Below, piece after piece: positions 1 to 48,649 of a stretch of 48,649 nt of DNA. Positions within the stretch are counted from its first letter, which is position 1; every line of letters begins with the position of its first letter. The notes under the pieces are model-generated. The model was not told the origin of the DNA, did not search any database, and saw nothing but the letters and a program-made list of their open reading frames with translations. This stretch comes from an uncultured Candidatus Peribacteria bacterium (GTDB lineage: Bacteria; Patescibacteriota; Gracilibacteria; Absconditabacterales; Absconditicoccaceae). Where the stretch lies: contig CAZMFL010000001.1 in the NCBI GenBank assembly GCA_964565575.1, forward strand, positions 1 through 48,649, written 5' to 3'. A program made the position numbers and the translations under genes.

Positions 1-1098
1 ATGTCCGCCACTTTATATTTTAAAGCAGGATCGATTTCCAAAAAAGCCATGTTTGATAGGTAAGTCGTGTTTCTTTGAAAAAGCAAAAACTCTTTCATCA
101 TGTGCAGGCACGAACATCACCGCACCAGTAGCGTAGTCTGGAAGAACGTAATCAGCGAACCAAACTGGTACTTTTTCACCTGTTAGCGGATGTATTGCAT
201 AGACTCATGAAAACACACCAGATTTAGTTTCAGAGTCTTGTTGTCTTTCAATGGCAGTTTTTTTACCGGTTGCAAAACGATATTCGTCTAACTCCTTTTT
301 ATATTCCGCAGGAATATATGCATCGATAGATGCATTTTCAGGGGCTAACACAATTGCCGTCACACCAAAAAGCGTATCGGGACGAGTTGTAAAGACGGTT
401 ATTTTTTCTATTATATTTTTTTCTTGTCCATGGAGAGCAAAGTCAATCTCTGCTCCAACTGATTTTCCGATCCAATATTTTTGCTGAATTTTGGTCTCCT
501 CTGGCCAGTCAATACTATCCAATCCATCTATTAGTTTTTCTGCATAATCGGTAATTTTGATGAACCACTGTGGGTGTTTTTTTTGGATCACTTCTTTACC
601 ACAGCGCTCGCACTTACCTTCTACGACTTGATCGTTTGCAAGCACAGTTTGACAACTAGGACATCGATTTACATATGCGTCTTTTTTATAGACAAGTCAC
701 GCTTTGTATAACTGGACAAAAATCCATTGAGTTCGTTTATAATATTTTGGAGAAGATGTTGTCACCTCGCGATCCCAGTCGTACGATCGGTCCATCAATT
801 CACATTGCTTTTTGTAGTTTGCAATATTTTCTGTGGTTACCTCGCCTGCTGGTTTCCCAAGTTTCATAGCGTAGTTTTCTGTTGGTAGACCAAAAGAGTC
901 CCACCCCATTGGGTTAATCACAGTATATCATTGCATACGTTTGAAACGTGCGATAATATCATTTGCAGTAAAATTCATCCCATGCCCGACGTGCAATCCT
1001 GCTCCTGAAGGATATGGAAACATTGCAAGCGAGTAAAAAATATTTTCCTTGCTCGCATTGGTGAGATCTGCTTTGTAGATATCTTTTTCGTTTGTCAT
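1..1098 (-). CDS. leuS: Leucyl-tRNA synthetase, N-terminal ~365 codons (3' end runs off the window)
   Basis: The minus frame is open from ATG 1096..1098 to base 1 when TGA is read as sense. ORF-track pieces 697..921 and 205..645 lie in this same frame. Motifs seen: [14 protein letters not shown] and [16 protein letters not shown]. The in-frame TGA in RFKRMQ[TGA]YTV sits where LeuRS has a conserved Gly. Confidence 0.93.
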
Positions 1099-1176
1099 AC
1101 TATTGTTTTTTATAAAATGAACTAAGAAGGGTTTTGTGAGAGGAATTTCCGTCTACAAGAAAACATTTGATACCGC

Positions 1177-1704
1177 TTATATATATGCAATTTGATCTGA
1201 GTTGCAAATGAAATAATCCAAAAAAAACCGCAGAGAAAACTCGCGGTCTTTTAAAAACATTGTTCATCAGTAAAGTTCTATTTTTACTCTGTTTTGTTTG
1301 CGGTTCCTTTTCTTTTCTGCGATATGGTCTTTTAAATGCTGGTTTTTTTGCATCCTTCTCACACGAGCAGTTGGTTTTTTGGCTGCAAAAGCGATATACT
1401 TTTCAGTGTCTTTTATAATTATCTTCACAGGCTTTGTGTCTTTTTCCCACTCTATACTAATATTGTATTCAAGATAGGGAAATAGTTTTTCAAGCTGTTT
1501 TGATAATCCTTTCAGTACCTGTGGAAAGTCCTCTACCTCAGGAACGATCCCCCAAATTGAACTTATATCTACCATTACAGATCCTTTGCTTTCCTTTATC
1601 CGAACCCGGATTTGACGCATAAGTTCATTTTCCTTTCGTCGCACAATCCGTTCTTTAACAGTTACATTGTGCCCTTTTGCGTTTTTTCTTTTATGCTTTT
1701 TCAT
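1177..1704 (-). CDS. Hypothetical K/R-rich protein (145 aa to the TGA at 1267..1269; 175 aa to TAA 1177..1179 under code 25)
   Basis: The ORF starts at ATG 1704 and I recognise no homology. The 3' end is ambiguous: the code-25 reading runs through an intrinsic terminator hairpin. Confidence 0.55.
1220..1247 (-). terminator. Rho-independent terminator-like hairpin followed by T8
   Basis: The minus-sense sequence is ACCGC-GAG-TTTT-CTC-T-GCGGT followed by TTTTTTTT. That gives 8 bp with one bulge, starting ~20 nt after the TGA at 1267. Confidence 0.6.
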
Positions 1705-1869
1705 AGTTTTATTTTTTTGTTTGGTTATTTACTTCTGTTTCTTGAAGTTTAGCATTCTATTTTTTCTTATCAAGGAAATATCTATAAATATATTGACTTT
1801 CCATTTTGTGTTTCTATACTCTCATCACAACAAAAATGTGATCATTAACAATTTAATCCAAATAAAGCC

Positions 1870-2673
1870 ATGAAAAACAAACAAACAAAACCAAAAAGAA
1901 TTTTATCTGTAAGGGGGACCATTTTAACATTACCTACTTTGGATACGATTGAAGGCCCTGCTCTTGTTTTTATTAGCCCAGAAAGCATATTTATAAGCGA
2001 TACATATAAATTAAAAATTCACAAAAAATGTTTATGTGTTGTTGAAAATATTGAAACTGGTAAAACTAATATTAATTTAGAAGACTATTTCATCCCTGTT
2101 TATCTGGATCAAGATAATGGGATTGATATTGATTTGAAAGACATCTCCTATCTTTTTAAAACAACGCCAGAGCTAGAATTCGAAAAGCTCTCATCTGAAG
2201 ATTTTTTACTATTTGAATTCGGTGGAGTCAGAACAAAAAGCGTTCTTTCCCAAGAAGATCTTTACTCAAATTATTCACTCACGTCTCTTTTCGAAGAGTT
2301 ACAATTATGCATCGGAAGTTACGAATATGAGTACATAATTTGTGCAATAGAAAAATCATTGAGAAAAAAAATCAACAGTATTGGTAGTTTAGATCTAGCT
2401 AATCTCAAAAACGTACTTGAAAAAATTGAAAATTTCAAGACACACGATCCAGCCACAAATTACCAAGAAATGCTTGAAGACTTGCAAACATTGATTGAAC
2501 AAAAAATCAAAAAAACAATAAATGAAAGGAAAAACACAAAAAAAGAAAAATTCCCGAAAAAAGAAGACCTTGAACGCGCACTAAAAAAAGCACTCGAAAA
2601 AGAAGACTATGAAAGAGCTAGTCAAATTAGAGATTCGATAATAAAGATAACCGGAAACGCTCAAAAAACATAA
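1870..2673 (+). CDS. Hypothetical protein with C-terminal UVR-like motif (paralogue 1)
   Basis: Intact 267-aa ORF ending in TAA. The C-terminus EDLERALKKALEKEDYERASQIRDSIIKI resembles the UvrB/UvrC (UVR) motif. The N-terminus is similar to the next ORF. Confidence 0.7.
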   Translation: MKNKQTKPKRILSVRGTILTLPTLDTIEGPALVFISPESIFISDTYKLKIHKKCLCVVENIETGKTNINLEDYFIPVYLDQDNGIDIDLKDISYLFKTTPELEFEKLSSEDFLLFEFGGVRTKSVLSQEDLYSNYSLTSLFEELQLCIGSYEYEYIICAIEKSLRKKINSIGSLDLANLKNVLEKIENFKTHDPATNYQEMLEDLQTLIEQKIKKTINERKNTKKEKFPKKEDLERALKKALEKEDYERASQIRDSIIKITGNAQKT

Positions 2674-2677
2674 CATC

Positions 2678-3499
2678 ATGAAAGCAAAAATTGAAGGAAA
2701 AATAATCATTCTACCTACGCTTGCAGATGAACTCCCTATGTTTGATACTATCTATATAAGACAAAGCTCACTAATTATCTTTACAGATGGAGATGTTTAT
2801 ATAGAGCCAAGCACAACAAATTTTATCAAAGATAAAAATTTGCTTGATGGGTTTTCATTGCCTGTGTTTATTGATGAAGAAGGACTGACCATCAAAATGA
2901 AAGATGTTGATTTTGTCTACTACCCGAAACCCGAGGATGCAAAATCGATTTTAAGTGAAGAGGCAATATTTTGCGGAAAAGCAGACCTTTCTGCTATACG
3001 TACAAAAGAAGAATTGTTTTATCATTATTCTTTTGAAAGCTTATTTAAAAAACTTGTTTCTTGTTTGGATGAGGAAGAATATGAAACCATTTCAAATTTT
3101 TTTTTCAAACTTCTGTATGACAAATCCCAAAATGAAAAAGCCACGATCATTTATTCTTGTAGAGAGATGATTCAGTCGACATTAGACAATTTTTTGGGGT
3201 CAATTACAGAGCTTGACGAATACGCTGAGGAATACAAAGATAGATTGGTTGAAATTATGAAATTTTTGTCCAAACTATTGCCGAAAAAGCATTCCCTGAC
3301 CAGAAAATTGGCTGAAGAAAAATTAGAAGAAGGAAAACGACTGTACATAGAAGAGAGGAAAATCAAAGTCAAAAAGCAGCTGTACGAACTCAAAATAAAA
3401 TTTTCTGAAGCGAAAAAAGCGGAAGATTATGAGTCTGTTCAAAAACTTTTTGATGAAATGCATGCGTTAAAAAATGAACTAACAAATATGGGGAAATAA
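2678..3499 (+). CDS. Hypothetical protein with C-terminal UVR-like motif (paralogue 2)
   Basis: Intact 273-aa ORF lying 4 nt after paralogue 1. It shares the ILTLPTL/IIILPTL N-terminal pattern, the YSLTSLFEEL/YSFESLFKKL core and a C-terminal AEDYESVQKLFDEMHALKNEL motif. Confidence 0.7.
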   Translation: MKAKIEGKIIILPTLADELPMFDTIYIRQSSLIIFTDGDVYIEPSTTNFIKDKNLLDGFSLPVFIDEEGLTIKMKDVDFVYYPKPEDAKSILSEEAIFCGKADLSAIRTKEELFYHYSFESLFKKLVSCLDEEEYETISNFFFKLLYDKSQNEKATIIYSCREMIQSTLDNFLGSITELDEYAEEYKDRLVEIMKFLSKLLPKKHSLTRKLAEEKLEEGKRLYIEERKIKVKKQLYELKIKFSEAKKAEDYESVQKLFDEMHALKNELTNMGK

Positions 3500-3505
3500 C
3501 TGTAC

Positions 3506-3533
3506 AACCGCTCTATTTTAGGGCGGTTTTTTT
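3506..3533 (+). terminator. Rho-independent terminator
   Basis: The stem is AACCGCTC / GGGCGGTT (one mismatch) with a 7-nt loop, followed by a T-run. It starts 7 nt after the stop at 3499. Confidence 0.6.
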
Positions 3534-3580
3534 AGATTATAGAAATTTTAAAACACAAAAGAGTCTGATTCAGAGCCTTT

Positions 3581-4180
3581 TTACTCGCATTTTGCTAGAT
3601 CTATCTGGGCCCAGTGTTGTATTTTTTGTAGATACGGATGTTGCTCTTCTCTCCACTCATTTCGAGGTCTTTGGAGTAGAAAAGAATAAATATTATTTCT
3701 ACTTGCTTCCAGACAGTTGTCCATGCTATCCTCTATCAAAATTGTTGCACCAATATTTTTACAAACTTCGCTTTTTGAAGTATGATTTCCACGCGCATCT
3801 CACACAGCCAAAATTTCTGCAAACAATCATGGAAAATTCTTTTCTATCTGATATGTTGTAATTGCATGCTGAAAGTCTCACCTAGCCGTTAGGACACACA
3901 ATGTATGTCAAGCAAGATGAAGTTCTTGCAATTTTTCCAACGCTCACGGAATAGGTTCTGTTTTCTTTGCATATTCAGAATCTAGATAAGCGTTGAACAT
4001 ATCCATTATTTCATCTCTGGTGAAATCAATATGCTCGTTTTCCTCTAATCTATAATACTTATAATCATGATATGGCCAATTGTAGCCATACATCCCTTTG
4101 ACATACTGGCTAAACCCTTGCATACTATTTATCAAAACTTCATCACAATCTACCGCTATGATACTCATAATTTTTTCCAA
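3581..4180 (-). CDS. HAD-superfamily 5'(3')-nucleotidase-like phosphatase
   Basis: 199-aa ORF under code 25 (4 in-frame TGA), ending in TAA at 3581..3583. HAD motif I is IAVDCDEVL, and ATILIEDS is a motif-IV-like acidic segment. It lies 11 nt downstream of mutS on the same strand. Confidence 0.65.
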
Positions 4181-4191
4181 AATAGTAAAAA

Positions 4192-7100
4192 TTATTTTTC
4201 TAGGTTGTCTTTCAATCTTGCAATCATCTGTAACGCTTGCATCGGCGTTATGTTATTTGGATCAAGCGATCCCAAAAGTCTTTTTATTTTCTCCAATGTG
4301 TTTTTGGCTTCTATTGATTCCTGATCGATACTCATCGCGAAAAGAGGCATAGAATCCGGCATCTTGTCGTTGTTTTGATCACCTTGTGAGATAGAGGTAT
4401 TTCAACTATTTTTGGTTTCATACACACGTAAGTATTTTTTGGCTGCCTCGGTGATAACGCTCGGGATACCAGCCAACTTCGCCACATCTATTCCGTATGA
4501 TTTATCTGCTCCTCAACGAATAATTTTTTTCATGAAGACAACATCTTTTTGCGTTTCGTATACTGCAACAGAATAGTTTTTCACTCATGGAAGATTTTTT
4601 TCTAGTTCAATGAGTTCATGATAGTGCGTCGCGAAAAGCGTCTTTGCACCTATATATTGCACGATATATTGTACTATTGCCTGCGCAAGCGCCATACCAT
4701 CATACGTTGATGTGCCACGCCCCAACTCATCCAAGATGATAAATGATTTTTCCGTTGCATTATGCAAAATATTGGACATCTCAATCATCTCTGTCATAAA
4801 TGTGGACTGGTTTTTCGCAATTACATCCCCTGATCCGACACGCGCGAACAATCCATCTACAAGCGATATTTGGGCTGTCTGTGCAGGCACGAATAATCAA
4901 CAATGTGCCATGAGTATAATCAACGCATTTTGTCTTAAATAAGTAGATTTACCACCCATATTTGGGCCAGTAATGATAGCAAGCGTTGTGTCATCGTTCA
5001 CCAAGTCATTTGGTGTAGAGCCATCTTCGATGGCATTTTTTGGAGAGGTACTCTCGCTTATCATATTTTCTGGGATAGTAGAATTACTTTGAAGTGTCGT
5101 TGATTGCAAGATTTCTAAACTTGTTTGCTGTGCGGTTGTTGGTGTCTCTGATAGTGATTTTTCTGCCGATGATCGTTGTGACACCTCTGTGAATGATTGC
5201 TGTTGTATATCGTTGGATGTTTGTAATTTTTCTAAACTTGTTTGCTGTGCGGCTGTCGTCTCTGATAGTCATTTCTCCGCCGATGGTTCTTGTGAAACTC
5301 CAGTGAATGATTGCTGTTGTGTGTCGTTGGTTGATTGCGATTGCGAGCCGTCGGTGACAAATTGTGCTGTCCCTAGTTGTTGTGAAATTCCTGCATATGA
5401 TTGCTGTTGTGAATCGATAGTTGATTGATCTTCCTCGGTCACCGATTGAAAGATTTCTGTTGCGGCAGTTCATCATTGTGCAAATCAATTCTCACCTAGC
5501 ATTCCGCCGGTATCACGACGTTTCCCAATCAATAAATCGTTTGGAATAAAATGTTGATCGTGTGGCAAAAACGCTTCAATAACTGGATGACGCCCACCCA
5601 AAATTTGTATGGATCATGTAGTTGTCATTTCAGGTTTCACATATTTTTTTTCTTTTGCGAAAAGCGCATGGGAAGTATACAAATCAAGCCAAGCGATACC
5701 ATCGGCGAGCTCATGAAATGCTGCGCTAGCAGCCAAAAGCGAAGCTTTTGCATCTTCCAACAACGCTTGTTCAGAGGAACGTAGCTGAAATTGGGCCGAC
5801 AAGACCTTACGTTGCAACTCATCTAAATATATACTTGTATATCTTTGCCCTGTTTTCAATGTTTGACGACGAATCATCTCGCGCTTCGGGTCGCCTTTGA
5901 TACTCCTGGCTTCAAAAGCATCAACATCCTTGGGTGTAACTTCCAAAACATATCATTGATTTGACACATACTTCACTTTTACGTTTGTAATTCAGGTTGC
6001 CTGTACGAGTTCTTGTTGGTACGAGAGCAACAGATTGTCGCTGTGATATGCTATTTTTCTGAGCTCGTCAATCTCTGTGCTGTATCAATCTTGGATATAA
6101 TCAATATCGTCATTGAGTCATTCAACTTTGAGCAGACTTTCCAGATATACAAAATACTCTTTTGTCTTTTCAAGTGCTTGTGACGAAACAAGAGGTTTCA
6201 GGCCGAGAGATCAAGGGTTGCTATCTGTGGGATCTATACCCACCCGAGACCGGTTTCATAGATCTTTGTGGACTAATCCCAACGCATATCTCAATTTCCC
6301 AAATGTCATTGGATTGTTTTTTTTGTACAAGAGCGTTGAGATAATCTTGGGTAGATCGACCATCCTGCGTAAAATCTCTTGGATATTTTTTGCTTCTCAA
6401 AGATGATCAGTATAATGCGAAATCCACGCCTGACGAGTTTGAATTGTTTCTGTGTGTTGTGTCGGATGTAACAATATCTCCCTCATCAACCTCGCTCAAA
6501 GAGCAGTAGAAGTCTGGTCTATCACACCAAGCAAACTATATTTTTTGGTAGATTCATACTGTGATGTAATAATTTCCAGGTTGCGAATAGTCACAGCATC
6601 AAGCATCACGTCATCGGTTTGTGAGTCATATTGTATGCGAAGAAGTGACCTCGCTACTCCTTCTTGAATGTGTTGTAAATAATGCAACAAGAGTCACATT
6701 GCATACTCTCTGCCATCTTCAAGCGCTTTTCCGAAACTAGAAAGTGTTTGTACACCAAACAATCAACTCAAAAAACGCTCCACGTCAACTGGTTTATCGT
6801 AGGTACTTACTAAAATATCTGTTCACTGTGATGTGACGTATGTGCGAATTTCTGTGTTCTGTGGGAAGTCTATATCAACAACAATTTCGCGTGGTTGTAG
6901 TCTAGAAAGATGTCATAGGAGATCTTCAAATGTATGGAAACTTCTTGTATAGTACGAGCCAACAGTCACGTCTCACCACGCACAATGATACGAGTCCATA
7001 TCGCCTCACGTGTAGGTAATTGCGGACAAATAGACAAACTCTTTTTTGCTTTCTTCGATAAATGTCGCAGGCGTGACAATCTGTGTTACTTTACGTTCCA

Positions 7101-7407
7101 CGATCTGCCCAGTTTTCGGTTCACTCATCTGCTCAGCGATAGCGACTTTGTATCCATGAGCGACTAGTCTCGCAATGTACTTGTCTACACTATGAAATGG
7201 CACACCTGCCATTGGAGCTGGATTTTCACTCGTTCTATCTCTTGATGTAAGGGTCAAATCAAGCACTTTGGCAGCAATTTTCGCGTCTTCATTAAATGTT
7301 TCATAAAAATCTCCCATACGAAAAAAAAGAATGCAATCAGGATGTTGCTTCTTCATATCAGTGTACTGTTTCTGCGCTGGGGTTAGCTTCTCACTATCTG
7401 CATTCAT
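4192..7407 (-). CDS. mutS: DNA mismatch repair protein MutS (1071 aa, with large internal insertion)
   Basis: I hand-translated the whole gene. It is one continuous frame from ATG 7407 to TAA 4192..4194, with only TGA interruptions. The N-terminus has [11 protein letters not shown]...PMAGVPFHS, the centre has [16 protein letters not shown], the Walker A is [15 protein letters not shown], and downstream come [14 protein letters not shown] and ATHYHEL. Confidence 0.93.
4990..5520 (-). repeat. In-frame Q/S/T-rich imperfect tandem-repeat insertion within mutS (~175 codons)
   Basis: The DNA is imperfectly repeated with a period of ~110 nt (e.g. ttctaaacttgtttgctgtgcgg... occurs twice). The repeated peptide units are QQQSFT(G/E)VSQ..SAEK(G/S)[12 protein letters not shown](K/I)LQ. 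The insertion lies between [10 protein letters not shown] and [14 protein letters not shown]. Confidence 0.85.
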
Positions 7408-7468
7408 AGATGTGAGTATAGTGTTTCCTTACGACGGTGCAACAGAAAAAAGAGACAGATAATACTAC

Positions 7469-7885
7469 CTAAACACATTTAGACGTTTTTGAGTTATGCG
7501 ATAACTTTAGTAATGGAGAATTTCATCTCAAAGTAGTATTCCACGCAGTGAGTTGTTTGGAAATAGATACCATCAAAATTAGTTTCTCGGTGTACTGGTT
7601 ATGTGATAAAATGCCAACACTATTGCATGCTCTCCAAATTATTTTGATCAACTCTATGTTTTTCTTTGCCTCTACAAGATGCTCAGACTTTTCCTTAGTA
7701 TTTGTACTCAAAGACGCAAGCGATATTTCCACCAAAACATTTAAAGCATAATTTTGCAAGCGCTCTCCAAAGGTATATTTATATTCTTTAGGAAACGAAA
7801 CGACCAACCTAGACAGAATCGTTAGTATTTCAAAACTATCCTGATAGACTGGTAGATGATCATAAGAAACCATCAAAAAATTCAT
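7469..7885 (-). CDS. avd: Four-helix-bundle protein (23S rRNA-IVS / Avd-like family); candidate DGR accessory variability determinant
   Basis: The peptide MNFLMVSYDHLPVYQDSFEILTILSRLVVSFPKEYKYTFGERLQNYALNVLVEISLAS matches the typical N-terminal pattern of this family (VYQ.s..l...i...FPk.eky.l..Ql). The start is ATG 7885 or 7873. The ORF passes the TGA at 7523 and reaches TAG 7469 under code 25. It lies immediately 3' of the template repeat. Confidence 0.7.
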
Positions 7886-7966
7886 AAAATAAAAAGATTC
7901 TCCCACTCTTTTAGAACTCCTGCATGCACAGAATCCAAAAAAAGAGTGAGAGAGCAATCATAGGAG

Positions 7967-8144
7967 TTCTTGAAACAACGAGCAGAGAAACCGTTTGCAC
8001 GGTTGTTGTTATTAGCTGGGTTAATATTGGACGAATTGAAGTTCAAGTTATAGGAGTTCGTTCCATTAGGAGTAGACGACCAGTAGTTGCCGTTTGATCC
8101 CTGATTGTTAACACCAGCGCTAGCGTTGTTGCGGTTACCTGCTA
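7967..8144 (-). repeat. DGR template repeat (TR)
   Basis: The 178-nt block is homologous to 8970..9147 at an offset of 1003 nt. By hand alignment all ~27 mismatches have A in this copy (minus sense) and C, G or T in the other. In the corresponding frame it is rich in AAC/AAT codons and encodes AGNRNNASAGVNNQGSNGNYWSSTPNGTNSYNLNFNSSNINPANNNNRANGFSARCFKN. It is not part of an intact ORF. Confidence 0.9.
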
Positions 8145-8302
8145 CGTTTTGGGTGATGACTGGATTTGTGTTTTACTATCCCTAATAAAACATCTTGTAT
8201 TACTACCACTCCCACAAAAAAAGAAATAATAGCGCATCACTGAATTCCCATTTTTCCGCACGCTCAAATACCTCTACAGCATTTGACTCTGGCGGAGCAA
8301 TA

Positions 8303-8833
8303 TTACAAAATAGGAAATTGCATCTCTTCCGTTTCTATTTTTCTATCTTTTTGGGTAATATTCTCAGCGGTGTGAAAGGATGGGAAATCAAGAGGTGGCA
8401 ATGGGGTCTTCACATTCACATCCAAAAAAGGGAGATCAACATGTTTGATAATACGCATACTTGCTTCATATTTTTGAATTACACCTTTCATCTCATCAAG
8501 CAAGGAAGCATAGACATCGATTGGTATCGTGATTTCAAGCGGTTTTGTTCCAAGGTGATACTGCAGTACAACTGGTCCTGTTTCATGAATTTGGAGAAGG
8601 ACATACGAATAATCTGCTTGTTTCAACAAATCCATATATTTCTCTCCGGCGTTCGCAGGGAATCCCGTCATCCTTGCTCCTCACTGCACTTGCACTTGGA
8701 ATCCAAAGAGGTAACCCAGCAAGACAGCATCTGACTCATACGCTCTGTAAAATCCTCCAACGACAAACAACAATATTCTATTTTTCCGATCTGGATCAGT
8801 CTTGTAGTGGTTTCGATACATCTGTGGTTGCAT
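8303..8833 (-). CDS. Small MutS-domain-I-like protein (176 aa) between VR and TR; candidate DGR accessory gene
   Basis: The ORF runs from ATG 8833 (alternative 8821) to TAA 8303..8305 with one in-frame TGA. The segment ILLFVVGGFYRAYESDAVLLGYLFGFQVQVQGGARMTGFPANAGEKYMDLLKQADYSYVLLQ parallels the MutS mismatch-binding domain seen in the adjacent mutS ([29 protein letters not shown]...[29 protein letters not shown]). Confidence 0.65.
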
Positions 8834-8929
8834 ACAAAGAGTCGCTATGTGCTAAAAAAAATTTCGCGGTTGGATAGTCATTCTCCTCTCTCCTCCGCCT
8901 CTCGCTCACTACAAGCGCGTAAGGATCAA

Positions 8930-8954
8930 GGGGACAAGGGGAAAGGGTCAAGGG
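8930..8954 (+). other. G-quadruplex-type motif (four G-runs) immediately 3' of the VR-bearing gene
   Basis: The plus strand reads GGGG-ACAA-GGGG-AAA-GGG-TCAA-GGG. It is followed on the minus sense by a purine-rich tract (gagcgagaggcggaggagagaggag). The locus is unusually G/C-rich for this AT-rich window. Confidence 0.5.
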
Positions 8955-8959
8955 TTAAA

Positions 8960-10162
8960 CTATGGGGAATTCTTGAAACAACGAGCAGAGAAACCGTTTG
9001 CACGGTAGCCGTAATCAGCTGGGTCAACATCGGACGAATCGAAGCCCAAGATATAGGAGCTCGCTCCATTAGGAGTAGACGACCAGTAGCGGCCGCCTGA
9101 CCCCTGACCGTAAACACCAGCGCTAGCGATGAGGCGGCGACCTGCCATAGGTAATTTAAGTGTATCTCTCAAGAGAAATCATTTATTACTTGCATATATA
9201 GCATCTCCCGAATAGATCTTTACCCGTGCATTATACAATCATTGTCGCTCTGTGCTTGTGGGTATATGATACCCTGTAGGACATGGTCACTGTCCGCCTG
9301 GTAATCGTAGGTTGGGATTCTGAGGTGTCGCCCAGTCATATGGGCTATTTGGTGCTAGAACAAATGTACTACCAGTATATGGTGCTGTAGGGCTTGGCAC
9401 TAGTGTGCTTGTTGTTGCTATTGTAGCAGTTCAGTCTTGATTGGTTCATGCTGTTCCATTCCAGAATCCATAGTTATTCCCTCGTTGATAGTAGTATCCA
9501 TACGAAGCAGATGTTGTTCCAACTTCCGATGCTCACAGGTTTTTATCCATCATCGTGTACACATTTGTTCCATCTGATACGATAGTATGTCCTCATTCGA
9601 AATATACTCATGGTACACTTGTGTCTACAGTTCCCCCTCCTGGCACGATATTGGTTGTTAGTCACTTTCCTACTTTTTGATATGATCCTTGTTTGTCTGA
9701 GTCTATTACCCCCGTACCGTTTGTTGTGTTTCCTTTCTTGGATTCCATTAGTGCAGTAATTGCATATCCTGTTCATGCATCGTTTGTCCAGTATGCGAAT
9801 GAGTCTCCTGTCGCTAGTATTCCTCCTGGTTCCGTTGATATAGCTACCGTTCACTTCCCTGGATCTGTGGGGATGTTTGTTAGGTATGGTGAGATTGCAT
9901 CTGTTACTATTGGTGTTGCTACGCTTATTCATGGTGCGCCTGTCAGTGGTGCTCGTGGATAGGTTGTTCCTTTCTCCTGTGCGTACAGTTCTACTGCACT
10001 TGAGATCTGTCATACCTTTACTATACGCGCAGAATCACTTGCTCTTTCTTTTGCTCCTGTTAATCTAGGGACCAGTACGCCAGCGAGGATTCCGATGATC
10101 ACTACGACAACCAGCATCTCTATCAGGGTAAAAGATTTGCGTTGTGTTTGAAATTTCGTCAT
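8960..10162 (-). CDS. DGR target: type IV pilin-like N-terminus fused to a Fib_succ_major (FISUMP)/C-type-lectin-fold-like C-terminal domain (400 aa)
   Basis: I hand-translated the whole gene. It is a continuous frame from ATG 10162 to TAG 8960..8962 with 15 in-frame TGA. The N-terminus MTKFQTQRKSFTLIEMLVVVVIIGILAGVLVPRLTGAKERASDSARI is a prepilin/GspG-like class III signal plus helix. The C-terminal part has TMMDKNLGA, YGYYYQRGNNYGF, CPTGYHIPTSTE and LKLPMAGRR...YWSST...GFSARC, typical of TIGR02145-type domains that DGRs diversify. Confidence 0.85.
8970..9147 (-). repeat. DGR variable repeat (VR), last ~59 codons of the target gene
   Basis: This is the counterpart of the TR. It encodes AGRRLIASAGVYGQGSGGRYWSSTPNGASSYILGFDSSDVDPADYGYRANGFSARCFKN. 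The 3' ~36 nt (ccgtgcaaacggtttctctgctcgttgtttcaagaa) is identical to the TR, which is IMH-like. Confidence 0.9.
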
Positions 10163-10279
10163 TCAGTTGGGGTTAAGGGTAAATTGTTAGTTATTAATCA
10201 TTGTTTGTATTATAGAATCTTAAGCGTATTGCAAGGTGGATTTTCTATTATGCCGTATTTTCTATCTATACTGAAATAT

Positions 10280-10337
10280 AAAAAAATCGCCTTGCGATTT
10301 TTTTACCGACGGTCTGTCGGTGACCGACGGTTTTTTT
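10280..10337 (-). terminator. Cluster of terminator-like hairpins (bidirectional)
   Basis: A7-ATCGC-CTT-GCGAT-T7 is a palindromic hairpin with runs on both sides. It is followed by the overlapping hairpins ACCGAC-ggtct-GTCGGT and GTCGG-tga-CCGAC plus T7. The cluster lies between the ATPase stop (10440) and the target-gene start (10162). Confidence 0.5.
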
Positions 10338-10439
10338 GGAAAACTGTTAGTGTGTAGGAAACCGTAGTGAGTAACTTTGTTTGCCCGAAGGGAGTTGTTA
10401 TATAAATTTTTAAATCTTTTCTTTCAGAAAAATTGTAAT

Positions 10440-11561
10440 CTAGAGTAATAGAGAGAGCCAGTTTTCTGTTGTTATGGTAGAAAATTTTTGTTTCCCATAC
10501 TTTTTTACGAAATCTTCTGGGATAGCGGCATTTTTAGTTCGTTTGCACTCATAACAATCAAGTTTTCCATCATATTCACGGATAAGATCTATTTCTGCTC
10601 ATTGATAGTTTCTCCAAAAATAGAGATTTCCATGTTGTTGGGTATATGTATGCTTTTTAAGATATTCCATAATGACAAAATTTTCCCAAAGTTGTCCTTT
10701 ATCATTTCTTGAATCAAAACCATTAAATTGATTAATTACTGCATTTCTGATTCCTGTATCTAAGAAATAATATTTGCGTTTTTTGGTGATTTCATTTCTC
10801 AGATTACTATTCCATGCTCCAAGAGAAACAAGCACAAATCATTTTTCTAAAATATCTAAATAGCGACTAACTGTTTTAGTGTCTATACCGATTTTTGTTG
10901 CTAGTTCATGAATAGAAACTTCCTGGCCTACTTGAAAAGCAAGTAATTTGAGTAGATCAATAAGATGTCTAGGTGATTTTATCTTTTCCAGAGCAAGAAC
11001 ATCTTTTAGAAGATAAGATTCTACTAGTTCAGTCAATATTTCTTTTTTCTTGGCAAAAGAAGAACTCATAATTACTTCTGGATACGATCAGTAAATTAGA
11101 AACTCCTCTAGATGTTCTTGAAGTTCATATTTGTTATATATCGACAAGAGTTCTTGTTGCGAACAAGGATAAAGCGTAAGAGTTTTCTTTCTGCCTGTGA
11201 GTGGTTCTCAAATATACTGAGAGAGTTCAAATGAAGAAGAACCTGTTGCTATAATTGTTTTTTCTGGAAGATTGTCTATCAGAATTTTTAATCCTGCTCC
11301 TATGTGAGGGATATTTTGTGCTTCATCTATTGCTATAATATCATATCCTTCTGCATATCTCAATATTTGTTCCATATCTCTACTTGAGAAAAGATTTTGA
11401 AGTTTTATGTTTTCTCCTGTATCTAGTTTATATGGTTTGTTACTTGACTCAAGAAAATGTTTGAGAAGAGTGGTTTTACCAGTTCTTCTTGGTCCATATA
11501 AAATCAATACTCTCCCTTTCCAAAAGTATTTTTCTAAGTTTTTATATATTCTTGTAATCAT
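10440..11561 (-). CDS. AAA+ ATPase with C-terminal DUF4143-like region (373 aa)
   Basis: Three ORF-track pieces lie in one frame joined by TGA, and I hand-checked the joins. Walker A is LYGPRRTGKTT and Walker B is IIAIDEAQ. A winged-helix-like segment is HELATKIGIDTKTVSRYLDILEK. The ORF ends in TAG at 10440..10442. Confidence 0.8.
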
Positions 11562-11716
11562 GAGTCTTGTAATTAGCTATTAAAATTGGGAACACAACTC
11601 CCAATATTTTATATAATATTACGAATTAATACATAATGATAAAATAAAATCAAGAGGAAATTCGACCGATCTCAATCTCCCCTACAAAAACCGAATGGAA
11701 AATATATACTAGCAGT

Positions 11717-12997
11717 ATGCTATTTGTTTGAGATGTGCACATAAATGCGAAGCAAAGCGCCAAAATTCTTCAGGAACTACGCCAGTTTGTGGATGGTTTT
11801 CCTGCAGAAAAAAATATAGTTTTCTTGGGTGATTATATGTATATGTTTAGTTACGATCGCCAGGCGCTTGCTGATTTGTTTGATTTTTTTCTCTCGCTCT
11901 GGGATGAGGGCAAAAATGTGTATGTTCTGGCGGGTAATCACGACTGGCTCAATCAGCATTTCATCTATCACGAATGAAAAAAGATTGCCGATATTCTCAA
12001 TGCGCGCACGAGTGAAAATAAAATACATTTTATAACTGAGCCAAGCACCTATCTTATAGAGTGAAAAGAGTTTTTCTTTTTGCCATTCAACAAAGAGTTT
12101 TTACATACACAAAAAGAAACATTTCTCCAAAAATACGCTACCAGCATCCCTTGATCGCTCGCAGATGCGCCGAGTCTTTTCAGCGAAAGCATCCGTTTGT
12201 TGGCTTCCAAAAACAGCAACGAACAACTATCCTGAGCGTTAAATATGACCCTTTTTGAAATATATTTTTCTGAAAAAACAGCAGAAAAGAAGCCGATACT
12301 TGTGCATCATTACTACACTGCAAACACATCGTTTCCATGACAATTTGCGAAGTTTGATTACAAAGATATTTCTTTACATCCTCTGCGAATGGAGGTTGTA
12401 CCTACGGTTATCTCCGGTCATCTCCACAAAGCATTTACCCACAAAAACTATTTTTGCGTGGGAAGCACATGGCACTCCTCTAGCACCGAGCGCGATCAGC
12501 AAAAGCGGTTTTGGCAGTACGATCTCAAGACAAATCTACGAGAAGGAAAAGCTATCAACATAAACCCATATTTGACCTTAGATCTTGATACGACAGGCGT
12601 TTGAACAACCGACCAATCAATCACGAACGAAACGATAGTCACTGTTTACCAAAACGTTTACAAAAATCACATAAGTTGGTTTGGAGAGAACATAGATCCT
12701 TGAGCAATCCCGACGTTCGATGCAAGTGATATATCACTCATTTTTTACACACAAAAAAACATATCGGATATAGAACAACTCCTCTCTGGTGAGATCAGAG
12801 AGACCATCCACGATATCCAATACAAACAAAAACTCTCTACACAAGAAGACATGACCGAGCTTCTGGATATTTCTCAATACAATCTCCAACAATCACTCCT
12901 AGATTGGAAGGAATTAGTGAAAAAATACATTTTGTCAAGATATTGAACTGAAAGTGAGAAATATCGCACGCTATTATCCGAATTAAATATTCTTTAA
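11717..12997 (+). CDS. Calcineurin-like metallophosphoesterase (SbcD/Mre11-like N-terminal domain) with long C-terminal extension (426 aa)
   Basis: The ORF starts at ATG 11717 and begins MLFV[TGA=G]DVH. Its motifs are GDxH, VFLGDY and LAGNHDW. I hand-checked the continuous frame to TAA 12995..12997. Confidence 0.7.
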
Positions 12998-13068
12998 TCG
13001 ATAGTTTTTTCTTTTTCAAGCATTTGTGTTTATACTAAGGTATAGTATTTTATTTTGCATATCTTTGC

Positions 13069-15879
13069 ATGAACACAGTAGCAAAACAAAAGGGAACAAG
13101 TAAAACAACGACGCTCCTGAAAACAATTGGTGGAGCGGTCCTTTTCCTCACAGTACTTTTGGGGTACACTAATTTTTTTTCACACTCAACGCACTCTGAG
13201 ATTCCCACCAAAACAGTAAGTACCGTGGCTATCAATCAAAGTTCCCAGATAGATAGTACACACTCCCAAAGCGTTTTTGATGCAACATATACATTTCAAA
13301 AAACGGTTGCATTCGCTACAGGTTGAGCGCTATCAGATCCCGCTAAAGAGGGTGCGGATGTGGACTTCGTGCAGTTATTACAAAGCTCACTAAAAGCATT
13401 TTATATGTTTTTTCGACCACTGCTCTGGATTGCAGGTCTTGCTATGGATAACTCTTTAGTCTTTGGAGAGGTGTTTAAACTAGATAAAGCTCTCTGGCAA
13501 TTTTGGCAAATGGCAAGAAATTTTGCTAATTTTATCATCTGATTTATGTTTTTGCGACAAGTACTAAAATATATTTTTGACATCAAATCATGAAAATCTG
13601 ACACGACAAATGTGACCAAAATAATCACGAAACTCTTGCTTTCTAGTGTCGGTGTACAAATGAGCTGGTTTATCATGTGAGCACTAATAGATCTTTCAAT
13701 AGTGCTGACCGCTGGGTTGTGATGATTACCATTAAATATTGTTGATCAAAATGTTGCCAGTAAACCAATTTTTGGAATGAAAACATCGGTAAAATTGAAT
13801 GCAAAAGCCGCAATAAATGACAATCTTGTAGCCGTCTATACGTGGGATTGATCAGCTCTTTCTGCCTCTACTGCCAAATACCTTCTTCCTTGTTTTACCG
13901 AAAAGGATGAAATCAAACGAGAAGAAGATTTTAAAAATGCATACAAGATCTCAGAAAAAACAGATGCTTGAGGTTGAGCTTGATGAGGTGGTAGTGGGAA
14001 AGTGTTACCTTTGACGGTAAAAAAAGAAGATATTAATCGAGATTATTGTATTTTTTGACAAGATGTTCTGACAAAAAGCAAAGCTCCAGAAGGGACAAAA
14101 TTAGTTGCATGAAATGAAAACATGCAAAACATTATCATTGAATCAAGAAAAGAATTTGTAGGGGCAATGAATTGTAAAGTGACTATTGGTGATGATGGAT
14201 ATGAAAAGGATGTAGAAAACATCAAAAAGTCTCCATGTAGCTTTTTGTGAAATCTTACGAAAAAAGGGATGTGAAAACAATGAGCATTTTTCTCGTTGTA
14301 TGCTTCTATTTTAGGCCTTTCCAGTATTCAATTAGACGCACCCTTAACAACTGCAGCACTTACAATAGAAACACTTATAAAAATGATAATCGCAGTTGCT
14401 TTTATCATACCGATAGGAATACTAATTGTCGTTTTGATTATAAGAGTAGCATATTTACGGGTAATTATAGCATTTTCTCCGCTTATAGCTTTGGGAATTG
14501 CTTGAAACATAATGCCAAAAAATCCACTTACTGACAAGTTTACTCTTTCAAGCATCTTATCTCTTATATTGTTGCCAGCAGTCGTCACCTTCGCTATATC
14601 ATTATCTATTATATTACTCACCTCCCTAACCGAGTGATTTTCTAGAAAATGATCTTTAGAAACAATCGGTATCCATCAAAGAGTAGTCGATTGAGCATCT
14701 TGTTATGATGTTTGAATTACAACATTGTGTATAAATAGCAAAGCTATAAATTTTGGCGCAGGAATTACTGATTATTTCACTTGGATAATAATGAATATTT
14801 TTGGAATAGGACTTATGTGGTTTGCTGTTATGGCAGCACTGAAAACGAGCAGTTTAACCAAGAAAACCGTTGAAAGTATTGAATGAATGGTTTCTGGTAT
14901 CGCCTGATGAGCTCAAATTATTCCTTTGCCAGGTGGCGGATATTGAAGTTATTGAGGTATCACATGAGCAGTTAAAGAAATTACCTGAAAAATTACTAAT
15001 GCTCCTGGACAACAAGTCTCAAAAACGGCAAATATTATAGATGGAATTGGAAATAACTTACTAGGAAAAGATAGAAAACTGGAGGGACAAATTAGTACAG
15101 CCACTAGCATAACACAAAATAGTGAAACGAAAATGGAAGACACATTTAAGACATTAGATAATATTGTAAAAGATGAATCTTTATTCAAAGATCTTAATGA
15201 AAACATAACACAAATTGATGGAATAAAGGATTATTTCAATGCATTAAATGCAAAAATGGGTAGCTCCTACAAATTTGAATCAGAGAAGGAAGTGTTTAAT
15301 CCAAAATCTGCTCAATGAGCCAAATTCTTGACTAATCTAGTTGCTCATGGAGATGCATATTTAGGTGAATGAAGATGATCTCAGATCATTAACAATATGA
15401 AATTCTTCTATAAAACAAATGGTGAAATAGATAAAGATATACAAGATTATTTACAAAAAATCATCGATAATAGTAAAGCAGAAAAAACGTATAAAGTTGA
15501 TACGAATGGGAAAATACAAAAAATAATCAAACTCGAACCTGAGGATGGAAAAGAAAAGTCAATAGAATTAGAAGCAACAGAAAAAGAAAAAGAATCACTC
15601 GTGGGTGAGTATGATGAGTACATAAAAAATATAAAACTAGCAGATGCTCGTAGCAAACAAAATGCTGAAGCAGAATTAACTAAATGGATTACAAAAACGT
15701 TTGGCAATACTACTACCCGTCAAGATGTTGAAAATGCCTTACGTCCTGCTAAAGCGAACAAACCAAACAACGGAGCACAAAAATCTGCTCAATCTAATCC
15801 AACTAGTTGATCTTCTACTGCGCAATCGTCAACAAATAGTGGAACTCCAAATGGGGCAAATCCAACACCAAATCCATAA
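13069..15879 (+). CDS. Large polytopic membrane protein, paralogue A (936 aa), unknown function
   Basis: I hand-translated frame 1 from ATG 13069 to TAA 15877..15879 and found only TGA interruptions. It has an N-terminal TM helix, several hydrophobic segments, and a K/E/N-rich hydrophilic C-terminal third. Confidence 0.8.
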
Positions 15880-15918
15880 AAAAAATAATGAGTAATATTT
15901 AGACCGATTACATACACC

Positions 15919-17943
15919 ATGAATAAAAAATATTTCTATCTGATAGCAATCCTTGCCCTAGCGTTCTTCCTCCCATGGGATAGTGTTTTTGCGACGGTTA
16001 CTGGCGCGGAATGTGCTGAGATTTCGACATTAAACACAGCAGACGGAATAATTGGTACTATTTTCGATGTGTTAGTGAGGATAGGATCTTGGATATGGAT
16101 TATTTTTGCAGTGCTAGCGTGAAAACTTATGAGTAATGACTGGGTATATGCATCTGGACTCTGATTAGATAAAGCGCTCTGGTTGTTGTGGAATTATATG
16201 AAAAATATTGCAAATTTTGCAATTGCTTGATTACTAATATACCAAATTGTAAGATGAGTGATCGGGAAAGACTCCTTCAACATCAAAGCGCTTCTTCCCA
16301 AGGTGCTCGTTTCTACTGTGCTTGTAAATATGAGTTGGTTCATAATGGGTGCAGCAATTGATCTTTCAAATATTTGAACTGCTGCTGTCGGTGCGATTCC
16401 ACAAGCATTTCTCAAAACGAACAAAATAAACGAGACACAGATGAGAGAACTTCTTGCCACAGCAAAAGATACAATTAAAGTACAATTGGAATGTAAGGAT
16501 CCAATAGTTGCAGAGAACAAAACAAATTCTGAAAAAAAAGACTATAAGTTAGACAAGGTTTGGGCTCGTTTTAATGATATGAGCGGTCCTTTGATGTTTA
16601 TGGGAATGAGCATATTCAGATTGCAAGAATTTAATATAACAAATGATACCACGGGCAGTCGAAGCGATTTATCTCTTTCCGGCATTATCAAAATTTTTAT
16701 TCTTGTCATGTTTTTAGCTCCAATTATAGCATTATTACTCATAAATCTAAAAAGAGTCGTGTATCTTTGGATTATTATTATATTTTCTCCTCTTCTAGTT
16801 CTATTTAACGATAAGGGGCTCTCTAAAATGCCAAAATTAGAAGGGAAAGTATGATGAAATAGCATCAATGAGTTGGTTTCAATCAAAGAAATTGTAGGAA
16901 TGATATTCGCTCCAATGTTCACCATCGCTGGAATGGCAATTACTCTTATACTGACCAGTAGTATGTTTTTTGTTTTAGGATGAGCCACAACAAAAGAGAA
17001 TACCGATCCAGGTAGAGTATCAATACCGCTAGGCAATGGAGCGAGCATAACAAGAGAAAACAAAGAGACGAATTCTTTTATCACGCCAGGGAGTTCAATT
17101 ACCTTCCAAGGTGATATTTTTTCAGATGTCGCAAAATTTGCATGAGGTACGGTTTGATACCTTATTCTTGTAACAATGACTATTTTGCTTCTCCGATGAG
17201 TACTTTGAATTAGTGCAAACACCTCTAAGATTGCAGCCTCAACATATGATGGAGTCATGAAACTTGGAAAGAGTTTAACTTTGTGAGCAAAATTTATACC
17301 TATGTGATGAATGGGTGAAAAAGTTTCACTAGGATGACTTGCGTGATCGCCACAAGCTCTGATGAATAATTATAAAAGCAAAATGCAAGACAAGCAAACA
17401 GAAGAGAAACAAACTTTGACAAGAAAATTTTGAGAAACTGGTTTATGACAATTTTTTGAAAATAATTATGGTCTTAGTTTTTGAGAAATAAACGACATTG
17501 AGGATGGAACGGTGAGTAGACTATCAAATTCTTGAGGGGATAACTTTTCTGCATATTTAGGTAAATTAAAGGAGGAAGTAACAAAATTCGGAAAAACAAA
17601 AATTACAGTTTCCAGTTGAGCAAAACTCAAGAAACTTCTTACAAAATATGCATCAGAGAATCCTAGTTCAATAACAAGCCTAAGAAGTAAACCGGGTTAC
17701 AGTTTGACTCCAGGGGAACAACAAGCATTGAGTAAATTTGATGTGAAACAAGCTGATAAGTTATTTAGCACAACCGAAGATTTAGGAAAAGCGTTTATCA
17801 AAGTGGTAACTGCAGAATTAACAGGAAGCGCCTTGAGATGAAATATTACTGATAGTTCAGTACTTTTTGCTTCTGAGTCACAAAAAGCGAAAGACGCACC
17901 TGAGAGTACAGACACGCCTGAGACACCTAAAGCATCATCATAA
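15919..17943 (+). CDS. Large polytopic membrane protein, paralogue B (674 aa), unknown function
   Basis: I hand-translated the frame from ATG 15919 to TAA 17941..17943. It shares blocks with paralogue A: LDKALWLLWNYMKNIANFAIAG vs LDKALWQFWQMARNFANFIIG, NMSWFIMGAAIDLS vs QMSWFIMGALIDLS, and IIIFSPLLVL vs IIAFSPLIAL. Confidence 0.8.
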
Positions 17944-18220
17944 TGAACTACATAAGAAAGAGAAAATAATAATTAATTTTTCACTTGCAATTTGTTTTCG
18001 GATCCCTATATTTACTCCATTGCTGTGGAAGTATTTTTGCAGCGAACAACCCAAGATAGCCGGTGAAGAAATCTATTTCTTATAAATCCTGCTGAGGTAA
18101 GTAGTCTTCTTTGGAAGTAATTTATGATGAGGGGCGCATCGCACTAACACATAAAAAACTTCATCTATGAAACTCTCCCTCCTTGGAAAGTTTTTTTATA
18201 TTTGACACAATGAAGCCAGG

Positions 18221-18730
18221 ATGGCAATTACTAAACAGAAAAAACACGACCTCGTTGCTGAATATGCGAAAGAAATCGCAAAAGCAAAAAACGTTGTAAT
18301 CGTGAAACAATCTGGTCTTTCTGTAAATGACGGAAACGAGCTTAGAAAAAACCTTGCAACTGCGAATGGTAAATTCTCTATTGTCAGAAAAAGATTGTTT
18401 TTGAGGTCTATTGAACAGGCAGGATTGGAAGTTGTAAAACACGACGATCTTGATGGCGCGATCGTAGCACTCTATGCTATGGAAGATGAATACGCTCCTA
18501 TGAAAGAGATTCAAAAATTCATCAAAGCTGGTAAGAAGACTGAAAAAAAATACTCTATTGAGTATGTTGGAGGTCGGTTTGATAAACAATGGAAAGACGG
18601 TGAGTATGTTAAAACTCTTGCTACTCTTCCTACAAAAGAAGAATTGGTTGCAAAACTACTATTCTTACTCAAACATCCAGTACAAAAATTTGTTGGTACT
18701 CTTGATGCTATTGCAAAAAAACAAGCATAG
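18221..18730 (+). CDS. rplJ: 50S ribosomal protein L10
   Basis: Intact 169-aa ORF. MAITKQKKHDLVAEYAKEIAKAKNVVIVKQSGLSVNDGNELRKNL is a typical L10 N-terminus, and rplL follows directly. Confidence 0.9.
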   Translation: MAITKQKKHDLVAEYAKEIAKAKNVVIVKQSGLSVNDGNELRKNLATANGKFSIVRKRLFLRSIEQAGLEVVKHDDLDGAIVALYAMEDEYAPMKEIQKFIKAGKKTEKKYSIEYVGGRFDKQWKDGEYVKTLATLPTKEELVAKLLFLLKHPVQKFVGTLDAIAKKQA

Positions 18731-18788
18731 TATCTAGATACACTAATTATTCGTTGCACATTTATATTATTATATCTTTGTATTCACA

Positions 18789-19169
18789 ATGACATTAACA
18801 AACAACGCACAAAAGATCTTTGATCTAGTGAAAGAACTTACAGCTGTTGAATTAGCAGAACTTGTAAAAGCTCTTGAGGAAGAATTTGGTGTTACTGCTG
18901 CAGCTATGGTAGTTGCTGGTGGTGCTACAGGTGGTGATGAGGGCGGTGCTGCTGCTAAAGACTCAGTAAATGTTGAACTTACTGATGCTGGTCAACAAAA
19001 GATTGCAGTAATTAAGGTTGTAAAAGAAATCCTTAATATCGATCTTAAGGCTGCTAAAGACCTAGTTGAAAAAGCTCCAGTTATGGTTAAGGAGAATGTA
19101 AAACAAGATGAGGGGGAAACTCTTCAAAACAAACTCCAAGAAGCAGGAGCGACAGTTACACTAAAATAG
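18789..19169 (+). CDS. rplL: 50S ribosomal protein L7/L12
   Basis: 126-aa ORF with LTAVELAELVKALEEEFGV, an A/G-rich hinge and a KIAVIKVVKEI...LKAAKDLVE C-terminal domain. Confidence 0.95.
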   Translation: MTLTNNAQKIFDLVKELTAVELAELVKALEEEFGVTAAAMVVAGGATGGDEGGAAAKDSVNVELTDAGQQKIAVIKVVKEILNIDLKAAKDLVEKAPVMVKENVKQDEGETLQNKLQEAGATVTLK

Positions 19170-19201
19170 CACCATTTACTCTTTTTTATTAGATACTCCA
19201 T

Positions 19202-19864
19202 ATGGCAATTACGCAACAAGAAGTGATTGCTTCTAATATGCACGTAGGTAATCTAAAAAAACTCGCAAGCACAAAAACGAGATCGTTTTGGCTTGAGATG
19301 TCTCAGGGAATTGTCGTTATAAACCCTGAAAAGATTGTTACAGCATTAGAAGTAGCAAGAGAAAAATTCTTGACAGCAAAAAAAGATGGAAAAGAAGTTC
19401 TGCTTCTGTGTGAAAAAAGTCTTCTTGCTGATGAGATTCCTGCACTTGCTGAAAAGTATAATTTTCACTACTTAAACTATAAAGTGCCTGCTTGATTCCT
19501 TACAAACTTTGATACACTTATCACAAGGATTGCGGGGATGAATCAACTCCAAGCATTTACAGAAAGTGAAGATTTTCACAAACTTACAAAAAAAGAACAG
19601 CTTACTGCTCTTAGAAAACTTAAGAAAGTACAACAAGTATATAAAGGAGTGAAAAATCTGAAGAAAAAACCAGATCTTGTGATCGTAGTAGATGGGAAAA
19701 CCATGATGAAATTCACAAAAGAACTCCAAAAACTTGAGTTAGATAATATCGTCTTAGCGGGAACAAATTTTGATTCTCGATGGAAAGAAGAAAATCTTGT
19801 AGTGCTAAATGTAAATGGTTACAATAGTTTAAAAAATGCTCTTGGACACATTTTAGGTGCATAA
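19202..19864 (+). CDS. rpsB: 30S ribosomal protein S2
   Basis: Two same-frame pieces are joined by one TGA (YKVPA[G]FLTNF, matching the GG.LTN motif). LTKKE, PDLVIVVD and a tsf gene nearby also support the call. Confidence 0.88.
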
Positions 19865-19877
19865 CCAATATTTTTCT

Positions 19878-20423
19878 ATGGAAGAAAAAGCGCGTAACGA
19901 TATAGATGTACTTATATGAGAACACTATGTTCCTAGCGAACTTGAAAGGAAAAAATCATTGATGATGTATGTTATCCGATGAATACTCCTCTCTCTTTCT
20001 CAGTGAAAAGCATCTCGTTATGAACAGTTTCATCTTAAGCAATCTCTTTGACGATGGACTATGGCATTTTTGCTTCTGATTCCAGCGCTGGTACTCTCTT
20101 TTATACCATATATCAAAGTTTTACCATTATTGGCTTATATAGGACTGCTTTCCGTACGAGTAATATTCTTTTTGCAAGCATGGAATGGTACATATACTTC
20201 ATTTGATAAAGAAAGACCTTTTTTGCCAGTGTTTATTGGTTTTGGAGAATGGGTACTCTCTATCTTTGATATGGAATTGAGCCCTGACGGGAGACAATCG
20301 AATGAAGATCAACAAACCACACCAGAGACAGCAACAAGTACGCCTACTCCAGAAAATAACAATACGACAACGATAAATACTCCAACTTCAGAAAATAACG
20401 ATACAAATACACCTCAACAATAA
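19878..20423 (+). CDS. Small membrane protein with T/N/P-rich C-terminal tail (181 aa)
   Basis: The ORF starts at ATG 19878 and has 4 in-frame TGA. It has two to three hydrophobic helices (AFLLLIPALVLSFIPYIKVLPLLAYIGLLSVRVIFF). The tail is TTPETATSTPTPENNNTTTINTPTSENNDTNTPQQ. Confidence 0.6.
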
Positions 20424-20448
20424 TTTATTTCCTCCAGAAAAAATACAT

Positions 20449-21264
20449 ATGTCAGTAGATATGGAACTCCTCAAAAAATTGAGAGAAATAACATTTGCTC
20501 CGTTGAAAGACTGTAAAGATGCGCTCATCGAATCAAATTGAGATTTGGACACTGCAATTGAATGGTTGAAAAAGAAAGGAGCATTACAAGCTGCAAAGAA
20601 AGCTGATAGAGAGACCAAAGAATGAGCGATCAAGGCTCGTGTAAATGGAAATACGGTGATTGCTGTTAAAATGGCAACAGAAACTGATTTTGTGGTAAAA
20701 AGTGATTTTTTTGCAAAGCTTCTAGAAGACTTGTTAGATACAATTAGTACATCTGGGCAAAATATCGCATCTATCAATGAACTACCAGAAGAGATCAAAG
20801 TAAAATGTGATGAGCTTATACATGATTTCGTTGGTAAAATAGGTGAAAACACCAAACTTGCTGATGTATATCTCCATACTACAGACAAAAATATTTTTGT
20901 ATATACACATCCAGGTGACAAAATAGTATCAATTCTATACTACTCTTCTAGTTCTGGGAATGCAGAACATATTGCAAAACAAGTTGCACTACAAATAGCG
21001 GCAATGAATCCAGAATATCTTTCATTAGAAACAATCCCTACTGAAGCAAAAGAGAAATTATTGGCAGAACTTACTGAAGAGGTAAAAACTAGTGGCAAGC
21101 CAGCAGATATGATAGAAAAAATTGTTGCTGGTAAATTTGAAAAGGCATTTGCTGACTCTGTACTATTGGAACAACCTGCGATCTGGGACGACTCTCAAAA
21201 AATTAAAGACGCATCAAAAGCTATTGAAATAAGTTCCTTTGCAAGAATGGCAATTGGCGCATAA
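20449..21264 (+). CDS. tsf: Elongation factor Ts
   Basis: The ORF starts at ATG 20449. LKKLREITFAPLKDCKDALIESN[G]DLDTAIEWLKKKG is the UBA-like EF-Ts N-terminus, followed by KMATETDFVVKSDFF. It sits downstream of rpsB. Confidence 0.9.
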
Positions 21265-21333
21265 AACCAATTTTGTTGTTGCAAAATGAATTGAATCATA
21301 TATATACTCTTATATTCTTAATTATACCCTCAC

Positions 21334-22011
21334 ATGCAAAAATTCTATGAATTAGTAGTCCTCCTCCACCCACAAACGAGTAAAGAGGATCTTGCTATGT
21401 TGTATACAAAAATTGATTCACTCCTTTCTGATGGGAAAAAACAAACAGACGATATGGGATTGATGCAATTAGCGCACCCAGTTGGCAAAAACAAACTATC
21501 ACAAGTACACATGGTTTCATATCACTGTGAGCTTGAAGGAAGCAAACTTGAATCTATCAAAAAAGAACTTAGTATCACGAAAGGTGTTGTGAGATATGTG
21601 TTTTTCTCTATGTGAGCAAAGGATATATTCTTCACATACGCAGACGTAAACAAGAAATTTGAAAAACTCATCGAAGAGGAAGAGAAAAAAGAGGCAGCTC
21701 TAGAAGAAGAGAAGAAAGAAGTAGTTATTGAGTGAGAAAATGGTGAAGTTACAACGCAAGCAAAAGAAAGTCCAGTTGTAAGAGCTCCGAAAAAGAAAAA
21801 AGAGCTTGCTGTAAGAAAATGATATTTCAACAAAGAGCTTCACGCAAGCGAACTTTCATGGAAAGCGACAAGACTTCTTACGTTCTACATTACAAGATTT
21901 GGTGAAATTAAACCAAGACGCTATATGGGCAATACCGTAAGACAACAAAAGAAAGTAAGAGAGGCTATTATAAGAGCAAGAGAACTAGGCGTTGTTGCTT
22001 ATACAAAATAG
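21334..22011 (+). CDS. rpsF/rpsR: Fused 30S ribosomal proteins S6 (N-terminal) and S18 (C-terminal), single 225-aa ORF
   Basis: The S6-like part is MQKFYELVVLLHP...MQLAHPVGKNK...VVRYVFF. An E/K-rich linker follows. The S18-like part is LLTFYITRFGEIKPRRYMGNTVRQQKKVREAIIRARELGVVAY. All of it is in one frame with three TGA (21613, 21733, 21820) and no TAA/TAG until 22009..22011. Confidence 0.8.
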
Positions 22012-22081
22012 TTTAGCACAATATTCAAAAAATTAGTTTACACATTTTGTACGATATTTATCACATACTCTAACTACCCAA

Positions 22082-22240
22082 ATGACAACGAAACTCAATA
22101 GAGTAAGGAAATTTAAATGGTCTAAAAGATTGGGCACTCATGGCTTCCGCGCAAGGATGGAAACCAAGTCTGGACAAAGGATTATAAATGCCAGAAGAGC
22201 CAAAGGAAGACATCAACTTACTCCACAAAAGAAGGGATAA
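22082..22240 (+). CDS. rpmH: 50S ribosomal protein L34
   Basis: 52-aa ORF. The segment ...[31 protein letters not shown] matches the L34 signature. Confidence 0.9.
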
Positions 22241-22268
22241 TACAACTATTATCCTTTTGTGGTTTTTT
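22223..22268 (+). terminator. Rho-independent terminator overlapping the rpmH 3' end
   Basis: The outer stem is CCACAAAAG...CTTTTGTGG with an inner stem GGATAAT/ATTATCC, followed by T6. Confidence 0.65.
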
Positions 22269-22389
22269 AGTTTGATCCGTTTTCTTATATGAGTTCACAA
22301 AAATCACGCATACTACCTATTATATTCTAAATACCCACAATCCAAGATAAACGCTTGGCGTTTTTTCATTTTACCCCTACTAGTTCAAT

Positions 22390-25980
<3,591 letters not shown>

Positions 25981-26007
25981 TACCAATCAAGAAAAATACT
26001 CAATCAG

Positions 26008-26087
26008 CCCCGCCTTTGGCGGGGATTGCCCGAACTATCGATGGTTAGCTAAATCACAACGATAGGACGGGCAAACAACTTCGTTGT
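26008..26087 (+). ncRNA. GC-rich triple-hairpin element in the rpoB-rpoC spacer (copy 1 of a repeated structured element)
   Basis: Hairpin 1 is CCCCGCC-ttt-GGCGGGG. Hairpin 2 is TTGCCCGaaCTATCG-(19 nt)-CGATAGgaCGGGCAA. Hairpin 3 is ACAAC-ttc-GTTGT. No T-run follows. Confidence 0.45.
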
Positions 26088-26126
26088 CTAGGATACAAAA
26101 AATTTTATTATTACTACTCCTCTTTC

Positions 26127-29966
<3,840 letters not shown>

Positions 29967-30126
29967 AAATCATTAATAACCTTGAAATAGCTCTACGAAT
30001 TCCTATAATCGTATGGTTACGAAAAAATACATAAAATTATTTCTAAAATCCTTTTAGTCTTGTTGGAAAACCTGCTTTCAGGCTCATTTAGAAACCAATA
30101 CTGTTTATTTGTACGATAAAACTACT

Positions 30127-30666
30127 ATGGCACACAAGAAAGCCGCGGGGTCGGCTAAAAACCTCAGAGACTCGAAACCTAAGTTTAGATGACTCAAACT
30201 CTTCGGTGGACAACCTGCAGTAGCAGGCAATATTCTTCTCAGACAAAAAGGAGATAAATACGAAGCAGGAAAAAATACTTATAAGAGTAATGATTTTACT
30301 ATCCACGCTCTTATCGATGGTATTGTTACCTTCAAAAAGAAAAATATCACAAGGTTCGATGGAAGAAAGTATCTTAAAACTGTTGTAGAAGTACTTACTC
30401 CAGAAGAGGTTCTTTCTAACAAAGCTCTAAAAGATGCTACCGCGAAGGTTGAGAAACCAGCGAAAGCTCCTGTAGCTAAAAAAGCACCAGTTGCTAAAAA
30501 AGCGCCAGTTGCGAAAGCTGAAAAACCAGCGAAAGCTGAAAAAGCGCCAGTTGCTAAAAAAGCGCCAGTTGCTAAAAAAGAAACTGTTGCAAAACCTGCG
30601 AAAGCTGAAAAACCAGCGAAAGCTCCTGTAGCTAAAAAAGCACCTGCAAAAAAGACAGCTAAATAA
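30127..30666 (+). CDS. rpmA: 50S ribosomal protein L27 with ~85-aa Ala/Lys/Pro-rich C-terminal extension (179 aa)
   Basis: The L27 core is MAHKKAAGSAKNLRDSKPKFR[G]LKLFGGQPAVAGNILLRQKGDKYEAGKN. The tail is ...KPAKAPVAKKAPVAKKAPVAKAEKPAKAEKAPVAKKAPVAKKETVAKPAKAEKPAKAPVAKKAPAKKTAK. Confidence 0.88.
30466..30660 (+). repeat. Coding tandem repeats (units of ~15-21 nt, KAPVAKK / AEKPAK) in the rpmA tail
   Basis: The strings gcgccagttgctaaaaaa, aaaccagcgaaagct and related units are reiterated directly. Confidence 0.8.
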
Positions 30667-30695
30667 TTACTTACTTCATAATGTTCTAACCCACC

Positions 30696-30923
30696 ATGGC
30701 AACTCCTAGAAAAAAAATCTCGATCCATAAAAAAAACATGAGACACTCTACTCGATTGAGAGTGAATTTGAATAACTTATCTGATTCGTACGCACTCACA
30801 AAGTGTACTAATTGTGGAAAATACCATCTTTCTCATAGAGTTTGTCACCATTGTGGATACTACAAAGGGAAACAAGTAATTACTATCAAGGCAAAGGGTG
30901 GTAAGAAAATTCTTGAAGCATAG
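30696..30923 (+). CDS. rpmF: 50S ribosomal protein L32
   Basis: 75-aa ORF with MATPRKKISIHKK and the CxxC...CxxC knuckle CTNCGKYHLSHRVCHHCGYYKG. Confidence 0.9.
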   Translation: MATPRKKISIHKKNMRHSTRLRVNLNNLSDSYALTKCTNCGKYHLSHRVCHHCGYYKGKQVITIKAKGGKKILEA

Positions 30924-30977
30924 TAGCATAATTCGTCAATAGAATTGTAATATTTGACATATCCCAACCCACCAAAA

Positions 30978-31001
30978 GCCCCAGACATATTGGGGTTTTT
31001 T
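30978..31001 (+). terminator. Rho-independent terminator after rpmF
   Basis: CCCCA-gacatat-TGGGG followed by T6. Confidence 0.6.
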
Positions 31002-31013
31002 AGATTGTGTTTG

Positions 31014-31090
31014 ACAACGAAGTTGTTGTCCGCATCGTATGCGGATGGCTTGTTCGTGTCGGATATGGCGGACATGTTCGTCGAAAGCGG
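31014..31090 (+). ncRNA. GC-rich multi-hairpin element upstream of nusB (copy 2, related to 26008..26087 in inverted orientation)
   Basis: ACAAC-gaa-GTTGT is the exact reverse complement of 26075..26087. TCCGCAT-cgt-ATGCGGA is nested in a long-range GTCCGC...GCGGAC stem. Confidence 0.4.
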
Positions 31091-31145
31091 AAATAAACGA
31101 TCTGTCCTTTCTATGTTGATTTTGTACAGTATTTATGTACTGTGA

Positions 31146-31727
31146 ATGTATTTATACGTCATTTCAAAAATGAATATCAAAGCTCGTATTGTAGCAAGGA
31201 AAATGGTACTCACCTATCTGTATGAGAAATACACCTCTCACGCGATTGCTGAAAACGACCATATTCTCAAAGAGATCTGTGATATTGATATCACTAATTC
31301 CGCTTTGGAACAAAAGGACGAAATGGACACACAAACGCTTGCAAAGTCGCTTAATGAAACATTTACGCAGAAGTGATATGATACTGATATGACATATCTA
31401 GCGAAAAATTGTTTTGAAAAATGATCTGAAAACGGCATAGATGCTGATTATATTGATACGATGATTGTTGCTTATGATAAATATGCAGACAAACTCCCTG
31501 ATTTGATAAATACGTATGCTTCAACATTCCGTTACGAAGATATGGATATCATGGATAGAGTAATTTTCCTTTTGTGATATGCGGAATTCAAACTTATGAA
31601 AACGCCAAAAGAAGTAATTTTGAATGAGACAATCGAGCTCGCGAAAAAATATGGTGACCAATGATCTCCTAAATTGATTAACTGAATTTTACACAAAGTT
31701 ATCACAGCTGAGGAGGATAGAAAGTAA
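31146..31727 (+). CDS. nusB: Transcription antitermination factor NusB-like
   Basis: The C-terminal part DRVIFLL[G]YAEFKLMKTPKEVILNETIELAKKYGDQ[G]SPKLIN[G]ILHKV matches the NusB core (iLR.a.yEl...vp..v.inEaielaK.yg...s.kfvNgvL). An alternative start is ATG 31170 (MNIKARIVARK). The stop is TAA 31725..31727. Confidence 0.75.
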
Positions 31728-31844
31728 ATAATAATAGATTATGATCTGAACGAGACTCAATTTTTTGCTTCAGAAAAAAAAAGATAAAGCGTGTATTAAT
31801 CATTAAACATTAATCATTATTATATTTTGATTTTCCTATAATCC

Positions 31845-31880
31845 AAAAAAACAGGCCATTCGCGACCTGCTTTTCTTTTT
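31845..31880. terminator. Bidirectional terminator between convergent nusB and the giant surface-protein gene
   Basis: A7-CAGGCC-attcgc-GACCTG-cTTTTcTTTTT, with A/T runs on both sides. Confidence 0.55.
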
Positions 31881-31912
31881 GCTCTATTAGATAAATTCAT
31901 CTATAAGGAGGA

Positions 31913-34900
31913 CTATTTTTTGTACACATTCAAGATTTCTGCTAATGTATCTGCTCCTGGAGGGAGGCTATTAAATATGTCTGGATTGTACTTGAGGACA
32001 ACTGCTCCATAATCTTTAAGTGCATTTTGTCTCTCTGTTGATTGTTCCTGTCATTGATACATATCAGCAAACCACGTATTTACATTTGATCTTCTTGTAG
32101 CTAGCAGGCTATCTGATGTTGTACTACGGATATTTCCACCGATGAGAATTCCATTTATAGTAATATCTCATGCATTACACCACTCTTTTGAAAGATCTGT
32201 ATTGTGAGCAGATTTTCTCCAAGATCCAAATCAAGCATCTGATGAAATATCTTCCAGAGAGATAAAGATACCATTTACTTGTTGTTGAGTATTACAACTA
32301 TCTGGTGAAAAGTGAATATTACCATTTTGAGCAATAAACATGCCCTTGTTTCATAAATTCCCCTTTACATTCAATGCGCCTTTAGTGAGGATCAATGTAA
32401 ATGGTTTTGCTGGAGTGGTCGTTTTATCACCAACTGTAATAGTAGCATTCCCATTTTCCGGAGAGAATATATATACCTCTTTATTAGGTACTTTGTAAAC
32501 GGTAACATTCGAACCTTCTTTTGATTTAAATGTTGCTCCATCAGCTTTCACTGCAATTTTTTGATAGTCTTCTATAAGCTTATTAACTGCTGTTGATACT
32601 TCGGTGCCTGGATCATAATTTGTTGTTAAATCAGGCACTCATGTTGTAAATATAGGCGAACCATCTGGGAATTGCAAGGATGAGGTGAGAGTATCTGTTG
32701 CGAAGTCACCAAGTGCACCTCTTGAAACCATATATGGTTTGGTAACGACGAAGTTCATTTGACAAACTCTTTCTGTAGAGTTTGTGGTTGTCTTGGTTGA
32801 TGTGCCATCTAAATTTCACGATGAGTTAACATTACATATTTCATAAGAAGAGACTTTCATATCTATAGAGTGCTCTCCAAGAGCCGAAGCATTAAATATA
32901 AATTTTTTTGCATCAAATCAAGCAGGTGTTGGATACTCTTCAGGTTTATATCACATTGATTTTAATATGCTATCATAAGCAGTATTTATTAATTTGTTTG
33001 TTGTTGTATTGAAACATTCTTGATCAAAATTCAATATTATGTCGTTTTTTGCATTTTGCACTATAAATTCACACATAACAGAATTTCTCACAATTTGAGA
33101 TTTAGAAGGCGCAACAGTTCAAGAAACACAACTTGTAACAAAATCAGTATTATCTAAATCAGTTCATTTTATCTTTGATTCAAGATCCCACCAAAATGGC
33201 AAATATTCATTTGATTGAATTGACGGTGGATCTATGTATCCACAAGTCGGAGCATCTACATTTTCAGGTGCTGCTTTCACTTGACATGGATAGTTTGACT
33301 TAGGTCAATAACAGAATCTTCCTTTCAACGCTCATTGAGTAATAACTGCACCAGAACCAAATCTAAATGGATCATTTGGGTTAGAAAGATTTCATTCATC
33401 ACAAATTTCATATACTCATTGGTTATTCGGTCTATGCACAATTCCATCACCACAATAAAAATTAGTTCATCCTCCACAGTTAACAACACATCAACCTGGA
33501 GAGTATGGTGTTATTTTTGCTGATGCTTCATCATCCTCAGTTCATGGATTCGCTCCTCTATTACATGGGTCAGAATCTATATCTTTTGGATTCTCGCCAA
33601 CAGAAGCTTTACCATTGTATTCACATATCTCAGCATAGTTTGTTCTTTCTACGGTTCCATTGTAAACTGCCTTGAATGTTATAATCAATGAACCCTTTGC
33701 AGGAATTGTTAAATTACTAACCAACAATTGCCTATTACCAGATGAGTACACAGCTGTTGCATTAGTCAACGATGAGTTTACGAGCGTTGAACCTTCTACA
33801 TACTCAAGATCTGCAGGCATATAATCTTTTAGGGAAAAACCAGTTACTCCTACTGTTCAACTATTCGTTACAGTAAGCGTAATTGTAACCTCAGTCGCCT
33901 TTTGCACATTTGGAAGAGTCTTTAGATTGTTAATAGTTTTTTCCAATGAAAGATCAAAATAATCATTTACTGGATTCACTGATGCAAATGATGTGTCATC
34001 TTCATCGTTCCCTGTGCCATTACATGGAATTGAATCTATGTCATATGATTTTGTCGTATCTTGGCCCATGCCATTGTAGTCACATATTTCTGTATAGTTT
34101 GTTCTCGTTACCTCATCAACATATCTTGCTTTGAACGTAAGGGTCATAGATGCTCCCGATTTCAATGTCAATCCTGTCCATATTAATGTGCCAGGAGTAG
34201 CATCACCTGCTGTATTTGAAGTATACTTACTACCACTTGAAGCTTGCACGAAAACGAAACCAGCTGGAAGATAGTCTTTTACTGTGAAGTTAGTTGCTGT
34301 ATCTGGTCATGCATTTGTTACAACCAAAGAGAAATCTATAATATCTCCTGAATGTGCTTGTATAGATTTTTTTCCATTCGCAAGTTTGTTGATTGACAGA
34401 TCGAAGTATGGTTTCGTCGTCGGTGGTATGATAACTCCATTTGATGTATCGTCTTCGTTGTTGCTTGTGCCGTTACATGGGTTTGAGTCTGCGTCATACG
34501 GTTTTGTGCTGTCTTGTCCGTTTCCTGCTCCTACACCATTGTAGTCACATATTTCTGTGTAGTTCGTTTCTCTTCCGTTTGAAATTGGTCATACGTATTT
34601 CACCTTCACTGTTAATACAAATGATCCTACCGCTCCTATATTCAAATCGCTCCATACTATCGTTTTGGTAGTCGCTGTATATGCTCCGTTATTGCTCGCA
34701 GAGACAAACTCTAGTCCCTTTGGTAGATAGTCTTTTACTGTAAATCCATTTACTCCTACTGTTCCACTGTTTGTTACTGTTAGTGTGTAATCAAACTCAT
34801 CACCTATTACTACATTTCTTTCCTTTGGTGTTTTGTTGATTGACAGATCGAAGTATGGTTTCGTCGTCGGTGGTATGATAACTCCATTTGATGTATCGTC

Positions 34901-37300
34901 TTCGTTGTTGCTTGTGCCGTTACATGGGTTTGAGTCTGCGTCATACGGTTTTGTGCTGTCTTGTCCGTTTCCTGCTCCTACACCATTGTAGTCACATATT
35001 TCTGTGTAGTTCGTTTCTCTTCCGTTTGAAATTGGTCATACGTATTTCACCTTCACTGTTAATACAAATGATCCTACCGCTCCTATATTCAAATCGCTCC
35101 ATACTATCGTTTTGGTAGTCGCTGTATATGCTCCGTTATTGCTCGCAGAGACAAACTCTAGTCCCTTTGGTAGATAGTCTTTTACTGTAAATCCATTTAC
35201 TCCTACTGTTCCACTGTTTGTTACTGTTAGTGTGTAATCAAACTCATCACCTATTACTACATTTCTTTCCTTTGGTGTTTTGTTGATTGACAGATCGAAG
35301 TATGAGTTTGTTTTCGTGATGGCGTCATCACAATTATTATTATTGAAATTATTGTCGTCTGTGATACATACTTTATTTAAAAATTCCTCTTTTGGTGCTA
35401 GTGTGCTAGGAATTTTGGCTTTGATTGTGATAGTTCATCTTGCTCCTGGTTGCAATGTTCCAACATTCCAAGTTAGCGTTTGACCATTTACAGTTGGTTG
35501 TCCAACATTCGGTGTAGATGTTGCAGAGTTAACTATATATTCTGTTTTTGCAGGAAGCGTATCAGTCACTGTTCCTGGTCGTGCAACTGTTCCACTATTT
35601 CCATAGTTTATCGTATATGTTAGCGTATCTCCAGCTACCGCAACTGCTTTATCAACTTCTTTTGTTGATCGAAGATCAACACATCACATGTAAAACTCTG
35701 CCCATGAAGGGTTGTTTTCAAGCAATGTATTTGGCTCGTTCGTTGCAGAAATTGTCAAATCATTATGTATTTTGAGTGCACTACAAACTGGCGTAGAAGC
35801 ACCAATTTTCACATATATTGTGATGGTACCACCCGCGTTTGGCGCAAGTGTTCCAATATTCCATGTAAGTTTGTTTCCATTTACAATTGGTTGTCCAATA
35901 TCTGGACTAGAAACAGAAGAATTTGCAATATATGTCACTTGCGTAGGAAGTGTGTCAGTAACTACTACTCCATTCGCCGTTCCAGCTCCTTGATTTTTGT
36001 ATGTTAATGTATACTTCACTGTTTGTCCAGGCATATATGAACCTGAAGCCACTTCAACTTTCTTGGTTGTAAGCACATCAGGATTTTCACACGATGTGGT
36101 GAAAGTTGCCGTTGAGTTGTTATTCGATGTATTTGTTTCACCATCTTTTGTGTCTGGCGCTATCGTTGCATCATTCTTGAACGGCGCACAAAATGGAGCA
36201 ATATTTAATTTTACAGAAAATGTAATTTCATTGTAGTACCCTGCTGGCATATTTCCCATATTCCAACGAAGTGTATTTGCTGTCGCATTGTATGTTGGTT
36301 CTAATGCTGTTCCATTAGAAAATCTAGTTGATCCAGCAGTATACGTAACACCGGCAGGAAGCTGATCAGCGATAATAACATTTGTCGCGGTTCCAGTACC
36401 AATATTTCTTACGATAAGTTTATATACGACAGTATCTCCTGTTACATATCATATAGTATTTCAAACTACTGATTTCACAATTGATACATCAGGAATAGCT
36501 GGTGCTAATATAGTTGTACAAGTCGCTGAACACAGTGCTCACGGTTTGCCATTTTGTGTTCCAAGGTCACATTGCTCACCCTTATTCATAGAATTTGTTG
36601 TCCCATTCCAAATGTTGTATCCATATGCATCAGTTGTTGCTACTCAAGCTGGCAATGCGCTTCCATTATCAACGATACCATCGCCACACCAAGAAACATA
36701 ATAGTTTGCACACTCGTTTCAGGATTGTCTCTCGCTTTCTGCTATTGCATAATTAGTTATGCTCCATTGTGTGGAAGCACCTATTTGCCCATTTATTATT
36801 GGATAATAAAGCCCCGCGCTTGTATTTGAGCTACCTTGTATCAATGGTACTCTAGAAATATTGTAAACTATTTGCATTGCTAGTAAAGTCGCAGTTGGTT
36901 GAGAGCCAACTGTTGCAGTAGTACCGGGAACGTTTTGTGTAGCCACTACTTCATAAACGTTCGCTGGTTTACTATTTGATGCCAGTGCAAAAGATTCATT
37001 TCCTCACTGAATTGCAAATCCAGCATACGGATTATAAATTGTAATAAGACTCTTACTTGGAGAAATAATCCAACGAAAAGCAGAACTGCTATAAAAAGTA
37101 TCATACGGATAAAATGTGCTTCACTTATAGTAACGATAATTACTAAACTTAGTACCATCATCCTGACAGGCCTGTGGAGCCAAAGATACAGTTGAGGTTT
37201 GTAAAGGTATATACGAAGCAGCAAATGTAGACGATACAAATGACATTGCTCCTAGAAGCACGCTCATTCATAAATACCTTTTTAGTGATTGCATTTTCAT
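31913..37300 (-). CDS. Giant secreted repeat protein (1795 aa): signal peptide, Cys-rich CGDG repeats, multiple DUF11-type (TIGR01451-like) beta-sandwich repeats
   Basis: I hand-translated the full length. It is a single frame from ATG 37300 to TAG 31913..31915 with only TGA interruptions. The signal-like N-terminus is MKMQSLKRYLGMSVLLGAMSFVSSTFA/AS. Two CGDGIV...CD motifs resemble the myxococcal Cys-rich repeat. Repeated modules follow the pattern V..GD...Y.ltv.N.G...a..v.v.D.LP.g..fv and are followed by YTEICDYNG..., D.DS.PCNG and NEDDTS linkers. Confidence 0.85.
34386..35309 (-). repeat. Perfect tandem direct duplication, 2 x 447 bp (+ ~30 bp of a third unit), in frame (149 codons per unit)
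   Basis: 34386..34832 and 34833..35279 are identical as far as I compared them. The spurious plus-strand ORFs 34441..34671 and 34888..35118 have identical translations. Identity continues to ~35309 and then diverges. Confidence 0.9.
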
Positions 37301-37327
37301 TTTTTTCTAAAAGAAAGAATAAAGTAA

Positions 37328-37561
37328 TTATTGTATCTCATTAACTTCTGTATCCGTAACAATCAGTTTGCTCTCATCGCGGTTGATACCAGTAAAAGAA
37401 GTTGTAGCATTGGTCGGTTTATTGTCTGTGATAGTTGAAATTTCCTCAGTAAGGATCAACGTCTCAGATGGTCACTTATCAATAAAAAATTTGAACAAAA
37501 CAAATCAAACGCCAATACCTATAATCACAATTAAAAGAGTCCATAGAATACCTTTTTTCAT
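37328..37561 (-). CDS. Small single-pass membrane protein (77 aa)
   Basis: The ORF runs from ATG 37561 to TAA 37328..37330 and begins MKKGILWTLLIVIIGIGV[G]FVLFKFF. It lies 27 nt upstream of the giant surface-protein gene and 55 nt downstream of the 1673-aa gene. Confidence 0.55.
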
Positions 37562-37616
37562 TTTACATAGATTATAAATAAATAAATGCTAATGTCAATA
37601 CCGCTTTAATATAAAT

Positions 37617-40600
37617 TTATTTTTGTTTGTCGTTTCTCTCCTCATTTTGTACTTCGCTTGTTTCTGTCGTCACAACTGTTCTAATTGGAATTTCTTTCTT
37701 GGGATTATAGGTAGGAGTGCCTGATGGATTGTTTGCAAGATCTTCTGTCTGTTTATTAATTGGGGGGTTAGGGATTACTGCGGCGTTATCTAAATCATCA
37801 GCAGTAGGGGTTACAATAGGGTTATCTGCATTGCCTGTCAAAGTTCAATCAGCATTATTTATGTTATCGGTATTCGTCCCACTTGAAATATTTTCTTTAG
37901 TAGTATAGCTATTTCACGCTCATCCAATTACAGCAATTTGATTTCTAGTAGCTGTTTGTGTTGTATTTGCCAAGTTCTCATATACTTTATCTTCAATTTT
38001 TACATCAGATTTTGTCTCTTTTGTTACTGTAAGATTTTTCATAACAAGAGATTCGTTGAAACACTCTGCATAAAAAGCGAATGAAAACTCTGCTCAAATT
38101 GGAATTTTTTTGTCACCTATTTCTATTATGCGACCACTGTCGTTTTCGGCCAAAAGGGCTTTTTTAATAAGTTCGGGAGTGATTAATTTAGCATCAACTT
38201 GATCTGTTGCCAATCCTGCATTGTATTGATCTGCGATACTTTTTGCTAATTGTTCAAAATAGTTGGTTTTTGCACTCATATTTTCCAAGAAATATTGCTT
38301 TAGATTATCATCAATTACTGGTGTTTCATAAAGTGCTCATCCCTCTTTTTTGGTCGCTAATTTTGGATGGCCAGTAAAATTTTCTTCTACTCAATTTGTG
38401 CCATAGCCAAATACCAATGCAATTGCATTTTTAGATTCCTGAGAGCCATACAATGCGTCTCCTCATATCATATTAACAGTAGTACCTCTTGCTGTTTCAA
38501 ATGCCGTTTTTCAACTATTAAGATATTGTTCTTTTGCTATCAATTTTTGTAGACTGTTTACGCCTAATCATTCATATGTACCTCATTCTCGCCTTGCGGT
38601 AGTAAGTTTTGTTAAAGGGACATCTCTCAATTTCTTTTGTCTTTCTCTTGATAACGTTCCTTTGTGTTTATTCTCTGCTGTGTCAATATATTTCCCAAAA
38701 TTATCAGAAGTTGCATCTTTAGACCATGTAGCTGATGTAAGGGCGAACTTTCCACTTAAGTAGTTCAAATTTGCAATAGATATACTTTGATCTTGGTTTT
38801 CTAATTCAGAAGGATTAAATCACATTATTTGTACTTGATCCTTAGCAGAATCATAATTTTTCTCCTGCATTGCTTTTTTATAATTTATGTATGCTTGTTT
38901 TTGAGCTTTGGTTCAACCATGATTTTTCAATTGTATAATTTTCGCTTCTATTGTTGGATCATCCACGTACTTCTCTCGCTCTGGAGACGGTTTTCCAAGT
39001 TCAATATTCATAACTGTTTGCGTCACATACTCTATTTTCAGTGGTTCATTTGCCAAATTGCCAGTTGTATCTAATTTTACACTAACATTACCATTTATCT
39101 GTGAGAATCTAAGAACGCCTTTAAGTCAATCAAATTTAACCGGTTCGCCTGTTTCAGTAATTTTGACAGTGCCATTTCTTTCATCTATTATTATATTTTT
39201 ATCTTTCAATGGAGCGAGTAGCTGGCCTTCAGTTTGGAGGTATTTTATTGTCTCTGCTACCGCATGTGGTGTAACCAAAATAGATTTATCAAATTTCTCT
39301 GGAAGGCTGTCGGGTATATGACTCAAAATAAGTTGTTCTGTATTTCCAGTCCCAACTGAGCCAAATACTAATGTGCGGATCATAGCGTCACTCTTTACTA
39401 ATTCAGTATATACTCAAGGAACTGCTGGTATTGCTACTTTTCCTTGATAGGTACCAACATATTGTTTCAACACCGGCAAAATAGCAAAATTCATTTTTTC
39501 AAATGCTACTTTATCTATAAGTATATATGGTGTACCATTTATATCTTCTTTTGAAAACCGATCGATTTTGTTTGTCTCTTTGCGTTGTACAGATTTTGCA
39601 ATACTATTTAAATATGTAATAGCTGTTTGTTCAGATCGAGAGCCAATTTCACTATTTTCATCTAATCACGCACCACTTGCAAGTATGTCGCTTGCTTGTT
39701 GTACACTTTCTAAGTCTTCAAGCCATTTAGTATTTGAATAAAATGTGATACCTACGCTTGAGAATACAGAGAGCAATACTGTTTCTATTGCCAAATCCAC
39801 AGGTGCGCCTGGTCTAACTGGGAAGTCTACAATCATACGCACTCCAGAAAATTGAACTTTTGCCATACCTTGCACTTGCTCATTTTTATATGATTTTGCT
39901 AGATTTTCTGCAATAGATTTTGCAACATTTGAAGAAACATCTTTTTCATTGATTCTGGTTACTCATCCGAACACAGCAATAGCATTCATGATTTTTTGTG
40001 CAAATGCTTCCATTCATGCAGTTTGTTTAGTTTTTGGAAAGACTTTTTTCAAAGATTCCAACACCTCCTCTTTTTTTGTTGATCATTTTTTTAATATTTC
40101 TTGAATAAGTTTTTGTAAGTCAACATCGACACGAATTACCTCGCCCTTTTGTTCAATACCACGAAGTTGATCGCGACGATATCCTAGATCTCATGCAACA
40201 TGTGCGCCATCTACTGAATAGTAAGCAGATATTCATGCATTAACATATTGTGCAGTTGTCTTTTCAAAATTTTCTCTGATTTGCATTGCATTTACTTGCC
40301 ATTCTCTTCAGTATCTACCACCCACACCAAATGTAAATGTAGGACCGACATTTACCATAGTTCAGAAATTCCAACTTGCGCTACGATCTCCATGTTTCAG
40401 GATATCTCACCATTGTTTACCTCATCATAAGTTTAACCCAAGCGCACCTCAAAATTTCTTATCCCCTAAATGAACCACTCCTGGCACAAAAGATAAATTC
40501 TCAAGAAGACCTTTGGTGTTTTTTGACAACCATTCATTAAGTGGCTCGTTGGTAACTTGTGCTCCTCCGCCAGCTCACAAATACTGGTTCTTTAAAAACA

Positions 40601-42638
40601 TAGCACCAATTCAGATCGCTTCAAGTTTAATATTTTTAAGATTTTCTTCTTTATTTTTTATCAAATCATTTATTAGATCTTGATATTTTTTTGCTTCTAC
40701 TGGTTTGGTAGCAGGATCTTTCGCTAATTCTTGTAACTTTGCCATAAGTTCAGAATATCATTTTCCCATCTTATCATTTATAAGGTCACTTATTTCTTTA
40801 TTGTTTGCAATAGCATCGGAAAACGCTTCTTTATCAATATATCTGGAAGTGGCTATTTCGCCTGTCTTTTGGCCTTTTTTGAATATAAGTATCGCTTCTT
40901 TTCCCATCAAAAAAAGTTTGTTCCTCAATGATTGAAGTTCAGCAGGATTTGAAATCAAATAGTCCGTAAGAGCAACTTCTGTATTTGAAGCAAGAGTTAT
41001 TGTTTTATCTTTTCCTTTTCCCATATTCATGAATGCAACAATATTTTCTATTAGTTTCCCCTCACCTAATTGTGCCTTTGCACTTTCGTACATATTAGAC
41101 AAAGCTAGTCAGGCAATAGTTGCTCCATCTTCTTTGTCTACCTTACCGTTTGCGTCTATATCTCATAACAAATAAGCTAATTTTTTATCTGTTTTAACTT
41201 TCTCTGCAGAATTGGTTACTGTTGTTAATCTAGCAATTTGTTCCCAAAGAACTTTTCCATTAGTCACATCATTATTTTCAAGAATTGGCCTTACCTGGTC
41301 AAGGAATTTTTTTACATTTTTGTCAACAATAGTGCCTGTAGTTTTAGTGTCCTTTTTGTTTACTTTTGATTTGGATTTTGGATCACTCAATTCTTCTAGA
41401 ACGGCTTCTTTTATATATTTATCAATATCGGCATCTGTAGTTTTAGAGTACTTTTCATATACTTTTGCCGCAGCTCTTGCAACACTCAACTCCGTCCTGA
41501 ATATGTTTCAGGATTTTCAAGTTCTATTATATCAATCTGGATATTTTTTATCAAACGCGATAGCGCCTGATTTTTCAACTATTGAGAATATGTCTCCAAG
41601 ATTCGTATTTTTCCCAGCTCTGACCAATATTGAAAAATCTTTTGCATCAATATTATATGTCTTTTTAATTGCTTTAAATATTTTGTTCCAAGATGGATCT
41701 TTTTTTAAGACATTCATCTCTTCTACCGTTGGCTCAATGTTATCAAATTTTTCTACATTTAATTGTGCTGTCTTAAGAAAATCTGAATTTTGTCTGTAGA
41801 AATCTGACGTTGTAGAAAGACCGTCTGTGAACGTTTTTAACGCGTTTATTTTGGTTTGTCTTAAGTTATAATCTGTTTCTTCATAAATTTCTTTTTGCAA
41901 GAACTCGCTAACTATCTTTGCTGTTCAACGAGCTTCTTTTGGCGCATTAGAAGAAAATATTTGTGTTGCCTGCTCCTTTTTAGAGTCAGCGTCTTTCGCT
42001 CTTCTTAGAATATCAACATACATTTGTTTTTTCTCTCCTGTCATTGAATTTGTTAGATTTTGTAACTCATGAAAAGCAATATTTCTTTTCGGCGCATCAA
42101 TAGTATTATCATTGAGCGTCTGAGAAAGAAGAGAAAATAGATTGTTCGCAAGCGTTTCATCGTTCAACTTAATACTATCTGCCTTCACCTCTTTAAACGC
42201 TGAAGAAATTTTCTTTGTATTTTTATTTACATTGAACTTAATCAATAAAGACGATATTTCATTAGAAATTCATTCTACCAAAGATCATAACTCTGTTTTA
42301 TATGAGCTTTCTAAATGATCAATCTCAGTAGCATATCCATACAACCAAGCGATCTGTTCTTTAACATTATCTGAAATATCATTGCCTTTTAGCAACTCCT
42401 TAATTTTTTCAATCTGATCTTTTTGTAATTCAATGTTAGGATTTTGTATTGCAGTTATTAAATTCGACAATGCCTCTTTCTTGTCATCATCAAGTTTCGA
42501 TTTTTTAAGATATTTTTGTAATTTAATTTGAATATTTTCTACTGCTTTGTCAAAAGCTCACTCAATAGATTTTTTTTCGGGAGTTCCTTCTAACCTCCTT
42601 TCTGTTTCAGATAAATTTTGGTTGGTGATGTTTGTCAT
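37617..42638 (-). CDS. Giant hypothetical protein (1673 aa), no recognisable domains, signal peptide or TM segments
   Basis: Ten ORF-track pieces share one frame. I hand-translated every gap and found only TGA between them. The start is ATG 42638 and the stop is TAA 37617..37619. The protein is K/E/N-rich and appears largely helical by composition. Confidence 0.8.
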
Positions 42639-42926
42639 TTTTATAAAAGTACCATATAAAAAATAATTCTACTCTATTATACTGTGATTTTGTTATTTAG
42701 TATTATTCTAGAAATCAAATAGATATTTTATGGCAAAGTAAAAGAGTCAAAATGCATTTTTAGTAATATATACAATTGACATTCTAATTTTTTATATATT
42801 ATTATTGCTTTTGTAAAAAAATTATTTAAAAAAAATACGTAATTTATCATCGCGTATATTTCAAAAAAATATTATTTACACTTCTCATATTCCATCTCTA
42901 AATCATTATTTCGTCTGGCTACTCAA

Positions 42927-45140
42927 CTACGCCATATCGCGCTCCGGAATTAAGATCTCATCTTTAAGTTCATTGAGTTGGCCTTTTGTTGCGCCTACGA
43001 GTTCCGCTGTTTGGTTTGCTAATTCAGGATTGTTACGATAATACAAACTATTCAATGGTATTCCAAGTTTCGTTGGTTGCAACTCGCACAACATTTGTAT
43101 ATCATTTTTCCCTTTTTGCATCTGAGCAATTGTCCTTTGAAACAATGCACTATCAAATTTCATCACACTTGTTTGTCCTACACAAAAAAACGATAAAAAT
43201 GATCGTACTGTTTTTTTCCCTATAAAATTTGGCGCACGTGTAGATTCTTGTGTGGAATTAGAATTTCTATTCATATTTTCAGTAGTAGCACTACTATTTT
43301 TTGCATCGAGCATGCCATCTAGGACAAAAGGGTAGTTTTCTTTTTTAAAAGAATTATTTGCGTATATTTCACGCAATCATTCCAATCAATTTAATAGACT
43401 TTCCGCCTGTATAGCGCTCATTCACATGATTTTATCACGTAATAGAAATAGCGGTTGTAAGGCGGTGTTTTCCGAAAAAGCGAGAGACGCGATATTTGTC
43501 GTGCCAGCTTTCGTTTGTTGCAGATAGCGCAAAAAAACATCTTCCTTTGGGTCCACTCATTGTATCTTGGCGGTATATTCCAATAACGCCGCGACCCTAT
43601 CTGCACATTGCATGAGCAAGAGCTCTTTTTTCAAAGGTTCTTCGATATTTTTACGAGCAATTTCATCTTCTGGTGTTATCATTTCTTGGATTATTTCTGA
43701 TGTATAGCTTCCTTCAGTATCGATATTTTTTTCATTTCCCTGACCCGTCGCAGACACATCTTGTAAATCATTTTTTCGTTGTTCAAAAAATACGTCCTTA
43801 TTTTTTGCACCGCGTTGCATCATGCTAACCATAGATATCAAACTACCATCAAGCGATTTTTGCATTGGTTGGATATTGAAATTTTTTCACTGTTGTGGAT
43901 CATAACCCATTGGCGTTTCAATACTCAACACACCGTCTGCGCCAATTTTGATGCTTCCCTGCAGACCAGTTGTTGTCTCATATTTCATAGTTATCACGCC
44001 ATCAGTTTCGTATACAATCGGTTGATTTTCGACCAAATGTAAGTGATTTCCTCACACTTTCAAAAGTCCAGCTACCTGTGAAAAATACTCTTTCAAAACA
44101 ATTTCTTGTATACGTTTTTTTGTATTTTCAACGAAATACGCCATAACAATTTTGTTGAAACACTCTTCAAACGCATCTTTAGACAAATTTTTGGGAACGC
44201 TCCCGGTGTCCACATACTCTTTCATTGCTTGTGCGTCTATTCACGCTGGTGGTGTTGTATCTGGATACTGGGCCAAAAAAAATACCCATCTATCCAATGA
44301 AATATCTTTTAGCATAGCACGAAAGGAACCCAGCTCACTCTCAGAAAGCCGTGTTTCTCCGAAAACTGATTGGTCTACTTGTTCCAGTATTTTTTTTGGC
44401 CCATCCTCGCGCGATAGATCACGAGCGAAAACAGCATCTACCTCTGAAAAACTTTTTTTTTGTGTCTGATCAGCAGAACTATTAGATGAAGTTTCTTGTG
44501 CGGTTGGCTCTCATTTTACAGAGCGTACAAATTCCGGTGGTAACTGCACAATCGTCGCCAAGCGACTATTTGATTCGGTATATTCTACAAACGCGACTTT
44601 TGATTCTTGCGATAGTTTTCAAAGTATAACTTCTTTGTTATCAGACTTTGCGAAGGACTTTTCCAAATATTGTGAAAAAAGAAACGCACTTTGCGAATAT
44701 CATTTCGTCAGCTTAATTTGTTCTATTGTTACAGGTTGTTTCTTGTTTGCTTTTGCAACAAAGTTTTTATAATCAGCAAACTCCTTATCGGTTTTATGTG
44801 CTTCAAATTCTTTTTGGAGTTTTTGGATCTTTATAAATTCCTCCCATTGTGATTGTAGATATGTTTGGAAGTTGGTAGGAGATAACTCTGCGCCATGTAA
44901 ATTATCTGCATAGTTGAGCAACGATACCGCAATCATTGATTGAGGAACATTTTTTTTATCGTACTTTTTAGCTACGGCAAAGAGTTCTTTTACATCAGCT
45001 TTTTTAGAGAATTTTTCATATTTTTTTGCAATCTCCTTCTGCCATCCAATTCACAACCTTGGAAAAGCCTTTGCGACTTCGCGTTGCAACGGTGTTTCTA
45101 TTTTTGATTGTTTATTTAATTCTACATTATGTTTTACCAT
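42927..45140 (-). CDS. Hypothetical protein (737 aa), no recognisable domains
   Basis: I hand-translated a continuous frame from ATG 45140 (the first ATG after the in-frame TAG at 45150..45152) to TAG 42927..42929. It incorporates ORF-track pieces 44700..44936, 43557..43865 and 42927..43376. Confidence 0.75.
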
Positions 45141-45270
45141 ACTCCTACTCTACCCCCTTTTTCGAAAAAAAGAAAAAAAAAGAGAGATTCAGCATCCCTA
45201 CATCTTTTTTAGTTGTTTTGTCAAGCTCAATAACACAAATCTACGCATATTCTTTATCTGAACGTATTCG

Positions 45271-46680
45271 CTATCTTCACGAAAAAACAACTTTTATCGT
45301 AGATAGAATCACTTGCAAATCCATAGCGAGCGACCAATTTTGGATATAGTACAGATCAAGCGATGCCTCTTCGCGAGCGCCGATTTTGTCTCTTCCGAAT
45401 ATTTGTGCATACCCAGTGATACCAGGTTTGACTGAATATAATCTATGCATTCGTGGTTCATATTTTTCTACTTCATTTGGCAAATGTGGTCTTGGACCAA
45501 CCAGAGACATTGTGCCAAAAAGCACACAAATCAAACTCGGAAGTTCATCAAGCGATGTTTTACGCAAGAAACGACCAACTCTAGTCACGCGAGGATCATT
45601 TTCAATTTTGGGTAAAATATCATCTCTTGTGTTTTTCTTTTTTATAAGTTTCCTGTACAATCTTTCTGCACTTATTCATCCATAAGCATCACCAGTAGAA
45701 AACTCAGTGTGCATGCTACGAAATTTAATAAATGAAAAAGGCTTTTCTTTTCTTCCTATTCTTTTTTGGATAAAAAATATTGGTCCTCGCGAATTTATCA
45801 ATATTGCGATTCATATAATCACAAACAATGGAGAAAGGATGATTAACCCAATTGCTGAAACCACGGTATCAAACAATCTCTTCCATACGCGCGACCATCA
45901 TTCTAGCGGTCATGGTTTATATTCCATCACCATAATAGGTCACAGACGAGAACTTGTCGTCAACAAATCATCCAAAAAATAATTTTCTGAAATGTGGAAT
46001 AATTGCTTATCTTGTAAACGCGCATGATCTGCGATTTCTTGCAAAAGAATTTTTTCTGGGGTTCCCAAGACAGCGACAATATCTACCTTTTCTCGATTTT
46101 TATCACGGTCATACTCTTCTAGTGGTACTCATCTAATATCATAAATAGGATAGTCTTCAAATTCATCTACAAACTGGTCTAAAAGTTCAGGATTATCGTA
46201 CAGTGCAAGTATTCTATATGGATCAAGCATTTCTAATCTTGAATTCCACGAGTTCCAAAACACATCAAAAATTGTTATGATAAGTCATGTTCCGAATCCC
46301 ACAAAAAGAATAATAAATCTTGAAATACCATGGAGAAACAAAAATCACTCTCCAAATAGCGCTAAAAATGTCATACTAACAAATCGCATAACCCATCCAG
46401 TGAAAAAGCGTTGGTAATATCCGTGTAATGGTTTATCCAAAACATATGCTTTAGTGGAGAACTGAAAAATCGCGAAAAGTAATACACTTATTCACGCGAA
46501 AATTATCAAGTCTCTAATATAAATATATGGTATGGCTAGTTGAATTCCTGGTATCAAATCTGTTTTCTGACGTAGATAGTACGCAACAAAGAAAATTCCA
46601 ATCAGCAATAATGCGTGTAATGAAGGTCTTAATAAACGCAATAACAACTTTATTCGTCTTCTATTTTTGCTTTGTAGCAT
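45271..46680 (-). CDS. Polyprenyl-phosphate sugar phosphotransferase (bacterial sugar transferase family, WbaP/EpsL-like; 469 aa)
   Basis: I hand-translated a continuous frame. It has N-terminal TM helices. The C-terminal catalytic domain contains [53 protein letters not shown] and [10 protein letters not shown]. The stop is TAG 45271..45273. Confidence 0.88.
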
Positions 46681-46952
46681 TAGATTTTAGATGAAATAAG
46701 GTTGAACTAGTATATTTTTTAGATAAGTATAGTCAAGAGAGCAAAAAAAGTATCTATTCTGACTCCTTCCTATTGTTTTATCTGTGTGAATCCGTTTCTT
46801 TGTGTGTGCACCATTATAGAATTGTTAAGAATTAAGCAATCCTATACTTTTCTTTCGGTGGTGCATTTTGAATTATAATTAACAATGTACAATCTGTGTG
46901 GTATTGCTCAAAAAAATCCATAAAATTGACGCACCATTGTTGCAAGAAAGCA

Positions 46953-47016
46953 TTGCCCGTCCTATCGACGCAAACAAATCAATCCCACGACGGTGCGGGC
47001 ATCCCGACTTCGTCGG
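46953..47016 (-). ncRNA. GC-rich hairpin element (copy 3) in a 437-nt intergenic region upstream of the sugar transferase gene
   Basis: 46953..46967 (ttgcccgtcctatcg) is the exact reverse complement of 26060..26074. It pairs with cgacggtgcgggc (46988..47000). CCGAC-ttc-GTCGG follows at 47004..47016. On the minus strand the order of hairpins mirrors copy 1. Confidence 0.4.
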
Positions 47017-47117
47017 AAAAAACATTAATTTTTCTCTTTCGAAAGTACTATCCAATAAGTGAAAAACTATATAAACCTCATATCTTCAATAAAAATTTTT
47101 TATAAAAAATAATACAG

Positions 47118-47885
47118 ATGGCGCAATCAGCTACTGATCTCCTTTTATATAGAACAAATGAAGAACGATGGAAAAGAGGAGAAGTTTACGCAGACCAAGA
47201 CAAAGTAAATATTTTGGAATATAATGATAAGCAGGTCAAAGCTATAGTAGCTTGAAGTACATTATACAATGTTGAACTAGCATTTATTGGTTGATGACTG
47301 AGTAAAATATGTACTTGCCCAATTAAAGGAATATGCAAACATATCGTAGCTACTGCTATCCTTTGGGATGAGTCAAGATGAATACCTAGACCAACTAAAA
47401 AGGAAGTGTCACAATTAAGCTTGCCTTCAAAAACTATTTCAAGAAATGATGTAAAAAATGCTTACACAAACCCGCTATCATGCAATTTGGATATTATCAG
47501 AATAATGGCCGAGGAGTATTGTCTTGGTACTCCAAGACCTCATGCAGTATTGCCTAAACAGCCAAAATTATCAAAAAGTAATTTAAAGATTGAACTGGAA
47601 GAGATAAAATTTTATATTCAAGAAATGAGATCGCGAAGCAGAAAATATAATTATGACATGTATTTTTGTAGTGGAGAAATGGTAGCAGCATTTTGCGAAA
47701 TGATAAGAAAAATAAATATGAGGATTAAAAAAAACACAAAAGAAGAAGCAAAAATAATATATCAATATTTGAAAAAACTTGAATCAGAAATAATCTATAC
47801 GCTGATAGATGATAGTCAGTGATTGCATAAGTTTACAGAAACACATTTAACACAATTAGAAAACACAATAAAAACAATAAAATAG
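47118..47885 (+). CDS. SWIM zinc-finger domain protein (255 aa)
   Basis: The ORF starts at ATG 47118 and has 5 in-frame TGA. The CxCx(5)CxH motif is CTCPIKGICKH, followed by IVATAILW. The stop is TAG 47883..47885. Confidence 0.7.
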
Positions 47886-47998
47886 ATGGCTTTGTGTTCT
47901 CCATGAAAAAAAATTATGCACTATTTGATTGTTGATTACAGATGAAAAATGCATATAAACAGATATATAAAAAACCACAAAAAAATCTTTATCTATTT

Positions 47999-48328
47999 AT
48001 GCTATCAATGTTCCTTATACTAACCACCTATCCAAACAAACCTAGAGATTGCAAGAAGTTTATCATCGGTATGATTAAGTGATGATTCGCAACTTGTGTA
48101 CAAAAGATAAATTATGCTAAATCGTACTATATGCGAAAGGACAAACTCACGCAAGCAGAAGAAAAAATACTTCTCATCAAGTGTTCTTCTACACAAAAAG
48201 AAAAACTCCTCGCGCATATCAAAAAACAACATCCGTATGAAATACCTGAGATTTTAGTCCTGAAACCTGAACAAGTTGATGAAGCATATGAAAAATGGAT
48301 TGAGAACGGTCAAAATAAACCACAGTAA
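47999..48328 (+). CDS. cutA: Divalent-cation tolerance protein CutA
   Basis: 109 aa. MFLILTTYPNKP...FATCVQKI...LLIKCSS...HPYEIPEILVLKPEQVDEAYEKWI matches the CutA1 pattern (HPYe.PEi..lp......Y..Wi). Confidence 0.8.
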
Positions 48329-48351
48329 TTTTATATAATGCACTTCTTCAT

Positions 48352-48649
48352 ATGTCTGTCTATCAAAAAAGAGTCCTTTATCGATCACTAATCATTGGCG
48401 CAGTATGGATTTTTTTTGCACAAAAATTTCTTTTTGTTTGATGGCGAGTTAGCATCTCTGGCTTTTTAAGTATCGTTTCATTGGGATTGCGAGCGTGATG
48501 GAAACAAGCTGGCATGTGAGCCGTTGCATTTATATTAAGCATAATTACTTTTATCGGATTTGTTTTTGGGGTAATTCCAGTCTACACTGCTCGTCCAACA
48601 CTGGATGCTTTTTATGCAACAAAATTTCCGACTATTCAATGTATACAAG
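48352..48649 (+). CDS. Hypothetical membrane protein, N-terminal fragment (runs off the window)
   Basis: The ORF starts at ATG 48352 and has hydrophobic helices (SLIIGAVWIFFAQKFLFV, AVAFILSIITFIGFVFGVIPV). The frame is open to the window end with TGA as sense. Confidence 0.5.

What the first reader, a model, noticed from the sequence alone, without database searches (positions are those of the whole stretch)
7469..10162. The DGR cassette has accessory genes but no reverse transcriptase in cis
Seen: the order on the minus strand is target(VR), then a 176-aa MutS-domain-I-like ORF, then TR, then an Avd-like four-helix-bundle ORF. Housekeeping mutS follows directly. Upstream lies an AAA ATPase. 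Every stretch longer than ~450 nt in the 48.6-kb window is occupied by an assigned ORF, and none shows RT motifs.
Established: canonical DGRs encode the RT next to the TR, and Avd is a four-helix-bundle protein of the 23S-IVS family that partners with the RT.
Inference: one possibility is that this is a satellite TR/VR cassette served in trans by an RT encoded elsewhere. The clean A-only pattern argues for recent activity. The other possibility is a cassette that lost its RT very recently. As far as I recall, a MutS-like accessory ORF has been noted in some DGR surveys of CPR genomes. Its function is unknown, and its position between VR and TR here is striking.
Basis: partly seen in the sequence, partly recalled or inferred. 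Interest (0 to 1): 0.85.

Follow-up and report, generated by a model that had tools for sequence, protein, structure and literature searches.

The report
DGR cassette that lost its RT
A protein-diversifying retroelement (DGR) in a tiny UGA-recoded bacterium has lost its reverse transcriptase gene through a 1-kb deletion but keeps every other part intact. The same RT-less version recurs in several related strains, so it may rely on a reverse transcriptase encoded elsewhere in the genome.

Summary
Read with genetic code 25 (UGA = Gly), the minus strand encodes a pilin-like target with a VR, then a MutS-like accessory protein (MSL), the TR, and bAvd, followed directly by mutS. TR and VR differ at 28 of 180 positions, 27 of them at TR adenines. 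An RT profile finds nothing in any frame of the 48.6 kb.

Comparative data explain why. Every intact relative (L003, L004, L030) runs target–MSL–TR–avd–RT. One strain (L029) has avd–RT–mutS at this same locus. The window lacks about 1.02 kb of that sequence: the RT open reading frame minus its last ~19 codons, joined at a short microhomology. Four independent assemblies from other samples carry the identical junction. They have four TR variants and two downstream contexts. This rules out a misassembly and a very recent loss.

MSL and avd show strong purifying selection among the RT-less copies. The window's TR/VR pair is as clean as in an RT-bearing relative. That favours an RT supplied in trans (about 0.55) over a decaying relic (about 0.35). 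Recombination between strains weakens the dating, and the rest of the genome is not available. MSL is a known DGR accessory gene, and its position here is the family norm.

The parts
8960..10162 (-). DGR target gene, 400 aa under code 25 with 13 in-frame UGA codons. It has a type IV pilin-like N-terminus (N-methylation motif plus a hydrophobic helix) and a variable C-terminal lectin-like domain.
   Evidence: Pfam N_methyl 5e-7; Fib_succ_major weak (E 0.0015, below its cut-off). 61% aa identity to the L003 target and ~94% nt identity to the L009 target.
8966..9145 (-). Variable repeat (VR), covering the last 60 codons of the target.
   Evidence: 180 nt aligned without gaps to the TR, with 27 of 28 mismatches at TR adenines. 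It differs from the orthologous VR in L009 at 32 positions, all at TR-adenine sites.
8842..8957 (-). Conserved element just downstream of the target stop codon: C-rich CCCTTGACCC repeats, a GC-rich segment, then a T-run. It is a candidate target-recognition or terminator region.
   Evidence: conserved after every target gene of this family (window, L009, L020, L024, L003, L031). The single-strand fold is not better than shuffled sequence (z = -0.26), so its function is inferred only from conservation.
8303..8833 (-). MSL (MutS-like) accessory gene, 176 aa. It has a MutS domain I fold and keeps the Phe of the MutS Phe-x-Glu mismatch motif, but the Glu is replaced by Arg (GGFYR).
   Evidence: Pfam MutS_I 2.8e-6, above its cut-off. 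Using the 84%-identical homolog P0001, all of the top 50 Foldseek PDB hits are MutS/MSH N-terminal domains, though from a low-confidence model with pLDDT 48. Motif alignment. Between RT-less copies there are 14-21 synonymous against 3-7 nonsynonymous differences.
7963..8142 (-). Template repeat (TR), 55 adenines, 15 AAC codons, intergenic.
   Evidence: It matches both the window VR and the L009 VR-B at 124 of 125 non-adenine positions.
7886..7962 (-). TR 3' spacer with a long hairpin (arms at 7939-7952 and 7900-7912). It is the probable RT/Avd binding and priming region of the TR RNA.
   Evidence: MFE -28.8 kcal/mol, z = -1.7; the hairpin is conserved in 6 cassettes, and 7 of 20 pairs show changes on both sides. 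The role is inferred from published work on the Bordetella phage DGR spacer, recalled from my own knowledge.
7469..7885 (-). avd (bAvd-type four-helix-bundle accessory gene), pI 9.25. An alternative GTG start lies at 7906. The last ~12 codons are read out of frame from the RT stub.
   Evidence: Pfam bAvd 2.2e-10, above its cut-off. Weak PDB hit to the 23S-IVS family protein 2gsc. 91% aa identity to the L003 Avd. Tail analysis.
7505..7514 (-). Deletion junction: the end of avd, ATTACTAAAG, is joined to the RT 3' end. TA[C/T]AAAA(G) microhomology is present on both sides in intact relatives.
   Evidence: the identical junction occurs in the window, L005, L031, L032 and L033.
7465..7504 (-). Remnant of the reverse transcriptase gene, roughly its last 15 codons plus the stop. 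The L029 alignment extends the similarity to about 7520.
   Evidence: L029 1488-5913 matches window 7520-3029 at 91%; in the RT frame the stub reads *SYRITQKRLNVFR* in the window, against KSYRITQKLLKVCK* in intact L029.
10187..10334 (-). Conserved region upstream of the target gene, with a palindrome/terminator-like hairpin at 10314-10330. It marks the left edge of the shared cassette.
   Evidence: 84-86% identical to the region upstream of the targets in L003, L009 and L024. Hairpin.

Best explanation
This is an MSL-type diversity-generating retroelement in a code-25 (Gracilibacteria-like) candidate-phyla-radiation (CPR) bacterium, and its own reverse transcriptase gene has been deleted.

Shown:
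- The ancestral order at this locus was pilin-like target(VR) - MSL - TR - hairpin spacer - avd - RT - mutS.
- A ~1.02-kb deletion between short microhomologies removed the RT from its start codon to about 19 codons before its stop.
- This deletion allele is shared by several diverged strains and has been moved onto different cassette backgrounds by recombination.

Inferred, as the most likely way it works:
1. The cassette is non-autonomous. The TR and its 3' hairpin are still transcribed.
2. The cis-encoded Avd, together with a DGR reverse transcriptase encoded at another DGR locus in the genome, makes adenine-mutagenised cDNA.
3. That cDNA replaces the VR at the C-terminus of the pilin-like protein.
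4. MSL binds the mismatch-dense heteroduplex and keeps host MutS from reverting it. MSL is a MutS domain I that keeps the intercalating Phe but has lost the Glu.
5. The outcome is variation in a pilus-borne adhesin, which would be useful to a host-dependent cell.
For: Deletion and ancestral state:
- L029 has avd-RT(351 aa)-mutS and is ~91% identical to the window on both sides. The window lacks L029 469-1487.
- L003, L004 and L030 all have the RT immediately after avd.

Not an artefact, and not private to this genome:
- The identical junction occurs in L005, L031/L032 and L033, from samples SRR29243429, SRR27676564, SRR27676576 and SRR29384757.
- These junction haplotypes differ by 2-18% within about 50 nt of the junction, so the allele is not young.

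Only the RT is missing:
- MSL, TR, hairpin and avd are intact in 4 of 5 RT-less assemblies.

Purifying selection among RT-less copies:
- avd: 9 synonymous / 3 nonsynonymous, and 8 / 0.
- MSL: 11/4, 20/3, 21/7 and 14/6.
- Pooled test against neutrality: p = 8e-9.

A clean template:
- The window TR/VR pair has 27 A-site and 1 non-A mismatch, the same as the RT-bearing control L003.
- The window VR and the L009 VR differ at 32 sites, all at TR adenines.
- There is no non-A change among the window TR and these two VRs. About 5-10 such changes would be expected in a neutral TR over the window-L005 divergence.

Supporting context:
- The post-TR hairpin is conserved with compensatory changes.
- The lineage carries several paralogous cassettes and targets per genome (L009 x2, L020, L024), so a second RT locus is plausible.
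- Literature: avd, TR and RT work when supplied in trans (PMC5758913, citing its reference 9). Incomplete DGR loci with inferred trans activity exist in Thiohalocapsa (PMC10907252). Deleting mutS raises retrohoming 5-10 fold in Bacteroides, whose pilus DGRs also encode Msl (bioRxiv 10.1101/2024.11.15.621889).
Against: - No RT was found. There is none in the 48.6-kb window, and I could not access the rest of the genome.
- In 5.8 billion proteins, only two RTs of the cognate subfamily (72% identity or more) turned up (L003 and L029). Neither could be tied to an RT-less strain.
- The closest MAG (CAZXON01) shows further erosion. At the same mutS locus the whole MSL-TR-avd module is gone. L020 keeps only an MSL fragment. 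L024 keeps only a 120-aa RT remnant. None of its four pattern hits is a TR.
- Two RT-less copies carry possible damage. The L031 MSL has TGA>TAA at codon 51. The L005 TR changes the invariant Trp of YWSSTP to Arg.
- TR adenine columns are not significantly better conserved than other columns (p = 0.30).
- The segment-by-segment identity matrix is mosaic. L033 is 98-100% identical to the RT-bearing L029 across TR 3' end, spacer and avd 5'. Some of the purifying-selection signal and the clean TR/VR could therefore have been inherited from RT-bearing backgrounds by recombination, rather than maintained after the deletion.
Confidence: 0.55

Rival explanations
1. Decaying relic. The RT deletion inactivated the cassette, no other RT serves it, and the VR is frozen. 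The intact appearance of MSL, avd and TR reflects limited time since each background became RT-less, plus recombination with RT-bearing alleles still present in the population.
For: - No RT was found in the window or linked to any RT-less strain.
- The closest MAG shows the next steps of erosion at three or four paralogous loci, including this one.
- There is a nonsense codon in the L031 MSL and a Trp>Arg change in the L005 TR.
- L033 is nearly identical to the RT-bearing L029 except at the junction, so for at least one background the RT-less state may be recent.
- Wu et al. discarded more than half of candidate DGRs as inactivated (PMC5758913).
Against: - The same RT-only lesion recurs on four TR backgrounds and in two contexts, while everything else stays open and constrained (omega about 0.05-0.1). 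Random decay should give assorted lesions.
- The junction haplotypes themselves have diverged by 2-18%, so the allele has persisted.
- The window TR shows no non-A drift relative to two VRs.
Confidence: 0.33
2. Refreshment at the population level. RT-less cells never diversify themselves, but they acquire new VR (and TR) alleles by homologous recombination from RT-bearing relatives living in the same communities.
For: - The identity matrix is mosaic across MSL, TR, avd, junction and mutS.
- RT-bearing and RT-less alleles occur in sibling samples SRR8925813 and SRR8925812.
- TR types differ by 15-21% between strains whose flanks are 94-100% identical.
Against: - This does not explain why avd and MSL would stay under selection in cells that cannot use them.
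- It requires frequent short recombination tracts.
- No VR data are available from other RT-less strains.
Confidence: 0.08
3. Artefact. The RT is really present but was lost by misassembly, or is hidden by the alternative genetic code.
For: TR/VR repeats often break or collapse assemblies. Table-11 ORF calling fragments every gene in this window.
Against: - Four independent assemblies from other samples cross the same avd-stub junction.
- Six-frame code-25 profile and tblastn searches are negative while positive controls score strongly.
Confidence: 0.02

Closest known systems
MSL-type DGRs ('architecture D' of Wu et al. 2018, PMC5758913), including the Legionella DGR and the Bacteroides Bfr/Bth/Bun DGRs that diversify pilus proteins (bioRxiv 10.1101/2024.11.15.621889)
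   Same: - TR/VR pair with adenine-specific mismatches.
- Avd together with a small MutS-domain-I accessory protein.
- A variable C-terminal lectin-like domain on a pilus-associated surface protein.
- All genes on one strand.
   Different: - No RT in the cassette.
- The host is a code-25 CPR bacterium.
- The target has a type IV pilin N-terminus, not a Bacteroides type V pilus lipoprotein.
Incomplete DGR loci and remote targets of Thiohalocapsa PB-PSB1 (PMC10907252)
   Same: - Loci lacking an RT and/or TR sit beside complete ones in a multi-DGR genome.
[quoted passage not shown]
- Structural variants with an intact RT coexist in the population.
- Redundant components get degraded.
   Different: - There the damage is by transposons and MITEs, and the trans donor TR/RT could be named within one genome.
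- Here the lesion is a clean microhomology deletion of the RT alone. The cassette keeps its own TR, Avd and MSL. The donor RT is unknown.
Bordetella phage BPP-1 DGR (avd-TR-brt supplied in trans on a plasmid; PMC3240598, and PMC5758913 citing its reference 9)
   Same: Shows that the RT does not have to be encoded next to the target, and that Avd, the TR RNA with its 3' spacer, and the RT act as a diffusible complex.
   Different: In that system the TR and RT are still encoded together. A TR + Avd unit separated from its RT in nature has not been tested experimentally, as far as I found.

Membership tests
Diversity-generating retroelement (DGR) | TR/VR repeat pair whose differences fall almost only at TR adenines | tested here: met
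   27 of 28 mismatches in 180 nt are at TR adenines; Fisher p = 1e-15.
Diversity-generating retroelement (DGR) | VR lies at the 3' end of a protein-coding target with a C-type-lectin-like variable domain | tested here: inconclusive
   The VR covers the last 60 codons of an intact 400-aa ORF. The fold is only hinted at by a sub-threshold Fib_succ_major hit (E 0.0015). No structure was predicted for the target.
Diversity-generating retroelement (DGR) | DGR-clade reverse transcriptase encoded in the cassette, next to the TR | tested here: not met
   No RT in six frames of the window. Only a 15-19 codon 3' stub remains. An RT is present in relatives L029, L003, L004 and L030.
Diversity-generating retroelement (DGR) | Asymmetry between TR and VR at the 3' end (IMH versus IMH*) and a structured element downstream of the VR | tested here: inconclusive
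   The single non-A mismatch lies 4 nt from the end of homology. A conserved 115-nt element follows every target stop codon, but no significant hairpin was predicted.
MSL (MutS-like) DGR accessory protein | Small protein (112-283 aa) homologous to MutS domain I, found in DGRs that also encode avd | tested here: met
   176 aa. Pfam MutS_I 28 bits against a cut-off of 20.6. All top 50 Foldseek hits for homolog P0001 are MutS/MSH (low-confidence model). avd is adjacent. Definition from PMC5758913.
bAvd / 23S-rRNA-IVS four-helix-bundle family | Profile match above the curated cut-off, a basic protein of about 110-130 aa | tested here: met
   PF22296 41.4 bits against a cut-off of 40; PF05635 24.7 bits, below its cut-off. 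pI 9.25. Weak PDB sequence hit to 2gsc.
Trans-served (non-autonomous) DGR locus | An intact DGR RT encoded elsewhere in the same genome | not testable with these tools
   The window's genome is not in the searchable collections. The closest MAG is CAZXON01 at 94-95% identity.
Trans-served (non-autonomous) DGR locus | Ongoing adenine-site VR variation in cells that carry the RT-less allele | not testable with these tools
   No other assembly of an RT-less strain covers the VR. The only cross-strain comparison is with L009, which lacks the module: 32 of 32 differences are at adenine sites.

The most novel reading that the evidence does not exclude
RT-less 'target-MSL-TR-avd' units may be a self-sustaining class of non-autonomous DGR cassettes in code-25 CPR bacteria. 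Each would carry its own template and its own Avd/MSL, tuned to one pilin-like target. They would spread between loci and strains by recombination, and all would draw on a single master reverse transcriptase. That division of labour would resemble non-autonomous and autonomous mobile elements. The identical deletion junction on four TR backgrounds and in two genomic contexts is what such a system would look like.
Probability: 0.3. Interest if true: 0.65.

Novelty: new member of a known kind. Interest (0 to 1): 0.45.

Why it matters
DGR surveys start from the RT, so cassettes like this one are invisible to them. If RT-less cassettes that keep their own TR, Avd and MSL are functional, three things follow:
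- The number of diversified genes in CPR bacteria is underestimated.
- Avd and the TR spacer, rather than RT proximity, would define which template an RT uses.
- The retained MSL would give a natural handle on how DGRs evade mismatch repair.

If the cassette is instead a relic, the series gives an unusually clean stepwise picture of how DGRs are dismantled in streamlined genomes: RT-bearing (L029), RT-less (window, L005, L033, L031/L032), module-less (L009). Either way the target is a type IV pilin-like adhesin, which is relevant to how these host-dependent cells attach.

Tried and rejected
1. **Misassembly or hidden RT.** Rejected.
2. **MSL as a recent duplicate of the adjacent mutS 5' end.** Rejected. 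They are only 27% identical over 94 aa, and related cassettes sit next to argS or another gene.
3. **Phage-borne cassette.** No relatives in the viral collection.
4. **'The window TR is derived and the VR followed it after the deletion'**. Dropped as proof. The L009 VR shows that the window-type backbone is older, and the identity matrix is mosaic.
5. **'The L005 TR is the template of the L024 target.'** Rejected on counting: 19 non-A mismatches.
6. **Dating the selection on avd and MSL to after the deletion, using divergence of the stub.** Weakened. L005, L031 and L033 stubs are nearly identical to the L029 RT tail, and L033 is a recombinant.
7. **Searches that returned nothing:**
   - VR-peptide homolog search.
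   - Metagenome scan for the spacer motif.
   - Exact look-ups of the MutS N-terminal fragment, the MSL fragment, and two table-11 ORFs over the target and VR.
   - Rfam and tRNA scans of the window.
   - PDB sequence search with the MSL profile.
8. **MSL structure prediction.** The model was poor (pLDDT 48). It is used only as weak support.
Full report
**1. Genetic code and gene map**

Table-11 ORF calling shatters every gene in the window. Reading UGA as sense nearly triples the total length of ORFs of at least 100 aa. UGA falls on invariant glycines of RpoB (SLGPG#L, GQRF#EMEVWALE#Y) and RpoC (SQSI#EPGTQ). The organism therefore uses code 25, as Gracilibacteria and Absconditabacteria do. 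Under code 25 the region 4192-11561 on the minus strand reads as follows:

| Feature | Coordinates | Notes |
|---|---|---|
| AAA_14/DUF4143 ATPase | 11561..10440 | upstream neighbour |
| Target gene | 10162..8960 | 400 aa, type IV pilin-like N_methyl N-terminus |
| MSL | 8833..8303 | 176 aa |
| avd | 7885..7469 | bAvd-type |
| mutS | 7407..4192 | 1071 aa |

**2.

- A 180-nt direct repeat (7963-8142 and 8966-9145) aligns without gaps.
- On the minus strand, 27 of the 28 differences are at adenines of the intergenic copy (18 A>G, 6 A>T, 3 A>C). The only other difference is 4 nt from the 3' end of homology. Fisher p = 1e-15.
- The TR has 15 AAC codons in the VR frame.
- Pfam places the two small ORFs in MutS_I (28 bits, cut-off 20.6) and bAvd (41.4 bits, cut-off 40).
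- A low-confidence model of the 84%-identical MSL homolog P0001 still hits only MutS/MSH N-terminal domains in its top 50 PDB matches.
- Avd is basic, with pI 9.25.
- No RT exists in the window. Motif scan, tblastn and a 120-sequence RT profile are all negative, and the controls score strongly.

**3. Where the RT went**

The closest MSL homolog (84% aa) lies on a 128-kb ENA scaffold (L003). Its order is target - MSL - TR - avd - RT(357 aa) - argS, and the RT start overlaps the end of avd. Two more distant relatives, L004 and L030, have the same order. Window 7506-10334 is 78% identical to L003, and the similarity stops 3 nt before the L003 RT start codon.

A search with the L003 RT found P0006 (74% identical). 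Its contig L029 (Logan SRR8925813) reads TR 3' end - avd - RT(351 aa) - mutS - next gene, and is about 91% identical to the window on both sides. Relative to L029, the window lacks positions 469-1487. That is about 1.02 kb, the RT ORF except its last ~57 nt. The window's avd therefore runs out of frame into the RT stub, which explains its odd 12-residue tail. The junction sits in a TA[C/T]AAAA(G) microhomology that is visible on both sides in the intact relatives.

**4. Not an artefact, and not private to this genome**

Four further assemblies from different sequencing runs carry exactly the same junction:

| Locus | Sample | Content after the junction |
|---|---|---|
| L005 | SRR29243429 | mutS |
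| L033 | SRR29384757 | mutS |
| L031 | SRR27676564 | a different gene |
| L032 | SRR27676576 | a different gene |

All four contigs include TR, avd and the stub; L032 begins within the TR, and the other three also include MSL. L031 and L032 leave the window's context about 75 nt after the stub and continue into a small membrane or secreted protein gene.

Around the junction these haplotypes differ by 2-18%. Contigs 100% and 99.5% identical to other parts of the window occur in SRR11845636 and SRR8925812.

The closest genome in GTDB is MAG CAZXON01, labelled Peribacteria, at 94-95% identity. At the same locus it has the target gene followed by mutS, and the whole MSL-TR-avd module is absent (L009). 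It has three more pilin-like targets elsewhere. One keeps an MSL fragment (L020). One lies about 3.6 kb from a 120-aa RT remnant (L024).

The lineage therefore shows a series at one locus: RT-bearing, then RT-less, then module-less. It also carries several paralogous cassettes per genome.

**5. Is the RT-less cassette still used?**

Evidence for:
- Only the RT is missing, and MSL, TR, hairpin and avd are open in 4 of 5 RT-less assemblies.
- Pairwise comparisons among RT-less copies give avd 9 syn / 3 nonsyn and 8/0, and MSL 11/4, 20/3, 21/7 and 14/6. That is omega of about 0.05-0.1. The pooled test against neutrality gives p = 8e-9.
- The window TR/VR pair (27 A-site, 1 non-A mismatch) cannot be told apart from the RT-bearing L003 pair, which is also 27 and 1.
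- The window VR and the L009 VR differ at 32 positions, all at TR adenines. Neither VR nor the TR has any other non-A change. A neutral TR would be expected to gain about 5-10 over the window-L005 divergence.
- The hairpin immediately 3' of the TR is conserved in six cassettes, with compensatory changes.

Evidence against:
- No RT could be linked to any RT-less strain.
- The cognate RT subfamily is represented only by L003 and L029 in the protein collection.
- The L031 MSL has TGA>TAA at codon 51.
- The L005 TR changes the invariant Trp of YWSSTP to Arg, and TR adenine columns are not significantly better conserved than others.
- CAZXON01 shows that this clade does dismantle these cassettes.
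- The segment identity matrix is mosaic. L033 is 98-100% identical to the RT-bearing L029 across TR 3' end, spacer and avd 5', and then switches to the window-type sequence at the junction. The deletion allele has therefore been recombined onto other backgrounds. Part of the constraint signal may have been inherited from RT-bearing history.

My weighting is about 0.55 for a non-autonomous cassette served by an RT elsewhere, 0.33 for a relic, 0.08 for refreshment at the population level by recombination, and 0.02 for an artefact.

**6. Proposed mechanism**

Shown: the anatomy, the deletion, and the constraint on the accessory genes.

Inferred:
1. The TR plus hairpin RNA is bound by the cis-encoded Avd and an RT supplied in trans.
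2. Adenine-mutagenised cDNA replaces the VR.
3. MSL binds the mismatch-rich heteroduplex and shields it from MutS. MSL keeps the intercalating Phe of the MutS Phe-x-Glu motif but has Arg or Lys in place of Glu in all four family members.

The MSL inference rests on two published points. Deleting mutS raises retrohoming 5-10 fold in Bacteroides, consistent with all-or-nothing heteroduplex repair. Bacteroides pilus DGRs also encode Msl (bioRxiv 10.1101/2024.11.15.621889).

**7. Comparison with what is known**

- MSL is a published accessory class: 16 of 372 DGRs, always with avd (PMC5758913). Its position between VR and TR is simply the gene order of this family.
- Incomplete DGR loci with inferred trans activity, and with intact structural variants in the same population, have been described in Thiohalocapsa (PMC10907252).
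- avd/TR/RT can act from a plasmid (PMC5758913, PMC3240598).

What this case adds is modest. It is a precisely mapped RT-only deletion allele that persists and recombines in code-25 CPR bacteria, it keeps its own TR, Avd and MSL, and it targets a type IV pilin-like protein. Hence 'new member of a known kind', with interest 0.45.

Noticed in passing
whole window (examples: rpoB 22393-25980, rpoC 26127-29966): The genome uses genetic code 25: UGA sits at universally conserved Gly positions. The closest MAG (CAZXON01) also needs UGA read-through for mutS and the target genes. Yet it is labelled 'Candidatus Peribacteria', a class in the phylum Peregrinibacteriota in NCBI taxonomy. From my own knowledge, that group is not usually associated with code 25, so the label may be off.
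   Followed up: partly
window 5100-5430 (inside mutS, minus strand): mutS carries an in-frame insertion rich in Q, S and T. It is built from about three diverged 85-117-nt tandem units, lies upstream of the Walker A motif of the ATPase domain, and varies in length between strains (shorter in L009 and L029).
   Followed up: partly
window 31745-31849; L003 7027-7132: A ~105-nt intergenic stretch upstream of the 1795-aa surface protein gene is 74.5% identical to an intergenic stretch in L003. Nothing else outside the DGR cassette matches between the two. There is no Rfam hit. It may be a shared regulatory or RNA element.
   Followed up: no
window 31913-37300 (minus strand): This 1795-aa predicted surface protein contains a long internal repeat that appears exactly identical: the same stretch of about 150 aa starting 'YFDLSINKTPKERNVVIGDEFDYTLTVTNSG' occurs twice. 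That suggests a very recent tandem duplication or an assembly collapse or expansion.
   Followed up: no
window 1870-2673 and 2678-3499: Two adjacent paralogous ORFs of about 270 aa contain no UGA codons at all, which is unusual in this genome. The first ends in a UvrB/UvrC (UVR) motif. Function unknown.
   Followed up: no
L031 189-191 (MSL codon 51): TGA (Gly) is mutated to TAA in one RT-less copy. An ATG preceded by GGAG follows 4 codons later, so the C-terminal 122 aa might still be made. L003 has two consecutive UGA codons at this spot.
   Followed up: partly
L024 898-1928 (MAG CAZXON01 contig 2): This is a remnant of a second, different DGR RT type: about 120 N-terminal residues, 51% identical to the L003 RT, followed by an avd-like fragment. 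It lies 3.6 kb upstream of another pilin-like target. It shows the lineage once had more than one RT type.
   Followed up: partly
L009 2408-2536; L003 8038-8166: The last 43 codons of a 333-aa gene upstream of the L003 cassette are 100% identical at the protein level to the tail of a YebC-like ORF in L009. The flanks of these cassettes are recombination mosaics.
   Followed up: no
window 10314-10330: A 7-bp-stem GC-rich hairpin followed by a T-run lies between the ATPase gene and the target gene. It sits inside the 150-nt stretch conserved upstream of targets in L003, L009 and L024.
   Followed up: no

What the first reader, a model, noticed from the sequence alone, without database searches (positions are those of the whole stretch)
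7967..9147. Template/variable repeat pair with strictly adenine-specific mismatches, the DGR hallmark
Seen: 7967..8144 and 8970..9147 (minus sense) are 178-nt homologues.
- By hand alignment, about 27 mismatches all have A in the 7967..8144 copy and C, G or T in the other.
- There are no mismatches at template C, G or T inside the block.
- The A-rich copy reads as runs of AAC/AAT codons and encodes AGNRNNASAGVNNQGSNGNYWSSTPNGTNSYNLNFNSSNINPANNNNRANGFSARCFKN. It is not in an intact ORF.
- The diversified copy encodes AGRRLIASAGVYGQGSGGRYWSSTPNGASSYILGFDSSDVDPADYGYRANGFSARCFKN, the C-terminus of a 400-aa ORF.
- The last ~36 nt are identical (IMH-like) and include an AACCGT-gcaa-ACGGTT hairpin.
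Established: A-to-N substitution between TR and VR at AAY codons is diagnostic of mutagenic retrohoming by diversity-generating retroelements, as in the Bordetella phage BPP-1 paradigm.
Basis: partly seen in the sequence, partly recalled or inferred. Interest (0 to 1): 0.9.

Follow-up and report, generated by a model that had tools for sequence, protein, structure and literature searches.

The report
DGR repeat pair missing its RT
This is a genuine diversity-generating retroelement that rewrites the tip of a pilus-like surface protein in an uncultured Peribacteria (CPR) bacterium, but its own reverse transcriptase gene has been cleanly deleted, so it either borrows an enzyme encoded elsewhere or is a recently frozen relic.

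Summary
TR (7967-8144) and VR (8970-9147) align without gaps, and all 28 mismatches have A in the TR (P~9e-15). The genome reads UGA as Gly (code 25), which makes the VR the C-terminus of a 400-aa protein with a type IV pilin N-terminus. Between VR and TR lies a MutS-domain-I accessory gene (MSL). After the TR lies avd. This is the known MSL-type ('Architecture D') DGR.

The window holds no reverse transcriptase. Relatives (L001, L002, L004) carry target-MSL-TR-avd-RT. Here about 1 kb is deleted, leaving the last ~14 RT codons as a scar (7472-7520). The same scar occurs in four other contigs from four other samples, so it is not an assembly artefact.

Among RT-less alleles the scar drifts neutrally (~16%), yet avd and MSL stay under strong purifying selection. 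The window's VR carries all 14 substitutions and the 3-nt deletion that are specific to its own TR. A near-identical strain has a VR differing at 32 sites, all TR-A positions.

Most likely the cassette is still served by an RT in trans (~0.55). The rival is a recently orphaned relic with recombination (~0.38). It is a known kind of system and of moderate interest.

The parts
8960..10162 (-). Target gene: 400 aa under code 25, with 14 in-frame UGA=Gly codons. It has a type IV pilin-like N-terminus and a C-terminal FISUMP/DUF8237-like module whose last ~60 residues are the VR.
   Evidence: ORF under code 25. N_methyl PF07963 scores 29.4 bits against a cut-off of 21.2, and Fib_succ_major is weak at 19.2 bits. 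TIGR02532 scores 22.1 against 16.3, with GspG/ComGC-like similarity. A family profile matches solved pilins over residues 4-126 at E 1e-13 to 1e-15. Homologues carry PF26707 DUF8237.
8966..9147 (-). Variable repeat (VR), at the 3' end of the target ORF. The TAG stop is at 8960-8962.
   Evidence: there are 28 differences from the TR, all at TR adenines. The VR of strain L005 differs from it at 32 sites, all TR-A positions.
8850..8959 (-). Conserved element 3' of the VR: TTTAACCCTTGACCCTTTCCCCTTGTCCCCTTGATCCTT (8921-8959), then a purine-rich stretch and a T-run. It is a candidate target-recognition and/or terminator region.
   Evidence: It is conserved after all six VR copies examined and absent after the TRs. 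The two VRs of L001 are 119/120 identical here. No significant fold was found (z -1.16) and no covariation, so the function is inferred only.
8303..8833 (-). MSL accessory gene: 176 aa, a MutS domain I-like protein with one UGA=Gly codon.
   Evidence: PF01624 MutS_I scores 28 bits against a cut-off of 20.6. It is 84% identical to the MSL of the complete cassette L001. It is under purifying selection among RT-less alleles: 20 syn / 3 nonsyn against L011, p=5e-11. MSL is defined as a DGR accessory gene in PMC5758913.
7963..8144 (-). Template repeat (TR). It is non-coding and A-rich, with 56 A in 178 nt and 19 AAY codons in the VR frame.
   Evidence: It is also hit by the N-terminal extensions of RT gene calls from other genomes, which read through their own TRs.
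7874..7962 (-). TR-avd spacer, a candidate 3' part of the DGR RNA (priming region) and/or the avd promoter and RBS.
   Evidence: There are 2/89 differences between the window and L011, where the neutral scar shows 13/79. P(<=2)=5e-5. The function is inferred by analogy to the BPP-1 spacer region (own knowledge).
7469..7873 (-). avd accessory gene: 134 aa including the stop at 7469-7471. Its last 12 codons are read from the RT scar.
   Evidence: PF22296 bAvd scores 42.2 bits against a cut-off of 40. NF033474 DivGenRetAVD scores 35 bits, below its cut-off. It is 91% identical to the L001 Avd. Against L011 it shows 0 nonsyn / 8 syn, and against L003 3 / 9.
7472..7520 (-). Scar of the deleted reverse transcriptase gene: the last ~14 codons of the RT ORF, read out of frame, joined to the avd 3' end.
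   Evidence: L004 1-468 matches window 7998-7530 and L004 1488-5913 matches window 7520-3029. L004 469-1487, which is the RT ORF, is missing here. The junction shows microhomology, ATTACAAAA / ACTATAAAA. The same scar occurs in L003, L011 and L012.

Best explanation
The two blocks are the template repeat and variable repeat of an MSL-type ('Architecture D') diversity-generating retroelement. The host is a Peribacteria/Gracilibacteria (CPR) genome that reads UGA as glycine.

The gene order on the minus strand is: pilin-like target (VR at its C-terminus), MSL, TR, avd.

Mechanism, inferred from the family: the TR region is transcribed, and an RT/Avd complex makes cDNA in which template adenines are miscopied. 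The cDNA then replaces the VR, re-randomising up to 19 AAY codons in the C-terminal lectin-like module of a modular type IV pilin. That module presumably forms the binding surface an episymbiotic cell uses to contact hosts or ligands.

What is unusual is shown directly: the cassette's own RT gene has been removed by a ~1-kb deletion that leaves a 3' scar.

Three lines of evidence bear on what happened next. The accessory genes and the TR-avd spacer have stayed under purifying selection in RT-less lineages while the scar drifted neutrally. The VR carries every lineage-specific scaffold change of its own TR. A near-identical strain has a differently randomised VR. From these I infer that homing continued after the deletion, using a reverse transcriptase encoded elsewhere in the genome, in trans.
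For: DGR identity.
- 28 of 28 mismatches fall at TR adenines, P=8.7e-15.
- There is AAY codon bias, with A at codon positions 1 and 2.
- bAvd and MutS_I domains flank the TR.
- Complete orthologous cassettes, target-MSL-TR-avd-RT, occur in L001, L002 and L004. Their RVT_1 RTs carry IGNLTSQ, and their TR/VR pairs differ only at A.

RT deleted.
- There is no YxDD motif in six frames and no RVT Pfam hit in any ORF.
- tblastn with the L001 RT, and with 120 DGR RTs, finds no RT domain.
- Homology to L001 stops at the RT start.
- The L004 comparison shows a 1,019-nt gap and a scar.
- The same scar appears in four other contigs from four other runs: L003, L011, L012 and, for the flank, L005.

Function after the deletion.
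- Among RT-less alleles, synonymous divergence is 0.11-0.18 and the scar shows 13/79 differences.
- Over the same comparisons, avd shows 0-3 nonsyn against 8-10 syn, and MSL 3 nonsyn against 20 syn (p from 1e-4 to 5e-11).
- The TR-avd spacer shows 2/89 differences.
- The window's TR has 14 unambiguous non-A substitutions and a 3-nt deletion relative to both other RT-less TRs and the RT+ outgroup. All are present in its VR.
- If the pair had been frozen since the common ancestor of the RT-less alleles, 6-12 non-A TR/VR mismatches would be expected. None is seen inside the block, giving P(0) from 2e-3 to 5e-6.
- The target gene is 100% identical to L005 over about 680 nt (window 9832-9148) up to the VR. 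The VRs then differ at 32 TR-A sites only.

Trans action is normal in this family. The single TR of L001 also writes a remote target ~52 kb away. Experimentally, avd, TR and brt work in trans from a plasmid (PMC5758913).
Against: - No RT could be shown for this genome. Only one 48.6-kb contig is available, and the only close relatives of the cognate RT in the 5.8-billion-protein search are those of L001 and L004.
- The population looks like one in which the element is being lost. An RT+ allele exists (L004), RT-less alleles exist (window, L003, L011/L012), and L005 has no MSL-TR-avd at all next to a window-type VR. One RT-less allele, L011, has a UGA>UAA nonsense mutation in MSL.
- Recombination is evident. 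There is a 100%-identical tract next to regions at 88-94%, and the TR is a divergence hot-spot. The tree logic ('deletion first, TR change and homing later') could therefore be broken if a fresh VR-MSL-TR segment was imported from an RT+ strain.
- The window-type scaffold is also present in the VR of L005, so it is not private to this lineage.
- A heterologous RT would have to recognise this cassette's RNA and Avd. That has not been tested.
Confidence: 0.55

Rival explanations
1. Orphaned relic. The pair is a genuine DGR TR/VR, but the element is dead in this genome. After the RT deletion no more homing occurs, the VR is frozen, and the cassette is on its way to complete loss, as in strain L005. 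On this view the perfect non-A match and the A-only differences between strains reflect homing in RT+ ancestors or donors. Homologous recombination then shuffled the VR-MSL-TR segment and the RT-less junction together.
For: - There is no RT in the window.
- Presence/absence polymorphism runs from RT+ (L004) through RT-less (window, L003, L011/L012) to no cassette (L005), and there is an MSL fragment next to a third target in L006.
- L011 has a nonsense codon in MSL.
- Mosaic identity indicates recombination.
- The RT+ allele comes from a run adjacent to one that holds window-identical sequence, SRR8925813 against SRR8925812.
- More than half of candidate DGRs in a GenBank survey were judged inactivated (PMC5758913).
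- In Thiohalocapsa the same ambiguity was resolved partly by structural variants with an intact RT (PMC10907252).
Against: - Purifying selection on avd, MSL and the TR-avd spacer persists among RT-less alleles that have diverged by about 0.11-0.18 at neutral sites, including right beside the neutrally drifting scar.
- No non-A TR/VR mismatches are seen where 6-12 are expected.
- Importing both TR and VR, but not the 95-98%-identical MSL and avd flanks, needs two precisely placed recombination patches. A single larger patch would have to have left no discontinuity.
Confidence: 0.38
2. The absence of the RT is an assembly or binning artefact. On this view the real genome has target-MSL-TR-avd-RT-mutS, and the contig collapsed or skipped the RT.
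For: The window is a metagenome-assembled contig. RT+ alleles of the same locus exist in related samples.
Against: The identical junction, with its own accumulated substitutions, is found in independently assembled contigs from SRR29243429, SRR27676564 and SRR27676576. No repeat flanks the RT that could cause a collapse, only 4-9 nt of microhomology. The scar has diverged at the neutral rate between these contigs, which an artefact would not produce.
Confidence: 0.02
3. The pair is not a DGR. On this view it is an ordinary paralogue pair or a gene-conversion tract between two copies of a C-terminal domain, with compositional drift making one copy A-rich.
For: Target-like paralogues are common in these genomes. 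There are three in L001's contig and three in the Peribacteria MAG.
Against: - The probability of 28/28 mismatches at A by chance is 8.7e-15.
- The A-rich copy has no upstream coding partner and sits between MSL and avd.
- Orthologous loci carry the RT.
- The same A-only rule holds in three other TR/VR sets.
Confidence: 0.01

Closest known systems
MSL-containing DGRs ('Architecture D' of Wu et al. 2018, NAR 46:11; includes the Legionella pneumophila DGR)
   Same: A small MutS-domain-I-like accessory protein (176 aa here; the paper gives 112-283 aa) occurs together with avd and without HRDC. There is a TR/VR pair with adenine-specific differences and a C-terminal VR.
   Different: Here the RT gene is deleted. 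The host is a code-25 CPR bacterium and the target is a type IV pilin-like protein. The paper states that B3 is the usual CPR architecture, so an MSL-type cassette in this lineage is a less common combination.
Bordetella phage BPP-1 DGR (mtd-avd-TR-brt), the mechanistic paradigm
   Same: Adenine mutagenesis from TR to VR, dependence on Avd, AAY codons in the TR, and an invariant 3' end of the repeat with a TR/VR difference at its edge (IMH / IMH*-like).
   Different: The gene order is target-MSL-TR-avd-(RT). There is an extra MSL gene. The target is cellular and pilin-like rather than a phage tail fibre. No supported hairpin or cruciform lies 3' of the VR; instead there is a conserved C/T-rich sequence element. 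The RT is absent in cis.
Incomplete DGR loci of Thiohalocapsa sp. PB-PSB1 (Dore et al. 2024, PNAS; PMC10907252)
   Same: [quoted passage not shown] These are explained either by trans activity of components encoded elsewhere or by structural variants in the population that keep an intact RT. The same two readings compete here.
   Different: Here the RT-less locus keeps its own TR, avd and MSL, so only the enzyme would be borrowed. The evidence for continued function is evolutionary (selection and TR/VR co-evolution across strains) rather than read-level diversity.
Multi-target and remote-target DGRs
   Same: In the sister genome L001 one TR writes both the adjacent VR and a second VR ~52 kb away. 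The two VRs share a nearly identical 120-nt 3' element. Remote targets and trans complementation are documented (PMC5758913).
   Different: In those cases TR and RT stay together and only the target is remote. Here TR and RT would be separated.
Modular type IV pilins (for example PilB of Streptococcus sanguinis, PMC8179133; title and abstract only, seen)
   Same: A pilin N-terminal domain is followed by an extra C-terminal functional module. A paralogue in L001's genome lies next to a PilB/T2SSE-type ATPase and small pilin-sized genes.
   Different: The C-terminal module here is a DGR-diversified FISUMP/DUF8237-type domain. No pilus assembly or adhesion has been shown.

Membership tests
Diversity-generating retroelement (DGR) | A TR/VR repeat pair whose differences are (nearly) all at adenines of the template copy | tested here: met
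   28/28 mismatches fall at TR-A in 178 nt, P=8.7e-15. A single non-A difference lies at the 3' edge, outside the block.
Diversity-generating retroelement (DGR) | A DGR-clade reverse transcriptase (RVT_1 with the [ILV]GxxxSQ motif) encoded in the cassette | tested here: not met
   There is no RT anywhere in the 48.6-kb window, only a 3' scar. The feature is met in the orthologous cassettes L001, L004 and L002 (IGNLTSQ...YVDD). The locus is therefore DGR-derived but is not a complete DGR.
Diversity-generating retroelement (DGR) | Accessory variability determinant (Avd) next to the TR | tested here: met
   PF22296 bAvd scores 42.2 bits against a cut-off of 40. It is 91% identical to the Avd of the complete cassette L001.
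Diversity-generating retroelement (DGR) | VR at the C-terminal end of a target ORF, in a variation-tolerant ligand-binding fold (C-type lectin or Ig) | tested here: inconclusive
   The position is met: the VR ends 3 nt before the stop codon. The fold is not established. There are only weak FISUMP matches (19-21 bits, below cut-off) and DUF8237 in homologues. The AlphaFold model has pLDDT 55 and the Foldseek search gave nothing.
Diversity-generating retroelement (DGR) | TR adenines concentrated in AAY codons at positions 1 and 2, so that mutagenesis cannot create stop codons | tested here: met
   19 of 58 TR codons are AAY and 17 of them are changed in the VR. A at codon positions 1/2/3 = 24/23/6.
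Diversity-generating retroelement (DGR) | An IMH in the VR against an IMH* in the TR, with a target-recognition structure 3' of the VR | tested here: inconclusive
   There is an invariant ~30-nt 3' block whose adenines are never changed in any VR examined. One non-A TR/VR difference sits at the edge in the window, in L001 and in L002. There is a conserved 3' element but no supported hairpin.
Diversity-generating retroelement (DGR) | Evidence of actual diversification: VR variants that differ only at TR-adenine positions | tested here: met
   VR_win and VR_L005b differ at 32 sites, all TR-A, next to about 680 nt (window 9832-9148) of 100% identical flank. L001 VR1 and VR2 differ at 26 sites, all TR-A. 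This is a comparison between strains, not within-sample read data.
MSL-type DGR (Architecture D, Wu et al. 2018) | A small MutS-like (domain I) accessory gene in the cassette, co-occurring with avd and without HRDC | tested here: met
   PF01624 MutS_I scores 28 bits against a cut-off of 20.6, and the protein is 176 aa. Avd is present. No HRDC hit appears in any ORF scanned. The definition is taken from PMC5758913.
Type IV pilin / pseudopilin | A prepilin N-terminal cleavage/methylation motif followed by a hydrophobic alpha-1 helix | tested here: met
   PF07963 scores 29.4 against 21.2 and TIGR02532 scores 22.1 against 16.3. The sequence is KSFTLIEMLVVVVIIGILAG. The family profile matches solved pilins and GspG at E 1e-13 to 1e-15 over residues 4-126.
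Type IV pilin / pseudopilin | Association with pilus assembly machinery and incorporation into a filament | not testable with these tools
   The only evidence is that a paralogue in L001's genome lies beside a T2SSE/PilB-type ATPase. No pilus genes lie near the target in the window.

The most novel reading that the evidence does not exclude
The locus is a functional 'satellite' DGR cassette. It keeps its own template, Avd and MSL but has dispensed with its reverse transcriptase, and is maintained by selection because an RT encoded at another locus services it. On this view DGR components in these tiny genomes are modular and shareable, one RT can drive several independent TR/Avd sets, and what they diversify is the tip module of type IV pilin-like proteins used for host contact.
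Probability: 0.5. Interest if true: 0.6.

Novelty: new member of a known kind. Interest (0 to 1): 0.42.

Why it matters
DGRs are already known to be abundant in CPR bacteria, so finding another one is not news in itself. Two points are worth keeping.

First, the diversified protein is a modular type IV pilin-like protein. I found no paper in the searchable library that links DGRs to type IV pilins. Pili are the structures through which CPR cells are thought to contact hosts, so this gives a concrete candidate for the rapidly evolving recognition surface.

Second, the locus and its relatives form a natural series: RT+, RT-less, and cassette-less alleles. In this series avd, MSL and a non-coding spacer remain constrained after loss of the cis RT. 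If an RT in trans is confirmed, it would show that TR/Avd/MSL sets can be serviced by a shared enzyme. That matters for DGR detection pipelines, which start from the RT and would miss this cassette. It also matters for engineering multi-template DGR systems. If no trans RT is found, the series is a clean example of stepwise DGR decay.

Tried and rejected
1. Table-11 gene calls gave fragmented ORFs and were abandoned after showing UGA=Gly.
2. The search for an RT in the window was negative by every route: a YxDD motif scan, Pfam on all large ORFs, tblastn with the L001 RT, and tblastn with 120 DGR RTs.
3. The attempt to retrieve the window's own record failed, so its sister contigs (and with them any trans RT) could not be reached. 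Only Logan contigs with window-identical genes were found.
4. The metagenome contigs pattern scan returned nothing.
5. My first argument was that the window's TR changes arose after the split from L003, which would prove homing after the deletion. It had to be weakened when the VR of L005 turned out to share the window-type scaffold and recombination became evident. I kept it only in the more careful form, together with the selection tests.
6. A hairpin or cruciform 3' of the VR is not supported: z=-1.16 and 0 compensatory pairs.
7. The structure prediction of the target had a mean pLDDT of 54.8, and Foldseek against the PDB gave no hit with E<0.9.
8. Rfam found no family in the window.
9. The promoter and terminator scans were not above shuffled expectation in any informative way.
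Full report
**1. The observation**

Read on the minus strand, 7967..8144 and 8970..9147 align without gaps. There are 28 mismatches in 178 positions, and every one has A in the 7967..8144 copy (A>G 19, A>T 6, A>C 3). The template copy has 56 A in 178 bases, so the chance of this is 8.7e-15. The repeat finder reports the same pair independently.

In the VR reading frame the template has 19 AAY codons out of 58, and 17 of them are changed. Its adenines sit at codon positions 1 and 2 (24 and 23, against 6 at position 3). One non-A difference (C/T at 7966/8969) lies just beyond the block.

**2. Genetic code and gene content**

Table-11 ORFs are fragmented. Reading UGA as sense raises the summed length of ORFs of 100 aa or more from 11,053 to 29,845 aa and restores rpoB, rpoC, mutS and others.

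In RpoC, in-frame UGA aligns with conserved glycines. At one MSL position the window has UGA where a distant homologue has GGT. The code is therefore 25. The nearest named relatives are Candidatus Peribacteria MAGs.

Under code 25 the minus strand reads as follows.
- **Target gene, 10162-8960 (400 aa).** It has a prepilin N-terminal methylation motif and weak FISUMP similarity. A profile of the family matches solved type IV pilins and GspG over residues 4-126 at E 1e-13 to 1e-15.
- **VR, 9147-8966,** at the target's C-terminus.
- **MSL, 8833-8303,** a MutS-domain-I protein.
- **TR, 8144-7963.**
- **avd, 7873-7469,** matching bAvd above the Pfam cut-off.
- **mutS,** the genuine mismatch-repair gene, from 7407.

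MSL is a described DGR accessory gene that always co-occurs with avd ('Architecture D'; PMC5758913).

**3. The reverse transcriptase is missing**

Nothing RT-like exists in the window. There is no YxDD motif in six frames and no RVT domain in any ORF. tblastn under code 25 finds no hit with the cognate RT or with 120 DGR RTs. The only hits are to the TR itself, from RT gene calls in other genomes that read through their own TRs.

The MSL protein led to L001, which is 78% identical in DNA. Its order is target-MSL-TR-avd-RT, and homology to the window stops exactly at the RT start. A more distant Peribacteria contig, L002, has the same order. Both have A-only TR/VR differences.

L004 is ~91% identical to the window and shows TR-avd-RT-mutS, which is the window's own neighbourhood. 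Relative to it, the window lacks L004 469-1487, and the last ~14 RT codons survive at 7472-7520 fused to the end of avd. The junction has short microhomology.

The same scar is present in L003, L011 and L012, which come from three further sequencing runs. In L011 and L012 it is followed by a different downstream gene. The deletion is therefore real, shared by descent, and not recent.

**4. Is the RT-less cassette still in use?**

*Internal yardstick.* Between RT-less alleles the scar and its flank differ at 13/79 sites, and synonymous divergence in avd and MSL is 0.11-0.18. That sets the neutral level.

*Constraint.* Against this level, several parts of the cassette have stayed constrained since the deletion.
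- avd shows 0, 3 and 3.5 non-synonymous changes against 8, 9 and 10.5 synonymous changes in the three pairwise comparisons.
- MSL shows 3 non-synonymous against 20 synonymous (window against L011). P values against neutrality run from 1e-4 to 5e-11.
- The non-coding TR-avd spacer shows 2/89 differences (P=5e-5).

*TR/VR co-evolution.* The window's TR has 14 unambiguous non-A substitutions and a 3-nt deletion relative to both other RT-less TRs and the RT+ outgroup. The window's VR carries all of them. If the pair had been frozen since the common ancestor of the RT-less alleles, 6-12 non-A mismatches would be expected. None is observed, giving P(0) from 2e-3 to 5e-6.

The edge mismatch at 7966/8969 has counterparts at the same place in L001 and L002. 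It is better read as an IMH/IMH*-type difference than as drift.

*Recent homing.* In the Peribacteria MAG locus L005, the target gene is 100% identical to the window over about 680 nt (window 9832-9148) up to the VR. The VR then differs at 32 sites, all TR-adenine positions, and keeps the window-type scaffold. Homing in this population is therefore more recent than any point substitution in that tract.

*Precedent for trans action.* In L001's genome one TR writes a second VR ~52 kb away. Experimentally, avd, TR and brt work in trans (PMC5758913).

**5. Evidence pointing the other way**

- L005 has no MSL-TR-avd at all between the target and mutS. L006 has a third target with only an MSL fragment. 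L011 has a UGA>UAA nonsense codon in MSL. Together with the RT+ allele L004, this looks like stepwise loss.
- Identity along the locus is mosaic, and the TR is a divergence hot-spot (75-86%, against 94-99% in the flanks). Recombination could therefore have joined a freshly written VR-MSL-TR segment to an old RT-less junction. That would undercut the ordering argument.
- No RT for this genome could be found. The window is the whole NCBI contig and its sister contigs were not retrievable.
- The same ambiguity, trans activity against structural variants that keep an intact RT, has been described for incomplete DGR loci in Thiohalocapsa (PMC10907252).

I put the trans-RT reading at about 0.55 and the orphaned relic at about 0.38. 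Assembly artefact and non-DGR explanations are at about 0.02 and 0.01.

**6. Other anatomy**

Every VR of this family is followed by the stop codon and then a conserved TAACCCTTGACCCTTTCCCCTTGTCCCCTTGAYCCTT element (window 8921-8959). A purine-rich stretch and a T-run come next. The TRs lack this element. It is a plausible target-recognition or terminator element, but it has no significant fold and no covariation.

The invariant 3' block is ~30 nt rather than 36, because GCAAAC is mutated in VR_L005b.

The fold of the diversified module is unresolved. The AlphaFold model has pLDDT 55 and there was no Foldseek match.

**7. Comparison with known systems, and novelty**

In mechanism and parts this is an MSL-type DGR. 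It fails one defining feature of a complete DGR, an RT in the cassette, so I file it as a DGR-derived, RT-deleted cassette of a known architecture.

DGRs in CPR bacteria, MSL, remote targets and incomplete loci are all documented. What I did not find in the searchable literature is a type IV pilin-like DGR target, or evolutionary evidence that avd and MSL stay constrained after loss of the cis RT.

Verdict: a new member of a known kind, with interest of about 0.4.

Noticed in passing
whole window; e.g. rpoC 26049-29963, MSL codon at 8681-8683: The genome uses genetic code 25 (UGA = Gly). UGA aligns with conserved Gly in RpoC, and with GGT in a distant MSL homologue. Public protein databases appear to hold these proteins translated with UGA = Trp, since they show 97% identity to my translation and the family consensus has W at those columns.
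   Followed up: yes
window 5101-5337 (within mutS 4195-7407, minus strand): MutS carries a ~200-aa Q/S/T-rich low-complexity insert between its core domains. It is built partly from a 114-nt unit repeated 2.1 times at 81% identity. The insert length differs between relatives: 1071 aa here against 1049 aa in L004.
   Followed up: partly
window 34385-35309 (within the 1797-aa ORF 31916-37306, minus strand): There is a 447-nt tandem duplication (2.1 copies, 99% identical) inside a very large, probably surface-exposed, repeat-domain protein. It is either a recent duplication or a collapse-prone region of the assembly.
   Followed up: no
window 8921-8959, and the equivalent positions after the VRs in L001, L005, L006 and L010: A conserved C/T-rich element with CCCTTG(A/T)C-type repeats follows every VR of this target family and is absent after the TRs. 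In L006 the VR end plus the start of the element is duplicated about 70 nt apart.
   Followed up: partly
L011:173-230 (MSL codon 51): One RT-less allele has UGA (Gly) mutated to UAA, a premature stop in MSL, although the rest of MSL shows 20 synonymous against 3 non-synonymous differences from the window. An in-frame ATG lies 4 codons downstream of the stop, so a C-terminal 122-aa product may still be made.
   Followed up: partly
window ~7447-7451: The right-hand boundary of the cassette behaves like a module edge. Homology to L011 and L012 ends here, with a different downstream gene beyond it. Homology to L005, which lacks MSL-TR-avd, resumes here.
   Followed up: partly
window 10443-11561 (minus strand): The gene upstream of the target is a DUF4143/AAA_14 ATPase. 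In L001 and L005 the upstream gene is instead a ComF-like phosphoribosyltransferase-type gene (g333). The upstream flank has therefore also been rearranged.
   Followed up: no
window 8740-8760 (MSL residues ~25-32, GGFYRAYE): MSL keeps the phenylalanine of the MutS/MSH6 mismatch-binding F-x-E motif but has Arg in place of Glu (GGFYRAY against GKFYELY in MSH6).
   Followed up: no
L009:4782-9170: In L001's genome a non-diversified paralogue of the target, with no TR match, lies next to a T2SSE/PilB-type ATPase and a row of small genes. This is consistent with a type IV pilus or pseudopilus gene cluster.
   Followed up: partly
window 1870-2673 and 2678-3499 (plus strand): Two adjacent paralogous genes of 267 and 273 aa contain no UGA codons. 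The first ends in a UvrB/UvrC (UVR) motif. An identical copy of the second is present in Logan runs SRR8925812 and SRR11845636.
   Followed up: no

What the first reader, a model, noticed from the sequence alone, without database searches (positions are those of the whole stretch)
8960..10162. The DGR target is a pilin-like protein, suggesting a hypervariable lectin domain mounted on a type IV pilin/pseudopilin N-terminus
Seen: the N-terminus reads KSFTLIEMLVVVVIIGILAGVLVPRLTGAKERASDSARI, followed by a GspG/PilE-like helix. The C-terminal ~200 aa carry FISUMP (TIGR02145)-type motifs: MDKNLGA, YGYYYQRGNNYGF, CPTGYHIPTSTE, LPMAGRR..., YWSST and GFSARC. The VR covers the last 59 codons.
Established: DGRs usually diversify ligand-binding C-type-lectin-fold C-termini, and CPR bacteria depend on type IV pilus-like systems for host contact.
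Inference: this would be a filament-displayed, rapidly diversifiable adhesin. That fits an epibiotic or predatory lifestyle in which the host receptor changes.
Basis: partly seen in the sequence, partly recalled or inferred. Interest (0 to 1): 0.75.

Follow-up and report, generated by a model that had tools for sequence, protein, structure and literature searches.

The report
DGR-diversified type IV pilin adhesin
A tiny, probably host-dependent bacterium that reads TGA as glycine encodes a pilus subunit whose lectin-like outer head is rewritten by a diversity-generating retroelement, which probably gives it a changeable "grappling hook" on a type IV pilus.

Summary
Window 10162..8960 (minus strand) is one 400-codon gene once its 13 in-frame TGAs are read as Gly (code 25; nearest named relatives are Absconditabacterales).

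- **Pilin module:** residues 1-63 form a class III (prepilin) signal and alpha1 helix. Phe+1, Glu+5, Gly14 and Pro22 are present, and the N_methyl models score above their cut-offs. Position -1 is Ser. A GspG-like globular module follows.
- **Head:** after a Gly-rich linker comes a 215-residue divergent FISUMP domain.
- **DGR target:** codons 340-399 are the VR of an Avd+MSL-type DGR. 27 of 28 TR/VR mismatches fall on TR adenines.
- **Recent activity:** the ortholog in a 94%-identical genome differs in the VR at 32 of 55 TR-adenine positions and at 0 of 125 other positions.

Caveats:
- No reverse transcriptase lies anywhere in the 48.6 kb. It is missing from exactly the RT start codon onward.
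- A C-type-lectin fold could not be shown.
- Filament display is inferred.

Pilin-FISUMP proteins and FISUMP DGR targets are already catalogued separately, and Bacteroides DGRs diversify type V pilus tips. This is therefore a new variant of a known kind, not a new category.

The parts
8960..10162 (-). Target gene: 400-codon bimodular prepilin (13 TGA = Gly, stop TAG at 8962..8960)
   Evidence: identical apart from W at TGA codons to database protein P0001 on a 48,649-base NCBI contig
10133..10162 (-). Leader peptide MTKFQTQRKS (codons 1-10). Predicted prepilin-peptidase cleavage after Ser10.
   Evidence: solved pilins and GspG align with mature residue 1 at F11; -1 is S/T/A across the family
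9974..10132 (-). N-methylation motif and alpha1 helix (codons 11-63): F1, E5, G14, P22 in mature numbering
   Evidence: PF07963 and TIGR02532 above cut-off; AF2 helix 13-63
9668..9973 (-). Globular pilin module (codons 64-165), GspG-like (IPTDPGKG, TGDSFAYWTN, YAITALMESKKGNTTN). It is the most conserved globular part of the family.
   Evidence: TIGR01710 residues 10-101, E 1.3e-12; 67% mean pairwise identity against 45% for the head; AF2 confidence is low here
9608..9667 (-). Gly-rich linker (codons 166-185)
   Evidence: pLDDT below 50 over residues 141-179; 38% family identity with length variation
8963..9607 (-). Head: divergent FISUMP (Fib_succ_major) domain (codons 186-400), with a conserved Cys294/Cys395 pair
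   Evidence: AF2 of residues 182-400 gives pLDDT 88.4 and pTM 0.86; best BFVD matches are phage FISUMP proteins
8966..9145 (-). Variable region (VR), codons 340-399
8916..8957 (-). Conserved C-rich element immediately 3' of the stop codon. It is a G-quadruplex motif on the + strand at 8930-8954 and the only such motif in the window. It follows the stop codon of most VR-bearing relatives examined.
8303..8833 (-). MSL (MutS-like) DGR accessory gene, 176 aa (one TGA = Gly)
   Evidence: PF01624 MutS_I, 28 bits against a cut-off of 20.6; near-identical gene in the same position in L001; MSL class defined in Wu et al. 2018
7963..8142 (-). Template repeat (TR), 180 nt, 55 adenines, 20 AAY codons
7469..7885 (-). 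Avd accessory gene. Its 3' end abuts mutS (start at 7407), so no RT gene follows.
   Evidence: PF22296 bAvd, 42.2 bits against a cut-off of 40; NF033474 E 1.5e-8; junction alignment

Best explanation
The gene encodes a bimodular ("modular") type IV pilin of a code-25 CPR bacterium whose nearest named relatives are Absconditabacterales.

**Proposed mechanism**
1. A prepilin peptidase is predicted to cut after Ser10 and methylate Phe11.
2. The alpha1 helix and the GspG-like globular module let the protein be taken up by the type IV pilus machinery.
3. Because a 215-residue head hangs on a flexible Gly-rich linker, the subunit most likely sits at the filament tip or is a low-abundance subunit.
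4. The head is a divergent FISUMP domain. Its last 60 codons are the VR of an MSL+Avd-type diversity-generating retroelement.
5. cDNA made from the adjacent TR, with adenines misread, replaces the VR. This randomises about 20 Asn (AAY) codons that lie on three C-terminal beta-strands and their loops, while the scaffold (YWSST, R..GFSxRCFKN, the Cys pair) is kept.
6. The result is a pilus-displayed ligand-binding head whose specificity can be re-drawn quickly, presumably to keep or switch attachment to host or prey surface molecules.

**Shown**
- Gene structure and genetic code.
- Pilin signature.
- FISUMP homology.
- TR/VR adenine-specific pattern and its recent activity.
- Modularity of the family.

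**Inferred**
- Cleavage despite Ser at -1.
- Incorporation into a filament and a tip position.
- Ligand (glycan?) binding.
- The RT acting from elsewhere in the genome.
For: **Code 25:**

**Pilin signature:**

**FISUMP head:**
- E 1e-20 to 1e-26 to named FISUMP proteins.
- 20 of 20 relatives hit PF09603.
- A confident AF2 model best matches phage FISUMP models (E 1.5e-3, probability 1.0).

**DGR:**
- 27 of 28 mismatches at TR adenines and 20 AAY codons.
- Avd and MSL score above Pfam cut-offs.
- The orthologous cassette in a relative is target-MSL-TR-Avd-RT, with IGNLTSQ and YVDD motifs in the RT. Its TR also serves a second, remote pilin paralog.

**Recent activity:**
- The window VR and the ortholog VR differ at 32 of 55 TR-adenine positions and 0 of 125 others.
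- The rest of the gene differs by 2.4%.
- Across 20 family members, entropy at AAY positions is 2.71 bits against 1.28 at other VR positions.

**Pilus context:**
- A distant pilin-FISUMP homolog lies directly downstream of pilM, pilO and pilB.
- A PilT-like ATPase lies near a paralog.

**Modularity:**
- The same pilin module carries BspA-LRR heads in P0022, P0284 and P0309.
- A related MSL-Avd-RT cassette diversifies a FISUMP head on a Sec-type signal peptide instead.

**Literature:**
- Modular pilins are adhesins, probably at the tip (PMC8179133).
- TM7x PilX2, a pilin with a lectin-like module, is needed for host binding (PMC11623550).
Against: - No RT gene or YxDD-type RT motif lies in the whole 48.6-kb contig. 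The cassette stops at the RT start codon and runs into mutS. Diversification in this genome needs an unseen trans RT or has stopped.
- Position -1 is Ser (S/T/A in the family), not the near-universal Gly.
- No prepilin peptidase, PilB, PilC or PilM-O lies in the window.
- The globular pilin module is modelled with low confidence (pLDDT about 40-60).
- The GspG hit is below the equivalog cut-off.
- A C-type-lectin fold is not confirmed. Foldseek against PDB finds nothing significant, and a profile search against PDB sequences finds nothing.
- No ligand is known for any FISUMP domain.
Confidence: 0.7

Rival explanations
1. Frozen relic. The pilin-FISUMP protein is real, but in this genome the DGR is defunct because the RT has been deleted. 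The VR is then a fixed sequence and the protein an ordinary, non-diversifying adhesin.
For: - No RT lies in the 48.6 kb.
- Homology to the intact cassette of L001 ends exactly at the RT start codon, and mutS upstream sequence follows.
- The 94%-identical genome GCA_964642385.1 lacks the whole MSL-TR-Avd block at this site. The locus is therefore being remodelled.
Against: - TR and VR show no decay. The only non-adenine mismatch is at the extreme 3' end, where IMH and IMH* normally differ.
- Avd and MSL reading frames are intact.
- The ortholog in the genome without a local TR still differs from the window's TR only at adenines (25 of 26). It also differs from the window's VR only at TR-adenine positions. 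This implies retrohoming after the two lineages split, hence a working RT somewhere.
- TRs serving remote targets are seen in the relative.
Confidence: 0.2
2. Membrane-anchored surface protein, not a filament subunit. The pilin-like N-terminus acts only as an uncleaved signal-anchor, favoured by Ser rather than Gly at -1. The head is displayed directly on the cell envelope.
For: - Position -1 is S/T/A in all family members.
- No pilus machinery lies in the window.
- DGR catalogues annotate comparable FISUMP targets simply as 'TMhelix [7-26]' (Roux et al. 2021 supplement).
Against: - The full set of pilin-specific residues (F1, E5, G14, P22) is kept.
- A conserved GspG-like globular module of about 100 residues follows, which an anchor would not need.
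- A distant homolog sits in the pilin position of a pilMNO-pilB operon.
- From my own knowledge, not tested here: Ala at -1 occurs in functional pilins such as streptococcal ComGC.
Confidence: 0.12
3. The selective force is evasion, not adhesion. The exposed pilin head is diversified to escape phages or antagonists that use the pilus as a receptor, rather than to track host ligands.
For: - Type IV pili are common phage receptors (general knowledge).
- The same head domain occurs in phage proteins (BFVD hits annotated FISUMP; P0250 has a head plus a Peptidase_S74 tail-fibre chaperone).
Against: - Variable codons are concentrated in 60 C-terminal codons on a few adjacent strands, with an invariant scaffold. 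This is the pattern of DGR ligand-binding sites, not of whole-surface antigenic variation.
- All characterised DGR variable proteins are binders (papers read).
Confidence: 0.08

Closest known systems
Bacteroides DGR-diversified type V pilus tip adhesins (BfrT, BthT, BunT; bioRxiv 10.1101/2024.11.15.621889)
   Same: - A DGR with Avd and Msl accessory genes rewrites the C-terminal head of a pilus subunit.
- The head relates to the 4EPS tip pilin, which was also my top, though non-significant, PDB Foldseek hit.
- Type V pilin plus FISUMP proteins appear among the homologs (P0052).
   Different: - The carrier here is a type IV pilin (class III signal, alpha1 helix, ATPase-driven assembly). It is not a lipoprotein type V pilin assembled by strand exchange.
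- The host is a code-25 CPR bacterium.
- The RT is absent from the local cassette.
Modular type IV pilins: S. sanguinis PilB (vWA) and PilC (lectin), and TM7x PilX1/PilX2 (PMC8179133, PMC9934059, PMC11623550)
   Same: - A small pilin module is joined by a short linker to a bulky binding module, probably exposed at the tip.
- PilX2 is required for host binding in a CPR epibiont.
- The architecture IPR012902-IPR011871 is the fifth commonest modular pilin in Raynaud et al., with 40 proteins. From my own knowledge, IPR011871 is the FISUMP/TIGR02145 entry.
   Different: - None of those pilins is reported to be diversified by a DGR.
- Their modules are static.
Canonical DGR variable proteins (Bordetella phage Mtd, Treponema TvpA, Legionella LdtA) and catalogued FISUMP or DUF1566 targets
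   Same: - The VR lies at the C-terminus.
- AAY-rich TR and adenine-specific substitutions are present.
- Avd is present, plus MSL as in Legionella (architecture D of Wu et al. 2018).
- FISUMP targets are already listed: 43 in PMC11661182 and PF09603 entries in the Roux 2021 supplement.
   Different: - Display is through a pilin module rather than a tail fibre, lipoprotein or Sec/TAT signal.
- A C-type-lectin fold is not verified here.
GspG, the T2SS major pseudopilin (TIGR01710; PDB 5wda)
   Same: Best profile and PDB matches for residues 10-101; shared alpha1 helix and DP-containing loop.
   Different: - The score of 47.9 is far below the equivalog cut-off of 88.85.
- The protein carries a 215-residue head.
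- From general knowledge, CPR bacteria lack an outer membrane for a T2SS to cross.

Membership tests
Type IV pilin (class III signal peptide; PF07963 / TIGR02532) | N-terminal methylation motif scoring above the curated cut-offs | tested here: met
   PF07963 29.4 bits against 21.2; TIGR02532 22.1 against 16.3
Type IV pilin (class III signal peptide; PF07963 / TIGR02532) | Gly at position -1 of the cleavage site | tested here: not met
   Ser10 in the window protein; S, T or A in every family member with an intact N-terminus. Small residues only, so cleavage is plausible but unproven.
Type IV pilin (class III signal peptide; PF07963 / TIGR02532) | Phe+1, Glu+5, about 20 hydrophobic residues with Gly14 and Pro22, and a long alpha1 helix | tested here: met
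   FTLIEMLVVVVIIGILAGVLVP read directly; solved pilins align from F11; AF2 helix 13-63
Type IV pilin (class III signal peptide; PF07963 / TIGR02532) | Globular alpha-beta pilin domain after alpha1 | tested here: inconclusive
   GspG profile match to residue 101, E 1.3e-12. AF2 strands over residues 123-166 have pLDDT of only 40-60. The model was built on the TGA-as-Trp translation.
Type IV pilin (class III signal peptide; PF07963 / TIGR02532) | Prepilin peptidase and assembly machinery (PilB, PilC, PilM-O) in the same genome | not testable with these tools
   None in the window, and only this contig is available. Indirect support: a PilT-like ATPase lies near paralog P0004, and pilM-pilO-pilB lies directly upstream of the distant homolog P0030.
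GspG (T2SS major pseudopilin, TIGR01710 equivalog) | Score above the equivalog cut-off | tested here: not met
   47.9 bits against 88.85. GspG-like, not GspG.
FISUMP domain (PF09603 / TIGR02145) | Score above the curated cut-off | tested here: not met
   PF09603 19.2-20.5 bits against 33.9; TIGR02145 20.9 against 41.65
FISUMP domain (PF09603 / TIGR02145) | Significant homology over the whole domain to bona fide members, with the conserved motifs | tested here: met
   E 1e-20 to 1e-26 and 36-42% identity over about 90% of the domain to PF09603 proteins, including a named Algoriphagus FISUMP protein. 20 of 20 aligned relatives hit PF09603. NLG, YGxxYQxG, CPxGYxxPT, LPxAGxR, YWSS and GxSxRC are conserved.
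FISUMP domain (PF09603 / TIGR02145) | Fold similarity to other FISUMP domains | tested here: met
   The C-domain model (pLDDT 88.4) best matches BFVD phage proteins annotated FISUMP: E 1.5e-3 with probability 1.00, and E 9.2e-2 with probability 0.96. These are borderline E-values, and predicted models are compared with predicted models.
DGR variable protein (target gene) | TR/VR pair whose differences fall at TR adenines, with the VR at the 3' end of an ORF | tested here: met
   27 of 28 mismatches at adenines, P about 2.5e-13; VR = codons 340-399 of 400
DGR variable protein (target gene) | DGR reverse transcriptase in the cassette | tested here: not met
   No RT ORF or motif in the window, and the junction is at the RT start codon. 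The RT is present in the homologous cassette of L001.
DGR variable protein (target gene) | Accessory genes (Avd; MSL of architecture D) | tested here: met
   bAvd 42.2 bits against 40; MutS_I 28 against 20.6; classes as defined in Wu et al. 2018
DGR variable protein (target gene) | Evidence of actual diversification | tested here: met
   The ortholog VR differs at 32 of 55 TR-adenine positions and 0 of 125 others; family entropy is 2.71 against 1.28 bits
DGR variable protein (target gene) | C-type-lectin fold of the VR-bearing domain | tested here: inconclusive
   Foldseek against PDB: best 4eps at E 0.38 and CEL-I C-type lectin at E 3. 3 of 20 relatives weakly hit Lcl_C/DUF1566, which the DGR literature treats as a CLec fold. 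No solved FISUMP structure was found by sequence.
Modular type IV pilin (sensu Raynaud et al. 2021) | A pilin module fused by a linker to an independent functional module that also occurs outside pilins | tested here: met
   The head occurs alone, in tandem arrays in giant proteins, and on a Sec signal. The same pilin module carries BspA-LRR heads. The linker is low-confidence and of variable length.

The most novel reading that the evidence does not exclude
In code-25 CPR predators or epibionts (Absconditabacterales), host or prey recognition is set by a small family of type IV pilus tip pilins that share one carrier module. Their FISUMP heads would be reprogrammed by a single, possibly distant, DGR reverse transcriptase serving several loci. 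These loci include RT-less MSL-TR-Avd cassettes and remote VRs. The conserved C-rich (G-quadruplex-forming) element just after each VR would mark the retrohoming sites in place of the hairpin or cruciform used by the Bordetella phage DGR.
Probability: 0.3. Interest if true: 0.72.

Novelty: new variant of a known kind. Interest (0 to 1): 0.52.

Why it matters
How CPR/Patescibacteria find and hold their hosts is largely unknown. Type IV pili are the best-supported attachment organelle: TM7x PilX2 is needed for host binding.

A pilin whose binding head is a DGR target would link two recurring CPR traits, abundant DGRs and near-universal type IV pili, into one testable mechanism for host-range plasticity. 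It would also give a concrete molecule to express, bind and image.

It parallels the Bacteroides type V pilus case. The same kind of Avd+MSL DGR and FISUMP-type head appears to have been coupled independently to two unrelated pilus systems.

The RT-less cassette and the conserved post-VR C-rich element bear on how DGR targets are recognised in trans.

Tried and rejected
- **Genome-contig scan with the family alignment.** The patterns chosen (VVIIGILA...) matched generic pilins of many phyla.
- **Structure prediction with the correct code-25 sequence.** The full-length model was mediocre (pLDDT 66) and its Foldseek search was uninformative.
- **Search for a solved FISUMP or CLec relative by sequence.** A profile of the head against PDB found nothing. 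A type V pilin-FISUMP homolog (P0052) against PDB also found nothing.
- **Exact-sequence contig look-ups** for P0001 and P0022 found nothing.
- **Paul et al. 2017 (PMC5436926),** the key CPR DGR paper, is not held. I could not check whether it already describes pilin-type targets. The supplement of PMC11661182 that lists the 'GspG-type pilin' target is not held either.
- **Metagenome scan with MSL** returned only one locus.
- **Rejected ideas.**
  - That the broken table-11 ORFs mean a pseudogene: all internal stops are TGA, and homologs keep the frame.
  - That the protein is a GspG ortholog: it scores below the cut-off.
  - That the N-terminus is a Sec signal: no such cleavage context, and the pilin residues are conserved.
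Full report
**1. What is at the coordinates**

- Under the standard bacterial code the region breaks into short ORFs. The minus-strand frame from 10162 to 8960 is interrupted only by TGA, 13 times, and ends in TAG.
- TGA is a sense codon throughout the contig: 209 in-frame TGA against 9 TAA/TAG in nine long genes.
- In RpoC, TGA codons align to conserved glycines of solved RNA polymerases (WSFG, HRG, aNGEP).
- The organism therefore uses code 25. From my own knowledge, this code is confined to Gracilibacteria and Absconditabacteria (SR1). The only named relatives of its EF-Ts are Absconditabacterales/Absconditabacteria.
- The window is a whole 48,649-base NCBI contig. The database holds its protein translated with Trp at TGA (P0001).

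**2. The N-terminal module**

- The sequence reads MTKFQTQRKS|FTLIEMLVVVVIIGILAGVLVP. It has a short basic leader, Phe+1, Glu+5, Gly14 and Pro22.
- PF07963 and TIGR02532 score above their curated cut-offs.
- The GspG equivalog model matches residues 10-101 at E 1.3e-12 but well below its cut-off.
- Solved GspG, geopilin and PilA/PilE chains align with their mature residue 1 on F11.
- AlphaFold2 predicts one helix over residues 13-63.
- The following globular part (residues 64-165) is modelled poorly. It is nevertheless the most conserved globular part of the family, at 67% mean pairwise identity against 45% for the head.
- Position -1 is Ser here and S, T or A in all relatives, never Gly. This is the one classical pilin feature that is not met.

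**3. The C-terminal module**

- Direct Pfam and TIGRFAM hits to FISUMP are sub-threshold.
- Residues 182-400 alone find bona fide FISUMP proteins at E 1e-20 to 1e-26 over about 90% of their length.
- All 20 aligned relatives hit PF09603, the best at 1.5e-36. Three also touch Lcl_C/DUF1566.
- A confident model of the head (pLDDT 88.4, pTM 0.86) finds nothing significant in the PDB. The best hits are the type V fimbrial tip 4eps at E 0.38 and the C-type lectin CEL-I at E 3.
- Its best BFVD matches are phage proteins annotated as FISUMP (E 1.5e-3, probability 1.0).
- The head is therefore a divergent FISUMP domain. A C-type-lectin fold is plausible but not shown.
- Cys294 and Cys395 are almost invariant. 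This fits an extracellular disulfide, which is an inference.

**4. The DGR**

- VR (9145..8966, codons 340-399) and TR (8142..7963) are 180 nt long. They differ at 28 positions, 27 of them TR adenines (P about 2.5e-13). The TR has 20 AAY codons.
- The single other mismatch is at the extreme 3' end, where IMH and IMH* usually differ.
- Between VR and TR lies a 176-aa MutS_I-like gene. This is the MSL accessory class of Wu et al. 2018. After the TR lies Avd. Both score above Pfam cut-offs.
- No RT is in the window.
- A relative (ENA scaffold_116, locus L001) has the same cassette with the RT: target-MSL-TR-Avd-RT. The window is homologous to it up to the RT start codon and then joins the mutS upstream region.
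- A 94%-identical genome (GCA_964642385.1, locus L086) lacks the whole MSL-TR-Avd block at this site.
- That genome's ortholog differs from the window's TR at adenines only (25 of 26 mismatches). It differs from the window's VR at 32 of 55 TR-adenine positions and at none of 125 other positions. The rest of the gene is 2.4% divergent.
- This is direct evidence for retrohoming after the two lineages separated, and it implies RTs and TRs acting at a distance.
- In scaffold_116 one TR matches two VRs about 50 kb apart, each with adenine-only differences.

**5. The family**

- About 20 close homologs (44-63% identity) share the architecture.
- Among 1.84 billion 50%-identity cluster representatives, only about seven matched the family profile over essentially its full length. 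The head alone is common, often in tandem arrays in giant proteins: 418 proteins at E below 1e-30.
- Genomes carry several paralogs.
- The same pilin module carries BspA-type LRR heads in P0022, P0284 and P0309.
- A related MSL-TR-Avd-RT cassette diversifies a FISUMP head that has an ordinary Sec-type signal peptide.
- More distant pilin-FISUMP proteins of standard-code CPR genomes have no TR or RT nearby. One of them lies directly after pilM, pilO and pilB, in the position of a pilin gene.

**6. Mechanism**

The best reading is a bimodular type IV pilin that is processed at S10|F11. It is then incorporated, probably at the tip, into a type IV pilus. It presents a FISUMP head whose C-terminal strands and loops are rewritten by the DGR. 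Section 8 of this report and the best-explanation section say which steps are shown and which are inferred.

Rivals:
- A frozen relic after RT loss (0.2).
- A signal-anchored, non-polymerised surface protein (0.12).
- Diversification for phage evasion rather than ligand tracking (0.08).

**7. Comparison with what is known**

- Modular pilins are well described. The architecture IPR012902-IPR011871 is the fifth commonest in Raynaud et al. 2021, with 40 proteins. That IPR011871 is FISUMP is from my own knowledge.
- FISUMP domains are listed among DGR targets: 43 in PMC11661182, and entries such as 'PF09603 + TMhelix [7-26]' in the Roux et al. 2021 supplement. A 'GspG-type pilin' domain is mentioned in passing as a rare VR-bearing domain.
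- Among the top-ranked results of my full-text searches, no paper linked DGRs explicitly to type IV pilins. Paul et al. 2017 could not be read.
- The finding is therefore a new, uncharacterised variant of known kinds, not a new category.

**8. Verdict**

- Three caveats stand: no local RT, an unproven CLec fold, and inferred filament display.
- Interest is moderate. A specialist would not be astonished. The locus does make the question of CPR host recognition directly testable, and it comes with two unexplained extras: the RT-less cassette and the post-VR G-quadruplex-type element.

Noticed in passing
window 7407-7469 (junction), compared with L001 12590-12770 and L086 11355-11543: The DGR cassette has no reverse transcriptase. 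Homology to the intact cassette of a relative stops at the RT start codon, and mutS follows 60 nt after the Avd stop. In a 94%-identical genome the whole MSL-TR-Avd block (window 8842..7451) is absent, yet its target still carries a VR matching this TR.
   Followed up: partly
window 8916-8957 (G4 motif at 8930-8954, + strand); also L001 11225, L002 11252, L004 11195, L086 7508: The only canonical G-quadruplex / i-motif pattern in the 36%-GC window lies just after the target's stop codon. The same roughly 40-nt C-rich element (TAACCCTTGACCCTTTCCCCTTGTCCCCTTGA) follows the VR-bearing 3' ends in the related loci examined. The L086 ortholog P0095 has a degenerate copy, and the L086 7508 copy follows a 3'-end fragment about 470 nt downstream of P0016. 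In each locus it is the only such motif, and it is absent after the TRs. It may be a retrohoming target-site element.
   Followed up: partly
window 9648-10392 compared with L086 5638-6382 and 10064-11355: The window's target looks like a recombinant of two paralogs. The leader peptide and upstream region match paralog P0016 of GCA_964642385.1 (81%), and the body matches P0095 (94%). The roughly 3 kb that separates those paralogs there (including a YebC-family gene) is missing here.
   Followed up: partly
whole window: The genome uses genetic code 25 (TGA = Gly). Table-11 ORF calls are fragmented throughout, and the public protein collection holds these proteins with Trp at TGA positions. This lowers model scores, for example for FISUMP.
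   Followed up: yes
window about 4910-5380 (within mutS, 4192-7407, minus strand): MutS is 1071 aa because of an insertion of roughly 190 residues that is Q/S/T-rich and internally repeated (QQQSF.GVSQ...[15 protein letters not shown]). The insertion is the most divergent part of the gene relative to the 94%-identical genome.
   Followed up: no
window 13069-15879 and 15919-17943 (+ strand): Two adjacent large multi-pass membrane proteins (936 and 674 aa) look similar by eye near the N-terminus (LDKALW..W....N.ANF; SWFIMGA.IDLS). Neither has any Pfam match.
   Followed up: partly
window 31913-37300 and 37617-42638 (minus strand): Two giant ORFs of 1795 and 1673 aa. The first has a signal peptide and repeated Ig-like surface repeats. 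They may be further host-interaction proteins, as described for Vampirococcus. They were not scanned.
   Followed up: no
L090 1-3426 (metagenome contig AUXO012692422.1): A related MSL-TR-Avd-RT cassette is followed by a FISUMP-type target with an ordinary Sec-type signal peptide instead of a pilin module. The same DGR type therefore serves heads on different carriers.
   Followed up: partly
L087 1136-7224 (GCA_009712145.1): In a standard-code CPR genome a pilin-FISUMP protein (P0030) lies directly downstream of pilM, pilO and a 573-aa PilB-type ATPase. No TR or RT lies within 6 kb.
   Followed up: partly
proteins P0022, P0284, P0309 (no window coordinates): The same conserved pilin module, including Ala or Ser at -1, is fused to BspA-type leucine-rich-repeat heads instead of FISUMP heads. 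The module acts as an exchangeable carrier.
   Followed up: partly
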